A stretch of 64,000 nucleotides of DNA from Candidatus Woesearchaeota archaeon. Lineage in GTDB: Archaea > Nanobdellota > Nanobdellia > Pacearchaeales > GW2011-AR1. Where the stretch lies: contig CAYPLY010000001.1 in NCBI GenBank assembly GCA_964412025.1, positions 134,922-198,921 on the forward strand. The letters are read 5' to 3'. Positions within the stretch are counted from its first letter, which is position 1, and every line of letters begins with the position of its first letter. This document shows, one piece after another, positions 1 through 64,000 of this stretch. The notes under the pieces were generated by a model. It did not search any database. It had not been told where the DNA came from and worked only from the letters and a program-made list of their open reading frames with translations. Both the position numbers and the translations under genes were made by a program.

Positions 1-429
1 AAGAGCAGATTAGAATTAGAGATAGAAAATCTTAATCCTGATGGTAGTCGTAACAGACCTCTTCCAGGGTGGCCTTCTCAGGAGAGTATTGATAAGTCAT
101 ACATAACTCTGGAAAAATTCAATAAAAAGTTATCTAATGACAGTTCCGTTGTTTACTTTTCACATTTAGTACCATATATTAAAGAACATCTTAAAAAAAT
201 TGGAAGTTTGTCTGGAGTTATTAAATACGGTTCTCCAAAGCATTATCATGAGGGGGAATATCTTGTCGAGAATATTTATAGCTTTTTAGGAAAAGATGTC
301 AAGGGAAGCATAAAACTAGATAAAGAAGAGTTTTCAAATTTAAAATCTTTAGTTTTTGAGGATTTTACTTCTTATTTTCCAAATAACACTGTTCAGGATC
401 TTGGGGATGGAAATGTAATCCTCAGATAA
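1..429 (+). CDS. Hypothetical protein, 5'-truncated by the window edge
   Basis: Frame 1 is open from base 1 (KSRLELEIENLNPDG...) through the track ORF at 208 to the TAA at 427-429. Confidence 0.6.
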   Translation, partial: KSRLELEIENLNPDGSRNRPLPGWPSQESIDKSYITLEKFNKKLSNDSSVVYFSHLVPYIKEHLKKIGSLSGVIKYGSPKHYHEGEYLVENIYSFLGKDVKGSIKLDKEEFSNLKSLVFEDFTSYFPNNTVQDLGDGNVILR

Positions 430-475
430 ATATTTATATTTCTTAAACTTTGGATTTCGAATATTTTAAGTTAAA

Positions 476-1516
476 ATGGGACTAAATATTCGAGAGATAA
501 TACCAAGAAGAGAGCTTGAACCAGGAGAGCTTCAGGACAAAGTTCTTTGTGTAGATGCATTTAATGCATTATATCAGTTTTTATCTTCAATAAGGCAACC
601 AGATGGAACCCCTTTAATGGATAATAAAAAAAGAATTACCAGTCATCTTTCTGGAATTTTTTATAGAAATATTAATCTTTTAGAAGAAGGCATGAAACTT
701 ATTTATGTGTTTGATGGAAGAGCTCCAGATTTAAAGGAAAAAATTTACAAGAAAAGAAGTGAGGCAAGAGATGTTGCCAGAGATAGATATGAGACTGCAA
801 AAGATGAATCTGATTTGGAAGGTATGAAAAGATATAGTTCTCAATTATTGAGGCTTAATGATCAAATGATAGAGGAGAGTAAGGAGTTATTAACAGCAAT
901 GGGGATTCCGGTTATTCAAGCTCCGTCTGAGGGAGAGGCACAAGCAGCACAGATGACGAGAATGAATACCAAGGTTTATGCTTCTGTAAGCCAGGATTAT
1001 GATAGTCTTCTTTTTGGGGCATCAAAGTTGATAAGGAACTTAACTGTATCCAGGAAAAGAAAAACATATAATGGATATATTGAAATAAGACCAGAGGTCA
1101 TAGAACTTGAAAAGGTATTTAACGTTTTGGAGATAAATCTTGAACAATTAATCTGTTTAGGTATCCTTGTTGGAACAGATTACAACCCAAAAGGTATTCC
1201 TAGGATAGGGCAAAAAAAGGCTTTGGATATCGTTAAAAAATATAAAGTTCCATATGAGATATTTAAAAGTGTTGAAGAGCAAATATTAAGTTTACCTAAG
1301 GAGGATAGATTTAACTGGCAGGAAATTTTTGCTTTATTCTATAAACCAAATGTCTCTAATTCAGAGTTTGAATTTAATTCTTTTAATGAAGATGCTATAA
1401 AAGAAATTCTTGTAGATAGACATGATTTTTCTGAGGAAAGAGTTCAAAGACAGATAGATAGGTTAAAAGAATTGAAAAGGAAAAATCAGCAGAAAAGTTT
1501 AGGTAGGTGGTTTTGA
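476..1516 (+). CDS. fen: Flap endonuclease 1
   Basis: DAFNALYQFLSSIRQPDGTPL, VFDG, EGEAQAA, SQDYDSLLFG, GTDYNPKG motifs; C-terminal PIP box QKSLGRWF. Confidence 0.97.
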   Translation: MGLNIREIIPRRELEPGELQDKVLCVDAFNALYQFLSSIRQPDGTPLMDNKKRITSHLSGIFYRNINLLEEGMKLIYVFDGRAPDLKEKIYKKRSEARDVARDRYETAKDESDLEGMKRYSSQLLRLNDQMIEESKELLTAMGIPVIQAPSEGEAQAAQMTRMNTKVYASVSQDYDSLLFGASKLIRNLTVSRKRKTYNGYIEIRPEVIELEKVFNVLEINLEQLICLGILVGTDYNPKGIPRIGQKKALDIVKKYKVPYEIFKSVEEQILSLPKEDRFNWQEIFALFYKPNVSNSEFEFNSFNEDAIKEILVDRHDFSEERVQRQIDRLKELKRKNQQKSLGRWF

Positions 1517-1598
1517 TGATATTATTTCTAGATAATGTTACTTTTAATAAATGGTAACAAATAGAAAGATTTATAAATAAAGAGTTCTCTAAAAACAT

Positions 1599-2024
1599 AT
1601 GTCAGAAGAATCAAATTTAAACAATAAAGTTCTTAGAAAGTCTCTAGTTTACGGAGCAAGCTATCTATCAAGAATAGTTGGAAATTTATGTCAATATGGT
1701 CTTGAAAAAGTCCCTGATGAAGGGGGGTTGAATCTTGGTTATCCTGGTGCCGCGTTAGGATTTGCTGCGTTGGATATAATTGCAGAAAACTTGGATCCGG
1801 TTAAACAAAGCGGGTACTATAAGTTGGCTAAGATTGGCGGGGCTGCTACATTTTCAGCTTTAGCTTTATCAAATTTTATTGGAGCAATTAAAGGAGATTA
1901 TGAAGGAATAAAAAATCTTCCATTTAATTTGTCTATGGCTGCAAGTTTAGGATATGATTTGAAAGAACCTGGAAAAGATTTCCTTAAAAAGTGGGATTGG
2001 ACTTTTGGGTTGAATAAAAAATAG
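1599..2024 (+). CDS. Hypothetical protein, possibly membrane-associated
   Basis: 141-aa ORF with Gly/Ala-rich hydrophobic segments; no family recognised. Confidence 0.6.
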   Translation: MSEESNLNNKVLRKSLVYGASYLSRIVGNLCQYGLEKVPDEGGLNLGYPGAALGFAALDIIAENLDPVKQSGYYKLAKIGGAATFSALALSNFIGAIKGDYEGIKNLPFNLSMAASLGYDLKEPGKDFLKKWDWTFGLNKK

Positions 2025-2036
2025 AGATTCTAGAAT

Positions 2037-2714
2037 TTATACTATACCATACTTGTTGAAGATATTTGTCATATCTCCCTGACTCACACCTAATGTCTGG
2101 CATATTGCTGCCTCACTATTTCCCCAGTTTCTATACTTCTTAAGGTAATTTATAAAATATGTATATCCTCCAACAAACTTTGGATTTGATTGTCTTTTTG
2201 CCCATCTTCTAAACTTCTTTGCAGCTCTTATCAGTTCGTTTCTTCTATCTGGAGGATTTACGTTTCCTCCTTGCCCAAGATTCCCTTTTTTTTTACGTCT
2301 TATCCATAGAATAAATCCTAGTATTACAAGAGCTATTCCCAGGATAAGGACAAATGCCTTTTCATAAACGAAGAAACTTGCTATTATAAGTAATCCGCCA
2401 ATTATCATAAGTGCTCTTGATATCCCTAATTTCCATATTATCCAGATTATCCCTATAATAATTATGAACGGGATAACCCCATAGATTATTCCATCCCCTA
2501 TACCCCAATTGTAAAAAACTCCGCTTATGTCAAAATTCGTTCTGTTAAGTCCATAAACTGCAAGGAGAGATACACAGAAAGCGATTATGTTCGAAGACAT
2601 TTTGTCTCTTAAACTTCTTCCAAGCAATAGTTGTATGAGTACAAAGAAGATTATAAACAACAATCCTAAGATCATTGTATTTGGATCTATATTGTAAAGC
2701 ACCTCTCTTAACAT
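2037..2714 (-). CDS. Multi-pass membrane protein with basic C-terminal domain
   Basis: About 5 hydrophobic helices followed by RRKKK and a soluble tail. Confidence 0.7.
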   Translation of the reverse strand: MLREVLYNIDPNTMILGLLFIIFFVLIQLLLGRSLRDKMSSNIIAFCVSLLAVYGLNRTNFDISGVFYNWGIGDGIIYGVIPFIIIIGIIWIIWKLGISRALMIIGGLLIIASFFVYEKAFVLILGIALVILGFILWIRRKKKGNLGQGGNVNPPDRRNELIRAAKKFRRWAKRQSNPKFVGGYTYFINYLKKYRNWGNSEAAICQTLGVSQGDMTNIFNKYGIV

Positions 2715-2797
2715 AATCCTGTATAGGTATTTTTGGTTTATAAATTTATTTTTTTAATTTTAGGAAGGTTTAAAATGTTTTTCTGATTTTATCTTAG

Positions 2798-3586
2798 ATG
2801 AAATCCCATCGTTCTTTTAATGTACTTGGCAATATAGCGGTCGTTAACTTTTCGGATAATACTAGTTTGTTAAATAAGAAAAAATTTGCTCAAGAGATAA
2901 TGAATAATAATAACTCTATTAAGACTGTTTTAGAAAAATCTGGGAAGTTTTCTGGTAGATTAAGAAAGATGGAGACAAAACATCTTTTAGGAGAAAGAAA
3001 TAAAGAAGTCCTGTATAGAGAAAATAATTGTTCTTTTAGGTTTAATATAGACACCACCTATTTTTCTCCAAGATTAAGTAATGAGAGGAAAGAAGTTTCT
3101 TCGTTTATAAAAAAGGATTCAAGTGTTTTAGTTATGTTTGCAGGTGTTGCTCCCTTTTCAATCGTTGTTGCAAAAAATTCAAATCCCAAGGAGGTTTATT
3201 CTAATGAAATAAACCGAGAAGCGAATAAGTACGCAGAATTAAATGTTCAGCTAAATAAAGTAAAGGATAAGATAAAATTTGTTAACGGAGATATAAAGAG
3301 AGTTGCTATTAAATTGAAAGAACAAAATAAAAAATTTGATTTTATTTTGATGCCTAGGCCAAATCTTAAGGAGAGTTTTCTAGAGCAGGCATTTATGTTA
3401 AGTAAAAGAGGAACAACCGTTTTTTATTACGATTTTTGTAAGATTGAAGAAAAAGATGAGATTATTCAGAAAGTACAAGATGAGGCTAAACTTTTTAAGA
3501 AAAAAATTAAAATATTAAATGTTAAAAATGCAGGAGAAACTGCCCCTTATAAAGTGCGTGTTAGAATTGATTTCAGGGTATTATAA
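2798..3586 (+). CDS. Trm5/Taw22 (Met-10+ like) tRNA methyltransferase
   Basis: YFSPRLSNER, VLVMFAGVAPFSI SAM motif, NEINREA, MPRP. Confidence 0.88.
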   Translation: MKSHRSFNVLGNIAVVNFSDNTSLLNKKKFAQEIMNNNNSIKTVLEKSGKFSGRLRKMETKHLLGERNKEVLYRENNCSFRFNIDTTYFSPRLSNERKEVSSFIKKDSSVLVMFAGVAPFSIVVAKNSNPKEVYSNEINREANKYAELNVQLNKVKDKIKFVNGDIKRVAIKLKEQNKKFDFILMPRPNLKESFLEQAFMLSKRGTTVFYYDFCKIEEKDEIIQKVQDEAKLFKKKIKILNVKNAGETAPYKVRVRIDFRVL

Positions 3587-4205
3587 CAATTTTGAACCCT
3601 TTTCCGTTTCTTTTTTTATACTCCTCAAAATTTTGTATATCATTATCTTTATTTAATCTGCTGATATTTTTTTCTAAAGAGAATCCATTAAATTTGTCTT
3701 TTATTAATTCCTGCAGACTGTTATACCCAAGAGTCTCATATATTGGTTTGTCTGGACTTAGATTTTTCCCATTTATTATTGTTAGAGACGATCTTTGGAT
3801 ATCTTCTCTTCCAGCATATCCTCCCTTTAAGATATAAACTTCATTTTCTCGCCTGTAGTCAATTCCCCATTTTTCTTTGTTATACAGGAAGTCAATTCCA
3901 AAGTGTAATCTGTAGTCAAAATCCTTGATTACTTTTTTTGACTTATCAAAGTTAAAGTCTTTTGAGGGAGAATGTTCTTCAATAATTAAATCGTGTTCAA
4001 TTCCTTTTAAGTTCATTAGATGCGAGGATGCTAAAGTTAAATCTAAGCAAGGGTTCATAAATCCGGTTTCTCCACTTAATAATATCTGGTTTACTGGACG
4101 TCTTCCAAAATATTTGTTTATCTCTTCGTTTGTCCAATATACTCGTTTTACTTTTTTGTCAACTTCCGAGATTATTTCCTTTGCTGAATTAATTGCATTG
4201 TTCAT
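3573..4205 (-). CDS. Hypothetical protein
   Basis: 210-aa ORF; no family confidently recognised. Confidence 0.65.
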   Translation of the reverse strand: MNNAINSAKEIISEVDKKVKRVYWTNEEINKYFGRRPVNQILLSGETGFMNPCLDLTLASSHLMNLKGIEHDLIIEEHSPSKDFNFDKSKKVIKDFDYRLHFGIDFLYNKEKWGIDYRRENEVYILKGGYAGREDIQRSSLTIINGKNLSPDKPIYETLGYNSLQELIKDKFNGFSLEKNISRLNKDNDIQNFEEYKKRNGKGFKIVIIP

Positions 4206-4243
4206 TAAAAAATAGTATTATTTGGGTTTAAAAGAGTTACTAA

Positions 4244-5554
4244 TTATAATTTTTTATCCGCTTTTATTGCAGTAGGAGCCTCTCCTCCATGCCAGGTGAA
4301 TCTTGGACGTACACGCATAGGATAAATTCTTTCAGAATTATCATCAAGCACAATAGCAGATCCGTTTAATGAAGGGAGGTCATCCATATATTGCTTTATA
4401 CTTTCCAGAAGATAACTTTGCATTATTCTATTCAGGGCTTCTAAGTCTGTTGCAGAAGTTACTCTATGGGAGATTACTATATCTGATTGAGTCATAACAT
4501 CTTTATGGATTTGACCAGGTTGTTGTGTTGCAAGTACTAACGATATTCCTGGTTGTCTGCCCTCTCTTAACAATTGAGTTAGCGCATCTGTTGCTATCGT
4601 TTTTCCTTCTAAAGGAAGGAATTCATGTGCTTCATCTATAAATAGCCATATTAAAGGGGTTTCTTTTTTTTCGGAGTAAGAAGAGTATTCAAGTCCCTTT
4701 GAAACGGCTTTGATTTCCTCTTTTTTTCTTGCATCCATTCTTTGGTTAAATAATTTTCTTGATATTAGGCTAATTACCAATGCTCTTACATTAAAACTTC
4801 CTACTGAATTATATATGCTTAAATCAAGTATTGTGGTTATTCCCGCATTAACAAGATGAGTTATCTTAGTTGGAGATATTCCTTTTTTAGAGAATATTCC
4901 CCAGGTATTCACAGCCTCAAATAACCCCACCGCAGCATTTTTTATCTCTCTGTCTGTTTTTTGATCTTTTTCAATTTCTTCTATTATATCTTCTATATCA
5001 AAACTCTTTTTGCTTTTTATTTTGCTTATTGTCCTTTCAATAAGTACTGCAACCGGGTTTATTATGTCCAATCCGAAAGTCAGAATCCAATCTTCTGCAT
5101 TCATTTCACAAACATCCAAAGCAAATTTTTCATCTGCAGGAATTCCTCTTCTTACATATTCATCATAGAATCCATAAGGTATGAATACTTTTACTTTCAG
5201 ACTTTTTGGTTTTAAATCCCATTCATGAAGCAATTCTTTGTCTTTTTCATTGGGATATTTCATTGTCCAGTATATTCCCATTGTGTCAAATATTAGTGAG
5301 GCTATATTTTGTGAGACTTCTTTTGGTAAGTTTGAAAGTTCTTCCGCAAGAACACCTAAGGTGTATGATTTTCCCGAACCACGTTTTCCAGCCACCAATA
5401 CAACATGACTTCTTATAACGTCCATGAACATTTTATTGCTTAAAGAGGTGTATTGTCCCATTTTGACAAATCCTTTTCCAATATATGCTAATCCCTTGTT
5501 TCCAAATCCTTTCTTGTCAGAGGAATTTCTCCCGGTTATAATATCATATGGCAT
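4244..5554 (-). CDS. HerA/FtsK-like (DUF87) P-loop ATPase
   Basis: Walker A GKRGSGKS, Walker B LFIDEAH, LREGRQPGISLVLATQQP. Confidence 0.88.
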   Translation of the reverse strand: MPYDIITGRNSSDKKGFGNKGLAYIGKGFVKMGQYTSLSNKMFMDVIRSHVVLVAGKRGSGKSYTLGVLAEELSNLPKEVSQNIASLIFDTMGIYWTMKYPNEKDKELLHEWDLKPKSLKVKVFIPYGFYDEYVRRGIPADEKFALDVCEMNAEDWILTFGLDIINPVAVLIERTISKIKSKKSFDIEDIIEEIEKDQKTDREIKNAAVGLFEAVNTWGIFSKKGISPTKITHLVNAGITTILDLSIYNSVGSFNVRALVISLISRKLFNQRMDARKKEEIKAVSKGLEYSSYSEKKETPLIWLFIDEAHEFLPLEGKTIATDALTQLLREGRQPGISLVLATQQPGQIHKDVMTQSDIVISHRVTSATDLEALNRIMQSYLLESIKQYMDDLPSLNGSAIVLDDNSERIYPMRVRPRFTWHGGEAPTAIKADKKL

Positions 5555-5667
5555 TTAATCTTTAATTCCTTTTAATTTTTAATTGTTTGTTTTTTTCTGA
5601 TTGTCTAATTTGCTTTAATGGATTTGGGAACCACAATCTTTTTAAATGTCTTTTTCATGATTTCAAA

Positions 5668-6723
5668 ATGGATAATGAACATCATGAACACGCAGAGCAT
5701 GTTCACAAGGTGCATATAGCTAAAAAGAGACACTCTTTGAGAGATAAACCTTGGGTTATTTCAACTGTTGTTTTGTTACTTCTTGTTGTTTTGCTTCTTC
5801 TTGGTAATGTTTTCAATGTTTTTGGTAAATGTGTTGTTACGGGGAAATCTGTTTCAGCGGATAAAGCTGGAGAGAATCTTCTTAACTTTGCATTAGACCA
5901 GGGATTAGATGCTGAAGTGTCTAGCGTTGAAGAAGAGGGTAGTTTTTATTTGGTTACTCTTTCTATAGGGGGACAAGATGTGCCTATTTATGTTACTAGA
6001 GATGGAAAGTACTTCGCTAACTCTTTGATACCTTTGGAGGTAGAAGAAGGAACAAATGAAGAGCCTAATACTGAAACTCAAACTGAAATTCCTAAGACTA
6101 CTAAACCAACCGTTGATTTATTTGTAATGAGTCATTGTCCTTATGGAACTCAAGCAGAAAAAGGAATAATTCCTGCTATTGAAGCTTTAGGAGATAATAT
6201 TGATTTCAATCTTAGATTTGTGTATTATGCTATGCATCCTTCTGCAGGGGAAGTTGAAGAGCAAACAAGACAGTATTGTATACAAAAAGAACAGGAAGCT
6301 AAATTACTTCCATATTTGACATGTTTCTTAGGAAAAACAGGAACTGCTGCTGATTCAGAAGCTTGTTTGACAGAAGTTAAGATAGATAAGACTAAACTTA
6401 ATGCTTGTGTCACAAAGACAGACAAGGAATTCCAGATTTCAGAAAACAAAGATGATCAGACAAAGTGGTTGAGTGGAAATTATCCTCTCTTTAATATTGA
6501 TAAACAGTTAAATGAAATGTATGATATTGGGGGAAGTCCAACATTGGTAATCAATGGAGTTCAGGTTAGTAGTGCTAGATCTCCTGCTGCATACTTAGAC
6601 TCAATTTGTAAAGCCTTTGCTGATGGAAGTGTTCCTGAAGAATGTGGAGAACAGCTTTCAACAGCATCATACAGCGCTGGATTTGGGTATAACCCTGGGA
6701 CTTCAACAACTGCCCAGTGTTAA
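5668..6723 (+). CDS. Membrane-anchored thioredoxin/DsbA-like protein
   Basis: His-rich N-terminus, one TM helix, FVMSHCPYG and GSPTLVING motifs; ATG at 5668 preferred over the track start at 5587. Confidence 0.75.
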   Translation: MDNEHHEHAEHVHKVHIAKKRHSLRDKPWVISTVVLLLLVVLLLLGNVFNVFGKCVVTGKSVSADKAGENLLNFALDQGLDAEVSSVEEEGSFYLVTLSIGGQDVPIYVTRDGKYFANSLIPLEVEEGTNEEPNTETQTEIPKTTKPTVDLFVMSHCPYGTQAEKGIIPAIEALGDNIDFNLRFVYYAMHPSAGEVEEQTRQYCIQKEQEAKLLPYLTCFLGKTGTAADSEACLTEVKIDKTKLNACVTKTDKEFQISENKDDQTKWLSGNYPLFNIDKQLNEMYDIGGSPTLVINGVQVSSARSPAAYLDSICKAFADGSVPEECGEQLSTASYSAGFGYNPGTSTTAQC

Positions 6724-6753
6724 TTAGATTTTTTATTTTGTTTCTATATCGGT

Positions 6754-7455
6754 TTAGAAAAAGAAGCTAGAGTATCCTACAACTTGAGACTTGTCTTTTG
6801 TGATATCTCCCGAATTTTTATATTCTATCAATCTTGGCCTCCAGCCTTTAATCTTGCACATATTAAATAAAATTAAAAGAGGATAAAAACCACATGCGTC
6901 TATATTTTTTAATCGGTCTTCTTTTAGATTTGAGATTATATTTATAGTTATCTTGTCCTTTTTTACTGCTTCTTTATACTCAAGAAGGTGACTTAAATCT
7001 GTTGAAAAGATGAAGATTGCATTCTCATTTATGAATTGTTTTGCTATTTCTTCTGCTTCTTGTATATTTATAATACCTACAGCTAGAGGTAAAACTTCAC
7101 TAATTCCTATTTTCTGCAAGAATGGTATTTGATTTTCAATTGAATGTTCATGAGATATCTTGTTGAAGTTATTTTTTGGGATACTTACTTTTCCTAAGGG
7201 AGTTTCAAAACTATCTAAAGAATTGATTCCCCTGAAGGTTTTATAGTGAGAAGGACCAAAGATGATTGCTTTTTTTATATTTTTATCTTTTAGATATGAG
7301 AATGCTTTTCCGGCTATTTCTCCAGAATAAGAATATCCTGCATGAGGAACTATTAAACCATGAATCTCATTTATATCTACGCCCTCCTTTTTAGAAAGTA
7401 AATAATTTAACATACTTTCCAGTTCTTTTTTTTCTTGAGGAAACCATTCTTTCAT
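6754..7455 (-). CDS. amrB: AmmeMemoRadiSam system protein B (MEMO1 family)
   Basis: IVPHAGYSYSG, GPSH, HEHSIENQIPFLQ, STDLSH, DACG, NSGD, VVGY. Confidence 0.92.
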   Translation of the reverse strand: MKEWFPQEKKELESMLNYLLSKKEGVDINEIHGLIVPHAGYSYSGEIAGKAFSYLKDKNIKKAIIFGPSHYKTFRGINSLDSFETPLGKVSIPKNNFNKISHEHSIENQIPFLQKIGISEVLPLAVGIINIQEAEEIAKQFINENAIFIFSTDLSHLLEYKEAVKKDKITINIISNLKEDRLKNIDACGFYPLLILFNMCKIKGWRPRLIEYKNSGDITKDKSQVVGYSSFFF

Positions 7456-7488
7456 AAGTTATTTAACTTATAAATTATTATTAAATTT

Positions 7489-8343
7489 ATGCGTGAATGT
7501 ATCTTATATAATAAACTCCCAGATGAAGAAGTTCAATGTATTGCTTGTAATCATAGATGTTTAATTGATGAGCACAAAAGGGGAATATGCGGGGTTAGAG
7601 AGAATATAAACGGGAAATTATATCTTTTAGTGTATGGATTAATTGTCTCTGAAAATATTGATCCAATTGAAAAAAAACCCTTGTATCATTTTATGCCTAA
7701 GACTAAAACTTATTCTATTGGAACTGTAGGATGTAATTTTAAGTGTTCTTTTTGTCAGAATCATCGTATATCTCAAATGAAAGAGATTATTGGAAATCAT
7801 GTAACTCCGGAAGAAATAGTTGAGAGAGCTTTAGCTTTTGGATGCAAAAGCATTTCCTATACCTATAATGAGCCTACAATTTTTGCTGAGTTTGTTAAAG
7901 ATACTGCAGTTCTTGCTAAAAAAAGAGGACTTAAGAATATCCTTGTTACAAATGGGTATATGACTAAGGAGTGTTTGGATTTTCTTGGAGATTATATTGA
8001 TGCAATGAATATCGATTTGAAATCTTTTAAGGACAAATTTTACAACAAGTTATGCCGGGCAAAATTAAATCCGGTATTAAATACTATAAAACTTGCTTAT
8101 GAAAAGAAGATACATATAGAAATAACTACTTTGGTTATCCCAGGGGAAAACAATTCTATTGAGGAGTTTGAGGGTATTTCAAAGTTTATTTCCGGATTAG
8201 ATAGAGATATTCCCTGGCACATCTCAAGATTTTTTCCTTTATATAAAATGAGAGATAAGCAGCTAACTGCTTTAGAATCATTAGAGAAAGCAGAGAAGAT
8301 AGGCAAAAAGTATTTGAATAATGTTTATTTGGATAATATTTAG
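7489..8343 (+). CDS. amrS: AmmeMemoRadiSam system radical SAM enzyme
   Basis: CxxCxxxC-like N-terminus (CIACNHRC), DPIEKKPLYHF, GCNFKCSFCQN radical SAM motif, YTYNEP. Confidence 0.93.
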   Translation: MRECILYNKLPDEEVQCIACNHRCLIDEHKRGICGVRENINGKLYLLVYGLIVSENIDPIEKKPLYHFMPKTKTYSIGTVGCNFKCSFCQNHRISQMKEIIGNHVTPEEIVERALAFGCKSISYTYNEPTIFAEFVKDTAVLAKKRGLKNILVTNGYMTKECLDFLGDYIDAMNIDLKSFKDKFYNKLCRAKLNPVLNTIKLAYEKKIHIEITTLVIPGENNSIEEFEGISKFISGLDRDIPWHISRFFPLYKMRDKQLTALESLEKAEKIGKKYLNNVYLDNI

Positions 8344-8346
8344 AAT

Positions 8347-8880
8347 ATGGCGATAAAGTTAACTGATATTGCAAGAAAAACTCTTGAAGAGTATTTTAAA
8401 GGTAAAACGTTTATCCCAGATGATCATACTAAAACGATTTACAATCAAAAACAGGCATGTTTTGTTACCTTGACTATTCATGGAAATCTCCGGGGATGTA
8501 TTGGCTCCCTTACTCCACAAAGAGAACTGTGGAAAGATGTTCAAAATAATGCTATTAATGCGGCAATTCATGATTTTAGGTTTTCTAGATTGAGTAAAGA
8601 AGAGTTAGGTGAAGTTAAGATTGAGGTTTCTGTTTTATCTCTTCCTAAAAAAATAAATTTTGTTAATGAGAAAGATTTACTTATGAGGGTGTCTCCCGGT
8701 AAAGGTTTTATATTGAAGAAGGGGACTTCTTCTGCTACTTTTTTACCTCAAGTCTGGGAGCAAATTAAGGATAAGGTTGAATTTTTGGAACAATTGTCTT
8801 TGAAAGCAGGATTGAATAGGAATTCTTGGAGAACAGGAGAGCTTTGGTCTTATACTGTTAATAGCGAAAAGGAAAATTAA
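8347..8880 (+). CDS. amrA: AmmeMemoRadiSam system protein A (AMMECR1 family)
   Basis: ACFVTL, LRGCIG, DFRF, EVSVLS, ATFLPQVW, LSLKAG. Confidence 0.93.
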   Translation: MAIKLTDIARKTLEEYFKGKTFIPDDHTKTIYNQKQACFVTLTIHGNLRGCIGSLTPQRELWKDVQNNAINAAIHDFRFSRLSKEELGEVKIEVSVLSLPKKINFVNEKDLLMRVSPGKGFILKKGTSSATFLPQVWEQIKDKVEFLEQLSLKAGLNRNSWRTGELWSYTVNSEKEN

Positions 8881-10055
8881 CTTTTTAGATATTCCATTTC
8901 TTCTTCATCTAGTTTAAGTTCTTTTGATATCAGAGGATTTGAATTTATTATTTGTTTTATTATTGGAAACTCCCTCATCGCTCTTTTTTGTCCAAGGTGA
9001 GAATATTGTGCATATTTTTCTGCAATTGATTTCTTTTTGGCGGTTCTTTGATTATTCATCCACATCTTTAATATTCTTGTTGGTTTCTTGTACGTTGTAA
9101 AACCCGGTTTGGATTTTGTTTTTGAAGAAGAAATTCCATAACTTAAAAATATATTTTCATAAACTAAAAATCTCCAATATTGTTGTTTGTATATTCTTCC
9201 TCTAAATACATCGGTTTTGCTTAATAAGTCATATGCTCTTGCTAGTTCTACTCCCTTATATTCTTGTGGAATATTTTCTTCTACCCACAATATTATTTCA
9301 TCTATGGGGGTTTTTACAGAGTCGAATATTTTTAGGGTTTCATCACTTGCTTTTTCTTTAAATATATATTTTAATGCGTTAAATATATCTACCTCTTTGT
9401 TTCTCTCATCAAAGTCTATACCTGTCAAATCCTTTAGTTTTGATATTGTTTGTAAATCATTTATTGCAGCTCTCAAATCCCCTTTTGATTTTACTGCTAT
9501 TCTTGTAAGAACTTCATCTTCTATAAACCCTTTTTCTTTTTTTATTATATCTGCGAGTACATCTTTTATTATTCTGTAATCTATATTTCTTAATTGAATT
9601 AGTTCTGCCTGCTTCCTTAGAGGATTTAAAGATTTATCCCATATATCGTTTGCAGTGACTATCACAGGATATTTAGAAGATTCAAGTAGTTCAACAAATT
9701 CTCCAAGTCCTCCCCTATCTACAGTTGATATCCCATCAACTTCATCAACCAGGATTATTTTTCCCTGATTTATTAATGATTTTTGTTCCATAGCTGGTCT
9801 TAAAACCTCTTCCAATCTTTTTTTGTCTCTTAAATCTGAGGCGTTCAGTTCAAAAATCTCCGAATTTGTTTCTTTTCCAATAACATGCGCTATTGTGGTC
9901 TTACCGGTTCCAGGAGGCCCATGTAGAACTATTGCTTTTTTTGAACCTTTTTTATTGAAATCCTCTAAGAATTTTCTAACTTTATCTATTACCTCATTCT
10001 GCCCCTTTATATCTCTAAAATTCTTTGGCCTATATTTTTCAACCCAGGGGCTCAT
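8877..10055 (-). CDS. rfcL: Replication factor C large subunit
   Basis: PWVEKYRPK, GPPGTGKT, ELNASD, DEVD, GDLRAAINDLQ. Confidence 0.92.
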   Translation of the reverse strand: MSPWVEKYRPKNFRDIKGQNEVIDKVRKFLEDFNKKGSKKAIVLHGPPGTGKTTIAHVIGKETNSEIFELNASDLRDKKRLEEVLRPAMEQKSLINQGKIILVDEVDGISTVDRGGLGEFVELLESSKYPVIVTANDIWDKSLNPLRKQAELIQLRNIDYRIIKDVLADIIKKEKGFIEDEVLTRIAVKSKGDLRAAINDLQTISKLKDLTGIDFDERNKEVDIFNALKYIFKEKASDETLKIFDSVKTPIDEIILWVEENIPQEYKGVELARAYDLLSKTDVFRGRIYKQQYWRFLVYENIFLSYGISSSKTKSKPGFTTYKKPTRILKMWMNNQRTAKKKSIAEKYAQYSHLGQKRAMREFPIIKQIINSNPLISKELKLDEEEMEYLKS

Positions 10056-10056
10056 T

Positions 10057-10287
10057 TTAATTTAATTTTATTCCTCTTTTTAATTGTTTTACAATATCTA
10101 ATAAGTCAGATATTTCTCTTTTTGCTCTTGTAGGAGATATCTCTTCATTTAGTGCATCTAATGCAGTATTTCTTATCTTTGAAGAATAATAACTTATGTC
10201 TTTCAGATATTTAGTAGGAGTTAACTCATTTACTCTAGGTTTATAATTTAGTAATTTGTTAAAATATATCTTTTCTTCTATTTCCAT
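10057..10287 (-). CDS. Small hypothetical protein
   Basis: 76-aa ORF tightly packed between co-oriented genes. Confidence 0.55.
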   Translation of the reverse strand: MEIEEKIYFNKLLNYKPRVNELTPTKYLKDISYYSSKIRNTALDALNEEISPTRAKREISDLLDIVKQLKRGIKLN

Positions 10288-10288
10288 T

Positions 10289-10732
10289 TTAAATATAAGG
10301 GTTATAATTTTGTTTAATTAAATTTTGAATTGGTAGAAATAAAGGATCTCTTTTTCCATTAATAATATTGTCCCAGTGAGTATATTCCCAGCATTTACAT
10401 TTATCTTTTTCTTTTACCTCTGCAAATTTTCCAGATATCTGTTCTGCTTTTAAGAATAGAGTTATATAATGTTCTCCTTCTTTTTTAAAGAAGTCATTAG
10501 TTATTGCAATTGGTTCTTTACTTATATATGTTACATCTATATCTTCTAACAATCCTGTTTCTTCATATAATTCTCTTTTAGCACAATCAAAGAAAGATTC
10601 ATATTTTTCTAATTTTCCTCCGGGAAATGACCAAGTCCCATTCCCATGAGAATTTATCCTCTTTCCTAGAAGTATTAATCCTCCAGCCTTAACAATTGTT
10701 GCTATTCCTATCTTAGGGAACTCATTATTCAT
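10289..10732 (-). CDS. NUDIX hydrolase (MutT/NUDT15-like)
   Basis: Nudix box PGGKLEKYESFFDCAKRELYEETG; ILLGKR. Confidence 0.88.
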   Translation of the reverse strand: MNNEFPKIGIATIVKAGGLILLGKRINSHGNGTWSFPGGKLEKYESFFDCAKRELYEETGLLEDIDVTYISKEPIAITNDFFKKEGEHYITLFLKAEQISGKFAEVKEKDKCKCWEYTHWDNIINGKRDPLFLPIQNLIKQNYNPYI

Positions 10733-10734
10733 TT

Positions 10735-11706
10735 TTACTCCTTGCCTAGACCTGCAAGTACAAAACTTGCAAGAAGAGCCTGAAGTTGTATAAATGGATC
10801 ACTTCCTTCGACAATCCTAAATTCTGATTCTCCTGTTTTTTCTGTAAGCTTTACTTTTAACTCTGGTTCTACAGGCAAATTCCATATCTCTTTTTGTATT
10901 GCTTTTATGACATCCTGTCCAGATATAGATTCTTTTAACATCACATCTAGAAGTTTTTCTCTTGCCCTTTGGAAATCTCCTGCGAGGGCGTAATCTAATA
11001 CTACTTTGATATCTTTAGGTTTTGCATTCGATATTATTGTTGAAACCAATTCTGGAGTTATATTTGGAGATATAGATGCTGTTGCTTGAAGAAGGTTTGT
11101 TGCACGTCTACAATCTCCTTCACTCCCTTCATATAATATCTCTATTGCCTCAGGTTTTATTGTAAGATTTTCTCTTTTTCCTATATCTAAAATATACTTT
11201 TCAATATCTTTTTTCTCTAGTAGTTTAAATCTAAATATACTACAACGAGATTGTATTGGATCAATTACCTTGCTTGAATAATTGCATGAAAGTATAAATC
11301 TACATGTAGAAGAGTAATTTTCCATCGTTCTTCTAAGAGCTTGCTGGGCTTCAGGAGTTAGGGCATCAGCCTCATCAAGGAAGATTATTTTGAATGGAAC
11401 ATTCCCTATGGATTTAGTTCTTGCAAAGTTTTTTACTTTTTCTCTTACTATATTTATACCTCTTTCATCGGAAGCATTTAATTCAAGATAGTTCTCTTTC
11501 CAAGAGTTTCCATACAATTCTTTAACTATAATAAGTGCCAGACTCGATTTACCTGTTCCTGCAGGTCCTGCAAATAGTAAATGCGGAATATTCATTGAGT
11601 TTGTTAAACCTTCAATTCTTTTTACTATCTCATCTTGTCCAACAAGTTCATAGAATCTAGAAGGTCTGTATTTTTCCGTCCAAATAGAGCTCACCATCAT
11701 TTCCAA
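10735..11706 (-). CDS. rfcS: Replication factor C small subunit
   Basis: WTEKYRP, GPAGTGKS, LELNASDERGI, DEADALT, IQSRC. Confidence 0.96.
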   Translation of the reverse strand: MEMMVSSIWTEKYRPSRFYELVGQDEIVKRIEGLTNSMNIPHLLFAGPAGTGKSSLALIIVKELYGNSWKENYLELNASDERGINIVREKVKNFARTKSIGNVPFKIIFLDEADALTPEAQQALRRTMENYSSTCRFILSCNYSSKVIDPIQSRCSIFRFKLLEKKDIEKYILDIGKRENLTIKPEAIEILYEGSEGDCRRATNLLQATASISPNITPELVSTIISNAKPKDIKVVLDYALAGDFQRAREKLLDVMLKESISGQDVIKAIQKEIWNLPVEPELKVKLTEKTGESEFRIVEGSDPFIQLQALLASFVLAGLGKE

Positions 11707-11798
11707 AAATCATATTGGTTAATAAAGGTTATTGTGGTAAAATATTCATGTAATCTTTAGGGAGTTTAATTAAATTTAAGAAGCCATTTTTCGTATTA

Positions 11799-12590
11799 TT
11801 GCTTATGGGTGTGATATCCTATTTAGTATTCATTTTTGCAGGTTTTATCACCGGAATTATAACAGGATTAGTTGGGGCTTCAGCTATTGTGGTATTTGTT
11901 CCACTTGTGCTCCTCTTTATCAATTATAATCTTTTTGTGCTAATTGGAGTTAGTCTGTCTGTTGATGCATTTGTCTCTTTATTAGCTATCTTTATATATA
12001 AAAAATTTAATAATATAGATTTTAAAACCGGATTTTATTTGGCAATTCCTGCTATTGTGGGGGCAGTATTGGGAGGGTATTTCTCAAAATTTCTTCCTAA
12101 TGCTAATCTTCTATGGATAAGTTCGTTACTTACGATGTTTACAGGTATAATTTTGTATAGAAGAAAGGCTAATGTTAAGGAAGTTCATAGTAGGAAGGAC
12201 TATTCTAAAAAAAAGTTTATTATTGGATTAATATTAGCGTTTTTTGTGGGCTTATTAGGAGGGTCATTTGGAGCGGCAGGAGGTATAGCAGTATTTCTTC
12301 TGCTTGTTTTCTTCTTGAATTTTGAAACTCATATTGCTATTGGGACTTCTATACTCGTTATGTTTTTTATTGCTGTTTTTGGTTCTATTGCCCATATTCC
12401 TCGTATAGATGCAATGGGCTTTCATTGGGAACTTTTGTGGTTTGCAGTATTGGGAGGGGTTTTAGGAGCCCTGTTTTCTTCCAAACTTGCTAACAAGATA
12501 AGTGAGAAAAAACTGAACAAAATGGTAGGTACAATTTTATTTTTCCTGGGTTTTTTGACTTTTATAAACAATTTGTTAGGTAACTATTAG
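11799..12590 (+). CDS. TauE/SafE-family (sulfite exporter-like) membrane protein
   Basis: About 8 TM helices with duplicated Gly-rich GLVG/GSFGAAGG and AIGTS motifs. Confidence 0.8.
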   Translation: MLMGVISYLVFIFAGFITGIITGLVGASAIVVFVPLVLLFINYNLFVLIGVSLSVDAFVSLLAIFIYKKFNNIDFKTGFYLAIPAIVGAVLGGYFSKFLPNANLLWISSLLTMFTGIILYRRKANVKEVHSRKDYSKKKFIIGLILAFFVGLLGGSFGAAGGIAVFLLLVFFLNFETHIAIGTSILVMFFIAVFGSIAHIPRIDAMGFHWELLWFAVLGGVLGALFSSKLANKISEKKLNKMVGTILFFLGFLTFINNLLGNY

Positions 12591-12592
12591 AA

Positions 12593-12700
12593 CTATCCAC
12601 GTTTAAGCTTACGCTTGTGCTTTTCCTTCTTTAATCTTTTTCTTTGCCATTTCCATCTCATCTGGCCGTCTTTTTTCCATCTTCTACTTGATCTTTTCAT
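12593..12700 (-). CDS. rpl41e: Ribosomal protein eL41 (eS32); not in the ORF track
   Basis: Hand translation MKRSSRRWKKDGQMRWKWQRKRLKKEKHKRKLKRG* (35 aa) has the archaeal eL41 pattern KRSSRRWKKxGxMRWKW. Confidence 0.88.
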   Translation of the reverse strand: MKRSSRRWKKDGQMRWKWQRKRLKKEKHKRKLKRG

Positions 12701-12753
12701 AGTTTGAGATAGATAAAATTGATTTATAAAAGTTTGGTTTGTAATTTTTGGGG

Positions 12754-13407
12754 TTATCTGCTTCTTTCAATGCCGACTCTTTTGCAATATTTTTTTATTG
12801 GGCAGGTAGAACATTTTGGAGAAACAGGTTGGCAGATATCTCTCCCAAACTGAACAAATATAGCATTAACATCTGCCCAATAGAGTTTAGGTAGGATTTT
12901 CATTAATTCTTGTTCTGTTTGTTCTGGTTTTTTTGTCTTAACCCAACCGATTCTATTTGGTATTCTATGGACATGCGTATCTACAGGTATAACTGGCTGA
13001 TTGAATGCAAATGCAAGAACTATGTTTGCTGTTTTTGGACCTATTCCTTTTATACTAAGTAATTCGTCTTTTTTCTCAGGAACTTTAGAGTTAAATCTTG
13101 TTATTAGTTCGTTTGATACTGATTGGAGTACCAGTGCCTTCTTTTTGTAATGTCCTGAAGAAAAAATAATCTTTTCTAGTGTTTGTATAGGTATTTTAAC
13201 AAGTTGTTCGGGAGTATCGACAACTTCAAATAATTGTTTTGAAACCTTTTCTGTGTTTTCATCTCTTGCTCTTAGTGAGAGAAGGCAGGAAATCAGAACT
13301 TTAAAAGGATCGGGTTTTGTTCTCATCCTGTTTAAAGTGGTTTTATCTGTTGAAGGATATATTTTCTTCAATTGCTCCATTATCTCTTTGAAATGTGCTT
13401 CTTGCAT
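12754..13407 (-). CDS. nth: Endonuclease III
   Basis: HhH motif IKGIGPKTAN, PVDTHVHR, C-terminal CQPVSPKCSTCPIKKYC Fe-S motif. Confidence 0.95.
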   Translation of the reverse strand: MQEAHFKEIMEQLKKIYPSTDKTTLNRMRTKPDPFKVLISCLLSLRARDENTEKVSKQLFEVVDTPEQLVKIPIQTLEKIIFSSGHYKKKALVLQSVSNELITRFNSKVPEKKDELLSIKGIGPKTANIVLAFAFNQPVIPVDTHVHRIPNRIGWVKTKKPEQTEQELMKILPKLYWADVNAIFVQFGRDICQPVSPKCSTCPIKKYCKRVGIERSR

Positions 13408-13424
13408 TTTTATGGGTTATTTCT

Positions 13425-14015
13425 TTATTTAATTAATTCACCAAATGTCTTTTCAGAAATTCCAGCAGCATTTGCTTCGTCTGTGTCTAAATGTACAGCT
13501 AAATCATAATTCTTAGATATTCTTACAAGAGTATTATGGAAAGTTATTTTCCTTTGTCCGGGTATTCTTATGGATACAATTTGGTGATTCTTAAGTTTTA
13601 TTTTCTTTGCTTGTTCTTCTGAACAATGCAAATGTCTTTGAGCAATTATTACAGGTATCTTTGTTTTTCCTTTTGGACCTCTGACCAATACATGTGTTGT
13701 CCCATGTATATCTCCCGAGAGTCTTACTTTAGGTAAGGGTTTAATATTTAATTGATATGCATCTGTAAGTGACATTTCTATCTGGGAAAATTCTCTTAAA
13801 GGTCCCAATACCCTTGCACCTAACTTTTCTTTTCCGTTTATTATCTCTACTTTATTTTTTGATGCAAATTCCCCTGGTTGAGATAGTTTTTTTATAGACT
13901 CTAATTTTTTATTCTTCCCAAATAATTTTCCGAAATCTTCTTTGGATAAATGAATGTGTCTTGCAGATGTCTCTATAGGTACCTTTAAACTTGTTTTTAT
14001 TTTCTTAAACTTCAT
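13425..14015 (-). CDS. pduL: PduL-type phosphotransacylase
   Basis: SARHIHLS, QPGEFA, VLGPLR, RLSGD, IAQRHLH, HLDTDEANAA. Confidence 0.92.
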   Translation of the reverse strand: MKFKKIKTSLKVPIETSARHIHLSKEDFGKLFGKNKKLESIKKLSQPGEFASKNKVEIINGKEKLGARVLGPLREFSQIEMSLTDAYQLNIKPLPKVRLSGDIHGTTHVLVRGPKGKTKIPVIIAQRHLHCSEEQAKKIKLKNHQIVSIRIPGQRKITFHNTLVRISKNYDLAVHLDTDEANAAGISEKTFGELIK

Positions 14016-15058
14016 TTTAATTTTTTTAAAACCTCTTCAGCAGCCATGCTCTCTTCATCTGCTTTTATTACATATACTTTTATCTTTGAGAATATTGATG
14101 ATATTTTTCTCTGGTTGTTTTCATTTTTAGTTTTATTCAATCTTAATCCTAAGAATCTTAATTGTGAGCATATATCTTTTCTTAGCTTTGGTACGTTTTC
14201 TCCTATTGCTGCAGTAAATACCAAATTATCTAATCCGTTTAGTACAGTAATATATGACCCAATTACTTTTGTTATTCTATACACAAATAAGTCATAAGCG
14301 AGTTTGCACTCCTTTCGTTCTCCCATTTCCTTTAATATGTCTCTAAAATCATTATATCCAGATATTCCCTTTAATCCTGATTCATTTGTTAGAATATCTT
14401 CTACATTATACTTTTTTTTATGCAAGAAAAAGATTATCCCCGGATCTATGCTTCCTGAACGAGTTCCCATCATTATACCCTCCAAAGGAGTTAAGCCCAT
14501 GCTTATATCGAGAGGTTTCCCTTCTTTTATGGCTGATATACTTGAACCAGAACCTAAATGACATACTATTGTTCTACCCTTTAGCCCCTTTGAGGAATAT
14601 TCATGAGATAATCCATGGAAACCATATCTTCTTATATTATATTTTTCAGTTATTTCTCTTGGTATTGCATATGTTTTTGCAACCTCAGGTATATTTGAAA
14701 AAAACATTGTATCAAATACTGCATACTGGGGTTTTTTGAATTTTTCACATAATTCTATTACCATCAATTGTTTTGGATTGTGTAATGGTGCAAATTCGGA
14801 GAAGGTTCTTATTTTATTTTTTACCTCGTTATCTATTATTGAAGTCTCCTTTAGCTCTCCTCCATGTACTACCCTATGTGCAAGAACGTCAATATTTTTA
14901 TCCTTAAATTGGATGAATATTTCTTGTACTGCGTTTTCGTAATCTTTTTTTGATTTTAATTTTTCTTTATTTCCATACTCCAATAATTTTAAATCTTCAA
15001 ATAAACTATACTTTATACTTGAACTTCCAACGTTAAACACTAATATTTTTTTTTGCAT
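14012..15058 (-). CDS. ackA: Acetate kinase
   Basis: NVGSSSIKY, HRVVHGG, APLHN, VFDT, RRYGFHGLSH, CHLGSGSS, TPLEG, GTRSG, IGEN; likely ATG at 15058. Confidence 0.95.
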   Translation of the reverse strand: MQKKILVFNVGSSSIKYSLFEDLKLLEYGNKEKLKSKKDYENAVQEIFIQFKDKNIDVLAHRVVHGGELKETSIIDNEVKNKIRTFSEFAPLHNPKQLMVIELCEKFKKPQYAVFDTMFFSNIPEVAKTYAIPREITEKYNIRRYGFHGLSHEYSSKGLKGRTIVCHLGSGSSISAIKEGKPLDISMGLTPLEGIMMGTRSGSIDPGIIFFLHKKKYNVEDILTNESGLKGISGYNDFRDILKEMGERKECKLAYDLFVYRITKVIGSYITVLNGLDNLVFTAAIGENVPKLRKDICSQLRFLGLRLNKTKNENNQRKISSIFSKIKVYVIKADEESMAAEEVLKKLK

Positions 15059-15285
15059 AGAATTTTTCCCCACATTATTTTTTTCCATATTCTTTCATGG
15101 AAATATAAAAATATAACTTTTATAATCGCAAGGATTAATGTAAACATCAAAGACATTTTGATATCTCCATAAACTAAATAAACTGCAGATAATGTTATCA
15201 AGAAAGCGATTATTTCCCAACTTAATGCCTTAAGAAGACTTCTTTCTGTTGTTGATGTAATATATTCTCCTCTCTTTTTTTCCAT
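15040..15285 (-). CDS. DUF2061-family small membrane protein
   Basis: RSLLKALSW... two helices ...YFHERIW. Confidence 0.8.
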   Translation of the reverse strand: MEKKRGEYITSTTERSLLKALSWEIIAFLITLSAVYLVYGDIKMSLMFTLILAIIKVIFLYFHERIWKKIMWGKILCKKKY

Positions 15286-15344
15286 TGTATTTATAATAAG
15301 GTAATGTTTTTAAGCTTTAATAATTGTACTTTTATACGAATAAA

Positions 15345-15413
15345 TGATGCCCCGATAGTTCAAAAGATATAAATATCTAGAACTCTCGGAAACGCTGATG
15401 CCCCGATAGTTCA
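15345..15413 (+). repeat. 18-bp direct repeat TGATGCCCCGATAGTTCA (15345-15362 and 15396-15413); duplicated tRNA-Glu 5' end
   Basis: Exact match read from the sequence; the second copy overlaps tRNA positions 1-14. Confidence 0.9.
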
Positions 15414-15571
15414 GAGGCCAAGAACGCCACCCTCTCAAATCATGCCGGAGTTCAATCGATGAGATAATAATTCCAGCCTTCTCTAAGGCAGGCTAGTTAG
15501 TTTTATCGCCTTATATTTTCTTAGGGCGATGGAGTACGGTGGTAACCCGAGTTCGAATCTCGGCCGGGGCG
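15400..15571 (+). tRNA. tRNA-Glu(CTC) with a 99-nt intron (15438-15536) at position 37/38
   Basis: Cloverleaf with anticodon stem CCACC/GGTGG, anticodon CTC at 15434-15436, T arm CCGAG-TTCGAAT-CTCGG; BHB with central helix CTCT/GGAG and 3-nt bulges; near-identical to tRNA-Glu(TTC) at 63550. Confidence 0.92.
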
Positions 15572-15744
15572 TTTATCCTTAGGTTTAACATAGCTATATA
15601 AAACGAATAATTCTGCGTAGAAATGATGCAGTTTTTGAACAGAGAGGTGAAATAAATGGTTTGGTGCTTAGAAAGGGAGGTGAACTAGTTAAATTCTTAA
15701 AAGCTAAACAAAATATTTATAAATTACATATATATCTAATATAT

Positions 15745-15897
15745 ATGCCTAAAAAGCAGATAATTGTAAAATTTGAGGGGTCTGAGATTCTTGAGAGAAA
15801 AGCTTCTAAGTTTGGAACTGGTGCTCATGTAATTATTCCTAAAGAATACATAAACAAAAAAGTAAAAATTATTATGGAGGATGAAGATGACAAGTAA
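15745..15897 (+). CDS. DUF2080-like (AbrB-like) small protein
   Basis: ERKASKFGTGAHVIIPKEYINKKVKII motif; ATG at 15745 preferred. Confidence 0.75.
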   Translation: MPKKQIIVKFEGSEILERKASKFGTGAHVIIPKEYINKKVKIIMEDEDDK

Positions 15898-18800
15898 AAA
15901 ATATTTTTTTGCTTTAATCAGCATAATTTTGATAACACTCTTATCCTATGAGGTTTTAGCAGGGACTAATGTTCCAGATTGTGGAATAACAATCAATATC
16001 TCAGGACAATATGAATTAAACGCGGGAATTTCTGGGACAGCAACTTGTCTAACAATTAATACAAGTAATATAGAACTAGATTGCAAAGGAAATACTATTT
16101 CTTATGGTTCAGATGGAGTTAATGGAAGAATTGGAATATCTGTTGCCCTTGGAACAGTTTATCTTGAAAATATCACAATAAAAAATTGCATAATTCAAGA
16201 CACAAATCCTGCTGGAACCACGGGGTATGGAATATATGCATTAAGAACATCTAATTCATATATAATTAACAATACAATTAATACAAGCGGAACTGCTACA
16301 AATCACGGGATTTATTTATCTACTGCAAGTCAAAATAATCTTCTTGAAAATAATACCATAAATGCTTATGGAAGCACTACAGGAAACTATGGGATTTATT
16401 TAATTTATCAATCAAATAATAACACAATTAGAAACAATGAAGTAAAGGCAACAGGAACAACAACAAGCTATGCACTCATGCTTTATAGCTCAGAATATAA
16501 TTTAATAGAAAACAACAATTTTTCAAGTTACACTCTTTTAACAACAGGAAATTCAGATATGAATGTAGTTTATTTATACTATGGTTCAAGATATAATATT
16601 TTAAGAAATAATTACATTTATTCAGATGCTGAAGCAAGAAATTACCATATTTATCTAAATTTAAATAATAATTATAATATCATTGCAAATAATACTATAA
16701 TTCCAAATGATGATGAAGGAACAAACCCTGGAATTTATATTCTTGGTTCTGATTACAATCTTGTAGAGAATAATACCATTAGAACAAATGGAACAACAGC
16801 CAATTATGGGGTTTGGTTAGGAGCATCTTCAACAGGAAATATGATTAATAAAAATAATATTATCACAAATGGAACTACAACCAACAATTACGGAATTTAT
16901 TTGGTAAGTGCACTTTACAATAATATAACAGAAAATCAGATCTCCTCAAATGGATTAACAACAGGTAATGCAGGAATAACTTTATCAAGTGCCCAAAGAA
17001 ATTACCTTGCAAGAAATAATATTTCTACAAGTGGGACAACAACAGGATATGGAATTTATTTGACTGGTTCTGATTATGACACAGTAGAAGATAATGATAT
17101 TTCTACATTTGGAACAAGCACTGCAAATGATGGAATCTATTTAATCTCTTCTACAAACAATAACATAATAAACAACAGAATAACTGCAAATAGCACCTCT
17201 TCTGGAAATATTGGTATTGCTTTATATACCTCAACAGGAAATTCTTATGTTTATAATAATACTATAAAAACTGATGGAACAACTACAAATTATGGTATTT
17301 TATTACAGACTGCAAATAATAATTCGATAGTAAATAATCAAATATCAACCAGTGGAACAACTACAACAAATCATGGAATTTATCTTTATATAAGTGCAAA
17401 TGCAAACAAAATCTACTATAATAATATCTCTACATATGGCACAACAACAAATCATGGGATTTCACTTAGCACAACTTCAGATGGAAATGAAATTGTTGGA
17501 AATTATATAATAGCTAATGGCTCAACAACAGCCTCCGCAACAACAACAAATAATTTTGGAATTGCTGCTGCTACAAGTTGTTATAATAATCTTATGGAAA
17601 ATAATACAATACTAAATTCCGGAGGAAGGTATAACTATGGTATATATATTTCAGTAGAATCTGGATATTCTACAATTAGAGGAAATAATATTACTACTGG
17701 AGGAAGTGGGGCCACAAATGCAGGAATTTATCTTTCAGAAAGCAGAAACAACCTTCTAGAAGAAAATATAATCTCTACTTCAGGTTCTGCTACAGATTAC
17801 GGTATTTATCTGTATTCTAATGCAAAATATAATTTTGTTAAGAAAAATAATATTACAACCTCAGGAAGTACTAATTCTTATGGAATTCTTCTTGATGCAG
17901 TAATTCCAAACTTCCCCCACAATAATTCTTTTCAAGAAAATAATTTTATTAGTATTGCTGGAACAGAATTTAGATTTGCTGATGCAGAAATAGATGAAAA
18001 TTATTTAATTAGCCAGATTATTGACAGTTACTTATTTACTGGAATTGGAAGCAAAATGATTGTTAGAAATGACTCTGCAGGAGAAATAAAATTCTTAGAT
18101 AGATTAACTGGTTCTGGAACAGGATTTAGTGATGATGTATACATTTTAGAGAATTATGCTTTTATTGATTCGAGTATCCCAGGATTAAACAAGTCAGCAG
18201 AGATAACCATTTATAATTTACCAACAACTTCAAATGAATTACAAATTTACAGGAATGGTATAATCTGCAGTGATTGTTTTAATTTAACTTCAATGCAAGC
18301 AGGAAATGTAACATTTAATGTAACACAAGGAGGAGGATACTCAATTAATTCCTCAAGTTCATCTCCTTTAATAGAATTAGATTTCCCTGAAAATGATTAT
18401 TTAACAAATCAGCAAAATATTAATTTTAATTTTACAGCTAGAGATGATTCTGTAGGAGATTTAAATTGTAGCATTTATATTGATTCTATTTTAAATCAAA
18501 CCAATTCAACAACTCAAAATAATACTCTAACTAATTTTGCTGCTAGTGGATTAACTGAAGGAAATCATAACTGGAATATTGAATGTTTTGATTCAGCAGG
18601 AAATAGAAATATTTCTGAAACAATAAATTTTACAATAACAATTTCACAATCATCCTCATTATTTAATTATCCAGAGAATAAATCTTATTTTAATAATTTA
18701 GACTTTATATTGTTAAATTATACTGTTTTAGATTTAGATTTAAAGATAATGACTGCTTGGATTTATGGGGATGAAATTCTTCTAAATACAACTTCAGGAT

Positions 18801-21800
18801 TAACTAATGGTTCATCTTTAGTTTACAATTGGACAAGTTTAGATTTAGGACAATATAACTGGTCTATAATAATCTGGAATGGAATAAAGAACTCTTCTAT
18901 TGAATATTCTTACTTTAATAATATTAATTTAACAATAAATTGTGAAGCAGGAGGAGATTATCTTGAAGATCCAACTGTTTTAATTCAAGGAAGAATAAAT
19001 GACAGTAGCGGGATAGTTTCATTAAGTTCACAAATAATTAATATTTCTATTTACAATGATTCCACAGAGGAAATAATCACTTCTTCAAATATAACCACAG
19101 AATCAAATGGTGTATTTAATAGTATATTTCCTGGATTGGAAATAGGAAATTACACTGTTTATACAAAAGTTAATTATCAAGGAATTGAAATAAATAGTTC
19201 AGACTCATTTAAAATTTCTCTTGGATATGAAGCAGGTTACAATGCAGGATTTATTGCTGGAAATGAATCAGGATATATTTCTGGATTTGATTATGGTAAT
19301 ATCACAGGATTTAATTTAGGAAATATCACAGGATTTATACTTGGAAACAATACTGGTTTCACATTAGGAAATACAACTGGATTTGTATACGGTAACCTCA
19401 CAGGATTTGTTTTAGGAAATTCAACTGGTTACATTTTAGGTAATGCAACTGGATTTACATTAGGAAATTATACCGGGTTTATATTAGGAAATCAAACAGG
19501 ATTTATAATAGGAAATATTTCAGGTTTCAATCTTGGTAATTCAACCGGTTTTACACTTGGAAATTATACTGGATTCATATTAGGAAACATTTCAGGATTC
19601 TACTTTGGAAACCAGACAGGTTATACTACAGGTTACAATGCAGGATTTATTGCTGGAAATGAATCAGGATATATTTCTGGATTTGATTATGGTAATATCA
19701 CAGGATTTAATTTAGGAAATATCACAGGATTTATACTTGGAAACAATACTGGTTTCACATTGGGCAACTCAACTGGTTATACCTTGGGATTTAACACAGG
19801 TAATATAACCGGATTTACTCTAGGTAATACTACCGGCTTTGTATACGGAAATAATACTGGTTATATTTTAGGATTTAATACAGGCAACTTAACAGGCTTC
19901 ACATTAGGAAACACAACTGGCTTCGTTCTTGGCAACTCTACAGGTTATGTTTTAGGAAATGCAACTGGCTTTGTATATGGTAACACAACAGGATTCATAT
20001 TAGGAAACACAACGGGATTTGTATATGGAAATATCACTGGATTTGCTTTGGGTAATTCAACAGGATTTACACTTGGAAATTTAACAGGTTATATTCTTGG
20101 AAATCAAACAGGTTATAACGCAGGATTTACAACAGGAAACACAACTGGATTTAATCTAGGAAATACTACAGGTTTCACATTGGGCAACTCAACTGGTTAT
20201 ACCTTGGGATTTAACACAGGTAATATAACCGGATTTACTCTAGGTAATACTACCGGCTTTGTATACGGAAATAATACTGGTTATATTTTAGGATTTAATA
20301 CAGGCAACTTAACAGGCTTCACATTAGGAAACACAACTGGCTTCGTTCTTGGCAACTCTACAGGTTATGTTTTAGGAAATGCAACTGGCTTTGTATATGG
20401 TAACACAACAGGATTCATATTAGGAAACACAACGGGATTTGTATATGGAAATATCACTGGATTTGCTTTGGGTAATTCAACAGGATTTACACTTGGAAAT
20501 TTAACAGGTTATATTCTTGGAAATCAAACAGGTTATAACGCAGGATTCAGCACAGGAAACACAACTGGATTTAATCTAGGAAATACTACAGGTTTCACAT
20601 ACGGAAATCTTTCAGGATTTGATCTAGGTAATGCCACGGGTTATACCTTGGGTTATAATGCTGGTGTTAATGTTAGCAATCGCACTTCAGCATCCCTAGT
20701 CTTGGATAAGATTGCAAGTTTGCAAAATATAACAAATGGAACTATTTCATATAATGTAACTTTAAGATTAACAAACAAAGGAGGAAGCAATTCAACAAAT
20801 GTTAACATAACAGATTTAGATTATGGTTCTAACTTTACAATTGGAAATTTAACAGCAGGAGAATCAATTACAAGAAGCTATCTTATTAATTTCACAAGAA
20901 ATATGACAACATATTCAAATGCAACATCAATTGCTCATGCATATGGTATTGATTCTTATTCATCTGGACAAATTTTGGCAAACTCTAGCTCAATGAATTT
21001 ACCTGTCCCATCAAATGAATCTGGGCAGCAATTAACTTTGATTAAGAATGTATTTTATATTAATCAAACATTCACAGATGTAAATTATACTGTTAGTTTT
21101 GAAGTTATTAATTCCGGAGGATCAGATTTAACAGGGATTACAATAATTGATGACGATTTGGGTATTTCTGATGTAATAAGCTTGAGTAAAACACAAAGTT
21201 ATACCTACTCGGGATCATTAATAATATCTAAGAATCAGGATAATAAAGAGCAAATATTTTCAATAGCAAGAGGAACTGTAAATGCTGTTATTTATTCTTC
21301 AAATCAAATAAAAGTTTTAATTCCAGGATATGGTGGAGGTCCAAATGATGTAAGCATTAATGCTCCTACATCTGTTTTTAATAACACCAATTTCAATGTG
21401 GATATAACTGTGAAGAATAAAAATAAAGACATAGGCCAGGACTTTGTTGTAACTTATTGGCTCTTGAGCAATGACGAGATTTCAATATATTCAACTGGAG
21501 CTCAAACTCTTTATGTTGGAGGAAATGATAATACCAATGCAACTACAATTGTATTCTTATCTCCTGCAATTAATGGAACATATAAAATAAGGGCAAATGT
21601 GAGCGGAACAGGAGTAAGTGTTCAAGCTACTGCTTTTTCAACAATTCTTGTTACGTATCCTTCAAATGAAACTGCAAATGAAACTCCAGTAAATCCTCCG
21701 CACGGAGGAGGTGGAGGTAGCAGAATAAGCTGTGTATATATCTGGGAGTGTGGTTCTTGGAGCCTATGTGCAGATGATGGAACTCAATCAAGAACATGTA

Positions 21801-22510
21801 CTAATACAGGAACCTGTACAGGAATAGAAGGAAAACCAGCAGAAAAAATGAATTGCTTAGAGGTTTCTTCTGATATTGTATTAAAATTAAGTCAATTAAA
21901 TTTAACTGAAAATCAAAGTTTAGAATTTAATATTGATTTGATTGAGAAGAAATCCTATGAAAACAAAGATATACAGATAACATATTCTATCTTTAATAAA
22001 ACAAATATAGAGGTATTCACTAAAACAGAGACTCGTTCACTTGAGACAAATATAAGTTATAAGGAGATTTTGGATGAATTAATGCTTACTCCAGGAGAAT
22101 ATACATTAAAAGTACATATATTCTATGGCAACTCTCAAAGTTCAGAAGAGGTACAATCATTTATTATAAAAGAAGAAGGTAAAAATAATATTGGAAGTAA
22201 ATTACTTCTTGAGTTAACACCCGAAACAAATTTTTTAACTTACTTGGCAATATTTGTAATCCTTATCTTATTAATATCGCTGTTTGTGATTATGAAAAAG
22301 AAGAGAGATGTTGATGAAGTTGACTTATTGATAAAAGAAGGAAAAAGGAATATTGACAATGAAAATTTTGATGAAGCATTAGATGTCTATCCTGTTCTTA
22401 AGAGCTTATATAAACACAAATATAAAGGGGACCCATCTGCTTATGAAAAGATTACTTCTTACTCTCAATTTATTTTAAAAAGTATTAAGGATAAATTAAA
22501 AAAAGACTAG
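15881..22510 (+). CDS. Giant (2,209 aa) membrane-anchored surface protein: signal peptide, parallel beta-helix (NosD/pectin-lyase-like) repeats, Ig-like segments, ~480-aa GxxxG repeat, TSP1-like Cys motif, C-terminal TM
   Basis: Repeats GIYL...N.I.NN.I; G[FY]xxGNxT repeats at residues ~1115-1595; CGSWSLC...QSRTC; hydrophobic LAIFVILILLISLFVIM followed by KKKR. Confidence 0.85.
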   Translation: MKMTSKKYFFALISIILITLLSYEVLAGTNVPDCGITINISGQYELNAGISGTATCLTINTSNIELDCKGNTISYGSDGVNGRIGISVALGTVYLENITIKNCIIQDTNPAGTTGYGIYALRTSNSYIINNTINTSGTATNHGIYLSTASQNNLLENNTINAYGSTTGNYGIYLIYQSNNNTIRNNEVKATGTTTSYALMLYSSEYNLIENNNFSSYTLLTTGNSDMNVVYLYYGSRYNILRNNYIYSDAEARNYHIYLNLNNNYNIIANNTIIPNDDEGTNPGIYILGSDYNLVENNTIRTNGTTANYGVWLGASSTGNMINKNNIITNGTTTNNYGIYLVSALYNNITENQISSNGLTTGNAGITLSSAQRNYLARNNISTSGTTTGYGIYLTGSDYDTVEDNDISTFGTSTANDGIYLISSTNNNIINNRITANSTSSGNIGIALYTSTGNSYVYNNTIKTDGTTTNYGILLQTANNNSIVNNQISTSGTTTTNHGIYLYISANANKIYYNNISTYGTTTNHGISLSTTSDGNEIVGNYIIANGSTTASATTTNNFGIAAATSCYNNLMENNTILNSGGRYNYGIYISVESGYSTIRGNNITTGGSGATNAGIYLSESRNNLLEENIISTSGSATDYGIYLYSNAKYNFVKKNNITTSGSTNSYGILLDAVIPNFPHNNSFQENNFISIAGTEFRFADAEIDENYLISQIIDSYLFTGIGSKMIVRNDSAGEIKFLDRLTGSGTGFSDDVYILENYAFIDSSIPGLNKSAEITIYNLPTTSNELQIYRNGIICSDCFNLTSMQAGNVTFNVTQGGGYSINSSSSSPLIELDFPENDYLTNQQNINFNFTARDDSVGDLNCSIYIDSILNQTNSTTQNNTLTNFAASGLTEGNHNWNIECFDSAGNRNISETINFTITISQSSSLFNYPENKSYFNNLDFILLNYTVLDLDLKIMTAWIYGDEILLNTTSGLTNGSSLVYNWTSLDLGQYNWSIIIWNGIKNSSIEYSYFNNINLTINCEAGGDYLEDPTVLIQGRINDSSGIVSLSSQIINISIYNDSTEEIITSSNITTESNGVFNSIFPGLEIGNYTVYTKVNYQGIEINSSDSFKISLGYEAGYNAGFIAGNESGYISGFDYGNITGFNLGNITGFILGNNTGFTLGNTTGFVYGNLTGFVLGNSTGYILGNATGFTLGNYTGFILGNQTGFIIGNISGFNLGNSTGFTLGNYTGFILGNISGFYFGNQTGYTTGYNAGFIAGNESGYISGFDYGNITGFNLGNITGFILGNNTGFTLGNSTGYTLGFNTGNITGFTLGNTTGFVYGNNTGYILGFNTGNLTGFTLGNTTGFVLGNSTGYVLGNATGFVYGNTTGFILGNTTGFVYGNITGFALGNSTGFTLGNLTGYILGNQTGYNAGFTTGNTTGFNLGNTTGFTLGNSTGYTLGFNTGNITGFTLGNTTGFVYGNNTGYILGFNTGNLTGFTLGNTTGFVLGNSTGYVLGNATGFVYGNTTGFILGNTTGFVYGNITGFALGNSTGFTLGNLTGYILGNQTGYNAGFSTGNTTGFNLGNTTGFTYGNLSGFDLGNATGYTLGYNAGVNVSNRTSASLVLDKIASLQNITNGTISYNVTLRLTNKGGSNSTNVNITDLDYGSNFTIGNLTAGESITRSYLINFTRNMTTYSNATSIAHAYGIDSYSSGQILANSSSMNLPVPSNESGQQLTLIKNVFYINQTFTDVNYTVSFEVINSGGSDLTGITIIDDDLGISDVISLSKTQSYTYSGSLIISKNQDNKEQIFSIARGTVNAVIYSSNQIKVLIPGYGGGPNDVSINAPTSVFNNTNFNVDITVKNKNKDIGQDFVVTYWLLSNDEISIYSTGAQTLYVGGNDNTNATTIVFLSPAINGTYKIRANVSGTGVSVQATAFSTILVTYPSNETANETPVNPPHGGGGGSRISCVYIWECGSWSLCADDGTQSRTCTNTGTCTGIEGKPAEKMNCLEVSSDIVLKLSQLNLTENQSLEFNIDLIEKKSYENKDIQITYSIFNKTNIEVFTKTETRSLETNISYKEILDELMLTPGEYTLKVHIFYGNSQSSEEVQSFIIKEEGKNNIGSKLLLELTPETNFLTYLAIFVILILLISLFVIMKKKRDVDEVDLLIKEGKRNIDNENFDEALDVYPVLKSLYKHKYKGDPSAYEKITSYSQFILKSIKDKLKKD
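19233..19761 (+). repeat. 133-bp identical direct repeat (19233-19365 and 19629-19761), offset 396 bp
   Basis: Read directly from the sequence. Confidence 0.85.
19751..20600 (+). repeat. 420-bp tandem duplication (unit 19751-20170, repeated from 20171)
   Basis: Lines 19801-20100 equal 20221-20520; only 3 mismatches seen near 20128/20548. Confidence 0.9.
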
Positions 22511-22619
22511 TTTTCATAGATAAATATCACTAAGTTAAACCTTAAGTTGGATTTACAATTGATAAAAAGAAACATTTAAATAGTAATATCATTTGATATT
22601 ATAGTAATTTCGTGTTAAA

Positions 22620-22931
22620 ATGGAAACTCAAATAGTAAAAAAGAATAAAAGTTACATTGAAACAAATGATATAGCTAGAAGCCCAACACTTCAAACAGTC
22701 CTTATGGTTGAAAAATTCATAAAGGATAATTCAGGAGAATACAAAAAAACAGATTTATTCAAAAATCTCCCAAAAAAAGTAATGTGGCAAACTTTTCAGG
22801 TTATAATGGAGTATTTAGAAGAGAATTTGAGGGTAGCTTATGATAATGAAGGATACATTGTTTATATCTGGAATCCAGAGTTTGTGGAGAGATTCAGAAA
22901 TAAACCAGAATTAGAATGGAATGCAAAGTAA
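22620..22931 (+). CDS. Putative antitoxin / winged-helix-like protein
   Basis: 103 aa (RSPTLQTVLMVE...KKVMWQTF); overlaps the downstream RelE-like gene; role inferred from context. Confidence 0.6.
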   Translation: METQIVKKNKSYIETNDIARSPTLQTVLMVEKFIKDNSGEYKKTDLFKNLPKKVMWQTFQVIMEYLEENLRVAYDNEGYIVYIWNPEFVERFRNKPELEWNAK

Positions 22932-23236
22932 ATTTTATTGATTTGGAATTGAAGAATGCCTTTGAATATTTAGAAAAATCAGATCCAAGACTCTTCAAAG
23001 ACGTAAATAAAGCAATACAAGAAATATGCCAAAATTCTTTTTGTGGAAGAAATGTAAAGAAAAAATTAATTCCTAAAGAGCTTGTTCAAAAGCATAAAAT
23101 AGACAATCTTTGGATTTATAACTTGAGGAAAGACTGGAGACTTTTATATTCTGTTGGTAGAGACGAAATTGAACTTATAGCAGTTATTCTTGATTGGATG
23201 GATCATAAAGATTATGAAAAATTATTCAAATTCTAA
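22916..23236 (+). CDS. RelE/ParE-like toxin
   Basis: 106 aa; basic GRNVKKKLIPK, LWIYNLRKDWRLLYS, ILDWMDHKDYE pattern. Confidence 0.68.
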   Translation: MECKVNFIDLELKNAFEYLEKSDPRLFKDVNKAIQEICQNSFCGRNVKKKLIPKELVQKHKIDNLWIYNLRKDWRLLYSVGRDEIELIAVILDWMDHKDYEKLFKF

Positions 23237-23366
23237 ATTTTAACCAATCTGTTACTAAGTTAAACCTTAGGTTGAATTTACGGCCGGGGCGTGAAACCCT
23301 TCGAATTCCACGTCACTACACTCAGAGACAAGTATCTTTAAATAGGGCGTCCGAGATTAATACAGA

Positions 23367-23975
23367 ATGGAAAAAATAGCAATTGATGTTGTATTATTGC
23401 CCTCTGAAAAAATGATGGATAAAGCGATAGAAATAAATAGAGAATTACTTAAAAAACATGATAAAAAGATTATCTTGGATAAACAAAAATGTTTACCTCA
23501 TATTTCTTTATGTATGGGATGCATAGATAATAAAGATATACCTGAAATAGAAAAAGTTCTAAAAGATATCTCTTCTAAATTTTCAAAAATGAGCCTAATT
23601 ATTGATAGATTGGAACCAGAAACAATTCCAACAGGAAAAATAGTTTCAGGAATGGCAATTAAGAATACAAAAGAGTTACAATTATTTCATGAGATGGTAA
23701 TGAAAAGATTATGGAATTTTTTGTCTTATGATGTAAAGATACCTATGTTATTTAATCCCCCTGAAGTGGAAGAAGTCACTCTTTACTGGATAAAAGATTA
23801 TGCCAATAAATACAATAATCCCTCTTCTTTTCATCCACATATAACTGCTGGATTTGGAGAAACAGATGAATTTCAATTTCCAATTCAGTTTACTGCTTCA
23901 AAATTAGCTGTGTGTCAGCTGGGTAATTATTGTACTTGCAGAAAAGTTTTATTTTCTCATAACCTTAAAGAATAA
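23367..23975 (+). CDS. 2H phosphoesterase (2'-5' RNA ligase superfamily)
   Basis: Two HxS/T motifs: PHISL and PHITA. Confidence 0.78.
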   Translation: MEKIAIDVVLLPSEKMMDKAIEINRELLKKHDKKIILDKQKCLPHISLCMGCIDNKDIPEIEKVLKDISSKFSKMSLIIDRLEPETIPTGKIVSGMAIKNTKELQLFHEMVMKRLWNFLSYDVKIPMLFNPPEVEEVTLYWIKDYANKYNNPSSFHPHITAGFGETDEFQFPIQFTASKLAVCQLGNYCTCRKVLFSHNLKE

Positions 23976-23999
23976 ACTTGGGTATATTTTGGAAGATGG

Positions 24000-24605
24000 T
24001 TACTTTCCAAGCTTCCTTTTTATCTCTTTTCCTAAATAGTATGCAGAACCGAAGAATATAACTCCTGGAAGGAATGCAATCCCGAGAGTAGGAATTAACA
24101 AGCTTGTTCCTATTGTACCCACTGCTCCCGCTCCTATTGTTTCAAGCATCTTAACTGCTCCAGAAACATTTTGTTCAACATTTCTTTGGAGAGCATCAAT
24201 CTGCATTATCATCTTCCCTTTTTTCAGTATTCTTACTTTCTTGTCTTCTTCAGAGACTATTACTACTAAATTATCTCCTGTTGCAGCACTTATTGCTGCA
24301 GAGTGTCTTGTTCCAAAGTTTTTGAATACTTTTGTGGATTTTATTCTCACCCCGTATGCAGAAACAAATCCCTTTTTGTTTATTATTACTGCACCGTCCA
24401 TTAATGCCAATGATTCTAATAGCTTTGGATTTTCTGTTGCTTTAAATGGAGGAACAGATTGATTTATTAAAGGGGTGTATTTAACTTCTCCGACTACAAA
24501 AAGTGCTCCTTCTCCTCTTTTTGCAATTCTCAATCCTACCTGTATTAGAGTTTCTTCAAGTTTTTTGAAATTTTTGTCTTTTTTAGGAGTATTTTTTTCT
24601 TTCAT
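24000..24605 (-). CDS. Diadenylate cyclase (DisA_N/DAC domain) protein with hydrophobic C-terminus
   Basis: LMDGAVII, GTRHSAA, IVSEED motifs. Confidence 0.85.
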   Translation of the reverse strand: MKEKNTPKKDKNFKKLEETLIQVGLRIAKRGEGALFVVGEVKYTPLINQSVPPFKATENPKLLESLALMDGAVIINKKGFVSAYGVRIKSTKVFKNFGTRHSAAISAATGDNLVVIVSEEDKKVRILKKGKMIMQIDALQRNVEQNVSGAVKMLETIGAGAVGTIGTSLLIPTLGIAFLPGVIFFGSAYYLGKEIKRKLGK

Positions 24606-24688
24606 AAACCGAAAGTAATTCTTTGAATATATAAATTTTTCTTATAGTTAGGTTTTAATAGTGTTTTTTATTGGATTTTCTGTATTGC

Positions 24689-24761
24689 AGCCCCGTAGTA
24701 CAGTGGTCAAGTATACAAGCCTCTGGAGTTTGTGACCCAGGTTCGAATCCTGGCGGGGCTA
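24689..24761 (+). tRNA. tRNA-Gln(CTG)
   Basis: AGCCCCG/CGGGGCT acceptor, CAAGC-CTCTGGA-GTTTG anticodon arm, CCAGG-TTCGAAT-CCTGG T arm; CCA not encoded. Confidence 0.95.
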
Positions 24762-24798
24762 TAGAAATATTTTTATACTAAATTAAATTTAATCCCCT

Positions 24799-25131
24799 AT
24801 GGTGAATGCAACTCTTATTTTGCTTTTGGTATTTGTTGTGACTATTTGGTTATTTATTGAGTTTAAACGATTCAGACATAAGATAGTTGCTGTTTTTCTT
24901 ATATTGCTTATAGTTTTTACATATTTTAGTTTTGTTTCTGTGATAAAAGGTAAAAACTTAGATTTGATGAGTATGGATGGAGCTAAGGAAGCCGGAAGGT
25001 TATATTTGGTATGGCTTGGGCATGCTTTTAAGAATGTTAAGGTTGTTACATCTAATGTTATTAGTATGGATTGGAGAGGTAATGAAACTCTATATGAACC
25101 TTCTGAAGATAAAAATCTAACTCAAGAGTAA
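24799..25131 (+). CDS. Small membrane protein
   Basis: Two N-terminal hydrophobic helices. Confidence 0.65.
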   Translation: MVNATLILLLVFVVTIWLFIEFKRFRHKIVAVFLILLIVFTYFSFVSVIKGKNLDLMSMDGAKEAGRLYLVWLGHAFKNVKVVTSNVISMDWRGNETLYEPSEDKNLTQE

Positions 25132-25198
25132 TATTCAATTTTTCTTTTTAAAAATGTTTTAGAGTAATATTTATAAATAGTGTTTTATTATAAGTAAT

Positions 25199-25516
25199 AT
25201 GGCTAAGAAAAAGAGGGTTGTGAAGCGTAAGCCGGTGGTTAAATCTAAGTCTGTTGGTAAGTCTAAATCTTCAGTTAAGCCTCAATCAAGGATTGAAAGA
25301 ATATTCTCAAGATATAAGCTTAGTTTAGTTGTTAAAAATTTGATTATATTTGTGTTATTGTTCCTTATTTCTTTAATATTGTATTCTGTTGTTATTTCTG
25401 AAGAAAGCGCTTTTTCTAGTTTATTTGGTTTTCTTTGGGTGGTTTTTGCCTTTGTTGCTTTGGCTTTCTTTATAGCTATGCTTGTTTTATTATTGCTTAA
25501 GTGGATGAGAAGATAA
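25199..25516 (+). CDS. Small membrane protein with Lys-rich N-terminus
   Basis: Basic N-terminus plus two TM helices. Confidence 0.65.
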   Translation: MAKKKRVVKRKPVVKSKSVGKSKSSVKPQSRIERIFSRYKLSLVVKNLIIFVLLFLISLILYSVVISEESAFSSLFGFLWVVFAFVALAFFIAMLVLLLLKWMRR

Positions 25517-25549
25517 TTTCCTGTCTTTTTCTTTTAAATATGTTTTTTA

Positions 25550-25622
25550 AGCCACAGCCGAGGATTGAACTCGGGACCTTTACCTTACCAAGGTAACGCT
25601 CTACCAACTGAGCTACTGCGGC
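25550..25622 (-). tRNA. tRNA-Thr(GGT)
   Basis: Reverse complement GCCGCAGTAGCTCAGTTGGTAGAGCG-TTACC-TTGGTAA-GGTAA...GTTCAATCC...TGTGGC. Confidence 0.95.
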
Positions 25623-25684
25623 AGCGCTTTTTATTTTAATTTCAATCCCAACAGATTTATAAAACCTTTTTATTAATAACAAAC

Positions 25685-26173
25685 ATGGCAAAAAATGATT
25701 CTAAGCTTGAGGAGCTGAAGGAAAGCTATAAAAAAATACAGAAGCAGCATAATCTTCCGGACTTTGATAAACTTAATTTGGATTTTTCTATAGAAAAAGT
25801 TGCAGATACTGAAACAGATTTTCTGATTAGAGAGATAGGTAAAGCAATGGCAGAGAAGTTTTCTAGTTATCTAAGACTTGTTGAGCTTATGCTTAATCCA
25901 GTTAATTCTCCAATGTTTGTTTTTTCTTTAATAAAAAATTTGGGAGAGGATGAAAAAAAGAAACTTTCTGAATTTTATAAAGAATTAACCAAAATTGAAT
26001 TAAATTTAATTGAGCTGGATATTGATTTTTCTGAAGAAAAACAGGCATATTTTATAAATAATTCTTATGCTTTGTGGATTTCCATGAAAAAAGACTTTTT
26101 GATTATCATGGATAAAATAAAAGAGAATTGGAATAATAAAAAGGAAAATGGAAGTAAGGGATATTTTGGATGA
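25685..26173 (+). CDS. Hypothetical helical protein
   Basis: 162-aa ORF with normal composition. Confidence 0.7.
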   Translation: MAKNDSKLEELKESYKKIQKQHNLPDFDKLNLDFSIEKVADTETDFLIREIGKAMAEKFSSYLRLVELMLNPVNSPMFVFSLIKNLGEDEKKKLSEFYKELTKIELNLIELDIDFSEEKQAYFINNSYALWISMKKDFLIIMDKIKENWNNKKENGSKGYFG

Positions 26174-26179
26174 TTTTGT

Positions 26180-27838
26180 CTAATTCTCGTTAGTTAGTCT
26201 GTTAAAAACTTCTTTCAATTCTAATTCAAGTATTGCAACAGGCATTTTTATCTTCCAATTTCTTAATATTTTAGGATGTATCTCCCCTATAATCCCTATT
26301 TCCTTTCCTTCAAAGATAATATTTGCCGTTCTTCCATCAATTAGATGTTGAGGAGAGTTCTCTGTTTCTTTTAGTTCTATCTTTAAATCTAGAGATTTAA
26401 ATAAATAATTCAATATTTGTTTAATTTCTGTGAAATTCCCTGGAGTAATTGCTATTGCTAACTTTTCTATTTCATTTATCTCTTTTTTGATATCAAAAGT
26501 TGTTCCTATTTCAAATATCTTTTGAGGGTATTCTGAGTCTATATTTTCAGATAAATTTTTGAGTAGTAAAGAGGAGATATCTTTTCTCAGAAGGTTATAC
26601 TCTGTTTTTGAATTTTCTAACTCAACAAATTCAGTTTCTTGTTTTTCTGGAATTCCCATTCTTTTAAACTGATATTCTTTGTTAGTTAGGTGATAATTGG
26701 ATACTTCAAGAATATTTAATCCCGTAATTATCTCAGATATTTTTCTTTTGAGTATTTCTTCTGCGTTTTCCTGTCCTATAGTAGATATACTTGGAATTTC
26801 TGGGATAAAGTTTTCGTATCCATAAGCTATTGCTATATCTTCTATTATATCAATTTCGTGCAGGATATCTACCCTCCAAGGACCTATCTCAACCTCTTTT
26901 GTCTTTTGGTTATAGTTATGCCCCATATTTTCTAAAAGTTGTTTTAATCTTTTTTCATCTATATTTATTCCCAGAGTCTTGTTCGTGTTCTCTAAAGATA
27001 TTTTTATCTTCTCTGATTCAAGCGATGGAGATATTTTTTCTGGTGCTCCCTTCATTTCCATCTGGTATATTTTTCCTCCCATGTCTGCAAATACAAGTAC
27101 AAGTATATTCAAACATTTTTTAAGAACTTTAAAGTCGAATCCGGAACATTCAATAAATAAGTTTTTGGTTTCATTGGTTACTTTTCCTGTTAATTGAGAA
27201 TTTATTATTGGAGGCATGCTTAATACATTGTTGTCCGAATCTAAGAATACAGGGAATTTGGATTTACCTGCCAATAAATGTGAATATTCTTTTCCTGTGG
27301 GATGTTTTTGCAAAATCTGTAATCCCGACATCTCCCTGTCATACTCAAGAGGGATGAATTTAATGTAATCTGGTTCTAGGGCTTTGAGAGTTATGGGTAG
27401 TTTTATCTTTTCAAGAGGGTAAATCCCTATAGCCACCTTCTTTCTTTTTCTTCCAAGGGTAATATGTAGTTTTTCTTGTATTTCGATTATCTCCTTTATT
27501 TTATCATTGTCTAATTTTAAATCTTTTATAATTGCACAGGCAGTGTATGGGCGAACCTCTTTTGAAGACGAGTCAATTGTAACCTTGTAATCTTTTTCGG
27601 GTTTGTTTAATTCATATTTCTTTATACCTGGTTTTTTTCCAATGAATGCTAGGAAACTTCTTTTAAAACCTTGATATGAAAGTAAATCTGGACGATTTGG
27701 AAAAACTTCTATCTCTATCTCCTCTTCATCAAATTTTTCAAGAGGGGTCCCAAACATAGATATTCTCTCTTGCATTTTTTCATCTAGCTTTCCTATTTCT
27801 TTTTCAAATAATTTTCTGCTGAAAGTTATGTTTGCCAT
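26180..27838 (-). CDS. pheT: Phenylalanine-tRNA ligase beta subunit
   Basis: PNRPDLLS, RPYTACA, IQEKLH, GRKRKKVAIG, SMPPIINS, DIIEDIAIAYGY. Confidence 0.95.
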   Translation of the reverse strand: MANITFSRKLFEKEIGKLDEKMQERISMFGTPLEKFDEEEIEIEVFPNRPDLLSYQGFKRSFLAFIGKKPGIKKYELNKPEKDYKVTIDSSSKEVRPYTACAIIKDLKLDNDKIKEIIEIQEKLHITLGRKRKKVAIGIYPLEKIKLPITLKALEPDYIKFIPLEYDREMSGLQILQKHPTGKEYSHLLAGKSKFPVFLDSDNNVLSMPPIINSQLTGKVTNETKNLFIECSGFDFKVLKKCLNILVLVFADMGGKIYQMEMKGAPEKISPSLESEKIKISLENTNKTLGINIDEKRLKQLLENMGHNYNQKTKEVEIGPWRVDILHEIDIIEDIAIAYGYENFIPEIPSISTIGQENAEEILKRKISEIITGLNILEVSNYHLTNKEYQFKRMGIPEKQETEFVELENSKTEYNLLRKDISSLLLKNLSENIDSEYPQKIFEIGTTFDIKKEINEIEKLAIAITPGNFTEIKQILNYLFKSLDLKIELKETENSPQHLIDGRTANIIFEGKEIGIIGEIHPKILRNWKIKMPVAILELELKEVFNRLTNEN

Positions 27839-27840
27839 TT

Positions 27841-28254
27841 TTATTGTTTAATTTTTTTAATTATCTCTTCAAAATTTAATTCTTTGTAATTACTTTTGGG
27901 CCAGGTATTTAATCCATCATCTTTGTATCTTGGGATTATGTGTATATGAAAATGAAAAACGGATTGTTGTGCTTCTTTTCCACTTGCATGCAAAATATTT
28001 ACTCCATCCGCATTTAATTTATTTTTTAATAATATAGATATTTTTTTACTTGTACTTATTATTCCTTTTAACTCTGATTCTCCTATATCAAATATATTCT
28101 CGGAATGTTTTTTTGGGATAATTAAGGTATGCCCTTTTGATATTGGATTTATGTCTAAAAATGCTATGACTTTTTTGTCTTCATATATCTTTTTTGAAGG
28201 TATTTCTTTGTTTACTATCTTACAAAATATACAATTTTCGTTTGCTTTTATCAT
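27841..28254 (-). CDS. HIT family hydrolase
   Basis: CIFCKI, AFLDINP, GHTLIIPKKH, HFHIHIIPR. Confidence 0.93.
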   Translation of the reverse strand: MIKANENCIFCKIVNKEIPSKKIYEDKKVIAFLDINPISKGHTLIIPKKHSENIFDIGESELKGIISTSKKISILLKNKLNADGVNILHASGKEAQQSVFHFHIHIIPRYKDDGLNTWPKSNYKELNFEEIIKKIKQ

Positions 28255-28255
28255 C

Positions 28256-29770
28256 TTATTGTTTCATCCAAAATTTAATTTTTCTTAATTGGGTAATATT
28301 ATTTTTATACAGCTCTCTTAAATCTTTTATATCATAGTAATCCATAATTATTCTGTCGAATCCCTGTCCCCATGCAAGTACAGGAGTATGTTCTCCCAAT
28401 AATGGGACTGTTATCTCTGGTCTGAACATTCCAGCTCCTCCTAATTCAATCCATTTCTTTTTTTCCGGGTGGAATACTTCAACTTCTACGGATGGTTCTG
28501 TATAAGGAAAATAACTTGGTCTAAATCTTATATCTTTAAATCCCATTTTTTTATAGAATTGCTTTAAATATCCTAAGAGATGCCTAAAATTTGCATTTTT
28601 GTCAATTACTATCCCCTCTGTCTGATAGAATTCAAATCCATGGGACCAGTCAACAGTTTCATTTCTAAAACATTTTCCTATTGCAAAGAATTTTGCAGGT
28701 ATTTCTTCTTTTTTTAAATTTGCAAGTGTTTTTGAAGAGAGGCAGGTTGTATGTGTTCTTAGCACAATTTTTTTTGCTTCTTCTTCATCCCATAAATATT
28801 GCCAACCTTTACTTCCTGAAATTCCTTTTTCATGTGTTTCTTTTACTTTTGAAACGATTTTCTTATCAGGTAAATCCATTTTCTTATTTATAAAAAATGT
28901 GTCTTGCATCTCTCTTACTGGATGATCCTGTGCTGTGAATAATGCGTCAAATGTCCAGAAAGAACTCTGAACTATATTTCCTTTCATCTCTTTGAATCCC
29001 ATCTCTGTCCATATTTTTCTTGCATAATCAATAGATTGGTTTACAAAATGCCTTTTCCCTCCAATTATATCTGGAACCGGAGAGGTTATATCATATCTCC
29101 TAAACTTTTTACCTTTCCAGTTTGATTCTTTTTTTAAAATATCAGGGGTTATTTGTTCTATCAAATCTTGTGTGTTTAATTTTGATCTTATTATATCTTT
29201 TCCTAATTCTGTTATCTCAATATCTATTTTTTTATCTTCCTTTATTTCTATTATTTGTTTTCTTCCCTGCAAAATTTTTAATGCTAGCTGGTGTTCTGGA
29301 GCTAGAGAATTATAATCTGCTGGAAGAAGTTCCAAAAACTGTTCTTCAAGGGTTTTTTTTGATATTTCTGCTTTACTTGCATTAAGTATTATTTTTCCGT
29401 TTTTTAATTCTATAAGGGCTTTCTTTTTTAAAGCTCCAATAGATGCTTTGAATTCATCATCGGATAATGCGCTTTCTTTTTGTGCTTCCTGTAAAGAAAG
29501 AATATGCTTTTCATTTAATATGTTTAAAAGCCTTCTTTCAGGTAATCCTTTTTTTAGATAAAGAGCTCCATTGATATTGAGTTCAACTATTTTGCTCTTG
29601 ATGTAAGAGAGTTTCACTATTCCTTTATTTTGAAGGTATTCCAATGAACGGATTACAGAGGTATTATCTAGATTTGATTTTTTACATATATCAGATATTT
29701 TATCTCCTAAATGGGGCAAAATTCTTTTTTCATTGGGGCTTAAAGATTCTATTATTTTTTGGTTGTTCAT
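28256..29770 (-). CDS. pheS: Phenylalanine-tRNA ligase alpha subunit
   Basis: QDHPVREMQDTF, LRTHTT, FRNE, FYQTEG, YFPYTEPS, ELGGAGMFRPE. Confidence 0.96.
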   Translation of the reverse strand: MNNQKIIESLSPNEKRILPHLGDKISDICKKSNLDNTSVIRSLEYLQNKGIVKLSYIKSKIVELNINGALYLKKGLPERRLLNILNEKHILSLQEAQKESALSDDEFKASIGALKKKALIELKNGKIILNASKAEISKKTLEEQFLELLPADYNSLAPEHQLALKILQGRKQIIEIKEDKKIDIEITELGKDIIRSKLNTQDLIEQITPDILKKESNWKGKKFRRYDITSPVPDIIGGKRHFVNQSIDYARKIWTEMGFKEMKGNIVQSSFWTFDALFTAQDHPVREMQDTFFINKKMDLPDKKIVSKVKETHEKGISGSKGWQYLWDEEEAKKIVLRTHTTCLSSKTLANLKKEEIPAKFFAIGKCFRNETVDWSHGFEFYQTEGIVIDKNANFRHLLGYLKQFYKKMGFKDIRFRPSYFPYTEPSVEVEVFHPEKKKWIELGGAGMFRPEITVPLLGEHTPVLAWGQGFDRIIMDYYDIKDLRELYKNNITQLRKIKFWMKQ

Positions 29771-29798
29771 TTTAATAGTTTTATTATATGAAATGTCT

Positions 29799-30257
29799 TT
29801 AAAATTCTTTTGTCATCCAAGTAGGCATTCCTAGAACCAGTCCAAGAGATTTTAAATCATAAATTTCTCTTTTGTTTTTTTCTTTCTGTGGGATAAATCT
29901 CATTTTTATCCTATCTTTATTACATAATTTTATATTTTGTTTGATTCTTGCTAACATTTCTGCTTTTTTCTTAAAATCTTTTTCTTCAATAATCTCATCA
30001 AGGTTTATGCCAAGAGAAATATTGTTTTTTCTTAACACCTTTGCCATGACTTGGTTGAATCCAGAATTTCTTTGCTTTTGGAAGTCCTTTCTTTGATTCA
30101 GACTTATTAAAAGGAGATTTATTGGGAGTTTTTCTGCAACTTTTCTGTTTAGTTCATCATCTTCTGAAGTGAAGATTATCTCTTTTTTATCTTCTTTGGC
30201 TTTTTTAATTTCATTTTTTAATTTGCTAAAATCTTTTTCTTTTAAGATAGTTTTCAT
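29799..30257 (-). CDS. rnp3: RNase P protein component 3 (Rpp30-like), short form
   Basis: LNRKVAE, RNSGFNQVMAK...NNISLGIN pattern. Confidence 0.75.
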   Translation of the reverse strand: MKTILKEKDFSKLKNEIKKAKEDKKEIIFTSEDDELNRKVAEKLPINLLLISLNQRKDFQKQRNSGFNQVMAKVLRKNNISLGINLDEIIEEKDFKKKAEMLARIKQNIKLCNKDRIKMRFIPQKEKNKREIYDLKSLGLVLGMPTWMTKEF

Positions 30258-30787
30258 TTTTGTTTTTTTAATGCCTTTTCAATATCTGAAAAAACTTCTT
30301 TTATTGTTTGGTTTCCGTTTATTTTTATAAGTTTATTTTTAAAATGTTTAATTATTTTTGGAGAGTGTTGATAAAATAGTTTTAAACGGGTTTCTAGTGC
30401 TTTCTCCCCATCATCCGTTCTCTTTTCTAGCTTTCGTCTTTTTGCTATTCTTTTATAGACTTCTTTTTTTGAAAGTGTTAGAAGAATAACTTTCTCTAAA
30501 TTTATACTGTCTGCTATTTTGAGTTGTTTTTCATCTCTCGGGAACCCATCTATTATAAAATTATCTTTTGGAGTATTTGTTAGAATTACTTTATTAACTA
30601 TTGAATTTGGAGCCATCAATCCTTTATCAAGATATTTTGCAAGAATTTTACTTTGCTTATTTTTCTTTTTTATTTCTTTTCTTAATATTTCTCCAACAGT
30701 TATTCTTTTGAGTTTGAATTTTCTTTCAATAAGTTTTGCTTGAGTTCCTTTTCCACTTCCCTGTATTCCAATTATTGCTAATCTCAT
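30254..30787 (-). CDS. adk: Adenylate kinase family NMP kinase
   Basis: GIQGSGKGTQA, GEILR, IIDGFPR, RTDD. Confidence 0.9.
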   Translation of the reverse strand: MRLAIIGIQGSGKGTQAKLIERKFKLKRITVGEILRKEIKKKNKQSKILAKYLDKGLMAPNSIVNKVILTNTPKDNFIIDGFPRDEKQLKIADSINLEKVILLTLSKKEVYKRIAKRRKLEKRTDDGEKALETRLKLFYQHSPKIIKHFKNKLIKINGNQTIKEVFSDIEKALKKQK

Positions 30788-30824
30788 GTTATATCTTTTA
30801 ATGATAAGAGCTTTTTATTTGTTT

Positions 30825-31106
30825 TTACTTAACAGTAAACAGCTTGTCATCTTTTACATCAAATACATCTAGTCTTACACCAGAATCAATCCAACCATGT
30901 GCATAATTGAGTGCTGCAAAGCAGTTCACGTAATCTTCTTGTTTTTTGAAATGTTTTGCATCTGAGAGGTAATTTTCAACCATTTCAATTATCTCTTTTG
31001 CATTGTTTTCTTTTCCTTTTAGGATATTCTTTTTAACTTCCTTTAGTGCCTTTTCTGTCAAATTGAAGTATTTTTCTATTTTTTCAAGAGTTATTACATT
31101 TTGCAT
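30825..31106 (-). CDS. DUF357 family protein
   Basis: YLSDAKHF...DYVNCFAALNYAHGWIDSG. Confidence 0.85.
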   Translation of the reverse strand: MQNVITLEKIEKYFNLTEKALKEVKKNILKGKENNAKEIIEMVENYLSDAKHFKKQEDYVNCFAALNYAHGWIDSGVRLDVFDVKDDKLFTVK

Positions 31107-31188
31107 TTTATTTATATTTCTTCAGGGTTTTTTTGTTTTTAAATTCTGGCATCATAATGTTTAAATATCTTTAATCAGTTATGTTTTT

Positions 31189-31896
31189 ATGAGAAAGGGG
31201 AGAAAAACAATTTATTTTGTGTTAGCTTTTGTGTTTGTGCTAATATTAGCTTCAAGCGTATTTGCCCAATCTCTTGGGTTATCTGGAAAAGCTAAAGAGG
31301 TTGTTGATGAGATTGTAGAGAGTCAAGGAATAGATAAAGAAAAAATTAAATCTGTTGAAAAAGTTGATTTAGATAGTCTTCCTGAACAGGTTGATTTAAA
31401 GAATATTGATACAACTAATCTTGCTATTTATGAAGTTGATTATGGAGGAGAATCTCCTGTTTTTGTTGTTACGGCTTCTGATGAGTTGTTAGAGGCTTCA
31501 ACAGAAGTTGTTCAGATTTATAAGATGTTATTAAATTTCGGGTTGAGTGGAGAATCTAGAGGTTCTGTTTTCCTCAACAGTGCCACAGGAGTTGAAGGAA
31601 GTATTGATAGCGGGTATGTTATGATGAGAGAGGGAAGTTTAACTGGTCTTTCTACTAATTTGAATGTTATTAGTGGAGAAGGGAGTGTGGAGGTTGTTGT
31701 GTATGTAAATAAACAACCTGTAGGATTTAGGAATACTTTTATTGTTGATTCTAATGGTGTGAAGAAGGATTATGATACACAATCTCTTGGGGTTGTTAAG
31801 TTTGAGAAAGGGGATGTTATATCTGCTTATTTGAATATTGAAGGAAATATAATTGTTGAGGATGTTATTAATCTTATTGAGATTTCTACAGAGTAA
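31189..31896 (+). CDS. Secreted/surface hypothetical protein
   Basis: N-terminal signal peptide followed by a beta-rich domain. Confidence 0.7.
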   Translation: MRKGRKTIYFVLAFVFVLILASSVFAQSLGLSGKAKEVVDEIVESQGIDKEKIKSVEKVDLDSLPEQVDLKNIDTTNLAIYEVDYGGESPVFVVTASDELLEASTEVVQIYKMLLNFGLSGESRGSVFLNSATGVEGSIDSGYVMMREGSLTGLSTNLNVISGEGSVEVVVYVNKQPVGFRNTFIVDSNGVKKDYDTQSLGVVKFEKGDVISAYLNIEGNIIVEDVINLIEISTE

Positions 31897-31965
31897 TTTT
31901 ATTTGAGTATGTTGTCTCAAAAAACTTTAAATAATATCTTTCTTTTAGTTTGGGGTATATAAAAG

Positions 31966-33483
31966 ATGGCGTACAAAAAATACATTAAAAGGAACGGAAA
32001 ACTTTATGGTCCATATTTATATGAGAGTAAAAGAGTTGACGGAAGAGTAGTTTCTGAATATCACGGAAGTGAGGAGCCAAAAAAAAGCAAAGGAGTGCAG
32101 GTTAGAGATTATAGAAAAACATTATTTATTTTTTTAGGAGTTTTCATCTTTGTAGGACTTATTTATTTTCTTGTAACGGTTCCAAACTACAATGGTTTTT
32201 CAGGAAAGGCAGTTTTAGATATAGAGTCTTTTTATGTTGACGGAGAGCCTCTTGAGGGTATTTTGAAGTTTTCTTTTAAGGAAGGAGAGTTCATCCCTGC
32301 TTCTTCTAAAGTAATTTTTGAAGGTTCTAACGAGAATTACTCATTTATCTTGAGTGATATCTTGAAAGAAGATTCTTTAGAAGGAAATTATTATGTCGAG
32401 GGAAAATCTTTTAGTGGAGAGGGATTGGGTTATGGAAAGGAGGGTGAAGTTAAGGTTTATCCAGAGGTTAGTTTTATTCTTCAGATTTATAAGGAATTAC
32501 CGGAAGAGGAGAATTTGGAGGAAGAGAATACCGAATTAATTGAAGATGATACAAATGTTAATCTTGATGAGGTAAATCAGGATGAGACAACTGAGGAAGA
32601 TACTTCAGTTCCAATAACCGGAGGGGTTATTAAGAATTCTGGAGGATTCTTAACTTCTTTATTCAATCCTACAGGGATGGTTTCTCTTGAACTTCAGGAT
32701 GAGATTCAGGGGGAGACATCTGCGAATGAATCATTTACTTATCTTTTAAATGAAGGGGAGAGGGTTGAGATAAAGCCCAAGAGCGTTTTTGTTGGGGATG
32801 AAGAGGTTAGTGATAATACTATCACTTTGGAAATTTTAGATGGAGAGGCAATTATAACTACAGATTACTCTGTTGTAAAAAAGGGTTATGGAGAGGAATA
32901 TCTTGGAGATAAAGATAAGGTATTTTCATTAGACCTATCAGATTTAAATTTAACATTTAAAGAAGGAGATTTAAATGTTAAATTGGTTTATGAAGAGGAA
33001 GAGATGATTCATTTGTCTACCTCTCTTAAGGAGGGGGAAGATGCTCTAGAAGAGATAATTGATGAAGAAACCGATGAAGAATCAGATATTGTTGAGGATA
33101 TTGTTGAGATCCCTAAAGAGTTGGAATCTCCAGAAGATATTGTTTTAGAAAACGAAACTGTTGATGAAATTACAAACTCTTCTGTGTGGGATATTGGAAG
33201 TTTCCTAACTTCTGAAGAGAGGGCAATTCTTAAATCAAATTTTGGAGAAATTGAACTTAAAACAGTTAAGTCAGAGTTATTTAAGGATAGGATTATTGTA
33301 GCATATGATTTTGGAGGATATAATGTGGAATACTCTTATGATTCCTCTACCGATAAAGATGTTTTAGATATTTATATGGAGAAGGATAGAATAAAATTCT
33401 TAAAAGATATAGCCGCTTCCGTTTCCAAAGAAGAAACTTCTTCTACCAAATTAGAAATACTTAATGAGAGTTATCTTCCCTGA
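31966..33483 (+). CDS. Membrane-anchored acidic surface protein with N-terminal cytoplasmic KRNGKLYGPY motif
   Basis: Basic N-terminal domain, one TM helix, long Glu/Asp-rich extracellular part. Confidence 0.75.
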   Translation: MAYKKYIKRNGKLYGPYLYESKRVDGRVVSEYHGSEEPKKSKGVQVRDYRKTLFIFLGVFIFVGLIYFLVTVPNYNGFSGKAVLDIESFYVDGEPLEGILKFSFKEGEFIPASSKVIFEGSNENYSFILSDILKEDSLEGNYYVEGKSFSGEGLGYGKEGEVKVYPEVSFILQIYKELPEEENLEEENTELIEDDTNVNLDEVNQDETTEEDTSVPITGGVIKNSGGFLTSLFNPTGMVSLELQDEIQGETSANESFTYLLNEGERVEIKPKSVFVGDEEVSDNTITLEILDGEAIITTDYSVVKKGYGEEYLGDKDKVFSLDLSDLNLTFKEGDLNVKLVYEEEEMIHLSTSLKEGEDALEEIIDEETDEESDIVEDIVEIPKELESPEDIVLENETVDEITNSSVWDIGSFLTSEERAILKSNFGEIELKTVKSELFKDRIIVAYDFGGYNVEYSYDSSTDKDVLDIYMEKDRIKFLKDIAASVSKEETSSTKLEILNESYLP

Positions 33484-34313
33484 TTCATTTGTTCTTCATG
33501 AGTCATTTTTTTTATTACAAATTTAGATCCAACTACTTCAGATATTATAGCTAATAATATTAATCTTCCTGCAACAACTTTGAATACTCCCTCTTGAACA
33601 GGTATTCTTGTTTCTCTGGAGAATCTATCTATTGTATCATTTACTTCTTCTTTTGTTAATATTATTGGGGTTTTTTTGATTCCCATCCTTCCTTTTACAA
33701 CGATGTTTTCTTCCGGACCATAACATTCTATAGCATTAACCATAGGATCGTTTATTAATGGATTTAGTTTTGCTAAGTCTATATCTTTATTTGTAGGGGT
33801 AGGTTTCAGGTATTGTATATGTTCCGGTAACTGCGAATCATATACCCAAAATCCTAGTTTTTTGAATGGATCTGGTTGATATTCCCCTCTTTGAGGAACT
33901 CTTTGGGTGATGTTTTGCTGGATTATTGGGGTTCTTGTAATTATTGGACTTATCTTTTTTGGTTGTGTTTTTGATTGTTCTTTTTTTATAAAATCTTTGA
34001 ATAGGTTGCTTTCAGGTATAGCCTGTGATTCGAACATCCCTATTGAAGGTCGCATTATTGAACGTATTCTTTCTTCTTTTTCTTCTTCATATCTAGAGGA
34101 TATATTCTCTTCTCTAATTCTTATCTTTTGTTTTATTCTTTCTTTTTTGTCTTCCTCTTGAACTACATTTTCCTTTTCTACTATTGTTTGGAGTTTTGAT
34201 ATATCCGCTGAAGAAGAATTTTTTATTAATTGCCTCGTGAATTCTAGTAAAAATATCTTCTTGAACTTTATAAAATTCGGTTCTTCTTTTAGAGATTTTA
34301 AATTACTGTTCAT
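33471..34313 (-). CDS. Protein with C-terminal domain resembling the N2 region of VirB11/TadA/FlaI ATPases, no ATPase domain
   Basis: LAKLNPLINDPMVNAIECYGP...SKFVIKK; no Walker A; ATG 34313 preferred (overlaps the upstream stop). Confidence 0.6.
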   Translation of the reverse strand: MNSNLKSLKEEPNFIKFKKIFLLEFTRQLIKNSSSADISKLQTIVEKENVVQEEDKKERIKQKIRIREENISSRYEEEKEERIRSIMRPSIGMFESQAIPESNLFKDFIKKEQSKTQPKKISPIITRTPIIQQNITQRVPQRGEYQPDPFKKLGFWVYDSQLPEHIQYLKPTPTNKDIDLAKLNPLINDPMVNAIECYGPEENIVVKGRMGIKKTPIILTKEEVNDTIDRFSRETRIPVQEGVFKVVAGRLILLAIISEVVGSKFVIKKMTHEEQMNQGR

Positions 34314-34869
34314 TTGAAGAGATGGGCCTATGAAATTCTTCAGTTGAATTTCCGCCCAGAGAAATTCTTTGAGGGGGTCTAAATATCTTTTGTTGCGGTG
34401 GTTGTGGTACTCTTGGTATTTGCTGTTGAGGAATATATGGATTTTGGGGTTCATTTATTTTATCGTGCATCAAAGTAAGTCCTCTTGCAATGGTTTTGTT
34501 TTGTTCTAGAACATTTTCTATCTTTTCAAGAATCTTTGCGTTCTCTCTTGTGTTTTTTTCAGCATCAAAATCTTTTTCAGCAAGAGTTTTTGCAGATATC
34601 TCAAATAGGTCAAGTAACTTTGCAATTTGTCCTGCAAGGTCATCAAATCTGGTTGACAGATTTACCATAACTTTTTGTAGAGATACAAAATTATCTACTA
34701 AGATATCTTCTACCTCTTTGTTTCTGTGAGCATGTATTACTTTTTTTCTAGCTCTTTTTTTTCTAGGAGGTTTTTCACTTGTTGTTTCTTTGATAATTGT
34801 CTTCTTCGGAGATTTATCACTGATTACTTCACGAATAATTGTTTTTTTCTCCACACTCTTTTTTGTCAT
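34303..34869 (-). CDS. Hypothetical coiled-coil protein
   Basis: Heptad region LVDNFVSLQKVMVNLSTRFDDL...; Pro/Gln-rich tail. Confidence 0.7.
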   Translation of the reverse strand: MTKKSVEKKTIIREVISDKSPKKTIIKETTSEKPPRKKRARKKVIHAHRNKEVEDILVDNFVSLQKVMVNLSTRFDDLAGQIAKLLDLFEISAKTLAEKDFDAEKNTRENAKILEKIENVLEQNKTIARGLTLMHDKINEPQNPYIPQQQIPRVPQPPQQKIFRPPQRISLGGNSTEEFHRPISSNEQ

Positions 34870-34911
34870 GTTTTATACAGGAATTAAATATTTATAAATA
34901 TTTATAATGCT

Positions 34912-37029
34912 CTATTCTTGGTCTTTATGATTGTTTAATTTTTCTATTCCCTTAATAGGTAATATCTCTTCTCTTATACTCTCCTTAGGAATATATTTTC
35001 TTGGCTCTTTATCAGTTCCTTTTATTAAAATATCTTCTAGCTCTTTAATATCTTTTGTTAATTCTTCTGCGTATTCTGGAGAGATACTTATGCTATTAAT
35101 TTCGTTTTCAATTAAAAATTTTATAAGTTCTTTATTTGCTTCATTGTCAGTGTAAATGTTACTTTCTATATTTTTTCTTCTGCAAACTCTTATTACATAT
35201 GAAATCTGATAAAGCACTGCTGGATTTAGTTCGTCATACATCTCCTTAACTTCTGGATTTTCTCTATCTATAGAAAGTATATTTTGGGTTAGACAATTGA
35301 TTCCAATCGTTACTAGTTCCAGATTTTCATCACAAATTTGATTTATTAATTGTACAGCCGAGGGGGTTTCAATCGAAACTCCTACTTTTGCTTCATTAAA
35401 TTCTATTTCATCCAGTATTTCTTTGAATTTTCTAATTTCATCGATTAAAGTGATATTAGGTATTATTATCACTATCTTCTTTCCTAGCTGGCTTATTCTT
35501 TTTAGTGCATTTAACTCTGCTTTCAGTATTTCAGCATTTTTTAGAAGGAATCTTATACCATGTAATCCCATTTTAGGGTTAGTTTCTTTTTCTTTTGGAG
35601 AACCTTCTAATAATAAAAGTTCGTCACTTTTTATATCAGAATTTTTTACCCAAATTTCATTGAAATCTTCTGATATTTTTCTCACTCCCTGGAAGATTAT
35701 CTCTTCGTACTCTTGAATATTTCCGGTTTCTATGAAGTAATTTGGATGTTTCCCAGATTTGGATATTATTTCTTCAATCCTTATTAATCCTATAGATTTT
35801 ATGTTGGTCTCTAAATAGTTCTCTGCTATTTCTTTTGGACCCATAATTAATTTTACTTTTGTTTTTGTTTGTTGCATCTCCATCTTTTGTTTTTTCTCTG
35901 TCTCAGGAGATTCTTCAATTAGTTCAGTATTCTCTTCCTCCAAATTCTCCTCTTCCGGTAATTTCTCTTCAATTTTATTATCTTCCTTACTCTCTTTTGC
36001 TTCTATTATTTCTTCTATTTCTTTTGTTTGTACAAGGTATATATCTTCTCCCTCAATTGCAAACTCTATCTCCTGGGGTTTTTTATAATATTCTTCAATA
36101 TTTAGTGCTAGCTGTGAGAGTTTTATAATCTCGCTTTTTGTAAGTGTTTGTTGTCGGGATTTTTCCTCTCTCAATCTAATTGCAGTCTTGTTGCCAGATG
36201 AGTCTCTTGTTATTGCTATTTTCTTCTCTCCTTCTTTTACGTTAGTTATTTCCAAATTTCTATTGAGAGTATATTCATCTGGGTTTATCTCTTCAAAAGA
36301 CATTCCTTCTCCAAGACCCCATATGGATTTTATGATTATATTGTTTTCTTTGTTGCTTATGTCTTTAGATAAAATTATCCCGGATTTTGTAGAGTCAACC
36401 ATTTTTTGAACAACGATTGCTATTTCAGAAGGATAAGGATTTAATCCTTTTTTATTTCTGTATATAATTGCATTGGGAGAAAATAGGGATGCAAAGCATC
36501 TTTTTATATATTCTAGGAGCTGATAAGTACCCTTTATATTTAAAAAAGAATCAGGTTTTTCTTGAGAATTTTTTGTTCTAGTACTCCCTCTTACTGCAAC
36601 AAAAATTGGTTCGTGTGCATTTTGTAATATATCTAGTGCAGAGCCGTATACCTCGCTCAAATCGCTTGCGCTAAGAGTCTCGTACGCTTCTATTATCTCT
36701 TCCTCCAAGTTATTTGGCATTCTTGCTTCAATTATGTTATTTCTTATTACCTCAGAAATATCTTTTAATTGATTTTCATTTTGATAATTTATTTTTTCTA
36801 ATTGTCCCTTTATGAGATTCGTTAATCCGGAGTTTTCAATAAAGTACTCATAAGCCTGTGAGGATATAATAAATCCTGGAGGCACAGGAAATTTTAAATT
36901 ATATATTTCGCTTAGATTTGCTCCTTTTTCTCCTGCAATTGTACCAGAATTCTTATTTAGCTCAGAAAACCACTTTATAAAACAAGTTTCATCACTAGGA
37001 TTATTCCCTTTATTCCCCTTTTGGATCAT
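34912..37029 (-). CDS. Degenerate PEP synthase (PpsA)-like protein lacking the phospho-histidine domain
   Basis: GEKGANL, PVPPGF, AVRGS, VQKMV in the N-domain; IGLIRIEE, IETPSA in the C-domain; no TSHAAI motif between them. Confidence 0.8.
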   Translation of the reverse strand: MIQKGNKGNNPSDETCFIKWFSELNKNSGTIAGEKGANLSEIYNLKFPVPPGFIISSQAYEYFIENSGLTNLIKGQLEKINYQNENQLKDISEVIRNNIIEARMPNNLEEEIIEAYETLSASDLSEVYGSALDILQNAHEPIFVAVRGSTRTKNSQEKPDSFLNIKGTYQLLEYIKRCFASLFSPNAIIYRNKKGLNPYPSEIAIVVQKMVDSTKSGIILSKDISNKENNIIIKSIWGLGEGMSFEEINPDEYTLNRNLEITNVKEGEKKIAITRDSSGNKTAIRLREEKSRQQTLTKSEIIKLSQLALNIEEYYKKPQEIEFAIEGEDIYLVQTKEIEEIIEAKESKEDNKIEEKLPEEENLEEENTELIEESPETEKKQKMEMQQTKTKVKLIMGPKEIAENYLETNIKSIGLIRIEEIISKSGKHPNYFIETGNIQEYEEIIFQGVRKISEDFNEIWVKNSDIKSDELLLLEGSPKEKETNPKMGLHGIRFLLKNAEILKAELNALKRISQLGKKIVIIIPNITLIDEIRKFKEILDEIEFNEAKVGVSIETPSAVQLINQICDENLELVTIGINCLTQNILSIDRENPEVKEMYDELNPAVLYQISYVIRVCRRKNIESNIYTDNEANKELIKFLIENEINSISISPEYAEELTKDIKELEDILIKGTDKEPRKYIPKESIREEILPIKGIEKLNNHKDQE

Positions 37030-37081
37030 ATTTCATTCAACCCTTTTATGTTAATAAATGTTTGGGGTTATTTGGGCATAA

Positions 37082-37264
37082 TTAGTTTGAAATTGCTTCT
37101 ACCGGACAATTACTTATTGCTTCTTTTATGCACTTTGCATTCTTTTTAATATCTGCTCCAGATTTTACTCCAGCTTTCCCATCATCTTCCATTTGAAAAA
37201 CTTCAGGACAGGTGGCAGAACATGCTCCGCATCCAATACATTTGTTTTTGTCTATTTTCACCAT
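37082..37264 (-). CDS. Ferredoxin
   Basis: CIGCGACSATCP...CPVEAI. Confidence 0.92.
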   Translation of the reverse strand: MVKIDKNKCIGCGACSATCPEVFQMEDDGKAGVKSGADIKKNAKCIKEAISNCPVEAISN

Positions 37265-37370
37265 TTTGTTTTATGAATTAGTAAAATTTAGTTAAGTTTA
37301 TAAATATAATGCCGGAGGGGGAGTTTAGTTTAATATAAAATATTATAAATCTTCTTAATTTTAATATAGT

Positions 37371-38084
37371 ATGGATAAAAGAGGGCAGATTACTGTATTT
37401 ATAATATTATCTTTGTTAATTGTTGCCATTGTTGCTCTAATCTTTCTTTTTATTAAACCCCCAAAAGAAACTCCTGGAGTTTATACAGCTTCAATATATA
37501 ATTTTGTTGATGAATGCATACAAGAGACAGCAGAAGATGCAATCTATGAAATTGGACAGAATGGGGGATATTACTTTCCTGCTAATATATCAACTCCAAC
37601 AGGAATAGCTTATTATTATGAAAATGGAAGGAATTTAATTCCTAAAAAAGAAAGAGTAGAAGAGCAGATTTCATTATATATAAAAGAAAATCTTTTCTTT
37701 TGCACAAAAAACTTTGTGCAATTTACTAATTATAATATTTCTCAAAGAGAAATAAATGTTGAAACTACAATTTCTAATGATAAAGTAATCTTAGAAATAA
37801 ATTATCCAATAATAATCTCACAAGGAGAGGAAAGTGCTATTATAGAAGATTTCGAAAAAGAAATAAATGTAAGGATTGGACTTATTTATTCTTCAATAAT
37901 TGAATTCTTAAATTATAGCAAACAGGAAATTTGTTTAAGTTGTTTATTTGATATCTCAGAAACAAATGACCTAATTGTAGAAATGGTAGATTATGATAAC
38001 AAAACTGTTATTTTTATATTTAGAGATGAAAATTCAAAACTAAATGAACAACCTTTCGAATGGGTTTTCGCAAATAAATATTAA
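37371..38084 (+). CDS. Class III signal-peptide (pilin-like) protein
   Basis: MDKRG|QITVFIILSLLIVAIVALIFLFI. Confidence 0.75.
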   Translation: MDKRGQITVFIILSLLIVAIVALIFLFIKPPKETPGVYTASIYNFVDECIQETAEDAIYEIGQNGGYYFPANISTPTGIAYYYENGRNLIPKKERVEEQISLYIKENLFFCTKNFVQFTNYNISQREINVETTISNDKVILEINYPIIISQGEESAIIEDFEKEINVRIGLIYSSIIEFLNYSKQEICLSCLFDISETNDLIVEMVDYDNKTVIFIFRDENSKLNEQPFEWVFANKY

Positions 38085-38085
38085 G

Positions 38086-39756
38086 ATGAAATCAAAAATA
38101 ATTTTAATAATTGGTATCTTTATTTTATTTAATAATCTAACATTTTTTGTTTTAGCAGATGATTCTTCTGGCGGTATAATTCAAAATCTTGCCAGTTTTA
38201 ATTCAAGTGAGATTAGCTATAAACTTTCTGAAGATGGTAATTCAGCAATACTTACTTTCCTTAAAGAAGGTATTCTTAATATCAAAGGAATTAAGTTCGA
38301 GAATATCTCTCCCCAGGATGTGTATGGTGGTAAAAGTTATGTTAAGATAGACAATCAAGGAAAGATCCTTGAAAGTCACTTGAGCACTAATAAAAACGGA
38401 GGGGAATATAATATTAATGGAAATATTATTAAAGTTCCTCCAACTACAATTTTTAGTTACGATTCTAAAAATGGTTTTAAATGCCATAATGGTGCTGAAA
38501 TAAAAAAAATTGCTTCTACAAATATTACTGGTGGGGGGATAAAACTTTGGAGGAATGGAAAACTTTATGAAGGAATTTATGGGACTTTAAATTTTGATGA
38601 AAAAAGTCAGGCATATATAGATAACTCAGATAAAGAACTTGGTATTAATGGATTATATATAGCAAACACTGCGAATAAGAGAGTTAATTTATTTTTTGAT
38701 GAAAAAGAACATGAAGGAGATTACCTATCTTTTAATAAGACTTCTTTTATTCTTAATGGCCCATTAGATATAAGTTTTGGACCAAGAAATCCTTATATGA
38801 AATTATTAGGTAGTACGGCATTATCTATAAAAGGAAGCTCCAATTCTAAAGTGATTATAGAAAACAGAGAGGTTTCTGGTTTAATCCCAAAAATTACTCT
38901 GTTAGGTAATTCAGATGTAATTATTAATAATGGAAAAAAGGATATAACTTATGATTCAGGAGATAATAAATGGTATATTAGTAATAAAGGTTCATCTGGG
39001 TATTCTTCTCCAATGGAGATATATAAGTCAAATTCAAATGAAAAGATTTTTGTTGATAATTTAAATCGTGTTGTAATTGTTCCAAAAAATTATGGAGAAT
39101 ATATCTCAACAGATGAAATTAATGGGTATGACATTAGATTCTCTTCTAAGGTTTTTTATAATTATCCCACAGAAGAAGCAATAGAGAAATTAACTGGAAA
39201 AGATATACTCTTTGAGGAAGATTTACCTAATACTGCTAAACAAAATGATTTAATCCGATTACAAGATTATTGGGGAAGTTTAACACCAGAAACAAAAGAA
39301 GCAATAAAAAATATAGAATTTGTACAGAAAAATAAAGAATCTGGGATGTTTGGGCAATTAACTGGTTATGGTAAAGGTTCTCCAGCAGGAACTGCCAATC
39401 CTTTAACTAGAACTATTCGTATTGCACATAATTATATGGATTATTCTTTATTTAGACATGAAGCAGCTCATATGCGAGATTTTGATCTTCTTTTTACTTC
39501 CTTTCATAAAAGTTGGAGAGAAATTGAGGGTATACCTATAAATTCTTATGCAAAGACAAATATTTTTGAGGATGTTGCTTCAACTGTAGAAATTATTGCC
39601 AAAGATCCAGAAAAGTACGGAGTTTCTTCATATGATAAACCAGACCTTATTAAAAAATTAGATTTGTTATATAAAAATAAATTTATCTCAGAATATGAAT
39701 ATAATGCTGCAAAAGAAGGATATAATAGTACAGATAAAGTGTTAAATTTAAAATGA
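38086..39756 (+). CDS. Secreted protein with C-terminal zinc metallopeptidase (HExxH) domain
   Basis: Signal peptide; FRHEAAHMRD and SYAKTNIFEDVAS; ATG 38086 preferred. Confidence 0.7.
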   Translation: MKSKIILIIGIFILFNNLTFFVLADDSSGGIIQNLASFNSSEISYKLSEDGNSAILTFLKEGILNIKGIKFENISPQDVYGGKSYVKIDNQGKILESHLSTNKNGGEYNINGNIIKVPPTTIFSYDSKNGFKCHNGAEIKKIASTNITGGGIKLWRNGKLYEGIYGTLNFDEKSQAYIDNSDKELGINGLYIANTANKRVNLFFDEKEHEGDYLSFNKTSFILNGPLDISFGPRNPYMKLLGSTALSIKGSSNSKVIIENREVSGLIPKITLLGNSDVIINNGKKDITYDSGDNKWYISNKGSSGYSSPMEIYKSNSNEKIFVDNLNRVVIVPKNYGEYISTDEINGYDIRFSSKVFYNYPTEEAIEKLTGKDILFEEDLPNTAKQNDLIRLQDYWGSLTPETKEAIKNIEFVQKNKESGMFGQLTGYGKGSPAGTANPLTRTIRIAHNYMDYSLFRHEAAHMRDFDLLFTSFHKSWREIEGIPINSYAKTNIFEDVASTVEIIAKDPEKYGVSSYDKPDLIKKLDLLYKNKFISEYEYNAAKEGYNSTDKVLNLK

Positions 39757-40373
39757 AAAAGATAATCTTTTCTTTAATGTGTATTATATTTATAATTGGA
39801 ATTATATCTGCAGCAAGTATAAACACTTATTATACATTAAATATAAATTATAACAAAAGCAAATTAACTCTTTTGTCAAGCGAAATAGAACAATTGAGAG
39901 AATCAATTAATAATTCTTTTGGAGAATATAGCGCTAAAATTTATGATTACAATGGTAATTTATTGAAAGAACATTTATTTGGAATTCAAAGAGAAGTATT
40001 ATACGATGAAGTGGATGAAAATGGAACAATATATTTTGGGGGGGAGGTTATTTTAGATGAAGTAAATTTTACCTTATTTATCCCTTATTATGAAAATGCA
40101 AGTAAAATAATAATTTATTATAAAAATACAAGCAAAAAGCTGGAAATAGATGTTAGTTCCTACTCAAAAAATTATGAAGAGTATAAAGAATTTATTACAA
40201 CAAACCAAAATGTATCAAATGAAGAAGAATCAGCCAATAAAGGGAATGTATCCGTAAATGAGAGTGCAGTAAAAGAAAAAACATTTGTTGAAAAAATTTC
40301 TCATTATTGGTGGATATTATTGATAATCTTAATAATATTATTAGCTATACTTATAAATTCTATAAGAAAGTAG
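39753..40373 (+). CDS. Secreted protein with C-terminal membrane anchor
   Basis: Signal peptide, C-terminal WWILLIILIILLAILI-RK. Confidence 0.72.
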   Translation: MKKIIFSLMCIIFIIGIISAASINTYYTLNINYNKSKLTLLSSEIEQLRESINNSFGEYSAKIYDYNGNLLKEHLFGIQREVLYDEVDENGTIYFGGEVILDEVNFTLFIPYYENASKIIIYYKNTSKKLEIDVSSYSKNYEEYKEFITTNQNVSNEEESANKGNVSVNESAVKEKTFVEKISHYWWILLIILIILLAILINSIRK

Positions 40374-40463
40374 ACAGATAGATTATTTCCTCAAAATTCC
40401 CAAAATTAACATTTAATTTAACTTAATAGGTAAATTTATAAATATAATTATTCATATTTACTT

Positions 40464-41024
40464 ATGGCACTAGGAATAGGGTTATGGATTTTAATTGGGT
40501 TAGTTGCATTATTAATAATTGTTCTTATTGGATATTATAATCGTTTTACAGTATTGTCTAATAGAATAGAGAATTCACTTGGGCAGATTGATGTTCAGCT
40601 TAAAAGGAGAGCAGATTTAATTCCAAATCTTGTTGAGACTGTTAAAGGGTTTGCGAAGCATGAAAAAGAAGCCATAAAGGCTGTAACTGATGCTAGGAAG
40701 TCTTTGGTTGGTGCAACAGATTTACCTTCTAAGTTAAAAGCAGATAAAGGACTTGAAAGTGCTTTAGGAAGATTATTCGCAATTGCTGAGGGATATCCAG
40801 ATTTAAAGGCCAATACTAATTTCTTGGAATTACAGAGAGAATTGACTTCAACTGAAGATAAAGTTGCGTACTCAAGGCAATTTTATAATGACTCTATTTT
40901 GGATTACAACAACAAGTGTAAAACTTTTCCAGGAAAGGTGTTTGCAGGGGTGTTTGGATTTAAGGAAAAAGAATATATCAAGATAACTGAGGCTGAAAGA
41001 AAACCTGTTAATGTTAAGTTTTAA
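40464..41024 (+). CDS. lemA: LemA family protein
   Basis: IDVQLKRRADLIPNLVETVKG, EGYPDLKAN, TEDKVAYSRQFYND. Confidence 0.95.
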   Translation: MALGIGLWILIGLVALLIIVLIGYYNRFTVLSNRIENSLGQIDVQLKRRADLIPNLVETVKGFAKHEKEAIKAVTDARKSLVGATDLPSKLKADKGLESALGRLFAIAEGYPDLKANTNFLELQRELTSTEDKVAYSRQFYNDSILDYNNKCKTFPGKVFAGVFGFKEKEYIKITEAERKPVNVKF

Positions 41025-41081
41025 GTTTAAGTTTCAATGTTCTATATAAATATTTATTAATTTTACCTATGTGTTTTTTTT

Positions 41082-41369
41082 ATGATATGTAAATACCTAA
41101 CAAATAATATTTCTTTTGACCTTTTAGACAATAATCAGGCAAGGGATTTTAGAAATTTAAAAACTTATTTAGAAACTCAAAGCCCCCCATATTATATAAA
41201 TATTGAAAATATATCCAAACAGGAATTTCATTATTTTTGTTGTGATTCTCCCATTCTTATAACAAAATATCCTGAAAAGGCGGATATTAAGATAATCTCT
41301 CCAAGATTTTCTTCTTTAGAGCATATGAAGTCAAAACTTGGAAATGTATTAAATAAGGTTATTAGTTAA
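41082..41369 (+). CDS. Small hypothetical protein
   Basis: 95-aa ORF; no motif. Confidence 0.45.
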   Translation: MICKYLTNNISFDLLDNNQARDFRNLKTYLETQSPPYYINIENISKQEFHYFCCDSPILITKYPEKADIKIISPRFSSLEHMKSKLGNVLNKVIS

Positions 41370-42101
41370 TTTTCCATACTTCCCAAAATTATAAACCCCA
41401 TTTATTCCAATAACGTATGTTTCAAAAGATTTGAGTTTGTTTTGGGGTATTAATTGTTTGTAGGATTCTCCTTTACTGTACTCAGATATTTCTGTTCCTT
41501 CTGTTATACTAAAAAAACTTGGGAGAATTATACATTGTTTTTTCTTGTATTTTCCAACAAGAAAGCACTTATATTTTTCACGTTTTATATTGATTTTATC
41601 GCGGATTAAAACTGCAGGATGAATATGGCTTGTAACTATTATTTTTATCTTCTTATCATATAATTCTAGAAAATCTTTTTCCCCGTGAGTAAAGACAATA
41701 TCCTCTTCTATATGGAAATCTTTTAGTTTGTAGTCATTTAGTGTAAATGTATCATGATTTCCTTTGATGAGGATTATGTTCTCTTTTGAGATATATTTTT
41801 CTAGGAATCTAAGAAAGCTTTTTAGGTCTGAAACTTCCTGTTTTTGAAATTTAAAGTTGTGTTTTATATCTCCCAAAAGGATTATCTTTTTTAATGTGTA
41901 AATTGCTTTTATTCTTTTGATTATTATTTCAACTTCTTTCTTTGTGTCTTCAAGTTGATCAAATAAAATGTTTATTCCTTGATCTTTTAACATCGAATCA
42001 TATCCCAGGTGCAAATCTCCTATTACAAGAATTCCTTTCTTTGGAAGGAAGAGCGTTTTTGATATGAATATAAAATCTCTTGAGGATTTATTCATTTCCA
42101 A
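41349..42101 (-). CDS. Metallophosphoesterase (Lhr-associated type)
   Basis: GDLHLG, LGDIKH, KGNHD, THG, SHIHP. Confidence 0.88.
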   Translation of the reverse strand: MEMNKSSRDFIFISKTLFLPKKGILVIGDLHLGYDSMLKDQGINILFDQLEDTKKEVEIIIKRIKAIYTLKKIILLGDIKHNFKFQKQEVSDLKSFLRFLEKYISKENIILIKGNHDTFTLNDYKLKDFHIEEDIVFTHGEKDFLELYDKKIKIIVTSHIHPAVLIRDKINIKREKYKCFLVGKYKKKQCIILPSFFSITEGTEISEYSKGESYKQLIPQNKLKSFETYVIGINGVYNFGKYGKLTNNLI

Positions 42102-44736
42102 CCTCCCTTAAGAATTCATCATAGCTGAACTCTTCTGGATTCTTCCTTCTTTCAATTTCTTGCATGTAAACCTTGTGCATTCTTTGGAGAAAATCCTGCT
42201 TGTCTTCAATTTTCATTAAATCAAGATGTCCTTGAAGTATAAGGTTTAGCGAGAATGGAGAGGGTATTTTTACATGATTATAACTTAACTTAATTTTTCC
42301 TGTATTTATCCAATCAAGAACTAATTTAGCCCGTTGAATATCCATTAAATCTTCTAAAACTTCTCTTTTTGCTTCTTTGAGTATTGGGAATTCTTTTGAA
42401 ATCTTCTTAACCGAACTTATTAAAAAATGAGATTTCATTTGTTGTTTTTTGATAGACTTGGTCGCTCCCTTGTAAGTTCTTAATATCATTAATCCGCGTG
42501 TTGCACAATGCCTGAATTTTTTTGTTAGAACATCTGTTTTTTCTATTGCCTGTTTTAGTATCTCCTCTATATTATTCGAATTAAGTTGTTCAAATGCTTT
42601 TTCTATATTTGTGTTCTCAGAAGATAGGTAAAACCCTCTATCGGATATTCCTACTTCGACATCTCTTTTTGAAGAGCCTTTTGTTCCCATTAAGTATGCT
42701 AATGCACGAGAAAGTGCATCATTTACTCTTCTACCATACATTGAATTTACCAAAATGTATTTCTTATCATCTCTCTCATCAGTATATTTCTCTATCGATA
42801 TTGTATCTATATCTGGAATTTCTGAGAAATGGAACTGTTGATAAAAATACTGATAAATTTCCTCTGATACTTCTACAGAGGTATAGGTATATTTTTCTAT
42901 AAACTCTTTTATCTTTTCTTTGTCTAAATTCTTTTCAAATCTTTTTCTCAATTCTTTTCTAAATTTGGATATTTCCAAAGCAGAATCAAAACTTAAAGGT
43001 AGGGTTTCTGAGAACCAGGAAGGTATTGTTGGGTTTCTGTCTGGAGCAGGTCTAACTGTTAGATTCATTCCCTTAGTGTATAAATAAGCATACTTGCTTC
43101 CACCCAATACAAAGACATCTCCCTTATGCATTCTGTTCATGAAAGATTCATCAATAACTCCTATTTTATCTCCAGTTTGAAGCTTTACAGTTACAAATGA
43201 TTCTTCGGGTATTGTCCCAAGATTTGTTAAATATAATACTCTTGCAAGTTTTCCTCTTTTTCCTATTTCTTTTGTGTCATTATCATACCATATTTTTGCA
43301 TAGACTTTATCTTTTTCTAAATCATATTCTCCAGATAAATAACTTATAACAGAAAGAAAATCTTCTTTTGTTAAATCCTGATAACAATAACTTTTTCTTA
43401 TAAGGTTTAAAAGGTCTTCAAGTTTCCAGGGTTGGCTTATTGCCATTCCAAAAATTGTCTGTGAAAGAACATCTAATGCATTCTTTGGGAAATGTATTTT
43501 ATCGATTCGTGCTTCATACATTTCTTTTTGAATTACAGAACATTCAATTAAATCATCTCTGTCAAGAACAATGAACCTTCCTTTTGCTGTTTCATGCAAT
43601 TTATGTCCTGCTCTCCCAACTCTTTGTAGTGCTCTTGAAGAGGCTTTTGGACTTCCAAGAAGTATTACTAAATCTATATATCCTATGTCTATTCCTAATT
43701 CAAGGGATGTTGAACATACAACTACCTTTAGATTTCCTTTTCTTAAATTTTCTTCAATAGAAAATCGGTGCCCTTTGCTTAGGGAAGAGTGATGGGCTGC
43801 AATGTTTTCATCAGTGTAATCTACTGGAAATTTATCTTTTAAATAATTTACAATCCTCTCTGTAGCTGAGCGGGTATTTGTGAATATTAAAGTTGTCTTG
43901 TGTTCTTTTACTAAATCGTGTATTAATTGGTACATATAAATGTGGGGTTTGTTTTCCCAGATTAAGTTTTTCGCAGGTATTAAAACATCTAAATCTAGTT
44001 TTTTATGCGAGATGACTTTTGCAATATTGACTTTTCTTTCTTCAGATATTCCTACTAAGAATTTTGCAACTTCCTCAAGAGGTTCTATTGTTGCACTTAA
44101 TCCTATTTTTACAGGTATATTCTTTGCAATTGAGTTAAGCCTTTCAATATTTAAGCTTAAAAAAGAACCCCTTTTATTTCCTAAAGAGTGTATTTCGTCT
44201 ATTATGCAGTATTCTACCTCCTGGAAAGACTCTACAAATTTCTTTGTTGTTAAAACAATTGCGAGAGATTCAGGTGTTGTTATGAGAATATGTGGAGGAT
44301 TTTTTGCCATTTTTGCCTTTTCAGAGGGTGTTGTGTCTCCTGTTCTTAATCCCACAAGTATTTTTTGGAGGTTTATTCCCTTGGATTTTGCAATTTCATT
44401 TATTTCTTCAAGGGGCTCTATAAGGTTTTTGTGTATATCATTATTAAGTGCTTTTAATGGACTTACATAAACACAATAAACTTTCTTTTCTAATTTGTTT
44501 TTCTCTGACAAAGTCACTAGTTGATTTAATATAGAAAGGAATGCAGTTAAGGTTTTACCTCCTCCTGTTGGCGCAGATATGAGGATATCTTGTTTTTTGT
44601 GAATATTCATTACCCCAAATCTTTGAGATTCTGAAAAATCTTCAAATTTTGAGAAAAACCATTCTTTTACAAGTGGATGAAGTATCTCTTCTATTTCTTT
44701 TCTTGAATATTGGGTTGCTTCTGAAACATCAGTCAT
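42088..44736 (-). CDS. lhr: Lhr-type SF2 helicase
   Basis: APTGGGKT, SPLKAL, TTPES, DEIH, LSAT, HHSSL, STSLELGIDIG, QRVGRAGH. Confidence 0.94.
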   Translation of the reverse strand: MTDVSEATQYSRKEIEEILHPLVKEWFFSKFEDFSESQRFGVMNIHKKQDILISAPTGGGKTLTAFLSILNQLVTLSEKNKLEKKVYCVYVSPLKALNNDIHKNLIEPLEEINEIAKSKGINLQKILVGLRTGDTTPSEKAKMAKNPPHILITTPESLAIVLTTKKFVESFQEVEYCIIDEIHSLGNKRGSFLSLNIERLNSIAKNIPVKIGLSATIEPLEEVAKFLVGISEERKVNIAKVISHKKLDLDVLIPAKNLIWENKPHIYMYQLIHDLVKEHKTTLIFTNTRSATERIVNYLKDKFPVDYTDENIAAHHSSLSKGHRFSIEENLRKGNLKVVVCSTSLELGIDIGYIDLVILLGSPKASSRALQRVGRAGHKLHETAKGRFIVLDRDDLIECSVIQKEMYEARIDKIHFPKNALDVLSQTIFGMAISQPWKLEDLLNLIRKSYCYQDLTKEDFLSVISYLSGEYDLEKDKVYAKIWYDNDTKEIGKRGKLARVLYLTNLGTIPEESFVTVKLQTGDKIGVIDESFMNRMHKGDVFVLGGSKYAYLYTKGMNLTVRPAPDRNPTIPSWFSETLPLSFDSALEISKFRKELRKRFEKNLDKEKIKEFIEKYTYTSVEVSEEIYQYFYQQFHFSEIPDIDTISIEKYTDERDDKKYILVNSMYGRRVNDALSRALAYLMGTKGSSKRDVEVGISDRGFYLSSENTNIEKAFEQLNSNNIEEILKQAIEKTDVLTKKFRHCATRGLMILRTYKGATKSIKKQQMKSHFLISSVKKISKEFPILKEAKREVLEDLMDIQRAKLVLDWINTGKIKLSYNHVKIPSPFSLNLILQGHLDLMKIEDKQDFLQRMHKVYMQEIERRKNPEEFSYDEFLREVGNE

Positions 44737-44868
44737 TTTAAGTTACCTTTTATGTTTAGTTATATAGAAACCTCTCACAATCCTTGATTTAAATTAGTTG
44801 AGTGTCATTATTTAAGGGTTTTGGTTGTTTTTGGTTAATCTTAAAAAGTCTTTTTTCTATACTTGAAC

Positions 44869-45768
44869 ATGGAAAAGTATCAGAGAATTGACTTTAGGGA
44901 TCAGATATCAAACAACAAAAGAAAATCTTTTTTCTTGATTTTAAGTGTTTTTGCTGTTATTGTAGTGTTAGGGTATGTTATCTCTTTAGCTTTTGATCCC
45001 GTATGGTTTTGGTTTATAATGGTAATTTCAATTATATTTTCAATATCTTACACTCTTATTAGTTATTACAATTCTCATAAGATATCTGTTATGAGTGTTG
45101 GTGCTAAGAAAGCAGATAGGAGTAGATATAAAGATTATTATAATCTTGTTGAAGGGTTGACCCTTGCTTCAGGATTACCTATGCCGGAGTTATATATTAT
45201 GCCTTCCAATCAGATAAATGCTTTTGCCTCTGGGAGAGATCCGAAACATTCTGTTGTGTGTGTTACAGAGGGAGCATTACAAAAGTTAGATAGAAGGGAA
45301 TTGGAGGGAGTTTTGGCACATGAACTGGGACATATTGGGAATTATGATATAAGATATATGACCTTGGTTGCAGTTATGGTTGGGATGGTGGCAATTATCT
45401 CTGAGATGTTTTTGAGAAGTTTATGGTTAAAGGGAGGAGGAGATAGTGATAATAATAAAGCTGGATTGATATTATTAGTTATAGGTATTGTTTTGGCTAT
45501 TCTTGCTCCTATTGTTGTTCAATTAGTTCAGCTTTCAATCTCAAGGAAACACGAGTATTCAGCAGATGCAACCGCAGTTAAATTCACAAGGTATCCTCAG
45601 GGTTTAATAGGAGCTTTGAAAAAAATAAAGCAGGATTATTCATATGAATCTTCAGAAAAGAAAGTAAGCAAAGCCATTGCTCCTTTGTTTTTTGCAAGTC
45701 CTCTGAAAAATATTACAAGTACGCATCCTCCAATTGAGAAGAGAATAGCTGCTCTGGAAAGAATGTAA
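44869..45768 (+). CDS. htpX: HtpX-family M48 zinc protease
   Basis: NAFASG, VLAHELGH, SRKHEYSAD, STHPP. Confidence 0.93.
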   Translation: MEKYQRIDFRDQISNNKRKSFFLILSVFAVIVVLGYVISLAFDPVWFWFIMVISIIFSISYTLISYYNSHKISVMSVGAKKADRSRYKDYYNLVEGLTLASGLPMPELYIMPSNQINAFASGRDPKHSVVCVTEGALQKLDRRELEGVLAHELGHIGNYDIRYMTLVAVMVGMVAIISEMFLRSLWLKGGGDSDNNKAGLILLVIGIVLAILAPIVVQLVQLSISRKHEYSADATAVKFTRYPQGLIGALKKIKQDYSYESSEKKVSKAIAPLFFASPLKNITSTHPPIEKRIAALERM

Positions 45769-45816
45769 TTTTTAAATTTCAATTACTTTTAAAAACTCTT
45801 CTTATCTGATTTATTT

Positions 45817-46650
45817 ATGGGTTTTATAAGGGGGGTGGTTGTTACTTTTTTTAGCATCGTTCTTTTTTTATCTTTATTTCTTATGACATTTACTGCAATC
45901 CTATCTTTCTCATTAAATTATAATACTCTTCAACCCTCACTTAAGGACTCTGTTGGAAATGTTCTTTCAAGCTTTTTGGAAGGAGGCAGCATATTTACTG
46001 AAGAGGAGAAAGAAGTTATGAAGTACGATTGTCTTATAGAGGACGAGCACATATTTGTTTACGAAAATTATACATTTGTAATCCCTTGTCAGATTGTGGA
46101 ACAGGGGGAGGAGACAATAGTTGATTATGTTGTTGATAATTTTACAAATAAGATTTATTATGATGAATATAATTGTGAATTTTGGGATTGTGTTAAAAAT
46201 TCCGAGATGCCTTTTGTTCTGATATCAAAAAAAGCTTATGATTATTGGAATGGTAAATTTTTATTATTTTTGTCTCTTTCAATTTTAATATTTGCTTTGA
46301 TATTCTTTGTATCAAATAATCGCCCAGGAAGATTCATTGTTGGAGGCATTCTTTTAATTTCTTCTGCATTGCCTTTCAAGAAGTTAGATTGGTTGTTTAG
46401 ATTTATTCCAGAAAATATCTCTCAGGTATTTTTGGTGTTTTTTACAAAAGCTCATAGTGTATTTATTGTAGTGCTTGTTCTAGGAATTTTATTTATTTCA
46501 TTTGGGATTATTTGTAAAATCTTTGGATGGAAATTAAAAATTAAGAAAGATGAAGAAGTTTTAAAGAAAGAAGAGGTATTGAAAAAGGATTCTCCCGTTT
46601 TAAAAGTTAAAAAGAAAGCTGCAAATCAGTCTTTTAATAAAATCCTTTAA
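45817..46650 (+). CDS. Membrane protein with Cys-containing extracellular loop
   Basis: One N-terminal and three C-terminal TM helices. Confidence 0.72.
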   Translation: MGFIRGVVVTFFSIVLFLSLFLMTFTAILSFSLNYNTLQPSLKDSVGNVLSSFLEGGSIFTEEEKEVMKYDCLIEDEHIFVYENYTFVIPCQIVEQGEETIVDYVVDNFTNKIYYDEYNCEFWDCVKNSEMPFVLISKKAYDYWNGKFLLFLSLSILIFALIFFVSNNRPGRFIVGGILLISSALPFKKLDWLFRFIPENISQVFLVFFTKAHSVFIVVLVLGILFISFGIICKIFGWKLKIKKDEEVLKKEEVLKKDSPVLKVKKKAANQSFNKIL

Positions 46651-48817
46651 TAAGAGATTTAGGATCTGTACTTATGTTCTGGTTGTTAGGTGTATTTGTT
46701 TTAGAATTTGTGTTTTCAGGTTTTATTTTATTTCCTTCTTCCGCTTTTTTATTAAGGAAACTTTGGATATATCTTGAATGTCCTTCATCATGGTATTTAA
46801 TATCCTTTATCTTGTAAAAAATTATTCTTCCATTGTCCTGTTTCTCTGTTCTTACATTAATTAGCTTGTCCTTTATCTTTTCTCCAAGTAAGACTTCTCC
46901 TTGAGATGCAGAAGCAATTTTTCTGGCATTGGACATCAGGGTACCTAGACTCATAAATTCTAATATTCCTTTTTCTGTCTTTTCAACTATTGAACCATAT
47001 TCAATAGATATCCCAAAATCTAGTTTATACTTTGCAATTCTGTTATAATTTGATATTATTTCTTTTGCATCCTGTGCAATCTCCAAAGCAGTGTTCTCAT
47101 TTTTTAGAGTTCTAGTTTTTGAAGGTATAAGTATAAATGTTAAATTATTCTGATTTTCATATACAAATGCTTTCTTGTTTTCTGCTAGATTAATTATTTT
47201 TTGAAGAGGTTCCTCCGAATTCCCTTTTTTTGCCTGTACTTCTGCAAGGTTTTTTATGGTTAAATTTGCAACACTAACTTCCTGCTTGTTTCCTTTTATA
47301 GATAAAGATAAATTTGCTTTATTTGTTGTTTTTAATCTTGATTCTTTAGAAAGAGGTATTACTCTGTTTTCCCAAGCAACGTTTGATTTAGGTTGTTTGG
47401 TTATTTTTTTTTTAAAAAGCCCTTTTCCTGTAGTCCCTGTTTCTTTTCTTTTCTTTTTTATATTCCTAATCACTATGAATGCTATTCCAAGTATTATTAA
47501 GAGTATAAATATCCATACCAGAGGTCTTGAGAAAAAATCACTTAACCCTGCCTGAGAGGTATCTTTTATTCTTATGGCATTTCCAGTAATTGAAGCTCTT
47601 GTTATTATAATGCTCTCTTTGACTTTACTTTCCCCGTCTTTATCTAATAATTCAACTTCATATTCCCCCTTAGGAGCTATTAATTCATATCCTTTTTTTC
47701 CATCTACTGTTAAATAGATTGGATATTCTTTTGAATCATTTCCTATTCTTATTATTACAGTGCTGTTATAGGGCACATTTCCCAAGTTAGTTACAAATAT
47801 TGTTTCATTTATCACCTCTGCTTTTATTTCTTTATTTTCAGTTATGATAAAGTTTGTTTGTGAAGTTAGTTGTCCAGATATAGCAAATACAGTCCAGTTT
47901 CCAGGAGGCTCATTGTATGCAATCTCTAATCCCATGTATTCACCCGTGGATTTTTCTAGAGGTCCTCCTCCTTCAACAAGAGTTCCTTCTCCAACTCCCC
48001 TTTTTATTGTTATTATTGATTTTGAATCTATACTCTCCCCTGTCTGGTCATGTAATATTGTCTTTACTTTAACTTCTGTTCCGGGTTTAATTTCATCATC
48101 TTTTAGGACTAATTCAAGAGAGGTAGGTATTTGTTTTATTTCTATATTGTAATTTATGAATCCTTTATTTGTCTTAGAAGCGTCGAGTGCAACTTCATAG
48201 GCGTTTAGTTTTACTAGATATTTTCCGGCAGCAATCCTTTCGGGAAGAGTTATATTCATTGAATACATTCCATTATTTATTGTCCCTTTTTGTAAGATGC
48301 TGCTTCCTGATGAATTTTCTATTACTATTTCTAATTCTATAAATCCGTTTGCTAGTTGTCCATTTTCTTTTATTACATCTCCAAAGAATAGTACACTTTC
48401 ACCAGGTCCAAATTCTGTTATTTCTGTATTTGGTTTGACAGTAAGAAGATTTGAAATTTTAAACTCATTTGTTAGAATATACTCTGAGCCCAGAACTCCT
48501 TTTATCTTACACGTCCCTACATTGTCCCCCAGAATTTCTTTAGTCAGAACAAGTGAAGCATCCATTGTCTTTTCTTCTCCAGACAATAAATTTACTCCGT
48601 TTTTATAGAAATTAATTTGTTTGCTTCCGCACAATAAATCCATACTAAATACCCCTGACACTCCTCCTATTGTTTTTATTGTTATTGGGACACTTATAGA
48701 ATCTCCCAAGTTATATGCTTTGTTTGGTTGTTGATTGATAATCATTTCACCCGAAATAAAAGGAAATGTAATTAAGAACAGTAATATTATTAGTAAGGTA
48801 TTGGATATTCTTTTCAT
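46634..48817 (-). CDS. Single-pass membrane protein: Ig-like ectodomain plus cytoplasmic domain resembling a degenerate class III nucleotidyl cyclase
   Basis: Signal peptide, TM PLVWIFILLIILGIAFIVI, then ALEIAQ...FGISIEYG...MSNARKIAS...GEVLLGE. Confidence 0.6.
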   Translation of the reverse strand: MKRISNTLLIILLFLITFPFISGEMIINQQPNKAYNLGDSISVPITIKTIGGVSGVFSMDLLCGSKQINFYKNGVNLLSGEEKTMDASLVLTKEILGDNVGTCKIKGVLGSEYILTNEFKISNLLTVKPNTEITEFGPGESVLFFGDVIKENGQLANGFIELEIVIENSSGSSILQKGTINNGMYSMNITLPERIAAGKYLVKLNAYEVALDASKTNKGFINYNIEIKQIPTSLELVLKDDEIKPGTEVKVKTILHDQTGESIDSKSIITIKRGVGEGTLVEGGGPLEKSTGEYMGLEIAYNEPPGNWTVFAISGQLTSQTNFIITENKEIKAEVINETIFVTNLGNVPYNSTVIIRIGNDSKEYPIYLTVDGKKGYELIAPKGEYEVELLDKDGESKVKESIIITRASITGNAIRIKDTSQAGLSDFFSRPLVWIFILLIILGIAFIVIRNIKKKRKETGTTGKGLFKKKITKQPKSNVAWENRVIPLSKESRLKTTNKANLSLSIKGNKQEVSVANLTIKNLAEVQAKKGNSEEPLQKIINLAENKKAFVYENQNNLTFILIPSKTRTLKNENTALEIAQDAKEIISNYNRIAKYKLDFGISIEYGSIVEKTEKGILEFMSLGTLMSNARKIASASQGEVLLGEKIKDKLINVRTEKQDNGRIIFYKIKDIKYHDEGHSRYIQSFLNKKAEEGNKIKPENTNSKTNTPNNQNISTDPKSLIKGFY

Positions 48818-48878
48818 AAGAATATTAGTAAATATTTATTTATAAACATTTGTAAGGGATTTCAATTTTAGAAATTAT

Positions 48879-49586
48879 TTAATCGAGATAATCTTCAATT
48901 GTTTTTGCTATTGCTTTTTCTACTCTGGACTGGTTTAGAATCTTTTCTTCATCATCTTTGTTTAGTGGATATCCAATATCTATAAGTATAGCGGGACATT
49001 TAACATCTTTTAATACAAGATAATCCTCTTGATTCACCCACCTATTGGATATATTTGCTATATTTTCAAGGTTTTTTGCTGCTAATTTTGCCAGTTCATT
49101 ACTTTTATCTTTTAATTCCTTGCCATTTTTTTTTCTGTAATATACCTCAGAACCGCTTATGCTTTTCCAGCCTTTGTAGTCATTTGTATGTATACTAATA
49201 AAAATGTCTGCGTTGTTTTTATTTGCTATTTCTGGTCTTGATTCAATTGGACAGGAAGTTGTATTATCTTTTCTTGTTAAAATTACTTTATATTTTGTTG
49301 AATCTATGCTTTCTTTTATCTTCTTTGACTTTTCTAATACTATTTCTGCTTCTTTGTAATCTGGATAAATCATGCCCCAATCCATTAATTTCTTTACCCG
49401 ATTTCCCATGCCATGTCCCGGGTCAAGGATAACAACTTTCCTTGTATCTTCGGTTATTATTTCTGGTTTTTTAATCGGGATGTAATCTGTTCCGGGGGCA
49501 ATCGCATTTTTGTTTATATTAGAAAAGTAAAATAGGGGGACAAGAATGGCCATCTTTGCAATTTTTTTTATGTAATTGTTTTTCAT
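48879..49586 (-). CDS. Secreted N-acetylmuramoyl-L-alanine amidase (Amidase_3) homolog
   Basis: VILDPGHG, KEAEIV, LTR, ADIFISIHTN, GSEVY, YLVLK, PAILIDIGY. Confidence 0.87.
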   Translation of the reverse strand: MKNNYIKKIAKMAILVPLFYFSNINKNAIAPGTDYIPIKKPEIITEDTRKVVILDPGHGMGNRVKKLMDWGMIYPDYKEAEIVLEKSKKIKESIDSTKYKVILTRKDNTTSCPIESRPEIANKNNADIFISIHTNDYKGWKSISGSEVYYRKKNGKELKDKSNELAKLAAKNLENIANISNRWVNQEDYLVLKDVKCPAILIDIGYPLNKDDEEKILNQSRVEKAIAKTIEDYLD

Positions 49587-49635
49587 TTTGGTTTTTAAGG
49601 AGGTTTATTTTAAAATAATTTTTGTTTGAATATGC

Positions 49636-50439
49636 TTAATTAGATAACCTTTTTGTTGCCAGCTTAGCTAAATCTCGGTTCTGATTGTTTTCATACTGAG
49701 CTATAAACTCTTTTTCTGCTTTTCCAACTTCTAAAGAATCAATTGTATTTATTGCTTTATTGTAGGGAGTATCTAAAATTATGGTTGGTTTTAGATTTTT
49801 TCTGTTTTTGAAATCTTCAACAGTTATCTTTTCTCTTTGATTTATCCATTGATGTAAGAATTCTGGTTGCTTTTGGTCGTTTATTCCAAGATATAGTATT
49901 ACATGGGTCTCTTCTATCTTATTTCCTTTCTCATCTTTTCCAGGGGTTCCATAACTTTTGTATTTTCTGTACTCCTTCGGTCCCATGTCTCTTTTTGTAA
50001 TTATCATCATCCCAGGTTCCAATGTTCCATCTATAATTTTATTTTTTAGATTTTCATATATTGTTGAATCATTAGCTGTTTCTTCTTCTTTGAATTGGTA
50101 GACTATTGAGTTATCATACTTCAAATCCCAGGCATGTCCGGGGTTGTATTTTTTATCAAATATCTTATTTGCAGATAGTCTCGCATATTTTGAGCATGAG
50201 TTTGGAGATAATTTATAATACGGAACTTTTATCTCATCGGAGCTTTGTTTTTCTGCTTTCTCATTAAAAACTGCTTCTCTATTTTCTTTTAATATTCTTT
50301 CTAATCTTGATTTTTCATATACTTCATATCTTGTTTCTTTACTTTCTAAATTTTCTTCAACAAAACTTCCTCCTGTATATGAGCCTATCGCTAAGCTTGC
50401 CATTCCTGTAAGAGCTAGTTTTTTAAGATAGTTTTTCAT
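49636..50439 (-). CDS. Secreted CHAP/NlpC-P60-like cysteine hydrolase
   Basis: Signal-like N-terminus; SCSKYAR...GHAWD (Cys) and THVILYLG (His). Confidence 0.55.
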   Translation of the reverse strand: MKNYLKKLALTGMASLAIGSYTGGSFVEENLESKETRYEVYEKSRLERILKENREAVFNEKAEKQSSDEIKVPYYKLSPNSCSKYARLSANKIFDKKYNPGHAWDLKYDNSIVYQFKEEETANDSTIYENLKNKIIDGTLEPGMMIITKRDMGPKEYRKYKSYGTPGKDEKGNKIEETHVILYLGINDQKQPEFLHQWINQREKITVEDFKNRKNLKPTIILDTPYNKAINTIDSLEVGKAEKEFIAQYENNQNRDLAKLATKRLSN

Positions 50440-50792
50440 TTTAATTTATCACTATTCTGTAGTAACAATATTTAAATGTTTCGGTTGATGGTTATATGTA
50501 AAATTTAGGGTAAAATAAGTGAAACATTTAGAGTAGAACTTAGCATTATTTTCTAATAAATCAAGTCTCTTGGAAGAATTATTCACGAACAAAATTCTCG
50601 GGATCACTATCTGATTCTGGCATACTGTTCACCTCCCGATAAATTGGTTGTTTTGTTGAATATTTTTATATTTTTTTTCATGAAGTTTTTTAACAAATAC
50701 CCTTTAAAAGCTTTGTGTATATAGAGTACATATTTTCTTTGATTTTTGTTAAATAAAATTAGTTTTATAAACATCTATTTCTTAGAACCAGC

Positions 50793-52535
50793 ATGAAAAC
50801 TTTAAACCTGCATGTGGATTATATCAAGTTCAAACCTTTGAAAAAGGCGCTTAAAAGTATTGGGGAGTTGACTGAAAAAGACAAGAAGGAGAAGGAAGTG
50901 AAAGAGGCACTTGTTGTTTTGACTGCTATTGAGAAGTCTGATGTGGATGTTTCTGGGGTTGTGAAAAAGTTGGTTGAGAATGTAAAGGATATTGCTTCTC
51001 AGGTAAAAGCTAAGAATATTGTTCTTTATCCTTATGCTCATTTGTCCAAAGATTTAGGAAATCCGGATATAGCTCAGGAGGTTTTGGAGAGTGCTGAGAA
51101 AGCTTTAGTTAAGGAAAAGTTTAGCGTTACAAGAGCTCCTTTTGGATATTATAAAGAGTTTGAACTGAAGGTAAAAGGACATCCCTTAAGTGAATTGTCG
51201 AGAGAGATAAGGTTTGAAGATGGAGAAGGAAAAAAAGAAGGCAAATTGATTAAAGGTAAAGAATCTGAAGAAAAATATGATCCAAAACAGTTGCTTAGGG
51301 AGATTTCAAAATCAAAACTTGATTCTTCTAAATTGAAAGATAACGATCATAGGATAATTGGAAGACAAATGGATTTGTTCAGCTTTTCAGAAGTTGCTCC
51401 AGGGATGGTCTTCTGGCATAATAATGGTTTAATTATAAGGAATGAACTTATTAATTTTTGGAGAGAGGAACACCGTAAAGCAGGTTACCATGAAATTCTA
51501 ACTCCCCAGATTTTAGATAAAAAATTGTGGCAAATTTCAGGACATTGGGAAAAATATAAAGAGAATATATTCCTTACAGAATATGAAAAGAGAAGTTTTG
51601 CTGTTAAACCAATGAATTGTCCTGGAGGGATGCTTGTTTTTAAAAATTCCCCGAAATCTTATAAGGACTTGCCATTAAGAGTAGGAGAATTAGGTGTTGT
51701 TCATAGACAGGAATTGTCGGGTGTTTTGGGGGGACTGTTTAGAGTAATACAATTTACCCAAGATGATGCTCATATTTATTGTACTGAAGAACAATTAGAA
51801 GATGAGATTGTTAATATAATCGAACTTGTAAAAAGAGCATATGAGAAATTGGGGATTAACATAGATCATGTTGAATTATCTACAAGACCTGAAAAAAGAA
51901 TAGGAAGTGATGAGATTTGGGATAAAGCAGAAAAAGTATTAGAGAAGGTATTGAAAAAATTAAAATTAAAATATAAAATAAACGATGGAGATGGAGCATT
52001 TTATGGGCCTAAAATAGATTATCATGTTAAAGATTCTTTAGGAAGAACCTGGCAGACAGGAACTATACAGTTGGATATGGCAATGCCTGAAAGGTTCGAT
52101 TTGGAATATACGGATAAATTTAATTCCAAGAAAAGACCTATAATGTTGCATAGAACAATTTTAGGGTCACTAGAAAGATTCTTGGGAATTTTAATTGAGG
52201 ATAAGAATGGGAGACTTCCAACCTGGCTTGTACCTATACAAGTCAGAGTCTTAAGCTTTACAGATAGGAATGTTGAATATGCCGAAAAGATAATTGCTAG
52301 GATGAAAGAATTAATTCCTAATTTAAGGATTGATAGCGATTTTGACCAGAAAACTGTTCAGGCTAAAGTTAAGGAAGCTGAAGAAATGAAAATCCCTTAT
52401 ATAATTGTAATAGGAGATAAAGAAGAGAAGGAAGGAGTTGTTGCTGTGAGAAAGGGAGGGGATAAAGTTATTGAAACTTTAGATACAGATGAGTTCATTT
52501 TTGATTTGAAAACCAAAATTGAAAAGAGAATCTGA
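50793..52535 (+). CDS. thrS: Threonine-tRNA ligase with archaeal-type N-terminal editing domain
   Basis: YPYAHLS, RAPFGYYKEF, DHRIIG, KPMNCPG, HRQE, QDDAH, GAFYGPK, HRTILGSLERF. Confidence 0.97.
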   Translation: MKTLNLHVDYIKFKPLKKALKSIGELTEKDKKEKEVKEALVVLTAIEKSDVDVSGVVKKLVENVKDIASQVKAKNIVLYPYAHLSKDLGNPDIAQEVLESAEKALVKEKFSVTRAPFGYYKEFELKVKGHPLSELSREIRFEDGEGKKEGKLIKGKESEEKYDPKQLLREISKSKLDSSKLKDNDHRIIGRQMDLFSFSEVAPGMVFWHNNGLIIRNELINFWREEHRKAGYHEILTPQILDKKLWQISGHWEKYKENIFLTEYEKRSFAVKPMNCPGGMLVFKNSPKSYKDLPLRVGELGVVHRQELSGVLGGLFRVIQFTQDDAHIYCTEEQLEDEIVNIIELVKRAYEKLGINIDHVELSTRPEKRIGSDEIWDKAEKVLEKVLKKLKLKYKINDGDGAFYGPKIDYHVKDSLGRTWQTGTIQLDMAMPERFDLEYTDKFNSKKRPIMLHRTILGSLERFLGILIEDKNGRLPTWLVPIQVRVLSFTDRNVEYAEKIIARMKELIPNLRIDSDFDQKTVQAKVKEAEEMKIPYIIVIGDKEEKEGVVAVRKGGDKVIETLDTDEFIFDLKTKIEKRI

Positions 52536-52538
52536 TAT

Positions 52539-52937
52539 TTATTTTCTTAAATTTTCTTCAAGGGCGAGTCTTTCAAGTTTTTTGAATATATCTTCTTTTT
52601 TTTCACATATGCTTTGTCTATATACTAGTTCCCCAAATTGGCTTATTATCTCGTAGGGTAAATTATTCTCAGCATCTTTGTACAATCCCTTTGCAGATTC
52701 CAAGTTTAGATAAGTGAGGTTAACGTATGCATTTATTTCTATTGGTCTAAAATATTTGTATTCACCATTTTCTATTTTTTGCACTTTTGGTTTTATTTCT
52801 TTTAACTCTTCAGATTCCCTGCTTTTATATCTCCTGCCAACAGTAAACCATTTACCCTTTTCATCATCAAGTATGATTCCCCCCACTTTTACTACAGATA
52901 TTTCAGGTGGAGTATGATGAACTTTCATGTATTTCAA
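52539..52937 (-). CDS. Hypothetical protein
   Basis: 132-aa ORF. Confidence 0.55.
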   Translation of the reverse strand: MKYMKVHHTPPEISVVKVGGIILDDEKGKWFTVGRRYKSRESEELKEIKPKVQKIENGEYKYFRPIEINAYVNLTYLNLESAKGLYKDAENNLPYEIISQFGELVYRQSICEKKEDIFKKLERLALEENLRK

Positions 52938-53003
52938 AGTGAGTTTTCCTTTAAAACAATTTATATTCTAAAAACTTATAAATTGAAATATACTGGAATT
53001 TGT

Positions 53004-53504
53004 ATGAACTTTCAATTTTATTTTGAAAAGATGATGAAGTCAAAGGATTTTAGTAAGTTTACAAGTGATAACAAAGACGCTTTTCTTTGTTCTGCCTTTT
53101 TTTCAGTTGATAAAAAGGGAGAGGATAATAAACAGAATATTGATTACTTTGTTCCTTCTTTAAATAAGATGTTTAGTTTTAAGCTTAATAATACTGTTGA
53201 ATTAGTTCCAATTGAGGATTATGGGGAAAATTTTAAACCAGAAAAGATACCGGATAATATAGATTTTGACTTTAGCTATATTGAGAAACTTATTGAGGGG
53301 GAAATGTTTGAGAAGAAGATAAATAATAAGATTGAAAAGCTTCTTTTTAGCTTACAAGCAAAGGATAAAAAAAATTATCTTCTTGGGACAATTTTCTTGT
53401 CTGGATTGGCTCTTTTAAAAGTTAAAATTGATTTAAATGAAAAGAAGATTGTTGATTTTGACAAGAAAAGTTTTTTTGAGATGATGAAGATTGTGAAGAA
53501 ATGA
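53004..53504 (+). CDS. Hypothetical protein
   Basis: In-frame ATG at 53004 avoids overlap with the divergent ORF; no motif. Confidence 0.6.
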   Translation: MNFQFYFEKMMKSKDFSKFTSDNKDAFLCSAFFSVDKKGEDNKQNIDYFVPSLNKMFSFKLNNTVELVPIEDYGENFKPEKIPDNIDFDFSYIEKLIEGEMFEKKINNKIEKLLFSLQAKDKKNYLLGTIFLSGLALLKVKIDLNEKKIVDFDKKSFFEMMKIVKK

Positions 53505-53618
53505 AATTAGTTATCTGTAACAGCAGAGATATACTAACCAATATAAGCTATAAGATAATATAATTAGTTGCTCAATATTTTTGAAAATTGTTTTTTAGAT
53601 AATTACAATAAATCAAAA

Positions 53619-54224
53619 TCACTTCTCCACAATAAAGTTAATCATCATTTCGCTATTGTGTGTTGAGAGAATTTTAAATCCTGTAGATTTGAATAATTTA
53701 TGTATTTCATCTTCTTCAAAAAGATAATAGTATCTTTCTCCCTTGTCAGTCCATTTTATTAGTTTTTCTTTTCCTTGTTTTTGGTTGAATCGTTTGGACT
53801 GGAAATTCCAAACTCCAATAAGTACTTTCCCTTTTTTCTTCATAACTCTGTATAATTCAGCAATTGCTTTTTTATGATATTCTGGAGGTAAGCAGTGAAG
53901 TGCAGATATTGAGATTGCGTAATCAAAAAAATTGTCTTTAAATGGTAAGTTTTTGGATATATCTGCAACTATAAATTCTCCAGGAACCTTTAATTTAGTT
54001 GCTTTCTTTTTTGCAAGTTTAATCATTTCTTCTGAAAAATCAACTAGATACATTTTCCCTCCTTTTATCTTTGTGAGGTGTCTTCCTGAACCAGATCCCA
54101 AATCTAAGACATTTCCTGTGCAACAGGTTAGGAATTCTTTGCTGAATTCTGAAGGGGTTTCTTTGAACTCATGCCATTCTTTTGCAATGTTGTTCCAGAC
54201 TTGTTGTTGAGTTGGAGTTTCCAT
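53619..54224 (-). CDS. Class I SAM-dependent methyltransferase
   Basis: VLDLGSGSGRH, VDFS, LPFKDNFFD, ALHCL. Confidence 0.88.
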   Translation of the reverse strand: METPTQQQVWNNIAKEWHEFKETPSEFSKEFLTCCTGNVLDLGSGSGRHLTKIKGGKMYLVDFSEEMIKLAKKKATKLKVPGEFIVADISKNLPFKDNFFDYAISISALHCLPPEYHKKAIAELYRVMKKKGKVLIGVWNFQSKRFNQKQGKEKLIKWTDKGERYYYLFEEDEIHKLFKSTGFKILSTHNSEMMINFIVEK

Positions 54225-54225
54225 T

Positions 54226-55053
54226 TTATAAGCTATCCAAGGGGGATTTTATCTTTGATAAATCTTTTGTGGATACATGTGTGTATACCTCAGTTGTTTT
54301 TAAATCAGAATGTCCTAGCAATTTTTGTATATGTCTTATATCTGTGCCCTGCTCTAATAAATGTGTTGCAAAACTATGCCTTAACATATGTGGAGTTGCT
54401 TTAATTCCTGCTTTTTTTCCAGCTTCATCCAAAACTTTCTGGACGGACTTTTTTGTGTATTTTCCATCACGTCCTTCAAAAACATATTCTGTGTGGAAAG
54501 TATTATTACTGTAGTATTTCAGTAAATCTAATTTTAATGCATCTGAAATAATAGTTACCCTATCCTTTTTCCCTTTTCCCTTTTTGACATTAAGAATATT
54601 TCTCTCAAAGTCAATATCTTTTCTCTTTAAATCAATTAGCTCCTGAAGCCTCAGTCCTGAAGAGTAAAGAAGTTTTATTATCAGTTTATGCTTTAAATTG
54701 TCTGTTAAATTAATCATTTCTTTAATTTTTTCTTTTGAGATAACTTTTGGAAGTTGTTTTTCTTTTTTCTTTATAGGAACTTCCTCAAATGAAAAAGATT
54801 TTCTTAATATCTCTCTGAAAAAGAAACTTATGGAGGCATACTGCAACCTTGAGGAGTTTATACTCAAATTTTGTGATAATAAATATAATTTAACACTGTC
54901 ATTTGATAGATTAAGTCTACTTTTGGAAAGAAAATCTAAAAATTTTCCTGTGTGATATACATAAGATTTGATTGTTTGGTTAGAAAATCCCTTTAAAATA
55001 CATGTTTCTTTTAGTTTTTTTAGATATTCTTCTTTATCTGAAGTATAATTCAT
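54226..55053 (-). CDS. Tyrosine recombinase, XerA/integron-integrase-like, 275 aa
   Basis: N-terminal GFSNQTIKSY SAM-like domain; catalytic R (GLRLQE), K (KGKKDR), HxxR (HMLRHSFATH), H (LGH), Y (EVYTHV). Confidence 0.95.
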   Translation of the reverse strand: MNYTSDKEEYLKKLKETCILKGFSNQTIKSYVYHTGKFLDFLSKSRLNLSNDSVKLYLLSQNLSINSSRLQYASISFFFREILRKSFSFEEVPIKKKEKQLPKVISKEKIKEMINLTDNLKHKLIIKLLYSSGLRLQELIDLKRKDIDFERNILNVKKGKGKKDRVTIISDALKLDLLKYYSNNTFHTEYVFEGRDGKYTKKSVQKVLDEAGKKAGIKATPHMLRHSFATHLLEQGTDIRHIQKLLGHSDLKTTEVYTHVSTKDLSKIKSPLDSL

Positions 55054-55093
55054 AAAGGAACTTTAACTTCATTTTATTTAAAGATATATGTGT

Positions 55094-55121
55094 AAGATAA
55101 TAACCTTTGGGTTATAATCTA
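55094..55121. promoter_or_regulatory. 11-6-11 inverted-repeat site AAGATAATAAC-CTTTGG-GTTATAATCTA (putative recombinase binding site)
   Basis: Arms 9/11 complementary; 41 bp upstream of the recombinase ATG. Confidence 0.6.
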
Positions 55122-55128
55122 CTTTTCA

Positions 55129-55156
55129 AGTAGATATAATAGATGTTATATTCAAT
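55129..55156 (+). other. dif/attI-like recombination junction AGTAGATATAA-TAGATG-TTATATTCAAT (left cassette boundary)
   Basis: TATAA-N6-TTATA core of Xer-type sites; GATGTTAT repeated at the right boundary (59070-59077). Confidence 0.75.
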
Positions 55157-55293
55157 TTTTGGATTACTCAAGACGGAAAAGAGAGAGGGGCTTAGTCCTT
55201 CGGACATTTTGCCTTTTACTTCGTAAAAGAATTTATAGGAAGGAGCGTCAAGATAGTCTTTTTCTACGAAAAAGAAATTTACTAGGTGGCGTC
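55156..55293 (-). repeat. Structured GACGC-hairpin repeat element after the M1 stop codon (inverted homolog of 58696-58849)
   Basis: Shared AGTAATCCAAAAA (13 bp), GCCCCTCTCTC (11 bp), GACGC units with T/A-rich hairpins, GTCC-TTCG-GAC. Confidence 0.75.
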
Positions 55294-56079
55294 TTAACAA
55301 TAATCCTTTAATTTAGTATTCTTTTTATGTTTACTTATTCTTTTATTCGCTAACTCGATGTATTCCTTATTATTATCTATGCCAATCCAATTTCGATTTA
55401 ATTGCATGGATGCCAAAGCAGTTGTTCCACTTCCCATAAAGGGGTCAATAACAATGTCTCCTTCATCTGTTGCCATCTCAATTAATCTTGTAAATAATTC
55501 TAAGGGTTTTTGAGTTGGATGTGCTGCTCTCCCATTTTCTCCTTTAATTCTTTCAGAACCTTGACAAACTGGAAACTCCCAAACATCTTTTAACTGCTTA
55601 CCTTGATTATACTTTTTCATATTGTTATAATTAAATTTCCATCCTTTCCCCTTTGCAAACCATGCAATAAATTCCGTAGAATGAGTTAATGTTCTTTTCG
55701 TAATACTTGGCATAGGATTTGTTTTTCTCCATGTTATCAGATTAATAAATTTGTATCCTTTATCTTTTAAAGCTACAATTACTTCTCCTATATTATGTAA
55801 AGAACCACAAACCATCATCGAACCATTTGGAGCAAGAATCTTATCAGCCTCATCAATCCATTTTTTTGTAAAGTCCATATAATCTTCATAAGAGAATTTA
55901 TCCCATTTTTCATTTACTTTGTAATATGCTCCACCTGTTTTATTATCTGGCAGATTTACTCCACCATTTGATGCATTATATGGTGGGTCAGTTAATACTA
56001 AATGAATTTTTCCTTTAGGAAAATCCCCCATTATCTTTATACAATCTCCTTCATGATTTTTATTTATTACATTATTCAT
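55294..56079 (-). CDS. N6A/N4C DNA methyltransferase, beta class (M1)
   Basis: TDPPY, HPTQKP, DPFMGSGTT in beta-class order. Confidence 0.93.
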   Translation of the reverse strand: MNNVINKNHEGDCIKIMGDFPKGKIHLVLTDPPYNASNGGVNLPDNKTGGAYYKVNEKWDKFSYEDYMDFTKKWIDEADKILAPNGSMMVCGSLHNIGEVIVALKDKGYKFINLITWRKTNPMPSITKRTLTHSTEFIAWFAKGKGWKFNYNNMKKYNQGKQLKDVWEFPVCQGSERIKGENGRAAHPTQKPLELFTRLIEMATDEGDIVIDPFMGSGTTALASMQLNRNWIGIDNNKEYIELANKRISKHKKNTKLKDYC

Positions 56080-57908
56080 GCTAAAATACCTTCTTTTTCA
56101 TATTTTTGAAGAATTGTATTAGATTTTCTCGCCCAATCATCAACATCTTTGGAATCTATTGCGACATTATGTAGTGTTAATAATAATTCTTTAAACTCGT
56201 TATGAGTAATTGGTTTATTTTCTAATTTTTTTATTAACACTCTTTTTAATATTTTTAAAAATTGAGTTATGCTCAGAGGAATTATTTTTTGTTTTTCTCC
56301 CTCATACTCATATTTGTTTGAAAAGCTAAATGTGTTAAAAGTATCTCTGTGAATTCTTGGGGCAATAAACAAACAAAAAGAATTATCATTATTTTTAATT
56401 TCAAAATCTCTTAAATGCCTCATAACTGGTTGTCCTTCATTAATCCATTGACTTCTACTTACTAACATAGTAACTTCACAAATCATATTGAAAGATTCAT
56501 AAACACATTCTATATCTGGAACATTGGCTGGTGCTGTAAAAGTTGGTCTGTTATCATCTCCTACAGGATAATTAGGCTGTATTTTCAAGGCGTCATTAAT
56601 CGCATGTAAGCATAACGTTGTTAGGTGTTCTAGTTCTATTGATTGGCTTTTATCACTTCCATGAATATTTTCAAGAGTTTTGATTACTTCCTTAAAATTA
56701 TCAGCATTAGCTAATTCTGTATGATTAATATACTCCTGCACTCTTCGCCTAAGAATTCTTAAATCTGCCATTATTGGTTTTAATTCATTAACTCTCAATG
56801 ATTCAATGTTTACTTCAAATAATTTTTTCTCTAAAGTTAATGGTTTGCTTAGAGATTTGTTTAATTCAAATATTTCTTTTCTAAGGTTCACAATAATATT
56901 TTTTAATTTGTCTTGTGTATCCCATGGATAGATTACATCAGAATCCATATAATCAAGGTATTCCTCAAGAGTTTTGAATTTCAAACCTTCACCATTACTA
57001 TATTCCAGAAGAGAGGTTATTTCAACATTTCTTCTCGGTTCTAAATCAATATAGAAACCACCACCACGAATATAAAAGAATCTTGTTATCTTAAAATATC
57101 GGATTGCATTATCACCATAATCTTTTAAATTATGAAAGTTTATATCGAGATGTTTTCCTTCGGGATCTTCAAAGAATTTTTTAGTTTTATCTGTAAAACA
57201 ATCTTTTTTTATTGCAGTTTGTTCTTTTTTGTCTTTACCTTTTAATTTATTTCTTAATGCAATAATTTCATTAACTGTTTTAGGGATGTCATCATAATTA
57301 ATTGTAGTTGGCACAAAATAACAAAATTCATGTTTAGAAATTCCGACAGGTTCATTCCCTAATTTTTTCCATTTCTTGTTTACTTCATTGATAATATGAA
57401 GAGTTGTAATAAATGGTCTTACATTAAAACCATTTTTTTCAGAAAACTCTTCATTATCTGGATTTGGTAAAGTCCATTTAAAGAAATATTCTAAGAAAAT
57501 TTCTCCCATGTCGAAATCTTTTTGTAAAAATTTCTTTCCAAAATTTGTGATGTATAGTTTACTTACTGTTTGTTTAGATACAACCAAACCCATTTTACTA
57601 AGCGGGGCAATAGATGTCCTTCCTCTTAGCCCAGGGTCATCTTTTAAAACAGTAGATTTTTCTTTCATATGTTCAAAAATTTCTTTTGCTTCTTTTTCTG
57701 ACATATCAGAAGGAGAATTATAATAGCCCGATAATTTTTCATTAAGGCCTGTTGGTTTATACAGCTTTCTTTTAATCAATGCTATTTGAAATTTTATCTG
57801 TTGATTCTCATTAAATTCAACACCCTCAAAATCTTTAAGAACTTCCAAAAACCCCCTAATTCTATCGGGATTTCTTACAGTAGTTGAAATTGACCATGCT
57901 CTTTTCAT
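56076..57908 (-). CDS. AlwI-family type IIS restriction endonuclease
   Basis: WSISTTVRNPDRI N-terminus, DYGDNAIRYF, APANVPDIE...EVT, EGQPVMRH, FIAP; flanked by two MTases. Confidence 0.8.
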   Translation of the reverse strand: MKRAWSISTTVRNPDRIRGFLEVLKDFEGVEFNENQQIKFQIALIKRKLYKPTGLNEKLSGYYNSPSDMSEKEAKEIFEHMKEKSTVLKDDPGLRGRTSIAPLSKMGLVVSKQTVSKLYITNFGKKFLQKDFDMGEIFLEYFFKWTLPNPDNEEFSEKNGFNVRPFITTLHIINEVNKKWKKLGNEPVGISKHEFCYFVPTTINYDDIPKTVNEIIALRNKLKGKDKKEQTAIKKDCFTDKTKKFFEDPEGKHLDINFHNLKDYGDNAIRYFKITRFFYIRGGGFYIDLEPRRNVEITSLLEYSNGEGLKFKTLEEYLDYMDSDVIYPWDTQDKLKNIIVNLRKEIFELNKSLSKPLTLEKKLFEVNIESLRVNELKPIMADLRILRRRVQEYINHTELANADNFKEVIKTLENIHGSDKSQSIELEHLTTLCLHAINDALKIQPNYPVGDDNRPTFTAPANVPDIECVYESFNMICEVTMLVSRSQWINEGQPVMRHLRDFEIKNNDNSFCLFIAPRIHRDTFNTFSFSNKYEYEGEKQKIIPLSITQFLKILKRVLIKKLENKPITHNEFKELLLTLHNVAIDSKDVDDWARKSNTILQKYEKEGILA

Positions 57909-57977
57909 AATATTTTACCCCTCATACTATCTTAAAAGCCAACATATTTAAATATTATGCGTTTTAGGGGTTATATT

Positions 57978-58697
57978 ATGGCAAAAAAGAATGTTGATTT
58001 GAAAAAAGGGGAATGTGTAAGTATTCTTAAGAAAATGCCAGACAATTCCGTAGATATGATATTTGCAGACCCTCCTTATAATCTTTCTGGAAAAAATCAT
58101 ATTACTTGTGTTAATGGAAGAAAAGTAAAATGTGATAAAGGTATTTGGGACATGGTCGCAGATATTGATAAATTTAATTATGATTGGATAAAAGAGTGTA
58201 TGCGTGTTCTAAAGGATGATGGAACTATCTGGATTTCAGGAACATTACATAACCATCCTTCTGTTGGCTTTTTACTTAAAAAAATGGGATACTGGATAAT
58301 AAATGATATTGTTTGGTTTAAACCAAATGCTCCCCCTCAATTACAACCTAATAGACTTGCTCCATCTACCGAGATGATTTGGTTAGCGAGTAAGACAAAA
58401 AAATATTATTTTGATTATAAAAAAGCAAAGGAAATTAATGACGGAAAACAAATGAGAAACCTTTGGACTATTAATGCTCAAAGACATATCACAAATCACC
58501 CTACTGAAAAGCCAGAACTTCTTTTAGAAAGGATAATTCTTCTTGGAAGTAAAGAAGGCGATGTTATCTTAGATCCTTTTATGGGTTCAGGAACAACAGG
58601 AGCAGTCGCTAAAAAGTTAAATAGAAGTTTTATAGGGATTGAACTTGACGATGAATTCTTTGAAATTGCAAAAGATAGAATAAATAATACTAAATGA
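57978..58697 (+). CDS. N6A/N4C DNA methyltransferase, beta class (M2)
   Basis: FADPPY, HPTEKP, DPFMGSGTT; ATG 57978. Confidence 0.93.
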   Translation: MAKKNVDLKKGECVSILKKMPDNSVDMIFADPPYNLSGKNHITCVNGRKVKCDKGIWDMVADIDKFNYDWIKECMRVLKDDGTIWISGTLHNHPSVGFLLKKMGYWIINDIVWFKPNAPPQLQPNRLAPSTEMIWLASKTKKYYFDYKKAKEINDGKQMRNLWTINAQRHITNHPTEKPELLLERIILLGSKEGDVILDPFMGSGTTGAVAKKLNRSFIGIELDDEFFEIAKDRINNTK

Positions 58698-58849
58698 CGC
58701 CCCTAAATGTTCTTTTTAGAAAAGAACCAAAACAAGACGCCCCTTCTATCTTCTTTTTTAGAAAAAAGAAGCAAAAAATCTGACGCCCCTCTCTCGTCCT
58801 TCGGACATATTCACTCGCCTTTGGCTCGAATTTATCAGTAATCCAAAAA
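58696..58849 (+). repeat. Three GACGCCCC units (58696, 58736, 58782) with intervening hairpins, after the M2 stop codon
   Basis: Hairpins GTTCTTTT/AAAAGAAC and CTTCTTTTT/AAAAAGAAG; TTCG-loop hairpin at 58796. Confidence 0.8.
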
Positions 58850-58909
58850 CTCTAAAATTTTGCCTTCGGCATCGTTGCACTAAATTTTAGGTCTTCCCGT
58901 TGGTCAGAC

Positions 58910-59080
58910 GAATATAACAGGGCTTAACCGACTACGAAACCTTGCAGGTTTCTCCGTCCAAATTTTGCCCCATCTCTGAAAAAATTCTCAGCTCTGTTTC
59001 GGTTTTGTGGGTTGCCTCAAAACCTCACGAGGAGAATTTTTTCGAGGGGTCAAAACTTCGTTTAAGCCCGATGTTATGTG
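58910..59080 (+). other. attC-like ssDNA hairpin recombination site (~170 nt)
   Basis: ATAAC/GTTAT outer stem, GGGCTTAA/TTAAGCCC, TTTTGCCCC/GGGG-T-CAAAA with an extrahelical T, GAAAAAATTCTC/GAGAATTTTTTC, GGTTTTG/CAAAACC. Confidence 0.78.
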
Positions 59081-59110
59081 CAATCTAGAAATATCTTGTT
59101 TATTCAATCA

Positions 59111-60388
59111 TCATTCTCCCTCAAACTTAATAAGGCTAAAGAAAGGATATTTTGAAATCTTTTCTTTTCCTTTTAATTCCGGAAGTTCCATAACAAACAT
59201 ACACCCAATAATTTGTCCCCCTACTTTTTCAATAAGGTTTACAGCTGCTTTAACTGTTCCACCTGTTGCAATTAAATCGTCAACAAGTAATACTTTTTGT
59301 CCTGGTTTTATAGAGTCTTTATGTATTTCAACTGCATCCTCTCCATACTCCAAAGAATAACTTTCTTTTACTGTTTCGTAGGGTAATTTTCCTGGCTTTC
59401 TTATTAAAGCTAATCCTGCATTTAACTTTTCAGCTAAAAGGCCTGCAATGATAAAACCCCTTGATTCAATTCCTGCAACTATATCTATTGGTATTTCATA
59501 ACATTTTTCGTAAAGTATTTCTGTAAGTTTTTTAAGAGATTCTCTATCTTGAAGGAGAGGAGTCACATCTTTAAACATAATTCCTTCTTTTGGAAAGTTT
59601 GGAATTGTACGTACTTTTTCTTTTAGTTTTTGAATTTCTTGTTCTCTTGAAAAAGAGTTTATCGCATCAAAAATAACTTTTTTGACACGTTCAGCATTTT
59701 CCTTCATATTATTTTTTATTGTTAACCAATCTACTGGTTCTTCATCTTCTTTCCAGCAGTCATAATCCGTTGACATTGCTATTGTTGCATATTGTACTTC
59801 TGCCTCGTTTGCAAGAATGGCTTCAGGAGATGTAGACATATTTATTATATCTCCTCCCCATTGTCTGAAAAGGTGGCTTTCTGCTTTGGTTGAGAATCTT
59901 GGCCCTTCTATTGTTATAACTGTTCCAGTTTTATGGTATGAGAATTTTAATTTTTCACAGCTTTCAGTTAGCTTTTTTCTTAATTCTTCCGAAAAAGGAT
60001 TTGCCATGGGAGTGTGGATTGGACCAAATTCAAACTTATCAAAAAAGGTTAGTTTTCTGTTTTTTGTAAAATCAATAAATTGATCTGGAATAATAAAATC
60101 TCCTCTCTTTATTTCTTCTCTAAGTGAGCCCGCGGCTGTTGTTGAGATTATAAATTTACAACCTTCATTTTTTAGTGCAAATATATTTGCACGATTGTTT
60201 ACTTCTGTTGGAGGGATTTCATGTTTTATCCCATGCCTTGAAATTATAAAGACATCTATGCTCCCTATCTTTCCAATTGTCAATGGAGAAGATGGTTTTC
60301 CAAAAGGGGTTTCTACTTCTTTTGTTTTGTAATCTGTAAGAATCTCTGGATTCTCAAGCCCAGAACCACCTATTATACCAATTTTCAT
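59111..60388 (-). CDS. Fused methylthioadenosine phosphorylase (MTAP) - adenine phosphoribosyltransferase (APRT)
   Basis: IGIIGGSG, RHG, IEGPRFSTKAES, TDYD, then PNFPKEGIMFKD, GIESRGF, RKPGKLP, LLVDDLIATGGT; ATG 60388. Confidence 0.92.
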   Translation of the reverse strand: MKIGIIGGSGLENPEILTDYKTKEVETPFGKPSSPLTIGKIGSIDVFIISRHGIKHEIPPTEVNNRANIFALKNEGCKFIISTTAAGSLREEIKRGDFIIPDQFIDFTKNRKLTFFDKFEFGPIHTPMANPFSEELRKKLTESCEKLKFSYHKTGTVITIEGPRFSTKAESHLFRQWGGDIINMSTSPEAILANEAEVQYATIAMSTDYDCWKEDEEPVDWLTIKNNMKENAERVKKVIFDAINSFSREQEIQKLKEKVRTIPNFPKEGIMFKDVTPLLQDRESLKKLTEILYEKCYEIPIDIVAGIESRGFIIAGLLAEKLNAGLALIRKPGKLPYETVKESYSLEYGEDAVEIHKDSIKPGQKVLLVDDLIATGGTVKAAVNLIEKVGGQIIGCMFVMELPELKGKEKISKYPFFSLIKFEGE

Positions 60389-60441
60389 AATAAATATTGG
60401 AGAGGAAAAGATTTTATAAGTATTTTTGTAATGAAAGATAC

Positions 60442-61890
60442 ATGTTAAACCCATCGAAAAATGAGGTTCGTAAACCTACAAAAACAATCTCAGGTATAAC
60501 TCCTGTAGCAGTTATGTTGCCTCCTAGAAAATGCAAGCATGGTAATTGTATTTATTGCCCTTCAATGGATGTCCCCCAAAGTTATACCCCAAAAAGTCCT
60601 GTTGTGTTAAGGGCTAAATCTCTGGATTATAATTCTTACAAACAGGTTGTTTCTCGTCTTAAGGCATTTGAAGTTATGAATCATCCAACTGAAAAAATTG
60701 AGTTGATAATTATGGGAGGAACTTTTTTGGAATATCCTGAAAAATTTCAGTACAAATTTATAAAAGGATTGTATGATGGATTAAATGGTAAGGTTTCTAA
60801 TAATCTGAGCGAGGCAAAAAAATTAAATGAAAATTCAAAACATAGATGTGTTGCGCTTTGTATTGAAACTAGGCCAGATGTTTGTTGTGAATTTATCTCA
60901 AGAATGAGAGAATTTGGATGTACAAGGGTGGAGTTGGGTGTGCAATTAATAGATGATAAAGTGTATAAATTTGTAAAAAGAGGACATCTAGTTAAAGATG
61001 TTGTTTTAGCTACAAAATGTTTGAGAGATGCAGGTTTTAAGATAGGTTATCATTTAATGCCTGGGCTTCCTGGAAGTAATTTAAAGAAAGATTTGGAATT
61101 ATTTAAGAAGATTTTTTCTGATGAAAGATTTAAACCCGATCAGATTAAAATTTATCCTTGTCAAGTATTGCCCAATTCTGAACTTGAAAAAATTTATTGG
61201 GAAGGAAAATACAAACCTTATACTCCGGAGGAGATTCAGAAACTTTTAGTTAGTATGTTAAAAGTTATTCCAAGATATTGTAGGGTAATGAGGATTATGA
61301 GAGAAATTCCATTGGAATATTTAATTGCTGGAAGCAAAGATATTGGAATAAGGAAAGATGTTGAAGATGAGTTAAGAAAAGAAAAAGTTAAATTGAAAGA
61401 AATTAGATATAGAGAGGTTGGTTTTAATAAAGAAGGAATGAATTTAGATTTGAAATTAAAAGCAACCCCTTATAAAGCTTCAGGAGGAAAAGAGTATTTT
61501 TTGGAGATTGTTAATAAAGATAATGTGCTTTTTGGGTTACTTCGTTTGAGAATAGTTAGCAGTAATCTCGTTAAGAGGGGTTCGAGGAGTAATAAGCTTG
61601 GTTCAACGGGTAATAAGCTGAAAACTGTTGTTACAGATAATAAAATAGGATTAGTAAGAGAACTGCATGTTTATGGGCAGAGTTTGAAATTGGGAGAACT
61701 TGGAAAAGTTGGTCAACACACTGGTTTGGGAAAATGGTTAATGGAGGAAGCTGAAAAAATTGCGAAAAAAGAAAAATGCTCTGAGATTAAAGTGATTTCA
61801 GGAGTGGGGGTTAGGGAGTATTACAGGAAGTTAGGTTATGAATTGGAGAAAGGAAAAGGTAAAGGAGAATATATGAGAAAGCTTTTATAG
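60442..61890 (+). CDS. elp3: Elp3 tRNA wobble-uridine acetyltransferase (radical SAM plus GNAT)
   Basis: CKHGNCIYCP, MGGTF, ETRPD, VELGVQ, RELHVYG, QHTGLG, ISGVGVREYY. Confidence 0.94.
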   Translation: MLNPSKNEVRKPTKTISGITPVAVMLPPRKCKHGNCIYCPSMDVPQSYTPKSPVVLRAKSLDYNSYKQVVSRLKAFEVMNHPTEKIELIIMGGTFLEYPEKFQYKFIKGLYDGLNGKVSNNLSEAKKLNENSKHRCVALCIETRPDVCCEFISRMREFGCTRVELGVQLIDDKVYKFVKRGHLVKDVVLATKCLRDAGFKIGYHLMPGLPGSNLKKDLELFKKIFSDERFKPDQIKIYPCQVLPNSELEKIYWEGKYKPYTPEEIQKLLVSMLKVIPRYCRVMRIMREIPLEYLIAGSKDIGIRKDVEDELRKEKVKLKEIRYREVGFNKEGMNLDLKLKATPYKASGGKEYFLEIVNKDNVLFGLLRLRIVSSNLVKRGSRSNKLGSTGNKLKTVVTDNKIGLVRELHVYGQSLKLGELGKVGQHTGLGKWLMEEAEKIAKKEKCSEIKVISGVGVREYYRKLGYELEKGKGKGEYMRKLL

Positions 61891-61910
61891 AAAAGCTATC
61901 TGTTAAAATA

Positions 61911-62318
61911 ATGAAAAAATTAGTTGCTTCTGGTCCGGTTATTCTTGAAAAGGGAAAATTACTTGTTATTATGAATGATAAAGATAATTTTTATAAGATT
62001 CCTGGTGGAAAGTTAGTGGAAGGAGAAAGTTTGGAGGGTTGTGCAATTAGAGAACTGGAGGAAGAAGCTGGACTTTCATGTAAGTTGATTAAAAAAATCG
62101 ATACTTATGAAATTAACCAAAAACCTGGAACAGGAGAGAAGATGAAAATAGAATTGCATCATTATTTAGCTAAATTAACTAATCCTGTTAAAAATTATGA
62201 ATCTTTTAATCATAATGGACATTTTGTTGCATGGATTGATATTGGGTATATTAGAGATGAGAAGTGTTTTGTTGCACCAAATATTAAATTCTTATTGGAA
62301 AAAGGAGTTATAGCTTAA
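61911..62318 (+). CDS. NUDIX hydrolase
   Basis: PGGKLVEGESLEGCAIRELEEEAG. Confidence 0.85.
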   Translation: MKKLVASGPVILEKGKLLVIMNDKDNFYKIPGGKLVEGESLEGCAIRELEEEAGLSCKLIKKIDTYEINQKPGTGEKMKIELHHYLAKLTNPVKNYESFNHNGHFVAWIDIGYIRDEKCFVAPNIKFLLEKGVIA

Positions 62319-63144
62319 TTTTCCCTTCCTGCCAGTCCTTTAAAATTAATCTTGCAGTTGCATCCTCGTTTACTTCCCCCTTCTTTTTCAAAAAGCCTTT
62401 TCTTTTTCCAAGTTCTTCAAGTAGAACTTCTGGGTCTCCTTTTGATTCTATCTTGTAAAATTTCTCCAGTAAATTAGGGTAGCTTTTCATTATATTAACA
62501 ACTACAAGTTCTGGTTCTTTTACTTGACTGTAACTTCTTGCTCCTAGTTTGGCATGTGCTGAAATTTTTTCCCTGTCTTGTGAGGAGTACTCTTTTTCTG
62601 GTATTATGCCAGGAGAGTCAAGTAAAACTAAATCTTGCGAGAGTTTTATCTTTTGCATGCTCTTTGTGAATCCTGCATCAGAACCAACTCCTGCAGAGCT
62701 TTTTCCTATAAGCGAATTAATTAATGAGCTTTTTCCTGTATTTGGATAACCAATTATTCCTACAATTATTTTGTGGTAATCTTCTGGTTTTTTTTCAACT
62801 TTTTTTGCTTCTATTTTTATTCTATCTCTTAGTTCTCTTATTCCTTTTCTGTTTGTTGCGGAAACAAGAACATACGGGAACATTTCTTCTTGTAGTTTTA
62901 AGTTATTTTTATCGATTAAGTCTGCCTTATTTAGAACATAAATTATTCTCTTCTTTTTATTTTTTATATCCTGTTCAATTTCTTGGTTTCTTGTTTCCTG
63001 AATAAACCTTGCATCAAGTATTTCTAAAATTACATCTGATTCTTGCACTACCTTTTTTGCTATTGAAGGATATTTTCCTCTTTGTTTTCTGATATTTTTT
63101 ATATTTCCTGTGTGTCTTGAAGAAAAACTATATCTTGGTTTCAT
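62308..63144 (-). CDS. Circularly permuted RbgA/YlqF-family GTPase
   Basis: LDAR, NKAD, VSA before GYPNTGKS and DSPG. Confidence 0.92.
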   Translation of the reverse strand: MKPRYSFSSRHTGNIKNIRKQRGKYPSIAKKVVQESDVILEILDARFIQETRNQEIEQDIKNKKKRIIYVLNKADLIDKNNLKLQEEMFPYVLVSATNRKGIRELRDRIKIEAKKVEKKPEDYHKIIVGIIGYPNTGKSSLINSLIGKSSAGVGSDAGFTKSMQKIKLSQDLVLLDSPGIIPEKEYSSQDREKISAHAKLGARSYSQVKEPELVVVNIMKSYPNLLEKFYKIESKGDPEVLLEELGKRKGFLKKKGEVNEDATARLILKDWQEGKIKL

Positions 63145-63183
63145 GTTACTTACAGGAAAATAGAGTTTAAAAAATAGAGGATA

Positions 63184-63498
63184 TTAATGGATCAGGTTTA
63201 TGAGAATTATAAATGCGATTATAGTTACCATAGAAAATATAATTAAAGTGTTAAATAATAAATAAATCGCTTCCTTTTTTTCTCCATCCAAGTACCAGAG
63301 AAGAGGTTTACCAAAGACTAAAAGTCCAGTAAATGCTGCTGAGAATACAAAGAGCAATAACATCGCTATAGGTATAAAGATGTTGTCTTTTTGGGTAATT
63401 GAGCTATTTCCAAGATAATAAATGAAAGAAGCTATTAAAATCACATATAATGAAGTTCCAAGCCCGTTAAGTAGAGAGTATTTTAGTGTATTCTTCAT
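63184..63498 (-). CDS. Small membrane protein
   Basis: Three TM helices; start at MKNTLKYS preferred because the longer track start overlaps a tRNA. Confidence 0.65.
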   Translation of the reverse strand: MKNTLKYSLLNGLGTSLYVILIASFIYYLGNSSITQKDNIFIPIAMLLLFVFSAAFTGLLVFGKPLLWYLDGEKKEAIYLLFNTLIIFSMVTIIAFIILINLIH

Positions 63499-63549
63499 GT
63501 TTAAGCTAATTCTCATTAATTTAATAAGATTATTGTGATTAAAATTAAG

Positions 63550-63622
63550 CGCCCCGACCGAGATTCGAACTCGGGTCACGGCCGTGAAAGGGCCGCATTC
63601 TTGGCCTCTGAACTATCGGGGC
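63550..63622 (-). tRNA. tRNA-Glu(TTC), intronless
   Basis: GCCCCGA/TCGGGGC acceptor, CGGCC-CTTTCAC-GGCCG anticodon arm. Confidence 0.96.
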
Positions 63623-63726
63623 TTATGCAGCAAACTATTTGCTAAAAACTTAAGATTAAATCACTTTTTAAAGATAACTAAATTAAAAAAAGAAAAAAGG
63701 CCCGTTAAGAGCCAAATTTAACTGGT

Positions 63727-64000
63727 TTATTCTTTACTCCAAGCTGCAATACCAATTAGTATAAATCCTACTATTGGTATCAAGCAAAGTAAAGCCCACC
63801 ATCCAGGTCTATTTATAACTTCAAACATCTTCCATTGCCAGATTACCATAAATACTGCAAAAGCGAGACTGAATACAAAGCCTACAACTGGAATTAATGT
63901 TCCGATTATAAGAAGCCAGGGCCACCAGTGCATTTTTGATGCCTGGAATGCTATTATTGCAGGACCAACTCCAGGTATCCAAGATAATTCTGGTGTCTTT
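63727..64000 (-). CDS. Membrane protein, 5'-truncated by the window edge
   Basis: Frame open to the window end (KTPELSWIPGVG...); hydrophobic helices and WKMFE..NRPGWWAL. Confidence 0.6.
   Translation of the reverse strand, partial: KTPELSWIPGVGPAIIAFQASKMHWWPWLLIIGTLIPVVGFVFSLAFAVFMVIWQWKMFEVINRPGWWALLCLIPIVGFILIGIAAWSKE

Follow-up and report, generated by a model that had tools for sequence, protein, structure and literature searches.

Gene content of the islet

The DNA analyzed was a window of 64,000 nt from a Woesearchaeota genome (G000), and all coordinates below are in the numbering of this window. All of the genomes compared were MAGs. The features found at the locus were as follows:

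15399..15572 (+), tRNA-Glu(CTC) gene, the inferred integration target, found by aragorn -i, with a 99-nt intron at about 15439-15537
15561..15572 (+), left 12-bp direct repeat CGGCCGGGGCGT, putative attL core, equal to the 3' end of tRNA-Glu(CTC)
15573..15700 (+), left-end (LE) module, conserved and common to cassettes with unrelated cargo
15745..15897 (+), DUF2080 gene, 50 aa (PF09853, 26.2 bits, cut-off 21.5; NF033496, 49.3 bits)
15881..22510 (+), gene for a giant membrane-anchored surface protein, 2,209 aa (Pfam: Beta_helix, NosD, Big_13)
22522..22567 (+), internal decayed right-end copy CACTAAGTTAAACCTTAAGTTGGATTTAC without the GC-rich core (RE model, nhmmer E=2.2e-9)
22620..22931 (+), putative antitoxin gene, 103 aa, no family match
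22916..23236 (+), putative YoeB/RelE/ParE-like toxin gene, 106 aa, family scores below curated cut-offs
23242..23292 (+), right end (RE), made up of CCAATCTGTTACTAAGTTAAACCTTAGGTTGAATTTA and the right 12-bp repeat (putative attR core, 23281-23292; nhmmer E=5.6e-16)
23293..23975 (+), further accessory segment beyond the mobile block, with a spacer of 58 nt, a partial core and a 2H-phosphoesterase-like gene
23367-23975 (+), 2H-phosphoesterase-like gene, 202 aa (PF13563, 20.7 bits, below cut-off)

The stop of the DUF2080 gene and the start of the giant gene overlap, and the giant gene contains internal 24-nt repeats. Pfam matches and inspection of the translation gave the 2,209-aa protein an N-terminal signal/TM segment, beta-helix/NosD repeats, an Ig-like domain, a stalk of about 480 aa of G-x-x-x-G-N-x-T repeats, and a C-terminal TM segment with a basic tail. 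It is inferred that this beta-helix/Ig protein likely mediates attachment, either to host cells or to a surface.

In the putative toxin-antitoxin (TA) pair the antitoxin gene comes first and shares 16 nt with the toxin gene. The 103-aa product had no match in Pfam, NCBIfam or PDB sequences and was 96-100% identical in two relatives (G018 and G002). The 106-aa product scored 24.4 bits against PF06769 (YoeB; cut-off 27), 21.4 against PF05016 (ParE; cut-off 23) and 20 bits against TIGR02116 (E=6e-4; cut-off 51.8), and its PDB match was YoeB 2a6q (E=0.0037). All of these scores point one way (RelE/YoeB/ParE), and all are under cut-offs. No recombinase gene was found between the repeats and no ORF there matched PF00589. 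The content given by an earlier, sequence-only reading (a DUF2080-like gene, a 6.6-kb surface-protein gene, an antitoxin/RelE-like pair and no integrase) was confirmed, with the toxin below cut-offs and the antitoxin without a family match.

The decayed RE copy at 22522..22567 marks the division between the adhesin and TA modules. In G018 the same decayed-RE junction precedes the same TA pair, which there follows other cargo and is bordered on both sides by RE copies; the two genes thus move as a unit. On this annotation the islet is a composite of DUF2080 and the giant gene followed by a YoeB/RelE-like pair behind a decayed right end. The pair probably once formed a separate module, and it is inferred that it probably stabilizes the block.

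Target tRNA gene and islet ends

The tRNA-Glu(CTC) gene was missed by default ARAGORN and by Rfam because of its 99-nt intron. An intron-bearing ortholog adjoins ackA/DUF2061 in eight congeners. Both copies of the 12-bp duplication of the tRNA 3' end claimed by the earlier reading were recovered, one within the tRNA gene and the second copy of CGGCCGGGGCGT at 23281-23292, where none was expected by chance (expectation 0, 100 shuffles). The left copy is made up of the tRNA acceptor 3' strand, the discriminator and one further nucleotide. A search for the same att elsewhere, also proposed in that reading, gave no third copy across the entire 812,799-bp assembly (0.81 Mb). One end of the islet is therefore an intact tRNA gene and the other a displaced copy of its 3' end, upstream of which similarity to the tRNA runs on with mismatches into a T-arm-like stretch. 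Just inside the two direct repeats there is a 22-nt imperfect inverted repeat (15572-15593 and 23255-23276). Base composition was tried as a marker of the islet and discarded as uninformative (28-30% GC in the islet, 31% in the flanks).

Within the LE module lie a near-palindrome TTATCCTTAGGTTTAAC and an AT-rich box CATAGCTATATAAAACGAATAA, together with two tandem units of about 33 nt (15623-15688). A near-palindrome centered on CCTTAGG occurs at both islet ends in the same orientation. In G000 nhmmer found a single LE and no further LE or RE copy outside the islet. LE copies were present in G008 (three copies), G009, 11 metagenome loci and other Woesearchaeota/Nanoarchaeota MAGs. Of the 191 other genera of the family that were sampled, none had the genus-type LE with the Glu core. 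Viral contigs, examined for an excised or circular form, gave 0 matches to the RE-core-LE junction pattern and 0 to the LE pattern. An RNA structure in LE, hinted at by hairpins in MFE folds, was rejected for lack of support: covariation over 12 copies did not exceed that of shuffles (67.6% paired, 69.7% in shuffles) and Rfam returned only noise.

Copies of the islet in other genomes

Near-identical copies of the islet (99.6-99.85%) were observed in three other assemblies. The first was in G002, a congeneric Woesearchaeota genome in which the left flank was 76.8% and the right flank 76.3% identical to G000, and the islet was 99.8% identical, with 14 mismatches in 7,453 nt, only two of them outside internal repeats. 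The shared block starts inside the 3' part of the tRNA, the last left-side difference being in the tRNA intron near 15516, and identity ends 2 nt past the right repeat. The G002 assembly has a 100-N gap within the repeat region of the giant gene. In G241:C98, 7,733 nt matched window positions 15560-23292 at 99.845% without gaps; the match ends at the final repeat base, beyond which come a new LE and then a MazF-type cassette. The third copy, in G008:C56, shows only the left end, which matches over 718 nt at 99.6% and lies behind a tRNA other than tRNA-Glu. The hybrid tRNA junction of this copy implies that the exchange took place within the T-loop and not in the 12-mer.

The boundaries fell at the repeats in two of the three copies, where the flanks were 76-77% identical or unrelated. 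In both of these (G002 and G241:C98) the identity block terminates at RE, and the right-hand repeat moves along with the element. The islet is a discrete unit, present or absent among relatives and bounded at the repeats. The near-identical copies show recent movement of the islet between species, and the proposal of a mobile, integrase-less module is strongly supported.

A family of cassettes with common ends

The synteny comparison suggested by the sequence-only reading showed that the site after tRNA-Glu is hypervariable and is filled differently in other congeners. It holds a ParE-type TA pair in G011, a secreted protein in G017, and a polysaccharide lyase with the same TA pair as the islet in G018. 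In G020 it holds a DUF2080/giant-gene pair of 44% identity without LE or RE, so the cargo could be old at the locus.

In G008:C11 three copies of the 12-mer bound two other cassettes, both with the LE of the islet and the distal cassette with its RE as well, so that RE and core of the islet type also close this array. Cassettes with LE/RE were further found in metagenomes and other MAGs behind tRNA-Ser, tRNA-Arg, a tRNA called Ala, or remnants of tRNA 3' ends. In L061, from another genus, a 440-aa PF00589 integrase lies directly behind LE within a cassette array; this tyrosine recombinase was the only integrase found directly behind such an LE, and it had no close homologue in the genus of G000. 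The islet is one of a family of cassettes that lack an integrase, have conserved left and right ends, and are stacked in tandem behind the 3' ends of tRNA genes in Woesearchaeota. The related cassettes show that the family is defined by its ends and not by its cargo.

Proposed mechanism of integration

We think it likely that 15573-23292 is a discrete non-autonomous integrative element, recombined site-specifically into the 3' end of tRNA-Glu(CTC) by a recombinase acting in trans. In this model the joined ends of the element would constitute an attP-like site composed of RE (GTTAAACCTTAGGTTGAATTTA, T-arm-like), a GC-rich core and LE, the last contributing the near-palindrome and a conserved arm of about 125 nt. 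The core would be common to the acceptor 3' strand of the tRNA, over 12 bp here and over 7 bp (GGGGCGT) family-wide. When this site recombines with the tRNA end, the tRNA would stay intact and the core would be duplicated, and insertion after insertion would give tandem arrays. The circular intermediate and the route between cells are inferred. The joined ends did not show a classical inverted pair of core-binding sites around a 6-8 bp overlap.

Since the element has no recombinase, its movement must rely on one encoded elsewhere. Integrases leave a duplicated tRNA 3' end as their signature, and a tyrosine recombinase is most likely the type of enzyme responsible; the type is inferred and the acting enzyme is unidentified. 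PF00589 matches in G000 were at C2:81880, at 54226 in the window and at C3:80778, and no integrase with the att of the islet was found in this genome. Tyrosine recombinases were present in each of G000, G002 and G008, where Resolvase matches were weak and below the curated cut-off. Two candidates were set aside. The 426-aa integrase on contig C3 of G000 is part of an element of about 11 kb with its own repeats, and uses a different att because these repeats match tRNA-His. The integrase of G017:C39, 32% identical to that of L061, had no LE or RE nearby by nhmmer and belongs to an unrelated integrated element; an LE-like word near it falls within a coding region.

A host enzyme of Xer type, either XerA or the paralog at 54226-55053, could instead perform the recombination, and the arrays would then be a chromosomal integron-/IMEX-like platform at tRNA ends and not decayed satellites. 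We consider this unlikely without ruling it out. XerA was present in every genome, and G002 shows XerA only yet carries a freshly acquired element. The arrays of many short one- or few-gene cassettes, often TA pairs, resemble integron arrays. The paralog, 31 kb from the islet, scored 224.9 bits against NF040815 ('tyrosine recombinase/integron integrase') and 203.6 bits against the integron-integrase model TIGR02249. The latter score is below the cut-off of 265, however, and the IntI-specific insertion region was unmatched. G002 and G008 carry the same element, yet the paralog was found in neither, both assemblies being incomplete. The sequence-only reading had named the recombinase at 54226 as a possible mover, but nothing links it to the islet. 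The borders are GC-rich tRNA-end cores and not G|TTRRRY, with no dif-like or attC-like organization, and one array holds its own 440-aa integrase (L061).

It is very improbable that the near-palindromic ends are recognized by something other than a tyrosine recombinase, such as a hairpin-dependent HUH transposase in trans, as for palindrome-associated elements of the IS200/IS605 type, or a homing-type endonuclease with repair. The CCTTAGG-centered near-palindrome in one orientation at both ends and the right repeat that travels with the element would fit such a mechanism, as would a LAGLIDADG ORF that immediately precedes the array-bearing tRNA of G008 and G018 and an ORF tail, similar to the C-terminus of that ORF, upstream of the tRNA in G008:C56. 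However, no match to the Y1 transposase (PF01797) was obtained in G000, G002 or G008, no LAGLIDADG ORF is at the site in G000 or G002, homing would be expected to leave variable conversion tracts whereas the borders are fixed at the repeats in three contexts, and the tRNA 3'-end duplication points to an integrase. Ordinary conserved chromosome with a coincidental 12-bp match, which the earlier reading had given as its refuting case, or an assembly or binning artefact is hardly tenable and already contradicted: although all sequences are MAG contigs, one copy sits in a bin labelled Smithella and the giant-gene repeats of G002 contain the 100-N gap, no chance occurrence of the 12-mer is expected, synteny of the region is not kept across the genus, a single contig in each of G000 and G002 carries both the block and its diverged flanks, with borders at the same bases, and the G241:C98 contig runs past the right end into a different cassette.

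Relation to known elements

The non-autonomous element favored here resembles tRNA-targeting islands and other tyrosine-integrase elements (Islander, PMC4383910) in its position at a tRNA 3' end, with the tRNA intact and a 3' fragment displaced, and in its sharp boundaries and variable presence among relatives. It differs from them (PMC4383910) in having no integrase, in its very short exact repeat (12 bp) and in the right and left ends, about 40 and 125 nt, that recur, conserved, in many small cassettes whatever their cargo. The Tycheposons of Prochlorococcus each encode a tyrosine recombinase of their own (bioRxiv 10.1101/2020.12.28.424599). As with Tycheposons (10.1101/2020.12.28.424599), cargo elements lie beside tRNA genes in streamlined genomes, and successive integrations displace older elements inward, leaving partial tRNAs and degenerate remnants in the island. 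Nearly all of the units described here are without a recombinase, by contrast, many have one or two genes, and their hosts are DPANN archaea.

Cis-mobilizable elements (CIMEs, from the Streptococcus ICESt literature) and other integrase-less satellites of integrative elements are flanked by att sites, have no recombination genes, lie in tandem with related elements and obtain their recombinase from another element. The islet is likewise flanked by functional-looking att sites, lacks recombination genes and belongs to a family found in tandem with related elements. In contrast, no cognate autonomous element was found in G000 or its genus, and an integrase behind the same kind of LE was present in one array only, that of L061.

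Recombinase-less cassette arrays of integron type have been reported in Nanoarchaeota (bioRxiv 10.1101/2022.02.06.479319). The present arrays share with integron arrays and CALINs (10.1101/2022.02.06.479319) tandem short cassettes without a recombinase, a richness in TA pairs and conserved, imperfectly palindromic border sites. Here, however, the borders are tRNA-3'-end cores with LE/RE and not attC (R''-L''...L'-R'), and the array is anchored at a tRNA and not at intI/attI, with no IntI detected. By manual inspection, without an attC model, attC (an RYYYAAC ... GTTRRRY hairpin with L''/L') was absent from the cassette borders and the motif order was opposite. We raise only tentatively the possibility that Woesearchaeota have an undescribed integron-like gene-cassette system, with a dedicated, possibly host-encoded and Xer-like, recombinase and with short recombinase-less cassettes that only their right ends of about 40 nt and left ends of about 125 nt would define. 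If so, it would capture cassettes one behind another at various tRNA 3' ends, exchange them between species, and supply giant adhesins and addiction/defence modules to symbionts with reduced genomes.

DPANN archaea have tiny genomes and need contact with host cells, and little is known of how they gain and exchange genes. In the case described here, a 6.6-kb surface-protein gene crosses species as a precise unit, with no mobility gene aboard, between genomes whose core-gene DNA differs by about 23%. This gives a concrete, testable route for the turnover of host-attachment and addiction/defence genes in DPANN symbionts, and the compact site pair (RE-core-LE and tRNA 3' end) offers a handle for finding the responsible recombinase.

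Segment to the right of the islet

An empty site in which tRNA-Glu is directly followed by the 2H phosphoesterase gene, as the sequence-only reading had expected, was not seen, and the 2H-phosphoesterase-like gene is itself accessory, being present only in G000 among 40 genomes (G000 and 39 relatives). The partial core GGGCGT upstream of this gene, at 23345-23350, is followed by CCGAGATTA, and GGCGTCCGAGATTA is the junction between tRNA-Glu and the first cassette of G018.

Repeated tRNA-Glu end and gene content of the islet

All data in this analysis came from MAGs, including the assembly under study (0.81 Mb, 21 contigs, 32% G+C), whose segment C1:134922-198921 is the window. Introns are common among the tRNA genes of this genome, and a tRNA-Glu(CTC) gene was found when ARAGORN was run with introns allowed; default ARAGORN and Rfam searches had reported no tRNA at 15.5 kb. 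The final 12 bases of the gene, CGGCCGGGGCGT, have a second copy at 23281-23292 (0 expected in shuffles) and no copies beyond these two in the whole assembly, so the tRNA-end repeat of the sequence-only reading is real. No recombinase gene was found between the two 12-mers, confirming the claimed absence of an integrase. A 22-nt imperfect inverted repeat lies directly inside both copies, and AGGTTGAATTTA upstream of the right copy is similar to the tRNA T-arm GAGTTCGAATCT.

15399-15572, tRNA-Glu(CTC) with a 99-nt intron
15745-15897, 50-aa DUF2080 protein (PF09853, 26.2 bits; NF033496 'transposase-associated', 49.3 bits)
15881-22510, giant ORF of 2,209 aa, its start overlapping the stop of the DUF2080 gene
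22620-22931, first gene of a putative TA pair, no family match
22916-23236, second gene of the putative TA pair, 16-nt overlap with the first; weak YoeB, ParE and RelE matches, all below curated cut-offs
23367-23975, 2H-phosphoesterase-like gene after the right repeat, converging on a diadenylate cyclase gene

The proposed DUF2080-like gene and giant surface-protein gene were both upheld, the former by its family matches, while RelE-like TA matches remained below cut-offs. One paper describes DUF2080 as an antitoxin domain (PMC10440598); in another it is the domain at the C-terminus of the anti-sigma factor CalpT (bioRxiv 10.1101/2024.05.08.593097). The giant protein contains an N-terminal hydrophobic segment, Beta_helix/NosD repeats, Big_13, a long G-x-x-x-G-N-x-T tract and a C-terminal transmembrane segment. 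Its glycine-repeat tract (19230-20660) repeats with a 24-nt period and includes two blocks of ~420 nt that are nearly identical. The assembly of the congener G002 has a 100-N gap in this tract, where most of its differences from our genome also cluster.

Copies of the islet in other genomes

Orthologous regions were taken from nine congeners using ackA as anchor. In G002 the DUF2080, giant and TA products were 98.7-100% identical to those of our genome versus 65-89% for flanking genes, and DNA identity was 99.8% for the islet versus 76.8% and 76.3% for the left and right flanks. Only 14 mismatches were counted over 7,453 nt of islet, 12 of them within the internal repeat tract. The identity begins after a final difference in the tRNA intron near 15516 and ends 2 nt past the right 12-mer, where G002 directly enters the DAC gene.

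An 8,683-nt contig (G241:C98, CAYVFA010000098.1) matched window positions 15560-23292 at 99.845% without gaps; the match stops at the final base of the right 12-mer, beyond which lies a further left end with an antitoxin/MazF-like pair. The MAG that includes this contig is labelled Smithella sp.; because the sequence is archaeal and begins at the tRNA-Glu 3' end, misbinning is almost certain. In the congener G008, contig C56 carries the initial 718 nt of the islet at 99.6% identity behind another tRNA, called Gln(CTG) by ARAGORN (locus L038, 1463-1534), whose final 13 nt are Glu-type and identical to tRNA-Glu(CTC). The 5' part and anticodon arm of this hybrid are Gln(CTG)-like, unlike the tRNA-Gln of the window; the Glu-type 3' 13 nt leave the T stem mismatched, and the two parts meet within the T-loop they share, GTTCGAATC.

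These three near-identical copies, the one on G008:C56 covering only the left end, support the mobile, integrase-less islet that had been proposed, and rule out both a coincidental 12-bp match and clade-wide conserved synteny. The predicted arrangement in relatives, tRNA-Glu followed directly by the 2H gene, was not observed: the 2H gene was found in 0 of 39 relatives searched, including G002. Repeat-fixed borders beside unrelated right flanks favour site-specific recombination over homologous exchange.

A variable site and composite cassettes

The site behind tRNA-Glu is a hot spot for different cassettes. On contig C11 of G008 three copies of the 12-mer bound two other cassettes, one with a Barstar-like gene and membrane proteins, the other with a DUF2314 gene and membrane proteins. 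G018 carries a polysaccharide lyase and then the same TA pair as our genome (about 93% DNA identity), G011 a decayed mini-cassette and a ParE-type TA pair, and G017 a secreted protein. G020 has a DUF2080/giant-gene pair (62%/44% identical) without recognisable ends, so the adhesin pair may have resided here for a long time.

Directly after the GC-rich core of the repeat, a conserved left end reads TWATCCTWAGGTTTAAC-ATAGCTAYATAAAACGAATAA and continues for about 90 nt, in which lie two tandem ~33-nt units; a structured RNA here was tested and found no support. The right end reads CCAATC..CACTAAGTTAAACCTTAGGTTGAATTTA, then core, of which GGGGCGT is common to the whole cassette family. Our genome has one left end and two right ends, the second right end (22522-22567) separating the giant gene from the TA pair and having lost the GC-rich core. 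The TA pair of G018, too, has a right-end copy on each side. These extra right ends indicate that the islet is composite, an adhesin module and a TA module now moving together; it extends the proposed reading as a composite member of a tRNA-anchored cassette family in Woesearchaeota. The 2H gene was probably acquired as another unit, because a partial core precedes it; this core and the adjoining CCGAGATTA are the same as the tRNA/first-cassette junction of G018, and hint at a third, older unit.

Of 23 congeners, 4 carry genus-type left ends with the Glu core; the 191 other genera sampled from the family yielded none. A looser left-end pattern was found in 11 metagenome contigs (Hainich groundwater, JGI samples) and more Woesearchaeota/Nanoarchaeota MAGs, behind tRNA-Ser(TGA), tRNA-Arg(GCG), a tRNA assigned to Ala(TGC), or remnants like CTCGTGGGGGCGT; single-gene cassettes of about 0.9 kb there end in GTTAATCCTTAGGATTAAG-TAATCGTG-GGGGCGT. 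In L061, an array from another genus, two end types alternate and match within each cassette, a pattern consistent with an excised form that joins the two ends. Among known systems, tRNA-targeting genomic islands, tycheposons and integrase-less satellites (CIMEs) come closest; integron cassette arrays are similar by analogy only. Judged from sequence motifs alone, without a family search, the contents of one Nanoarchaeota MAG array (L059, about 1260-4850 on the reverse strand as analysed) are an ATPase-like protein, a PemK/MazF-like toxin and another unit of two genes. The same ~50-nt palindromic stretch precedes the core in two of its right ends.

Candidate recombinases

In our view a tyrosine recombinase supplied in trans is the likeliest enzyme, although its identity is open. 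No Y1 transposase was found in our genome, G002 or G008, and Resolvase matches in these were weak and below the curated cut-off. Three tyrosine recombinases are encoded in our genome. XerA occurs in nearly all relatives. The second, a Xer paralog (54226-55053; NF040815, 224.9 bits), scores under the integron-integrase cut-off, leaves the IntI-insertion region unmatched, and is missing from the G002 and G008 assemblies (83% complete). The third is a 426-aa integrase on contig C3, part of an ~11-kb element with repeats matching tRNA-His. The only integrase directly behind a left end was a 440-aa PF00589 protein at the distal end of an array in L061, with no close homologue in the genus of our genome. 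The joined islet ends lack a textbook inverted core, and the hybrid tRNA of G008 requires an exchange inside the T-loop.

The C3 element lies outside the window (about 70,500-81,870), adjoining tRNA-His; its tyrosine integrase gene occupies the end away from that tRNA and, in the style of SSV-type integrases, repeats in its 5' region sequences from the tRNA-His end.

Other observations at the tRNA locus

The tRNA-Glu(CTC) acceptor stem (15400-15406 with 15563-15569) has an A7.C66 mismatch in our genome, G002 and G017, and G7-C66 in G008, G011, G018, G020 and G022; the acceptor sequence is different in G005. A 17-nt copy of the tRNA 5' end, GATGCCCCGATAGTTCA, was found at 15346-15362, 51 nt ahead of the genuine 5' end (15397-15413), within a 46-nt stretch missing from G002. 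At the position of this stretch, G008 and G018 have a 321-aa LAGLIDADG-type ORF reading into the tRNA 5' exon; in our genome a gene of this kind may have left the stretch behind as a scar. In both genomes the ORF (LAGLIDADG_3, PF14528, 30.8 bits; L022 5740-6705 and L021 3400-4365) immediately precedes the tRNA that bears the array, with which it overlaps. On G008:C56 the hybrid tRNA is preceded by an ORF tail resembling the C-terminus of this ORF (L038, about 1400-1470).

Follow-up and report, generated by a model that had tools for sequence, protein, structure and literature searches.

What defines an integron is a specialised integrase, IntI, and both the Xer-like origin of integrons and their presence outside the Bacteria are open questions. 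In classical integrons the cassette genes are mostly co-oriented. Xer recombinases themselves serve several kinds of mobile DNA: IMEXs are phages or islands that use the bacterial XerC/XerD heterodimer, and the CTX phage has a folded, single-stranded attP and XerC-only strand exchange. The pdif modules of Acinetobacter plasmids are accessory genes bounded by Xer-type sites and thought to be moved by Xer recombination; these are full duplex XerC/XerD sites in inverted orientation, located on plasmids, and we know of no folded elements, no array beside a xer gene and no G|TT cassette logic among them. In Archaea, XerA and dif resolve chromosome dimers in Thermococcales and Sulfolobus, and XerA works without FtsK in vitro (Cortez et al. 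2010, PMC2958812). Cassette arrays have been described in archaeal MAGs, including a few Pacearchaeales/Woesearchaeales genomes with 2-5 attCs and no IntI, but that survey was defined by IntI with its additional domain (six found) and by a bacterial attC model, used Xer as an outgroup only, and leaves XerA, dif and a xerA-adjacent docking site undiscussed (Ghaly et al. 2022, PMC9668308). We found no earlier account of a XerA-linked cassette system in the literature.

The locus described here lies in a 64,000-nucleotide stretch of DNA from a DPANN archaeon (the window), in which a site adjacent to xerA has a single mobile cassette docked, a restriction-modification system. We consider it likely that the window is a one-cassette example of an integron-like gene-capture platform in DPANN archaea of the Pace/Woesearchaeota type. 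The sequences themselves show the anatomy of the platform, a breakpoint shared exactly, allele variation at strain level, the covariation of helices and the cassette logic. Every coordinate in the initial annotation matches the window, and its integron-like reading is supported: it passed the comparative tests, and the observations it had named as speaking against it were looked for in relatives and not found there. The features are as follows, in order of position.

54226..55053, minus strand: xerA, a 275-aa tyrosine recombinase, its transcription directed away from the docking site.
55112..55139, plus strand: palindrome in which a TTC spacer separates an inverted left-arm copy TTATAATCTACTT from the left arm itself AAGTAGATATAA.
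55129..55156, plus strand: docking site (attI-like, dif-like 11-6-11), AGTAGATATAA-TAGATG-TTATATTCAAT, 75 nt upstream of the xerA ATG.
55146..59073, plus strand: gene cassette of 3,928 bp, beginning with the TT that follows the docking-site G and ending on the G of the hairpin G|TT.
55146..55293, plus strand: 5' non-coding module, TTATATTCAATTTTTGGATTACT..., GAGAGGGGC, GTCCTTCGGAC and two short hairpins.
55294..56079, minus strand: DNA methyltransferase M1, N6/N4 class, 261 aa (cargo; Pfam N6_N4_Mtase, 3.9e-62).
56076..57908, minus strand: AlwI-family type IIS restriction endonuclease, 610 aa (cargo; Pfam RE_AlwI, PF09491, 5.9e-87, 441/441 profile positions).
57957..58697, plus strand: DNA methyltransferase M2, N6/N4 class, 246 aa (cargo; Pfam N6_N4_Mtase, 1.3e-58).
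58698..58908, plus strand: 3' non-coding module, with three units of GACGCCCC plus a hairpin, as well as GTCCTTCGGAC, AGTAATCCAAAAA and a hairpin whose loop, TGCCTTCGGCATCGTTGCAC, is conserved.
58909..59075, plus strand: attC-like folded element (covariance model R1, 82.4 bits, E 4e-15).
58909-58918 and 58920-58927, plus strand: R'' CGAATATAAC and L'' GGGCTTAA of the element.
58958-58964, plus strand: junction CCAAATT of the element, following hairpin P2.
58990-58997 and 59026-59032, plus strand: CAGCTCTG and CACGAGG of the long hairpin P3, followed by AACTTC at 59044-59049.
59061-59068, plus strand: L' TTAAGCCC, followed by the bulge GA at 59070-59071 and TG|TT at 59072-59075.
59074..59084, plus strand: distal right arm TTATGTGCAAT.

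The dif-like site that had been claimed upstream of the recombinase has the expected architecture, two 11-bp inverted arms about a 6-bp spacer, and its motif is matched nowhere else in the 64-kb window (chance expectation 0). Crossover falls between G55145 and T55146, or inside ATGTT. Some 33 distinct alleles among relatives share ...AAGTAGAYNTAA-TAKATG|TT and diverge directly afterwards; the right arm is variable. The closest relative, with a XerA 95% identical, has TTAGTTTCAAT after the TT, and among ten contigs with an identical XerA protein (P0004) no fewer than four sequences occur at this place. A break lies less than 600 bp from xerA in 14 of 25 close genome contigs, and in four of these at, or one base past, ...ATGTT. 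Other cassettes at the same G|TT had been predicted and are indeed found in relatives, including contigs that encode an identical XerA. The search for an empty site was less clear-cut: no unambiguous case was found among the relatives, and the predicted ...TAGATG|TTATGTGCAAT, which L007 carries, is indistinguishable from a cassette start. The same 11-mer also follows 19 elements in metagenome contigs, and the distal right arm in the window could be either the docking site's original right half or the R' of a lost neighbour. Some alleles have no arm-like sequence after G|TT (e.g., TTGCTTGGCTT), an awkward point should the site have to double as dif. The palindrome overlapping the left arm is kept in most close relatives and missing from some, and is possibly an accessory binding site or hairpin.

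We place the cassette boundaries by an 8-bp identity, GATGTTAT, repeated at both junctions (55142-55149 and 59070-59077), and by the complementarity of R'' to the cassette start, GAATATAAC (58910-58918) being the exact reverse complement of 55145-55153. Both are short words and common in the window (GAATATAAC six times, GATGTTAT eight times), and their significance comes from their positions and from comparative data, not from rarity. The 3,928-bp segment, the junction duplication and the R'' complementarity had all been proposed initially and can be read directly in the sequence, as can the resumption of housekeeping genes 27 bp after the site: 59084 is the last position of TTATGTGCAAT, and 59111 the end of the gene that follows, an MTAP-APRT fusion. 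By its domain content, an RE_AlwI endonuclease with two PF01555 methyltransferases, the cargo is predicted to be an AlwI-type type IIS restriction-modification system. The initial annotation left this cargo unnamed and missed the inverted repeat formed by the two non-coding ends of the cassette. The 5' module is an imperfect inverted repeat of 58698-58918, and when the cassette is circularised in silico its 524 nt of non-coding DNA fold into a single rod with 68 cross pairs (-108.9 kcal/mol, vs -75.7 kcal/mol in linear context). The same 5' start module is present in five other sequences (L031, L080, L109, L124 and L130); in the 3' module, L019 has an identical copy of 48 nt (58847-58894), and the stem covaries in L025.

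From one to seven cassettes follow the docking site in relatives, with seven inside 6.5 kb in L025 and six in L005, and metagenome contigs supply a further 122 elements (in 67 contigs). All element matches lie on one strand in 73 of 75 contigs. The cargo is of an accessory type, comprising a GNAT acetyltransferase, an NTPase, SAM methyltransferases and unknowns; there is also a kinase-family match that is weak and below threshold, and one cassette is ORF-less. Cassette genes occur on either strand, while the orientation of the elements is fixed relative to xerA; the former was counted against an integron-like reading.

If crossover occurs at G|TT, then R'' should match the start of its own cassette, and not the sequence after the hairpin, as the initial annotation had stated from this single case. 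Multi-cassette arrays bear out the rule. Among 68 pairs of consecutive elements, the six variable R'' bases before TAAC agree with the start of their own cassette at 6/6 positions in 35 and at 5/6 in 13. The mean match is 4.87 for the cassette start (taken as the six bases that directly follow the preceding GTT), vs 2.96 for the element's own downstream sequence and 3.13 for random junctions; where a pair discriminates between the two (n=63), the cassette start is favoured in 49, the downstream sequence in 7 and neither in 7. Roughly 10-20% of consecutive pairs break the rule, which may reflect missed elements or other processes. The sequence predicted for a circle junction, ...AAGCCCGATG|TTATATTCAA, is present in 38 metagenome contigs, and in L080, L124 and L130 both the R'' and the cassette-start module are those of the window; all 38 occurrences lie inside arrays, so the predicted junction was recovered and a free circular cassette was not.

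The terminal element is the only match to model R1 in the window. As DNA, the hairpin at ~58914-59079 folds to -39.6 kcal/mol, vs -19.0 kcal/mol for shuffles (z = -6.4, 0/200). In relatives the elements follow one plan, N6-TAAC, an L helix, two hairpins linked by CCCAAAT/ACTT, a 2-nt bulge and TG|TT, over a length of 79-180 nt, with AAC and GTT (nearly) invariant. All three helices are supported by covariation in alignments of which two (A3, A4) were fitted to the model and two (A2, A5) were independent of model fitting. The basal helix is 90-94% paired; its covariation is 0.38 and 0.33 where shuffles give 0.12 and 0.08 (0/500), and it drops to 0.09 or less when the partners are slid. The three-way junction has compensatory changes in 19 of 22 pairs. 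The R''/R' helix is possible solely in the excised cassette. Helix covariation, the scarcity of G-U pairs and a conserved bulge would accord, indirectly, with recombination through a folded bottom strand as in attC; top-strand mispairs (A-C 16 vs G-T 10) single out no strand.

These helices bear on a first alternative, that the cassettes are small IMEX-type elements integrated in tandem as double-stranded DNA, XerA acting on a duplex dif-like core (L'-GATG-R') and the folded element being a replication origin, terminator or packaging signal. The site is dif-like and adjoins xerA, the left junction in the window regenerates a good 11-6-11 site, and cassette starts keep TTnnnnn(C)AAT, which is similar to a XerA right arm; as in an IMEX, the cassette codes for restriction-modification genes only, without a recombinase of its own, and has GATG|TTAT at both junctions. 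But the left arm on the attC side, ACTTCGTTTAA, is not XerA-like and is separated from the right arm by 8 nt rather than 6 nt, only four of six bases agree between the central regions (TAGATG vs CCGATG), and compensatory changes preserve R''/R' and the three helices, which recognition of a duplex would not select. We therefore regard duplex integration as unlikely.

The recombinase is intact, as first claimed, with a Pfam Phage_integrase domain (6.9e-40), a SAM-like N-terminal domain and complete catalytic motifs (GLRLQEL, HMLRHSFATH, LGHS, EVYTHV). It scores 224.9 bits against the archaeal XerA model (recomb_XerA_Arch, NF040815; cutoff 220) and 203.6 bits against the integron-integrase model TIGR02249 (cutoff 265). 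The TIGR02249 match consists of two stretches that skip profile positions ~180-253, and in comparison with VchIntIA (2a3v) residues 174-203 of the query occupy the place of IntI residues 174-246; it is because this IntI-specific insert is absent that the protein falls below the cutoff. The best solved structure is XerA of P. abyssi (4a8e, 1e-47), with a collinear alignment and the R...HxxR...H...Y motifs present. The recombinase is an archaeal XerA orthologue without the IntI-defining insert, and the absence of that insert means that IntI-based screens would overlook the system, a risk which had been anticipated. Relatives in DPANN MAGs are 70-95% identical, the order xerA-SAM-MTase-orf-ThrRS is syntenic among them, and XerA is 88% identical where ThrRS is 86% identical, as in a core, vertically inherited gene.

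A second alternative is that these are ordinary integron-type arrays run by an unlinked recombinase, which could be IntI or a different integrase and whose gene would lie in another part of the genome or on a mobile element, and that xerA merely sits beside a hot spot. The survey of Ghaly et al. 2022 (PMC9668308), with IntI-less attC clusters in a few MAGs of Pace/Woesearchaeales and six IntI genes from other Archaea, would accord with this, and our view is of 64 kb of this genome and of short contigs from relatives. Yet in all ~33 alleles, and across XerA identities of 44-95%, the distance from docking site to xerA is 75-95 bp, and the site has arms and a spacer of XerA type; xerA is adjacent and divergent to the array on every contig where it is present; and there is no tyrosine recombinase besides XerA in the window, and neither an IntI-type protein nor a second tyrosine recombinase on any array-bearing contig. 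An unlinked enzyme seems to us very improbable.

Within the helices, G-U pairs number 5 among 1,456 cells and one-sided changes 4 against 180 two-sided, a scarcity which suggests that the elements act as DNA and not as RNA. That they are instead structured RNAs (3' terminators, stabilisers or small RNAs of accessory genes) in a region made variable by homologous recombination is scarcely credible: the region is GC-enriched (0.40-0.43 vs ~0.30) and both strands fold well as RNA (z = -4.3 and -5.5), but besides this pairing pattern no Rfam family was matched, element orientation is tied to xerA and not to cargo genes on either strand, the breakpoint is nucleotide-exact, and R'' has its partner up to 3.9 kb away, adjoining only in a circle.

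On balance we favour a model in which a XerA-type recombinase itself captures and shuffles cassettes at a dif-like site beside its own gene, through folded three-way-junction elements that mimic dif, and which would represent a second, widespread type of integron, in DPANN archaea and possibly also in CPR bacteria. The fixed part of the platform would be the core gene xerA with the dif-like site 75 bp upstream, its left arm and central ...ATG constant, and the mobile part would be the cassettes, each terminated by a folded element. Folded, the element may present R''/R' as a right-arm duplex and six paired positions with GA flipped out; its other side would be the L helix starting TTAA. This L arm resembles a XerA arm in the inner TTA/TAA alone, and binding of XerA to the element is therefore an assumption. 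By analogy with IntI/attC and with the CTX phage and XerCD, XerA would be the catalyst and folded single-stranded DNA its substrate, one strand being cut at G|TT and swapped between chromosomal site and folded cassette site, with the intermediate then resolved through replication. The R' portion after G|TT becomes the 5' end of the inserted cassette.

The locus presents the cassette logic of integrons, at nucleotide resolution, beside a XerA orthologue without the IntI insert and in hosts whose genomes are very small. Provided that XerA is the catalyst, a housekeeping-type recombinase can drive a gene-capture platform, IntI-based surveys count too few such systems, a dedicated route to defence and accessory genes exists in DPANN archaea and possibly in CPR bacteria, and the folded element offers a tractable substrate for learning how Xer enzymes read DNA structure. 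A XerA-type kind of integron would also explain archaeal attC clusters without IntI. The ancestor of IntI integrons could have a living relative in this system, or the system could be an independent reinvention.

Compared with bacterial integrons, the platform has a recombinase gene divergent beside the primary site, unidirectional arrays of mostly single-gene cassettes (one cassette here, 1-7 in relatives), accessory and defence cargo, and ORF-less cassettes. Each cassette ends in an imperfect R''-L''...L'-R' palindrome with bulged bases, bounded by ...AAC/GTT... and with a G|TT crossover. The adjacent primary site, the unidirectional array and the palindrome with its G|TT crossover belong to the definition of an integron (IntegronFinder/Mazel), which also names an IntI-clade integrase with an additional domain near patch III; here that place is taken by a XerA orthologue without the insert. 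The primary site is dif-like (11-6-11), the cassette sites are longer (79-180 nt), with three-way junctions and conserved CCCAAAT and ACTT junction strands, the spacer asymmetry is 0-1/2 nt, cargo genes occur in both orientations and the hosts belong to the DPANN archaea; the spacer lengths and the three-way junction set the elements apart from canonical attC sites. As in IMEXs and the CTX phage, we propose that a host Xer-family enzyme and a dif-like site are used by an element without an integrase; as in the CTX phage, a folded single strand would mimic a duplex site with an imperfect central region, where identity is confined to the side beside one cleavage point. IMEXs differ in using XerC/XerD heterodimers, as opposed to a single XerA serving cassette arrays in which each cassette has its folded site, and we know of no cassette-start logic across arrays among them. 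The archaeal integrons of Ghaly et al. are likewise cassette arrays in archaeal MAGs, a likeness we draw by description only. The XerA/dif systems of Thermococcales and Sulfolobus (PMC2958812) share the protein family and the 11-6-11 site architecture, but their dif does not adjoin xerA and has no cassettes, whereas here the first cassette replaces the right arm of the site.

All the features on which the initial annotation had built its reading of this locus, that of integron-like cassette capture by a Xer-sized recombinase at a dif-like site, were recovered when the sequence was checked, and they are arranged as follows.

Features of the locus (window positions)
54226-55053, minus strand: ORF of the tyrosine recombinase xerA, 275 aa
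55112-55139: inverted copy of the left arm (55112-55124) with the left arm, TTATAATCTACTT-TTC-AAGTAGATATAA, a perfect-looking hairpin or palindrome
55129-55156: docking site AGTAGATATAA-TAGATG-TTATATTCAAT, of 11-6-11 layout, 75 bases upstream of the recombinase ATG
55142-55149 and 59070-59077: repeat GATGTTAT
58910-58918: R'', a strand of the outermost helix of the hairpin, GAATATAAC, exact reverse complement of 55145-55153
59111-60454, minus strand: fusion of a PNP_UDP_1 phosphorylase (MTA/purine nucleoside phosphorylase type) and a phosphoribosyltransferase (MTAP-APRT) in a single 447-aa ORF

The docking site is matched once in the window, where chance would be expected to yield no match, and the two G|TT points are separated by a segment of 3,928 bp, the cassette, whose final ~165 nt form the long attC-like hairpin (the folded element; DNA fold -39.6 kcal/mol against -19.0 for shuffles, z = -6.4). 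The gene beyond it ends 27 bp past TTATGTGCAAT, and its fused product looks like an adenine salvage module in one protein. The short words are by themselves common, with 6 and 8 occurrences in the window, and the case therefore depends on position and comparison. Three copies of GATGTTAT also lie inside 345 bp at 31524-31868 (+), probably as an intragenic repeat and apparently unconnected with the docking site. Most close relatives keep the inverted left-arm copy, which is missing in the related loci L013, L014, L015, L018 and L023.

The recombinase has intact catalytic motifs and passes the NCBI archaeal XerA equivalog model (224.9 bits; cutoff 220); against the integron-integrase model it scores 203.6, short of the cutoff of 265, since the alignment skips the part of the profile that covers the IntI-specific insert. 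Its best match among solved structures is XerA of Pyrococcus abyssi, collinear at 1e-47, and Vibrio IntI4 aligns to it in two pieces, with ~43 IntI residues unmatched. Among MAGs of Pace-, Woese- and Nanoarchaeota, homologues at 70-95% identity fall into over 100 protein clusters. Since xerA sits in a conserved block with a SAM methyltransferase, an ORF and ThrRS, and XerA identity (88%) is close to the ThrRS value (86%) in the same comparison, we regard it as a core gene outside any mobile element. It is the sole tyrosine recombinase gene in the 64-kb window. The related MAG that includes L009 and L024 has a full xerA and, on a different contig, a further XerA-like gene that is only partial and lies among folded elements (L024, 7774-8370; 72% identity over residues 69-267); this may be a duplicated or decayed platform.

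When the regions upstream of xerA were oriented and compared across 25 species-level genomes and 13 further contigs, conservation was found to run as far as ...AAGTAGAYNTAA-TAKATG|TT and then to give way to complete divergence. Different fillings at the same G|TT, the outcome in relatives that the initial annotation had named as support for its reading, are abundant, with ~33 distinct alleles, and they occur even behind a single XerA protein (P0004): the ten contigs from different samples that encode it are identical in DNA through TAGATGTT and then continue into at least four unrelated sequences. The repetition of one breakpoint across independent samples and assemblies rules out chance or an assembly artefact. 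Contigs break less than 600 bp from xerA in 14 of the 25 genomes, three of them ending exactly at ...ATGTT and a fourth one base further, as expected where strains within a population differ. The window's closest relative (XerA 95% identical) carries TTAGTTTCAATTTTTGAGAAT after the breakpoint, a cassette start that is also present in two more distant genomes. Another start, TTGCTTGGCTTCGCCCAAA, recurs in five genomes (L002, L005, L008, L024 and L066) with XerA identities of ~73-88%, which suggests that one cassette family has spread horizontally. Some docking-site alleles have no arm-like right half. Within the retrieved flanks the MTAP-APRT gene is absent from all relatives, and therefore no clean empty site can be demonstrated for this lineage; the related locus L007 does have the predicted empty-site sequence TTATGTGCAAT, and is ambiguous as an empty site.

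The variable side of these loci consists of arrays in which every unit ends with a homologue of the window's hairpin. A simple regex detector for such hairpins gave 40 matches in shuffled DNA and was replaced by a covariance model made from 14 elements, which found 30 good matches in genome loci (including seven in L025, six in L005 and only one in the window) and 122 in 67 metagenome contigs, these having been retrieved with the 3' end of the element. All matches fall on a single strand in 73 of 75 contigs, and xerA, on the contigs that include it, adjoins the array divergently; viral contigs yielded no folded element. In one contig, L084, folded elements in the same orientation (39-125 and 7815-9239) flank xerA (3312-4136) on both sides, an arrangement that a simple one-sided array does not predict. 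Cassettes in relatives measure 210-2,414 bp and usually hold a single gene on either strand. Most of their products have no family match; the recognisable ones are a GNAT acetyltransferase, an NTPase and SAM methyltransferases, one further product has a weak kinase-family match below the Pfam cutoff, and one cassette has no ORF. Among the strains that encode P0004, one (L060, 479-691, minus strand) has an ORF-less cassette of 210 bp, scarcely more than a folded element, immediately adjoining the docking site.

Folded elements of this type, with the ending ...GAAC|GTT, also occur in two contigs binned to the CPR groups Andersenbacteria/Magasanikbacteria, L037 and L041, where they lie upstream of a XerA/IntI-like recombinase of 258-274 aa that lacks the IntI insert (L037, 4039-6837 and 8001-8822; L041, 5793-5888 and 8001-8774). 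L037 has three elements: one has an R'' that matches the junction before it, and the third has an R'' that matches the start beside the putative docking site (GTTCATTTAATAACCAG|TTAGCTGA).

The elements share a common architecture, given here from 5' to 3'.

Parts of the folded element
5' part: six variable bases, then TAAC-A
L helix: ~11 bp, beginning GSGMTTAA
Hairpin P2, then junction strand CCCAAAT
Hairpin P3, then junction strand (A)ACTT
3' part: return strand of the L helix, a 2-nt bulge (GA, AA or CA), then TG|TT

Pairing in the basal helix extends to 90-94% of cells, with covariation of 0.38 and 0.33 against 0.12 and 0.08 in shuffles (0/500) and at most 0.09 with slid partners, and over P1, P2 and P3 an alignment independent of the model fit shows compensatory changes in 19 of 22 pairs. 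G-U pairs are nearly absent (5 of 1,456 cells) and one-sided changes number 4 against 180 two-sided, a pattern that suits a DNA structure and is atypical for RNA. A split structured RNA or group II intron had been suspected from TTCG-looking loops; these are triloops on 4-bp stems, and with G-U pairs so scarce and no family match the idea was rejected, Rfam at gathering and permissive thresholds returning only three tRNAs and chance-level matches, none of them in 54.9-59.3 kb. Mispairs are A-C in 16 cases and G-T in 10, counts too close to pick a strand.

Crossover at G|TT leaves an inserted integron cassette with the outer portion of R' at its leading end, and R'' therefore matches the start of its own cassette and not the sequence after its hairpin. 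The window's single cassette follows this rule, and so, for the most part, do the arrays: across all consecutive element pairs, with counts slightly inflated by some duplicate contigs, the six variable bases of R'' were set against the six that follow the previous GTT, and complementarity is complete in 35 of the 68 pairs and extends to five positions in another 13 (mean 4.87); the mean is 2.96 when the sequence downstream of the element itself is used and 3.13 at random junctions. Where the two possibilities differ, the rule is favoured in 49 of 63 pairs, with seven opposed and seven tied; worked cases that obey it include elements 2, 4, 6 and 7 of L025, elements 1 and 2 of L005, and L017, L019 and L059. 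The initial annotation had also predicted a circle junction, ...TTAAGCCCGATG|TTATATTCAAT (outward-facing form ...AAGCCCGATG|TTATATTCAATTTTTGG). The predicted sequence does exist, in 38 metagenome contigs, but always inside arrays, so that no circle is demonstrated; three of these contigs (L080, L124 and L130) agree with the window in both R'' and the start module, TTTTTGGATTACT.

The cargo of the window cassette is, judging from its protein families, a type IIS restriction-modification system.

Cargo genes of the window cassette
55294-56079, minus strand: N6/N4 DNA methyltransferase (Pfam search)
56076-57908, minus strand: AlwI-family endonuclease (PF09491, 5.9e-87)
57957-58697, plus strand: N6/N4 DNA methyltransferase (Pfam search)

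Homologues of these methyltransferases occur in three other arrays, and an exact-protein look-up found no record of the window XerA or restriction enzyme. The non-coding ends of the cassette (55146-55293 and 58698-58918) repeat each other imperfectly in inverted orientation, having in common GACGCCCC-plus-hairpin units, GCCCCTCTCTC, GTCCTTCGGAC and AGTAATCCAAAAA. A circular form modelled in silico has its 524 non-coding bases folded as one rod, the two ends joined by 68 base pairs, at -108.9 kcal/mol against -75.7 in chromosomal context; cassettes in relatives generally show weaker end-to-end complementarity (p = 3.5e-7).

These comparisons demonstrate a fixed site beside xerA, cassettes bounded at G|TT and a first cassette that turns over between strains, and they establish that the structure of the folded element is under selection, its outermost R''/R' helix existing only in the excised form. 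We are highly confident of a site-specific cassette platform at G|TT beside xerA; XerA is probably the enzyme, and folded single-stranded DNA is, on balance, the substrate we favour. The folded element would act as a mimic of dif. On the 5' strand of the element, GAATATAA-CAGGGC-TTAA, the spacing is 6 nt, as in the docking site; on the 3' strand it is 8 nt, or 6 with both conserved bulged bases flipped out. The ATG beside the crossover comprises the only central-region bases common to all docking sites and all elements, as would be needed for the exchange of one strand at the edge of the right arm. IntI/attC and CTX phage/XerCD are established model systems for one-strand exchange, and by analogy XerA would swap one strand and replication would resolve the junction. 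P. abyssi XerA is described, in a passage of the review PMC8371274 citing Cortez 2010, as binding stem-loop att structures with lower affinity.

Archaeal integrons have been reported through IntI and a bacterial attC model by Ghaly et al. 2022 (PMC9668308), whose tables include a small number of Pace/Woesearchaeales MAGs that have 2-5 attCs but no IntI, and who do not mention XerA or dif; in Thermococcales dif does not lie beside xerA (Cortez et al. 2010, PMC2958812). The full-text literature searched, which covers few subscription journals, contains no description of XerA-linked cassette arrays. The integron-like interpretation is supported, and the system is best filed as an integron-like platform built on XerA: it functions as integrons do but falls outside their standard definition, the IntI-specific domain having been tested for and found absent. 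The use of a Xer enzyme and a dif-like site recalls IMEX elements, and the proposed folded mimic of the site recalls CTX phage.

Follow-up and report, generated by a model that had tools for sequence, protein, structure and literature searches.

Integron integrases (IntI) are thought to descend from Xer-like recombinases, and the additional domain that distinguishes them, which reads extrahelical bases through helix I2, is held to be necessary for recombining folded attC sites. XerA belongs to the family that unlinks chromosome dimers, and P. abyssi XerA recombines duplex dif in vitro without partners (PMC2958812). Between these two activities lie integrative mobile elements exploiting Xer (IMEX), among which CTXphi uses a folded single-strand hairpin that mimics dif, plus a single strand exchange finished by replication (PMC3442271). 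In archaea, IntIs with the additional domain exist, although most archaeal arrays are attC clusters with no integrase gene (CALINs), and only 6 IntIs were found in 75 integron-bearing archaeal genomes (PMC9668308). No system has been described in which a plain Xer enzyme runs a multi-cassette array, and literature searches on XerA in DPANN, archaeal IMEX and CPR integrons found no prior description.

A 64,000-nt stretch of a DPANN archaeon (Candidatus Woesearchaeota archaeon, GCA_964412025.1, contig CAYPLY010000001.1, positions 134,922 to 198,921; hereafter the window) provided an opportunity to examine such a possibility. A first-pass annotation of the sequence had described a tyrosine recombinase that lacks the IntI-specific insertion yet sits next to an attC-like substrate, and had proposed that the enzyme handles single-stranded hairpins in another way or represents a XerA-to-IntI intermediate. 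The observation proved correct, save that the attC-like site is not directly adjacent to the gene, and the interpretation is supported only in part.

Family assignment of the recombinase

The recombinase gene is intact, with an ATG start. In the 275-aa product KGKKDR ends at residue 165 and HMLRH starts at residue 222, leaving 56 residues between them, and no RKYP, KYP, RRHH or RHH string is present; GFSNQTIKSY, which the first-pass annotation had likened to the SAM-like domain of IntI/XerA, occupies residues 22-31. The catalytic positions are R135, a lysine in KGKGKKDR (158-165), H222, R225, H248 and Y257, and these align colinearly with P. abyssi XerA (4a8e), the best solved relative by sequence (1e-47). 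Pfam profiles matched Phage_integrase at residues 104-262 (6.9e-40) and Phage_int_SAM_4 at residues 11-85 (1.5e-8). Three comparisons confirm absence of the IntI insertion: (i) the match to VchIntIA (2a3v) splits into query 9-173/chain 4-173 and query 204-274/chain 247-319, such that IntI has about 43 extra residues there, (ii) the match to the IntI profile TIGR02249 is also split in two, and (iii) the AF2 model has only two predicted helices (171-183 and 201-214) between the β-hairpin and the HxxR helix, with XerA structures aligned by Foldseek in 270-277 columns and IntI in about 319. The predicted fold matches 5hxy and 4a8e.

By curated family profiles the protein is a divergent archaeal XerA, passing the NF040815 (XerA_Arch) cut-off marginally (224.9 bits against 220), and not an IntI, with scores of 203.6 against 265 for TIGR02249 and 120.7 against 435 for NF011946, each split in two stretches. 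Validated XerAs score 303-323 on the XerA model, about 80-100 bits higher than the window protein. However, the protein leans toward IntI more than these validated XerAs do: the IntI model ranks second for it (185 bits over the region compared), but below XerC/XerD for the P. abyssi and T. acidophilum XerAs. The suggestion of an intermediate is not supported as a family of its own, since the curated test places the protein within XerA.

The attachment site and cassette junctions

What lies next to the gene is a conserved, duplex, dif-like 11-6-11 site, 76-103 bp upstream of xerA, rather than an attC (Table 1). The sequence AACATnTATTAnnnCTACT lies about 95 nt upstream of the ATG in 16 of 16 exact-pattern loci, and is visible in about 24 aligned relatives. 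The arms of the 28-bp site are symmetric at 8/11 positions, and the site is 16-18/28 identical to E. coli dif; only 6 of about 128,000 28-mers in the window reach 18. The near-perfect palindrome that overlaps it was considered as the true dif, but was rejected as the crossover site because its xerA-proximal arm is missing in several relatives, while AACATnTATTAnnnCTACT is invariant and all junctions fall at AAC. Some XerA relatives at 42-44% identity (loci L033, a complete genome, L030 and L026) show no such upstream site. GC skew showed no clear turning point within the window, and does not locate a terminus there.

Table 1. Coordinates of the xerA locus and the adjoining cassette within the 64-kb window; a slash marks the crossover.
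Position	Strand	Feature	Details
54226-55053	-	xerA	275-aa tyrosine recombinase, R-K-H-R-H-Y complete, no IntI-specific insertion
55075-55082	-	TATA-box-like motif	TTTAAATA, about 22-29 nt upstream of the xerA ATG, conserved in relatives; promoter role inferred
55100-55115		Short hairpin	ATAACC-TTTG-GGTTAT, between the site and the promoter; a hairpin is kept at this position in relatives with different sequence
55112-55139		Near-perfect palindrome	TTATAATCTACT-TTTCA-AGTAGATATAA; inverted extra copy ("arm 3") of the right arm of the core site; in most but not all relatives; possibly an accessory binding site
55129-55156	-	attI/dif-like core site	xerA-sense strand ATTGAATATAA-CATCTA-TTATATCTACT (11-6-11); crossover at AA/C (G55145/T55146 on + strand); right part invariant in relatives, left arm supplied by the cassette
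55146-59073	+	Inserted cassette	3,928 bp, bounded by direct repeats ATTGnnnATAACAT (55143-55156 and 59071-59084, both minus strand)
55146-55293		xerA-proximal non-coding end of the cassette	Imperfect inverted repeat of 58698-58903 (e.g. AGTAATCCAAAAA, 55156-55168(-)/58837-58849(+))
55294-56079	-	DNA methyltransferase M1	N6_N4_Mtase, 3.9e-62
56076-57908	-	AlwI-family type IIS restriction endonuclease	RE_AlwI, 5.9e-87
57957-58697	+	DNA methyltransferase M2	N6_N4_Mtase, 1.3e-58
58698-58903		Distal non-coding module	Three GACGCCCCT+hairpin units; pairs with 55146-55293 in the (inferred) circularised form
58904-59088	-	attC-like site	On + strand: R'' GAATATAAC 58912-58920; L'' GGGCTTAAC 58922-58930; variable region with AAATTTGG motif; L' GTTTAAGCCC 59056-59065; GAT; R' G/TTATGTGC from 59073
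59074-59084	-	Left arm of the original (pre-insertion) site	ATTGCACATAA, now at the far junction; locus L007 carries the same arm on an apparently unoccupied site

The core site is the fixed edge of a variable region. Gene-order comparison at 70-85% XerA identity was uninformative because both flanks differ, and we therefore compared contigs encoding an identical XerA, which are identical to the right of the triplet AAC (GTT on the other strand) and unrelated to its left, with at least 4 left flanks for the XerA designated P0004, 2 for P0069 and 2 for P0030. Specifically, locus L178 differs from locus L179 by a 2,245-bp MjaI restriction-modification cassette, with only AAC shared at the junction and central regions of CACCTA versus CGTTTG, which argues against a two-strand exchange needing spacer homology. 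A further comparison, of L197 and L194 with L192, found no shared upstream DNA and no simple excision pair. It is possible that nothing is mobile, and that the variation comes from homologous recombination or assembly errors around structured intergenic repeats acting as terminators or small RNAs: the hairpins lie at gene ends, metagenome assemblies break at repeats, and several contigs start exactly at AACAT. This appears most unlikely, however, given that the junctions are base-exact, with no flanking homology, in independent assemblies from different projects.

In the window, a single AlwI-type restriction-modification cassette lies between the core site and an attC-like imperfect hairpin 3.85 kb from the gene. 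The sequence ATTGNNNATAACAT occurs exactly twice in the window, on the same strand, bracketing the restriction-modification genes (0.07 expected by chance; 0 of 100 shuffles reach 2), and attR keeps the 11-6-11 site. The same AlwI module occurs in other contigs, with homology ending exactly at AAC and at other array positions, although contigs carrying the homologous cassette show no xerA within reach. The GC-richer 130 nt at 55167-55296, the likeliest basis for the attC-like substrate of the first-pass annotation, does not fold better than shuffles on its own (RNA parameters, z -0.8 to -0.9), nor does 55054-55300; it is one half of a long inverted repeat whose partner is the distal module. 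This stretch and the 58697-59110 spacer were first taken for a non-coding RNA, but Rfam searches returned nothing at gathering or E-value thresholds, and both turned out to be cassette ends.

Hairpin covariation, array polarity and the candidate mobilising enzyme

To probe the attC-like site further, we evaluated its folding, covariation and distribution. The hairpin folds as single-stranded DNA at -43.1 kcal/mol (z -7.7), and the whole 524-nt non-coding junction folds at -116 kcal/mol, against -51 ± 5 kcal/mol for shuffles. Across 24 sites, of which 20 were not used for training, 88.5% of cells were paired and 11 of 16 pairs were compensatory, whereas 0 of 500 shuffles were as good and slid controls reached at most 51%. 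Part of this pairing signal is circular, because the first sites were picked by a parser that demanded an 8-bp stem and the alignment was fitted to the model. A covariance model of the hairpin found 38 copies in 56 related archaeal loci (406 kb), all on the xerA strand and all but one upstream of xerA, in arrays of up to six (L025) and five (L005) sites. It gave one hit in the window with filters off (80 bits), and none in 13 viral control loci. Scanning viral contigs with the 15-base core gave only chance hits, the best of which (L062) is a higher-GC phage with no xerA, and a scan with the attC 5′ motif gave none, so there is no evidence that viruses carry these sites. The same architecture occurs beside XerA-like genes in CPR bacteria.

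The cassette ends are also related to one another: GTTN6 beside a cassette's start is the reverse complement of N6AAC at its own end, 0.5-6.8 kb away, with zero mismatches in 12 of 18 cassettes and at most one in 14 of 18, against a background of 27 of 576. One case is a TAC/GTA compensatory variant. Four of the 18 pairs have two or more mismatches, and the CPR locus L037 breaks the order. This rule, which is the logic of integron cassettes, cannot arise from terminators.

These features bear on whether XerA might move the cassettes as duplex DNA, as in classical IMEX or plasmid pdif modules, with the palindrome serving as two inverted duplex binding sites or as a regulatory or terminator structure; the hairpin could also act as RNA. 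In favour of a duplex reaction, the core geometry is that of a normal 11-6-11 Xer site, XerA lacks the IntI hairpin-reading domain, P. abyssi XerA acts on duplex dif, and attL and attR in the window share 8 nt (ATAACATC), enough for one exchange. However, partners elsewhere share as little as AAC and have unrelated central regions, crossovers always use the 5′ copy that carries the TC bulge and never the inverted 3′ copy, and a duplex-only site needs neither the compensatory covariation over stems 60-150 nt apart nor the 9-nt R-box complementarity kept across each cassette. We consider a duplex-only reaction unlikely, though the least unlikely of the alternatives.

Alternatively, the protein may be an ordinary XerA used only for chromosome dimer resolution, with the cassettes moved by a canonical IntI encoded elsewhere or supplied in trans, and the arrays merely sitting by dif. 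The marginal pass on the XerA profile and the prevalence of archaeal CALINs, including those in Pace-/Woesearchaeales MAGs, one of which is another contig of the same MAG as the xerA locus L004, are consistent with this possibility. A canonical IntI in the genome had been named beforehand as the condition that would overturn the first-pass interpretation; no other tyrosine recombinase is present in the window, which, as 64 kb of a 203-kb contig, cannot exclude an IntI or another mobilising enzyme elsewhere. Nevertheless, the arrays begin at a site conserved together with xerA, at fixed distance and orientation, across XerAs of 42-95% identity and in CPR bacteria, the cassette R arm plus CATC copies the left half of that Xer-type site, and genomes of this kind are small. 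The fixed association with xerA in dozens of assemblies argues against an IntI elsewhere, and we regard this reading as unlikely. A further alternative, that the cassettes are non-autonomous single-strand transposons (IS200/IS605-like, PATE-type) mobilised by an HUH (Y1) transposase and inserted 3′ of an AAC that happens to lie in the dif-like site, would account for the subterminal hairpins, insertion immediately 3′ of a short fixed sequence, no target duplication beyond AAC, and an element end that recreates the target. It is very unlikely, as all 38 archaeal sites are on the xerA strand and all but one lie upstream of xerA, with none scattered elsewhere in the 406 kb and only one in the 64-kb window, the target context is a full Xer-type core, the start/end complementarity and R/L-box layout match attC and not IS608 guide sequences, and no transposase was seen in any cassette.

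Interpretation and comparison with described systems

Taken together, we favour, with moderate confidence, a Xer-run, integron-like cassette platform, in which a divergent archaeal XerA has a putative cognate 28-bp dif-like site directly upstream of its gene that also serves as the primary (attI-like) attachment site. In this view, gene cassettes with no recombinase of their own carry a long imperfect palindrome that, when one strand folds, rebuilds a Xer-type core with an R arm ending in TAA/C, a short central region with a two-base bulge (TC), and an L arm. XerA bound to the folded xerA-sense strand and to the duplex site would exchange one pair of strands at AA/C (G/TT), and replication would then resolve the junction, leaving the cassette next to xerA and regenerating a dif-like site, such that repetition would build co-oriented arrays. 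The circular junction would read AAATTGAATATAAC/ATCGGGCTTAAACG and the empty site ATTGCACATAAC/ATCTATTATATC, although no circular junction was sought successfully. The sequence comparisons establish the site, the exact junctions, presence/absence polymorphism, hairpin covariation, array polarity and the start/end complementarity of each cassette; in the absence of biochemical or read-level evidence, it remains an inference, drawn from adjacency, site anatomy, covariation and junction anatomy, that XerA is the catalyst, that the substrate is single-stranded, that only one strand pair is exchanged, and that the site also resolves chromosome dimers. Because XerA lacks the domain used by IntI, hairpin recognition would need another solution.

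More tentatively, and somewhat less likely than not, DPANN archaea and CPR bacteria may carry a "Xer-integron", in which a XerA-type recombinase without the IntI domain recombines folded single-strand attC-like hairpins at its own dif site, which doubles as attI. This would be a living link between Xer/IMEX recombination and integrons. If XerA does this, the additional domain is not a prerequisite for cassette capture, the origin of integrons and of attC sites becomes experimentally approachable with one small enzyme and defined sites, and the many archaeal attC clusters without an integrase would have a candidate enzyme. It would also show how ultra-small, host-dependent cells swap defence and accessory genes at one chromosomal address, which is probably also needed for chromosome segregation.

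The locus resembles bacterial integrons in that the recombinase gene is adjacent to and divergent from a primary site, the array is co-oriented, each cassette ends in an imperfect palindrome with R and L boxes, a bulged central part and a variable loop, the crossover falls at G/TT, the start of each cassette is complementary to its own R'' box, a new cassette enters next to the platform (L178 versus L179), and the cargo is mixed (restriction-modification systems, GNAT, hydrolases and many unknowns). It differs in the XerA-type recombinase, in the dif-like primary site, and in hairpin cores of 88-190 nt, extended to about 520 nt of palindrome in the window, against 57-141 nt. Of the canonical attC consensus (RYYYAAC...GTTRRRY) only AAC/GTT fit, the R boxes being like ATATAAC/GTTATAT with the consensus (A)ATTnnnnnTAAC. 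In addition, the bulge sits next to the cleavage point, and cassettes are often multi-gene and in either orientation, unlike typical integron cassettes. For archaeal integrons, attC clusters were reported in GTDB Nanoarchaeota (Pacearchaeales, Woesearchaeales), mostly without an integrase, including the MAG that also holds L004; that work defined integrases by the IntI additional domain and did not link arrays to XerA or to a dif-like site (PMC9668308).

Like IMEX (CTXphi, TLCphi, VGJphi, the gonococcal island, and LME-1/XerL in Legionella; PMC9765430), the elements have no integrase, insert at a dif-like site, regenerate it and so stack in tandem; here, however, they are small gene cassettes without replication or packaging genes, every one carries a homologous structured site, and the setting is archaea and CPR with a single XerA. 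Single-recombinase Xer systems (XerS/difSL, XerH/difH and XerL) similarly place the site immediately beside the gene (PMC5357621, PMC9765430), but are bacterial and not known as multi-cassette platforms. Archaeal XerA/dif of P. abyssi and T. acidophilum belongs to the same family by HMM and fold, with, as here, an 11-6-11 inverted repeat sharing 14-18 of 28 positions with bacterial dif (PMC2958812), yet in Thermococcales the XerA dif is not next to xerA (PMC2958812), and the site described here abuts a cassette array. Finally, Acinetobacter pdif modules are likewise discrete gene modules bounded by Xer-type sites, but lie on plasmids between inverted pdif pairs, with XerC and XerD, and form no platform-anchored array and have no hairpin covariation.

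The xerA gene product

The first-pass annotation was correct in its observation: the ORF it described is present at exactly the position it gave, with 56 residues between KGKKDR and HMLRH and without any RKYP- or RRHH-type string. The catalytic set is complete, comprising R135, a lysine in the KGKGKKDR hairpin, H222, R225, H248 and Y257, and Pfam profiles identify Phage_integrase (6.9e-40) and the SAM-like N-terminal domain (1.5e-8). Absence of the IntI insertion was confirmed in three ways. Specifically, the match to Vibrio IntI (2a3v) breaks into two pieces that skip about 43 IntI residues, the TIGR02249 match is split in the same way, and an AlphaFold model (pLDDT 79.8) has only two helices in that interval, with Foldseek aligning XerA structures colinearly (270-277 columns) and IntI with about 44 extra columns.

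Among the NCBIfam models, the archaeal XerA equivalog is the best match, although the protein only just passes it (224.9 bits, cut-off 220), whereas the integron-integrase models fail (203.6 vs 265; 120.7 vs 435). The best solved relative by sequence is P. abyssi XerA (1e-47). Homologues of 70-95% identity, nearly all 275 aa long, are abundant in Pacearchaeota, Woesearchaeota and 'Nanoarchaeota' assemblies, and the window is from a DPANN archaeon (GC about 30%, archaeal-type ThrRS). To evaluate divergence from validated enzymes, fragments of the P. abyssi and T. acidophilum XerAs were rebuilt from the structure-database alignments and scored over the region compared. For the two validated XerAs, XerC/D rank above IntI, but for the window protein IntI ranks second, indicating a divergent XerA. 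No other tyrosine recombinase is detectable in the 64 kb. In many relatives (L178, L001, L003, L006 and L022; L-numbers denote the contig loci compared), a family B DNA polymerase gene (about 820 aa) starts 2 nt after xerA, a place held by a SAM methyltransferase in the window and its closest relatives.

Profile scores (bits) of the window protein and two validated XerAs over the region compared
Protein	XerA model	XerD	XerC	IntI model
P. abyssi XerA	322.6	228	214	167
T. acidophilum XerA	303	201	201	178
Window protein	225.6	163	174	185

Locations of the features in the window and in related loci
Feature	Position	Strand	Remarks
SAM methyltransferase	53619-54224		immediately downstream of xerA
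xerA	54226-55053	-	275 aa
dif-like core site	55156 down to 55129	xerA-sense	ATTGAATATAA-CATCTA-TTATATCTACT (11-6-11)
ATTGNNNATAACAT, two copies	55143-55156 and 59071-59084	-	bracket the cassette
R' of the circularised cassette	55145-55153		GTTATATTC
Cassette	55146-59073		3,928 bp
Repeated units of GACGCC(C/A)CC	55200-55293 and 58698-58800		each followed by a short A/T-rich hairpin
attC-like imperfect hairpin	58904-59088		last about 170 nt of the cassette
Unpaired loop motif AAATTTGG(G)	about 58965-58972		variable loop of the hairpin
PNP_UDP_1-phosphoribosyltransferase fusion	59111-60454	-	purine/MTA phosphorylase domain; gene just beyond the array
Synthetase cassette	L179:3499-4910		also in L178, L180, L183, L184
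TAC/GTA cassette	L005:3604-4750		
CPR hairpin sites	L037:2026-6013		Candidatus Andersenbacteria
Truncated xerA-like ORF and attC-like site	L024:5977-6642 and 9031-9129		221 aa; site 2.4 kb downstream
AlwI cassette end	L206:5362-5420		

A variable junction at the dif-like site

Alignment of the DNA upstream of xerA from about 24 related genomes revealed the invariant motif AACATnTATTAnnnCTACT about 95 nt before the ATG, usually followed by an inverted copy of the last arm. In the window this corresponds to a Xer-type core with arms that are 8/11 symmetric. The core shares 16-18 of 28 positions with E. coli dif, a level of 18 being reached by only 6 of about 128,000 28-mers in the window, and is within the range reported for archaeal dif sites (PMC2958812). 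A structural break at this point was first suggested by several independent contigs that begin exactly at AACAT. Many metagenome contigs (contig starts of L006, L013, L016 and L021; also L193, L195 and L198-L200) end within about 100-350 nt upstream of xerA, and the platform is a systematic assembly breakpoint in these genomes.

To probe this break further, we compared contigs that encode an identical XerA protein. To the right of the triplet AAC, through xerA and beyond, these contigs are identical, whereas to the left they are unrelated, with at least four different left flanks for one protein (P0004) and two each for two others. In the clearest pair, L178 differs from L179 only by a 2,245-bp insertion carrying an MjaI-type restriction-modification system at the position nearest xerA. 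The only sequence shared at the two junctions is AAC, and the central regions of the two partners are unrelated (CACCTA vs CGTTTG).

In the window, ATTGNNNATAACAT occurs exactly twice in 64 kb, both on the minus strand (expected number 0.07; 0 of 100 shuffles reach two), and brackets two N6/N4 methyltransferases, an AlwI-family endonuclease and flanking non-coding DNA. The far junction keeps the left arm ATTGCACATAA, and the relative L007 shows the same arm on an apparently unoccupied site. The end of the cassette forms an imperfect hairpin when folded as single-stranded DNA (-43.1 kcal/mol, z = -7.7, 0 of 200 shuffles as good). On the + strand it reads R'' GAATATAAC, L'' GGGCTTAAC, a variable region, L' GTTTAAGCCC, GAT, then G·TT, where the dot marks the junction. 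In the circularised cassette, R' would be a perfect partner for R'', and all 524 nt of the cassette's non-coding DNA then fold into one long imperfect hairpin (-116 kcal/mol against -51 +/- 5 for shuffles), which explains the inverted repeats at the two ends. The repeated GACGCC(C/A)CC units begin directly after the stop codons of both methyltransferase genes and face outward from the restriction-modification genes, and they may also act as transcription terminators.

Cassette sites across related loci

To evaluate generality, a simple parser asked whether a cassette's own end (N6AAC) is complementary to a GTTN6 lying beside an 8-bp stem near its start. Cassettes were recovered in seven of about fifteen loci with enough upstream DNA, at a measured false-positive rate of 3.1%. 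The hits share features that the parser did not ask for: (A)ATT at -13 to -11, ATC after the junction, GAAGTT, AAATTTGG in the loop, and T before GTT. The unpaired AAATTTGG(G) motif is conserved in the middle of almost all attC-like sites, between two sub-hairpins. A covariance model built from ten sites gave one hit in the window with filters off, no hits in 13 viral control loci, and 38 hits in 56 archaeal loci (406 kb), all on the xerA strand and all but one upstream of xerA, with arrays of six (L025) and five (L005). The single exception lies in L024, downstream of a second, truncated xerA-like ORF in a MAG that already has a full xerA (L009).

On 24 aligned sites, 20 of them not used for training, the basal helix is 88.5% paired, with compensatory changes at 11 of 16 pairs. 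No shuffle out of 500 does as well, and slid controls reach at most 51%, with the caveat that the alignment is fitted to the model. In addition, a two-base bulge (TC or TT) directly after AAC-A is conserved on the xerA-sense strand, while the opposite side has only T.

The strongest single test was provided by 18 consecutive pairs of sites, in which the GTTN6 beside a cassette's start was compared with the reverse complement of the N6AAC at that cassette's own end, 0.5-6.8 kb away. Zero mismatches were found in 12 pairs, and at most one in 14, against an all-against-all background of 27 of 576. This is the footprint that integron cassettes leave, because they are cut within R'. One cassette in L005 has TAC at its end instead of the otherwise invariant AAC, with GTA instead of GTT at its start, a compensatory change in the triplet that holds the crossover point.

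The AlwI module recurs at 76-95% identity in many metagenome contigs. Homology to the window stops exactly at the cassette's AAC in one contig (L206), the cassette can be followed by another cassette (L204), and it can also be part of a 6.8-kb cassette that obeys the start/end complementarity perfectly (L207). In L206 the cassette end ...ATTGAATATAAC is followed by GATGTTAG..., which looks like the opposite-strand form of a junction (GAT·GTT) and may be a junction between inverted sites. Other cassettes encode a GNAT acetyltransferase, an alpha/beta hydrolase, an aldehyde dehydrogenase, an NTPase, SAM methyltransferases, an HD protein, a nucleotidyltransferase-like protein, a class I aminoacyl-tRNA synthetase, a RelA/SpoT-domain protein and many proteins with no family, and none encodes a recombinase. 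The synthetase (377 aa, tRNA-synt_1b) is a housekeeping-type gene inside a putatively mobile cassette that obeys the start/end complementarity perfectly (GTTAGTAGA and TCTACTAAC).

The upstream site is also seen with XerAs of only 42-55% identity (L027, L031 and L039), but not in L033, L030 or L026. The covariance model additionally hits upstream of XerA-like genes (37-45% identity), on the same strand, in CPR bacteria (L037, L041 and L035), with four sites in an Andersenbacteria contig, one in a Magasanikbacteria contig and one in L035, a contig binned as Pseudomonadales. Here the junction is AAC·GTT(T/C) instead of AAC·ATC. In L037 the most distal site pairs with the arm at the platform rather than with its neighbour, so the order rule is broken there.

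Inferred mechanism and relation to integrons and IMEX

The sequence comparisons establish a dif-like site tied to xerA, base-exact junctions at AA·C (= G·TT), insertion at the xerA-proximal position, co-oriented arrays, hairpin covariation and the start/end complementarity of each cassette. Beyond this, the mechanism is inferred. That XerA is the catalyst rests on adjacency, co-conservation and the Xer-type geometry of both partners. That the cassette partner is a folded single strand rests on covariation over 60-150 nt, on the bulge that marks one strand, and on crossovers using only one of the two inverted half-sites. Exchange of only one strand pair, with replication finishing the job, is inferred from the lack of central-region homology, by analogy with integron attI x attC recombination and CTXphi integration (PMC3442271), and a further role of the site in dimer resolution is likewise an inference. 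The first-pass interpretation, in which this enzyme may handle single-stranded hairpins in another way than IntI or represent a XerA-to-IntI intermediate, was supported in large part, though the protein is formally a XerA and the catalysis is unproven.

Archaeal integrons have been reported, with only six IntIs, all with the additional domain, and most arrays had no integrase gene (CALINs, clusters of attC sites lacking an integrase). These included Pace- and Woesearchaeales MAGs, and another contig of the very MAG that holds one of the xerA loci studied here, L004 (PMC9668308). Our literature searches returned no paper linking such arrays to XerA or to a dif-like site. The present system works like an integron and like an IMEX array at once, but it is not a member of the IntI family, because the defining domain was tested and is absent. 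Overall, we regard it as an integron/IMEX-type platform that differs from these known systems in being run, on the inferred mechanism, by a plain Xer recombinase.

Follow-up and report, generated by a model that had tools for sequence, protein, structure and literature searches.

The sequence at positions 55129-55156 of the analysed DNA lies between a recombinase gene and a restriction-modification (R-M) island, which raises the question of what kind of site this is and how the island came to be inserted there. The whole stretch of 64,000 nucleotides, referred to here as the window, is AT-rich and encodes archaeal-type ThrRS and Elp3. The data described below make it very probable that 55129-55156 is the core dif-type site of the adjacent XerA-family recombinase, acting as the equivalent of attI in an integron-like platform of Woesearchaeota and Pacearchaeota.

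The comparison set comprised 57 loci from species-representative genomes, contigs obtained by exact-protein look-up and nine metagenome contigs. L numbers denote compared loci or contigs, and P0004, P0030 and P0069 are recombinase proteins common to several contigs. In motifs, a downward arrow marks the crossover point or a junction.

The docking site, the recombinase and the cassette

The features of the region are the following:
54226..55053, minus strand: XerA-family tyrosine recombinase, 275 aa, without the IntI-specific extra domain (profile and structure matches)
55075..55082, minus strand: probable TATA box (TTTAAATA) of the recombinase gene (same distance to the ATG in orthologous loci)
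55100..55115, no strand: small hairpin ATAACC-TTTG-GGTTAT between site and promoter (orthologs have a hairpin of differing sequence in the same place)
55112..55123, plus strand: additional, inverted copy of the left arm (TTATAATCTACT), at a distance of 5 nt from it
55129..55139, plus strand: left (recombinase-proximal) arm AGTAGATATAA (AGTAGAYnTAA kept in about 50 loci)
55140..55145, plus strand: central region TAGATG, 6 bp (ortholog conservation stops right after GTT)
55146..55156, plus strand: right arm TTATATTCAAT, from the inserted cassette (R' end; complementary to GAATATAAC at 58910-58918)
55146..59073, no strand: gene cassette of 3,928 bp with an AlwI-family type IIS R-M system, bounded by two GATG↓TT junctions
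55157..55293, minus strand: proximal non-coding module with small GAA/GTA-loop hairpins (94% identity over 156 nt in L109)
55294..56079, minus strand: N6/N4 DNA methyltransferase M1 (PF01555, 3.9e-62)
56076..57908, minus strand: AlwI-family restriction endonuclease (PF09491, 5.9e-87)
57957..58697, plus strand: N6/N4 DNA methyltransferase M2 (PF01555, 1.3e-58)
58910..59075, minus strand: attC-like imperfect hairpin of about 160 nt (DNA fold -39.6 kcal/mol, z = -6.5)
59074..59084, plus strand: distal right arm TTATGTGCAAT (analogy with the empty and occupied pair L081/L080)
59111..60454, minus strand: MTAP-APRT fusion gene, to the right of the distal repeat (TIGR01694 and APRT models)

Direct reading of 55129-55156 gave AGTAGATATAA-TAGATG-TTATATTCAAT, an 11-6-11 layout, located 76 bp upstream of the divergent recombinase gene. 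The full 28-mer occurs once in the 64-kb window, even when three mismatches are allowed. The sequence GATGTTATnTnCAAT has one further copy at 59070-59084 (GATGTTATGTGCAAT), and the two copies enclose the 3.9-kb R-M cassette. The 15-nt pattern GATGTTATNTNCAAT was found exactly twice in the window, at 55142 and 59070 and both times on the plus strand, and gave no match in 100 dinucleotide shuffles.

In E. coli dif the XerD arm is TTATGTTAAAT, which agrees with TTATGTGCAAT at 9 of 11 positions. The first-pass annotation had reported this match, together with the bases of both junctions (55129-55156 and 59074-59084), and was right on each count. It had also pointed to a likeness to dif of Thermococcales, which is borne out by the P. 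abyssi dif assayed for binding and recombination, ATTGGATATAA-TCGGCC-TTATATCTAAA (PMC2958812). In reverse complement the window site reads ATTGAATATAA-CATCTA-TTATATCTACT, and its arms are identical to those of P. abyssi dif at 19 of 22 positions, with the same asymmetry between the arms; this was the top score among all 28-mers of the window on either strand (runner-up 17). The left arm AGTAGATATAA agrees at 9 of 11 positions (against the reverse complement of TTATATCTAAA), and the reconstructed empty site, in which the cassette is removed, scores 18/22. Since 2 of 50 mononucleotide shuffles also reached 19 or more, the dif resemblance by itself is only modestly above chance, and it gains significance from the 76-bp spacing to the start of a XerA-family gene and from the comparative data. 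XerA cuts at the spacer borders (PMC3646895); the crossover in the present site was placed in G55145↓T55146 T55147, from the end of ortholog conservation. The GATG of the central region is also found in the cassette hairpin end in the window's lineage.

Between the site and the recombinase gene, the arrangement TTAnATCTACT-N5-AGTAGATnTAA is kept in most orthologs, and the inverted extra arm copy is possibly an accessory binding site. The small hairpin is replaced in an ortholog by, for example, GAAACTC-n3-GAGTTTC. The TATA box is present as TTTAAATA or TTTATATA in orthologous loci and is probably the promoter element of the recombinase gene. A second dif-like reading at 55091-55123 (TAAGATAATAA-N8-TTATAATCTAC) was dropped, as orthologs do not keep the sequence.

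The recombinase contains the Pfam domains Phage_integrase and SAM-like N. It passed the equivalog cut-off of the NCBIfam model recomb_XerA_Arch (NF040815) by a small margin (224.9 bits, cut-off 220) and scored below the cut-offs of the integron integrase model TIGR02249 (203.6, cut-off 265) and of NF011946 (120.7, cut-off 435). The best PDB match was P. abyssi XerA (4a8e, 1e-47), which aligned in a single unbroken stretch. With VchIntIA (2a3v) the alignment was split, with query residues 173-204 opposite residues 173-247 of IntI4, which has about 43 extra residues, indicating that the IntI-specific additional domain is absent. This is the domain that integron integrases reportedly need for hairpin recombination (PMC7790495), and its absence, with extrahelical bases to be handled, counts against the explanation favoured here. 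The C-terminal KSPLDS aligns with the C-terminus of IntI4. The nearest relatives are found in MAGs of Woesearchaeota, Pacearchaeota and 'Nanoarchaeota'; across many MAGs its gene is conserved at 70-95%, and downstream synteny is stable among close relatives only. An exact look-up of the window's own protein returned no matching contig. A phage integrase reading was dropped, since no relative of the recombinase was found in the collection of viral contigs.

The window cassette carries three genes on two strands, all of them R-M genes, and no recombinase. A complete site is present at its left junction and the right arm alone at its distal junction. The distal hairpin has the format AAC-ATC-[stem]…[stem']-T-GTT, where R'' is GAATATAAC at 58910-58918 and the GTT of R' lies at 59073-59075. 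GAATATAAC pairs with GTTATATTC at 55145-55153, at the other end of the cassette, and not with the adjacent GTTATGTGC. In the window no further attC-like hairpin was detected past the MTAP-APRT gene on either strand, and the array therefore appears to end at this gene. An Rfam scan of the window found three tRNAs only, so the hairpins are not a catalogued RNA.

Modules related to 55157..55293 occur at the proximal ends of other cassettes. The fold of this module as a whole, and that of a conserved 170-nt element, were not better than those of shuffled sequences, and for this reason neither the cassette left end nor the 170-nt element was called a recombination hairpin. These conserved non-coding modules at cassette ends fall outside the explanation favoured here.

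Fixed and exchangeable halves in related loci

About 50 orthologous loci of Woesearchaeota and Pacearchaeota keep the recombinase-side half of the site, …AGTAGAYnTAA-TAGATG-TT. In the sense of the recombinase gene this half reads AAC-AT(C)TATTAnATCTACT-N5-AGTAGATnTAA and lies about 76-95 nt upstream of the recombinase start, while beyond GTT (5' of AAC) the sequences are unrelated between loci. In metagenomes a degenerate DNA pattern retrieved nine loci, and a scan with the exact 36-mer gave no match. Five contigs start at or no more than 1 nt from AAC, and 11 start within 60 nt, as expected if assemblies break where strains differ.

Identical recombinases were found next to different neighbours, namely at least four variants for P0004, two for P0030 and three for P0069. 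Most of the exchangeable arms read ATTnnnnnnAAC (22 of 28 distinct arms, by our own count), and these retain ATT(G) on the outer and (T)AA on the inner side, in common with P. abyssi dif; some right arms have no conserved ATT, such as AAGCCAAGCAAC and GTCAGCCTGAAC. Alignment of these loci thus establishes that the recombinase-side arm and the central region are fixed in the chromosome and that everything beyond G↓TT is exchangeable.

The clearest alleles were obtained for the P0030 lineage. L081 and L086 have empty alleles, …ATTTCTACTAAC↓ACCTATTAAGTCTACT…, and in L080 a cassette with an MjaI R-M system is inserted exactly at this point. Its distal junction is ATTTCTACTAAC↓GTTTGCGGATATGAG… and its proximal junction …ATTGCGTTGAAC↓ACCTATTAAGTCTACT; the old arm ATTTCTACTAAC is now distal, and the new arm beside ACCTATTAAGTCTACT, ATTGCGTTGAAC, was supplied by the cassette. 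A second cassette, with an ORF of 168 aa, is precisely present in L080 and L081 and absent from L086 and L088, and all four combinations of presence and absence of the two cassettes are found among L080, L081, L086 and L088. At the level of alleles, these comparisons establish that the cassettes are discrete hairpin-ended units, individually present or absent in otherwise identical backgrounds.

Homologs of the window cassette (85-90% nucleotide identity) with the same ends are present in other arrays, internally in L109 and in L105, and relatives of the AlwI-family endonuclease (80-94% identical) lie on short contigs. The L109 cassette has 89.5% nucleotide identity to that of the window and an extra GmrSD gene, and is located inside an array. 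It shares the end TTATATTCAAT; its distal side reads ATTGCACATAAC↓ATC-hairpin…GTTATATTC, and its proximal end …ATTGAATATAAC joins the hairpin of another cassette and not a docking site. The arm ATTGCACATAAC that borders it is also the docking-site arm in L007, and L105 has a window-type cassette with a different neighbour arm. As judged from these homologs, the window cassette itself is mobile.

These findings bear out three further claims of the first-pass annotation. Cassettes had been proposed to integrate into the site, and about 50 loci diverge past GTT while identical recombinases have differing cassettes. The empty site reconstructed by removing the cassette is mirrored by the natural empty (L081/L086) and occupied (L080) alleles. 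The site was said to be regenerated at the left junction, and a full 11-6-11 site, dif-like by comparison with the tested archaeal dif, is found on the recombinase side. Among the loci compared, no exact empty allele of the window, in which the MTAP-APRT gene would adjoin the site, was detected, and the reconstruction therefore rests on the analogous L080/L081 pair. By this analogy, TTATGTGCAAT would be the right arm of the docking site before the window cassette entered.

Cassette hairpins and a proposed route of integration

Hairpins were located with a structure-anchored scan (AAC, 2-5 nt, a stem with at least 10/11 pairs, interior, partner, 0-3 nt and GTT, over a span of 40-280 nt), which replaced matching of reverse-complement partners, a procedure too noisy in AT-rich DNA. 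On the recombinase-sense strand, the 105.5 kb scanned upstream of recombinases yielded 32 hairpins, whereas the 253.8 kb downstream yielded none. When both strands were scanned, the true hairpins were on the recombinase-sense strand, and all junction sites were direct and in the same orientation. An inversion (phase-variation) switch for the R-M system was rejected, since the sites are all direct repeats.

The common form of the hairpins is ATTnnnnnnAAC-ATC-G(C/G)G(A/C)TTAAnnGAAGT…-T-GTTnnnnnn, with a length of 75-165 nt. Individual hairpins folded much more stably than shuffled sequences, with z of -4.7 to -6.5. The consensus fold of seven homologs has a TAACA/TGTTA base, a 2-nt bulge, an 11-bp stem and an inner stem, and 14 of its 31 pairs show compensatory changes on both sides. 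Arrays contain up to five or six cassettes (five hairpins and the docking site in L025, four hairpins in L080).

For 22 cassettes the bases after the far-side GTT were compared with the bases before AAC at the next recombinase-ward junction. Complementarity to the cassette's own end averaged 5.4/8, compared with 2.7/8 for the neighbour arm and 2.3/8 for non-own ends, and none of 10,000 permutations reached the observed total. Own ends typically have six contiguous complementary bases, giving a 9-bp box with AAC/GTT; complementarity was weak in a few cassettes (L090 and L080-7661). Own stem halves paired at 10.4/11 positions and non-own halves at 5.5/11, with several pair types per position. 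Complementarity between own ends is expected of a circular cassette that is opened within its hairpin at G↓TT.

The cassettes are 0.2-3.9 kb long, with zero to three cargo genes and no replication genes, and they may be multi-gene, with ORFs in both orientations and signals of their own. The cargo includes GNAT acetyltransferases, SAM methyltransferases, an aldehyde dehydrogenase, an NTPase, an HD protein, a C39-like peptidase, the AlwI and MjaI R-M systems, a class-I tRNA synthetase and many proteins without a family. Such a cargo of GNATs, methyltransferases, R-M systems and many unknowns is typical of cassette arrays. Given the attC-like hairpins and the arrays, the locus is better called an integron-like platform built on a Xer/dif module.

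A mechanism can be proposed, in which the single-strand folding, the strand used, the phosphodiester cleaved and the replicative resolution are inferred from known systems. If the route resembles that of integrons and CTX phage, the excised cassette would be circular, with the predicted junction …TTTAAGCCCGATG↓TTATATTCAATTTTTGG… in the case of the window cassette, and the predicted empty allele of the window site would be AGTAGATATAATAGATG↓TTATGTGCAATCTAGAAAT. The recombinase-sense strand, 5'-ATTnnnnnnAA↓C-ATC…, would fold into a mimic of the docking site, composed of the right arm, CA with a bulged TC, a paired spacer of 4 bp and an inner arm starting with TTA. Recombinase bound to the right arm would cleave 5'-…TAA↓C, with the standard polarity at the spacer border as mapped for XerA (PMC3646895), and only this one strand would be exchanged with the double-stranded docking site.

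Spacer agreement is confined to the bases beside the cleavage point, namely CATC in the window's lineage and the C of AAC in the P0030 lineage, where docking site and hairpin end have only AAC in common. Because the central-region homology is limited in this way, a second exchange would be disfavoured. Replication would then resolve the junction, as PMC3458562 and PMC3442271 describe for integrons and CTX phage. The recombinase side would thereby gain a new complete 28-bp site whose right arm derives from the cassette, and the previous right arm would end up at the distal junction (59074-59084).

Alternative readings and known systems

The reading that 55129-55156 is the true chromosomal dif, that the recombinase is the housekeeping XerA and that the cassettes are IMEX-like hitch-hikers stacked at dif is a serious possibility, although we judge it somewhat improbable. 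It is compatible with the explanation favoured here, to which it adds a second function. The equivalog cut-off for XerA was passed, P. abyssi XerA is the nearest protein of solved structure, the arms agree at 19/22 positions with a dif which XerA recombines in vitro, the gene is 70-95% conserved in many MAGs and its downstream synteny holds among close relatives, and no relative was found in viral contigs. Moreover, xerA/dif modules exist in some archaea, XerS/difSL is also a module of gene and site, and element stacking at dif is known in Vibrio (PMC5357621). Against these points, no skew inversion was seen at the site. GC skew, which the first-pass annotation had proposed as a check, and GTTG/GTTC counts do not invert there; in the window, L025 and L081 the left and right flanks agree in sign, and across 24 loci the sign differs from one to another without consistent polarity. 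This evidence is weak, as the flanks are short and the skew motif to be expected in DPANN is uncertain. The right arm is swapped at each insertion, sometimes for one lacking ATT (AAGCCAAGCAAC, GTCAGCCTGAAC), and both arm replacement and missing ATT would weaken a reaction between two double-stranded sites. The XerA margin is also small, with integron integrase models scoring almost as high. In Thermococcales, dif lies away from xerA, at a skew inversion, with no cassettes reported, whereas the present site adjoins the gene, lacks a skew inversion and serves as a hot spot for cassettes. The two systems have in common the enzyme family, the 11-6-11 layout, the 19/22 arm identity and the asymmetry of ATTGnATATAA and nnTAGATATAA (PMC2958812, PMC3646895).

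Ordinary double-strand recombination between dif-like sites, as in Acinetobacter pdif modules or VGJ/TLC-type IMEX, with the hairpin potential being incidental, is an unlikely account of the same data. P. abyssi XerA does recombine double-stranded dif without partners and cuts both strands (PMC2958812, PMC3646895), and every junction has an arm and a spacer that could serve as a double-stranded site. The cassette-specific complementarity of ends and the covariation in stems, however, are hard to explain without selection for pairing; in addition, the inner arm of the hairpin differs from the chromosomal left arm past TTA, and spacer homology exists on one side only. The junction sites are all direct and in one orientation, unlike the alternating, inverted Xer sites of Acinetobacter pdif modules. 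That the repeat arose by chance, and that the R-M island came by an unrelated route such as transposition or homologous recombination, is scarcely credible. The DNA is AT-rich and the dif resemblance alone reached 19/22 in 2/50 shuffles, but the flanking repeat was matched in none of 100 shuffles, and dozens of loci, as well as presence/absence alleles, follow the same junction logic.

A canonical integron, i.e. an IntI-family integrase with attI and attC as reported for Archaea, would have the same geometry and is quite improbable. As in bacterial integrons (IntI1/VchIntIA), a divergent tyrosine recombinase gene flanks the docking site, strands cross over at G↓TT (AA↓C in the complementary strand), with GTT as the breakpoint in about 50 loci, cassettes terminate in imperfect hairpins with an …AAC/GTT… base completed by the cassette's other end, and hairpin arrays of one orientation gain and lose single cassettes with GNAT and unknown cargo. 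The alignment of KSPLDS with the IntI4 C-terminus can be added. Furthermore, Ghaly et al. 2022 (PMC9668308) reported attC clusters without IntI in MAGs of Woesearchaeales and Pacearchaeales, one of them being the L004 MAG. On the other hand, the enzyme is a XerA-type protein of 275 aa without the IntI-specific domain and scores below the cut-offs of IntI models, and an extra inverted arm accompanies the docking site, itself a dif-type palindrome of 28 bp. At 75-165 nt the hairpins are longer, their spacer is paired and their 2-nt bulge is fixed. The cassettes can be multi-gene and in either orientation, unlike the mostly single, promoterless ORFs of one orientation, driven by Pc, in bacterial integrons, and the hosts are DPANN archaea.

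In the survey by Ghaly et al. 2022 (PMC9668308), six IntIs were described in archaeal integrons, all with the IntI-specific domain, and most arrays lacked an integrase. That study, like the present one, concerns archaeal cassette arrays. The survey accepted only IntI with the specific domain and made no link to XerA or to a dif-like docking site; its example of a Nanoarchaeota attC (Data S9) has 59 nt and shows no resemblance to the present hairpins, and a search of its supplementary data for the hairpin-type motif gave no match.

The integron-like platform with a dif-type docking site also shares features with CTX-phage-type IMEX at Vibrio dif1. As described in PMC3442271, such elements have no integrase of their own, use a folded single-strand hairpin as a mimic of dif, undergo one strand exchange set by one-sided spacer homology, regenerate dif on one side and stack at the site. 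The present cassettes differ in being small and non-replicating and not phages, in depending on one recombinase rather than on XerC and XerD, and in forming arrays that show integron-style excision of cassettes. IMEX are replicons (phage, plasmid or genomic island with maintenance functions), and the cassettes have no replication genes. In XerS/difSL, XerH/difH and Legionella dif with LME-1 the recombinase gene is likewise linked to its site (PMC5357621), and in Legionellales the dimer-resolution system came to light through a mobile element that had integrated (PMC9765430). These systems have single large elements at most, with no hairpin-ended arrays described. In full-text searches of the literature no description was found of XerA-linked cassette arrays or of such a dif-like docking site. 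The system is thus integron-like in operation and Xer/dif-like in its enzyme and site.

Integron integrases are thought to descend from Xer-like ancestors. They reportedly gained hairpin (single-strand) recombination through an added helix, according to PMC4792948 and PMC7790495. It can be suggested only tentatively, and we consider it doubtful on balance, that a XerA-type enzyme without the extra IntI domain runs a full integron-style system at the chromosome's own dif. If this is true, a living intermediate between Xer/dif and integrons would be widespread among Woesearchaeota and Pacearchaeota, and it would provide the missing integrase for at least some of the integrase-less archaeal attC clusters. 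A XerA-type enzyme without the added helix that serves hairpin cassettes at a dif-type site would make the Xer-to-integron transition directly testable, and would explain where some of the 'integrase-less' clusters belong. For small DPANN genomes, the platform would be a main hot spot of gene flux, exchanging defence systems, acetyltransferases and even a tRNA synthetase, and would explain the frequent breaks of DPANN assemblies beside the recombinase gene.

Non-coding elements at the docking site and at cassette ends

In the window (55100-55123) and in orthologous loci, the core site is accompanied, at a distance of 5 nt, by an additional, inverted copy of the left arm (the recombinase-proximal arm), which is adjoined by a hairpin whose sequence varies by lineage while its pairing is maintained. 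Both are located between the docking site and the TATA box of the recombinase gene, and may serve as accessory binding sites or in regulation.

A conserved element of ~170 nt directly abuts the docking site or another junction in several related DPANN contigs:

L027 1262-1420
L005 9740-9907
L014
L025 7880-8045 and 9750-9906
L069/L070

It holds a head-to-head palindrome of two half sites resembling hairpin ends, CTTCGTTTAA-TCAGCGATG-TTATGCGACAAT / ATTTCGCAT-TGGAGCG-TTAAACGAAG. The computed overall fold of the element was not significant. The element could be a cassette without an ORF, or a site of another kind.

Across loci, many cassettes carry a conserved non-coding module at the end opposite their hairpin:

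window 55157-55293
L109 6718-6873
proximal cassette ends of L019, L008, L011, L017 and L080

The module contains small GC-closed hairpins with GAA or GTA loops (e.g. GTCCGAAGGAC, CTTTTACGAAGTAAAAG) and an ACTATCT spacer, and many copies carry GGTCGGTTAAGAGAAGT and GGGTGGG motifs. DNA mini-hairpins with a C-GAA-G loop are very stable.

Possibly decaying platforms, a separate insertion, and other genes in the window

The recombinase genes of L027 (1514-2331) and L023 (648-1471) appeared disrupted, each being recovered as two tblastn pieces, and in L027 the site beside the gene was degenerate as well (AACAGGTATTAAATGAACT). These two loci may be decaying platforms. In L094, one contig of the lineage sharing recombinase P0069, a DDE transposase and a type IIG-like R-M/PD-(D/E)XK block were found downstream of the recombinase (5343-10441). 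L095 and L096, of the same lineage, lack this block; it represents an insertion polymorphism of its own, with no connection to the docking site.

Elsewhere in the window, an ORF of 2,209 aa (15881-22510), probably encoding a large repetitive surface protein, has an internal repeat with a spacing of 420 bp (identical 18-mers at 19849 and 20269). The ORF at 59111-60454 encodes a fusion of methylthioadenosine phosphorylase with adenine phosphoribosyltransferase.

Cassette cargo

A hairpin-bounded cassette in L080 (6250-7661) and L081 (8497-9907) encodes a 377-aa class-I aminoacyl-tRNA synthetase (PF00579), cargo that is atypical of cassette arrays.

Relatives of the AlwI-type R-M cassette of the window hold additional defence genes as part of the same unit:

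L101-L103, after the methyltransferase gene M1
L109 4639-6720

One such relative carries two ThsB-TIR proteins, and another a GmrSD endonuclease. The cassette thus expands in the manner of a small defence island.
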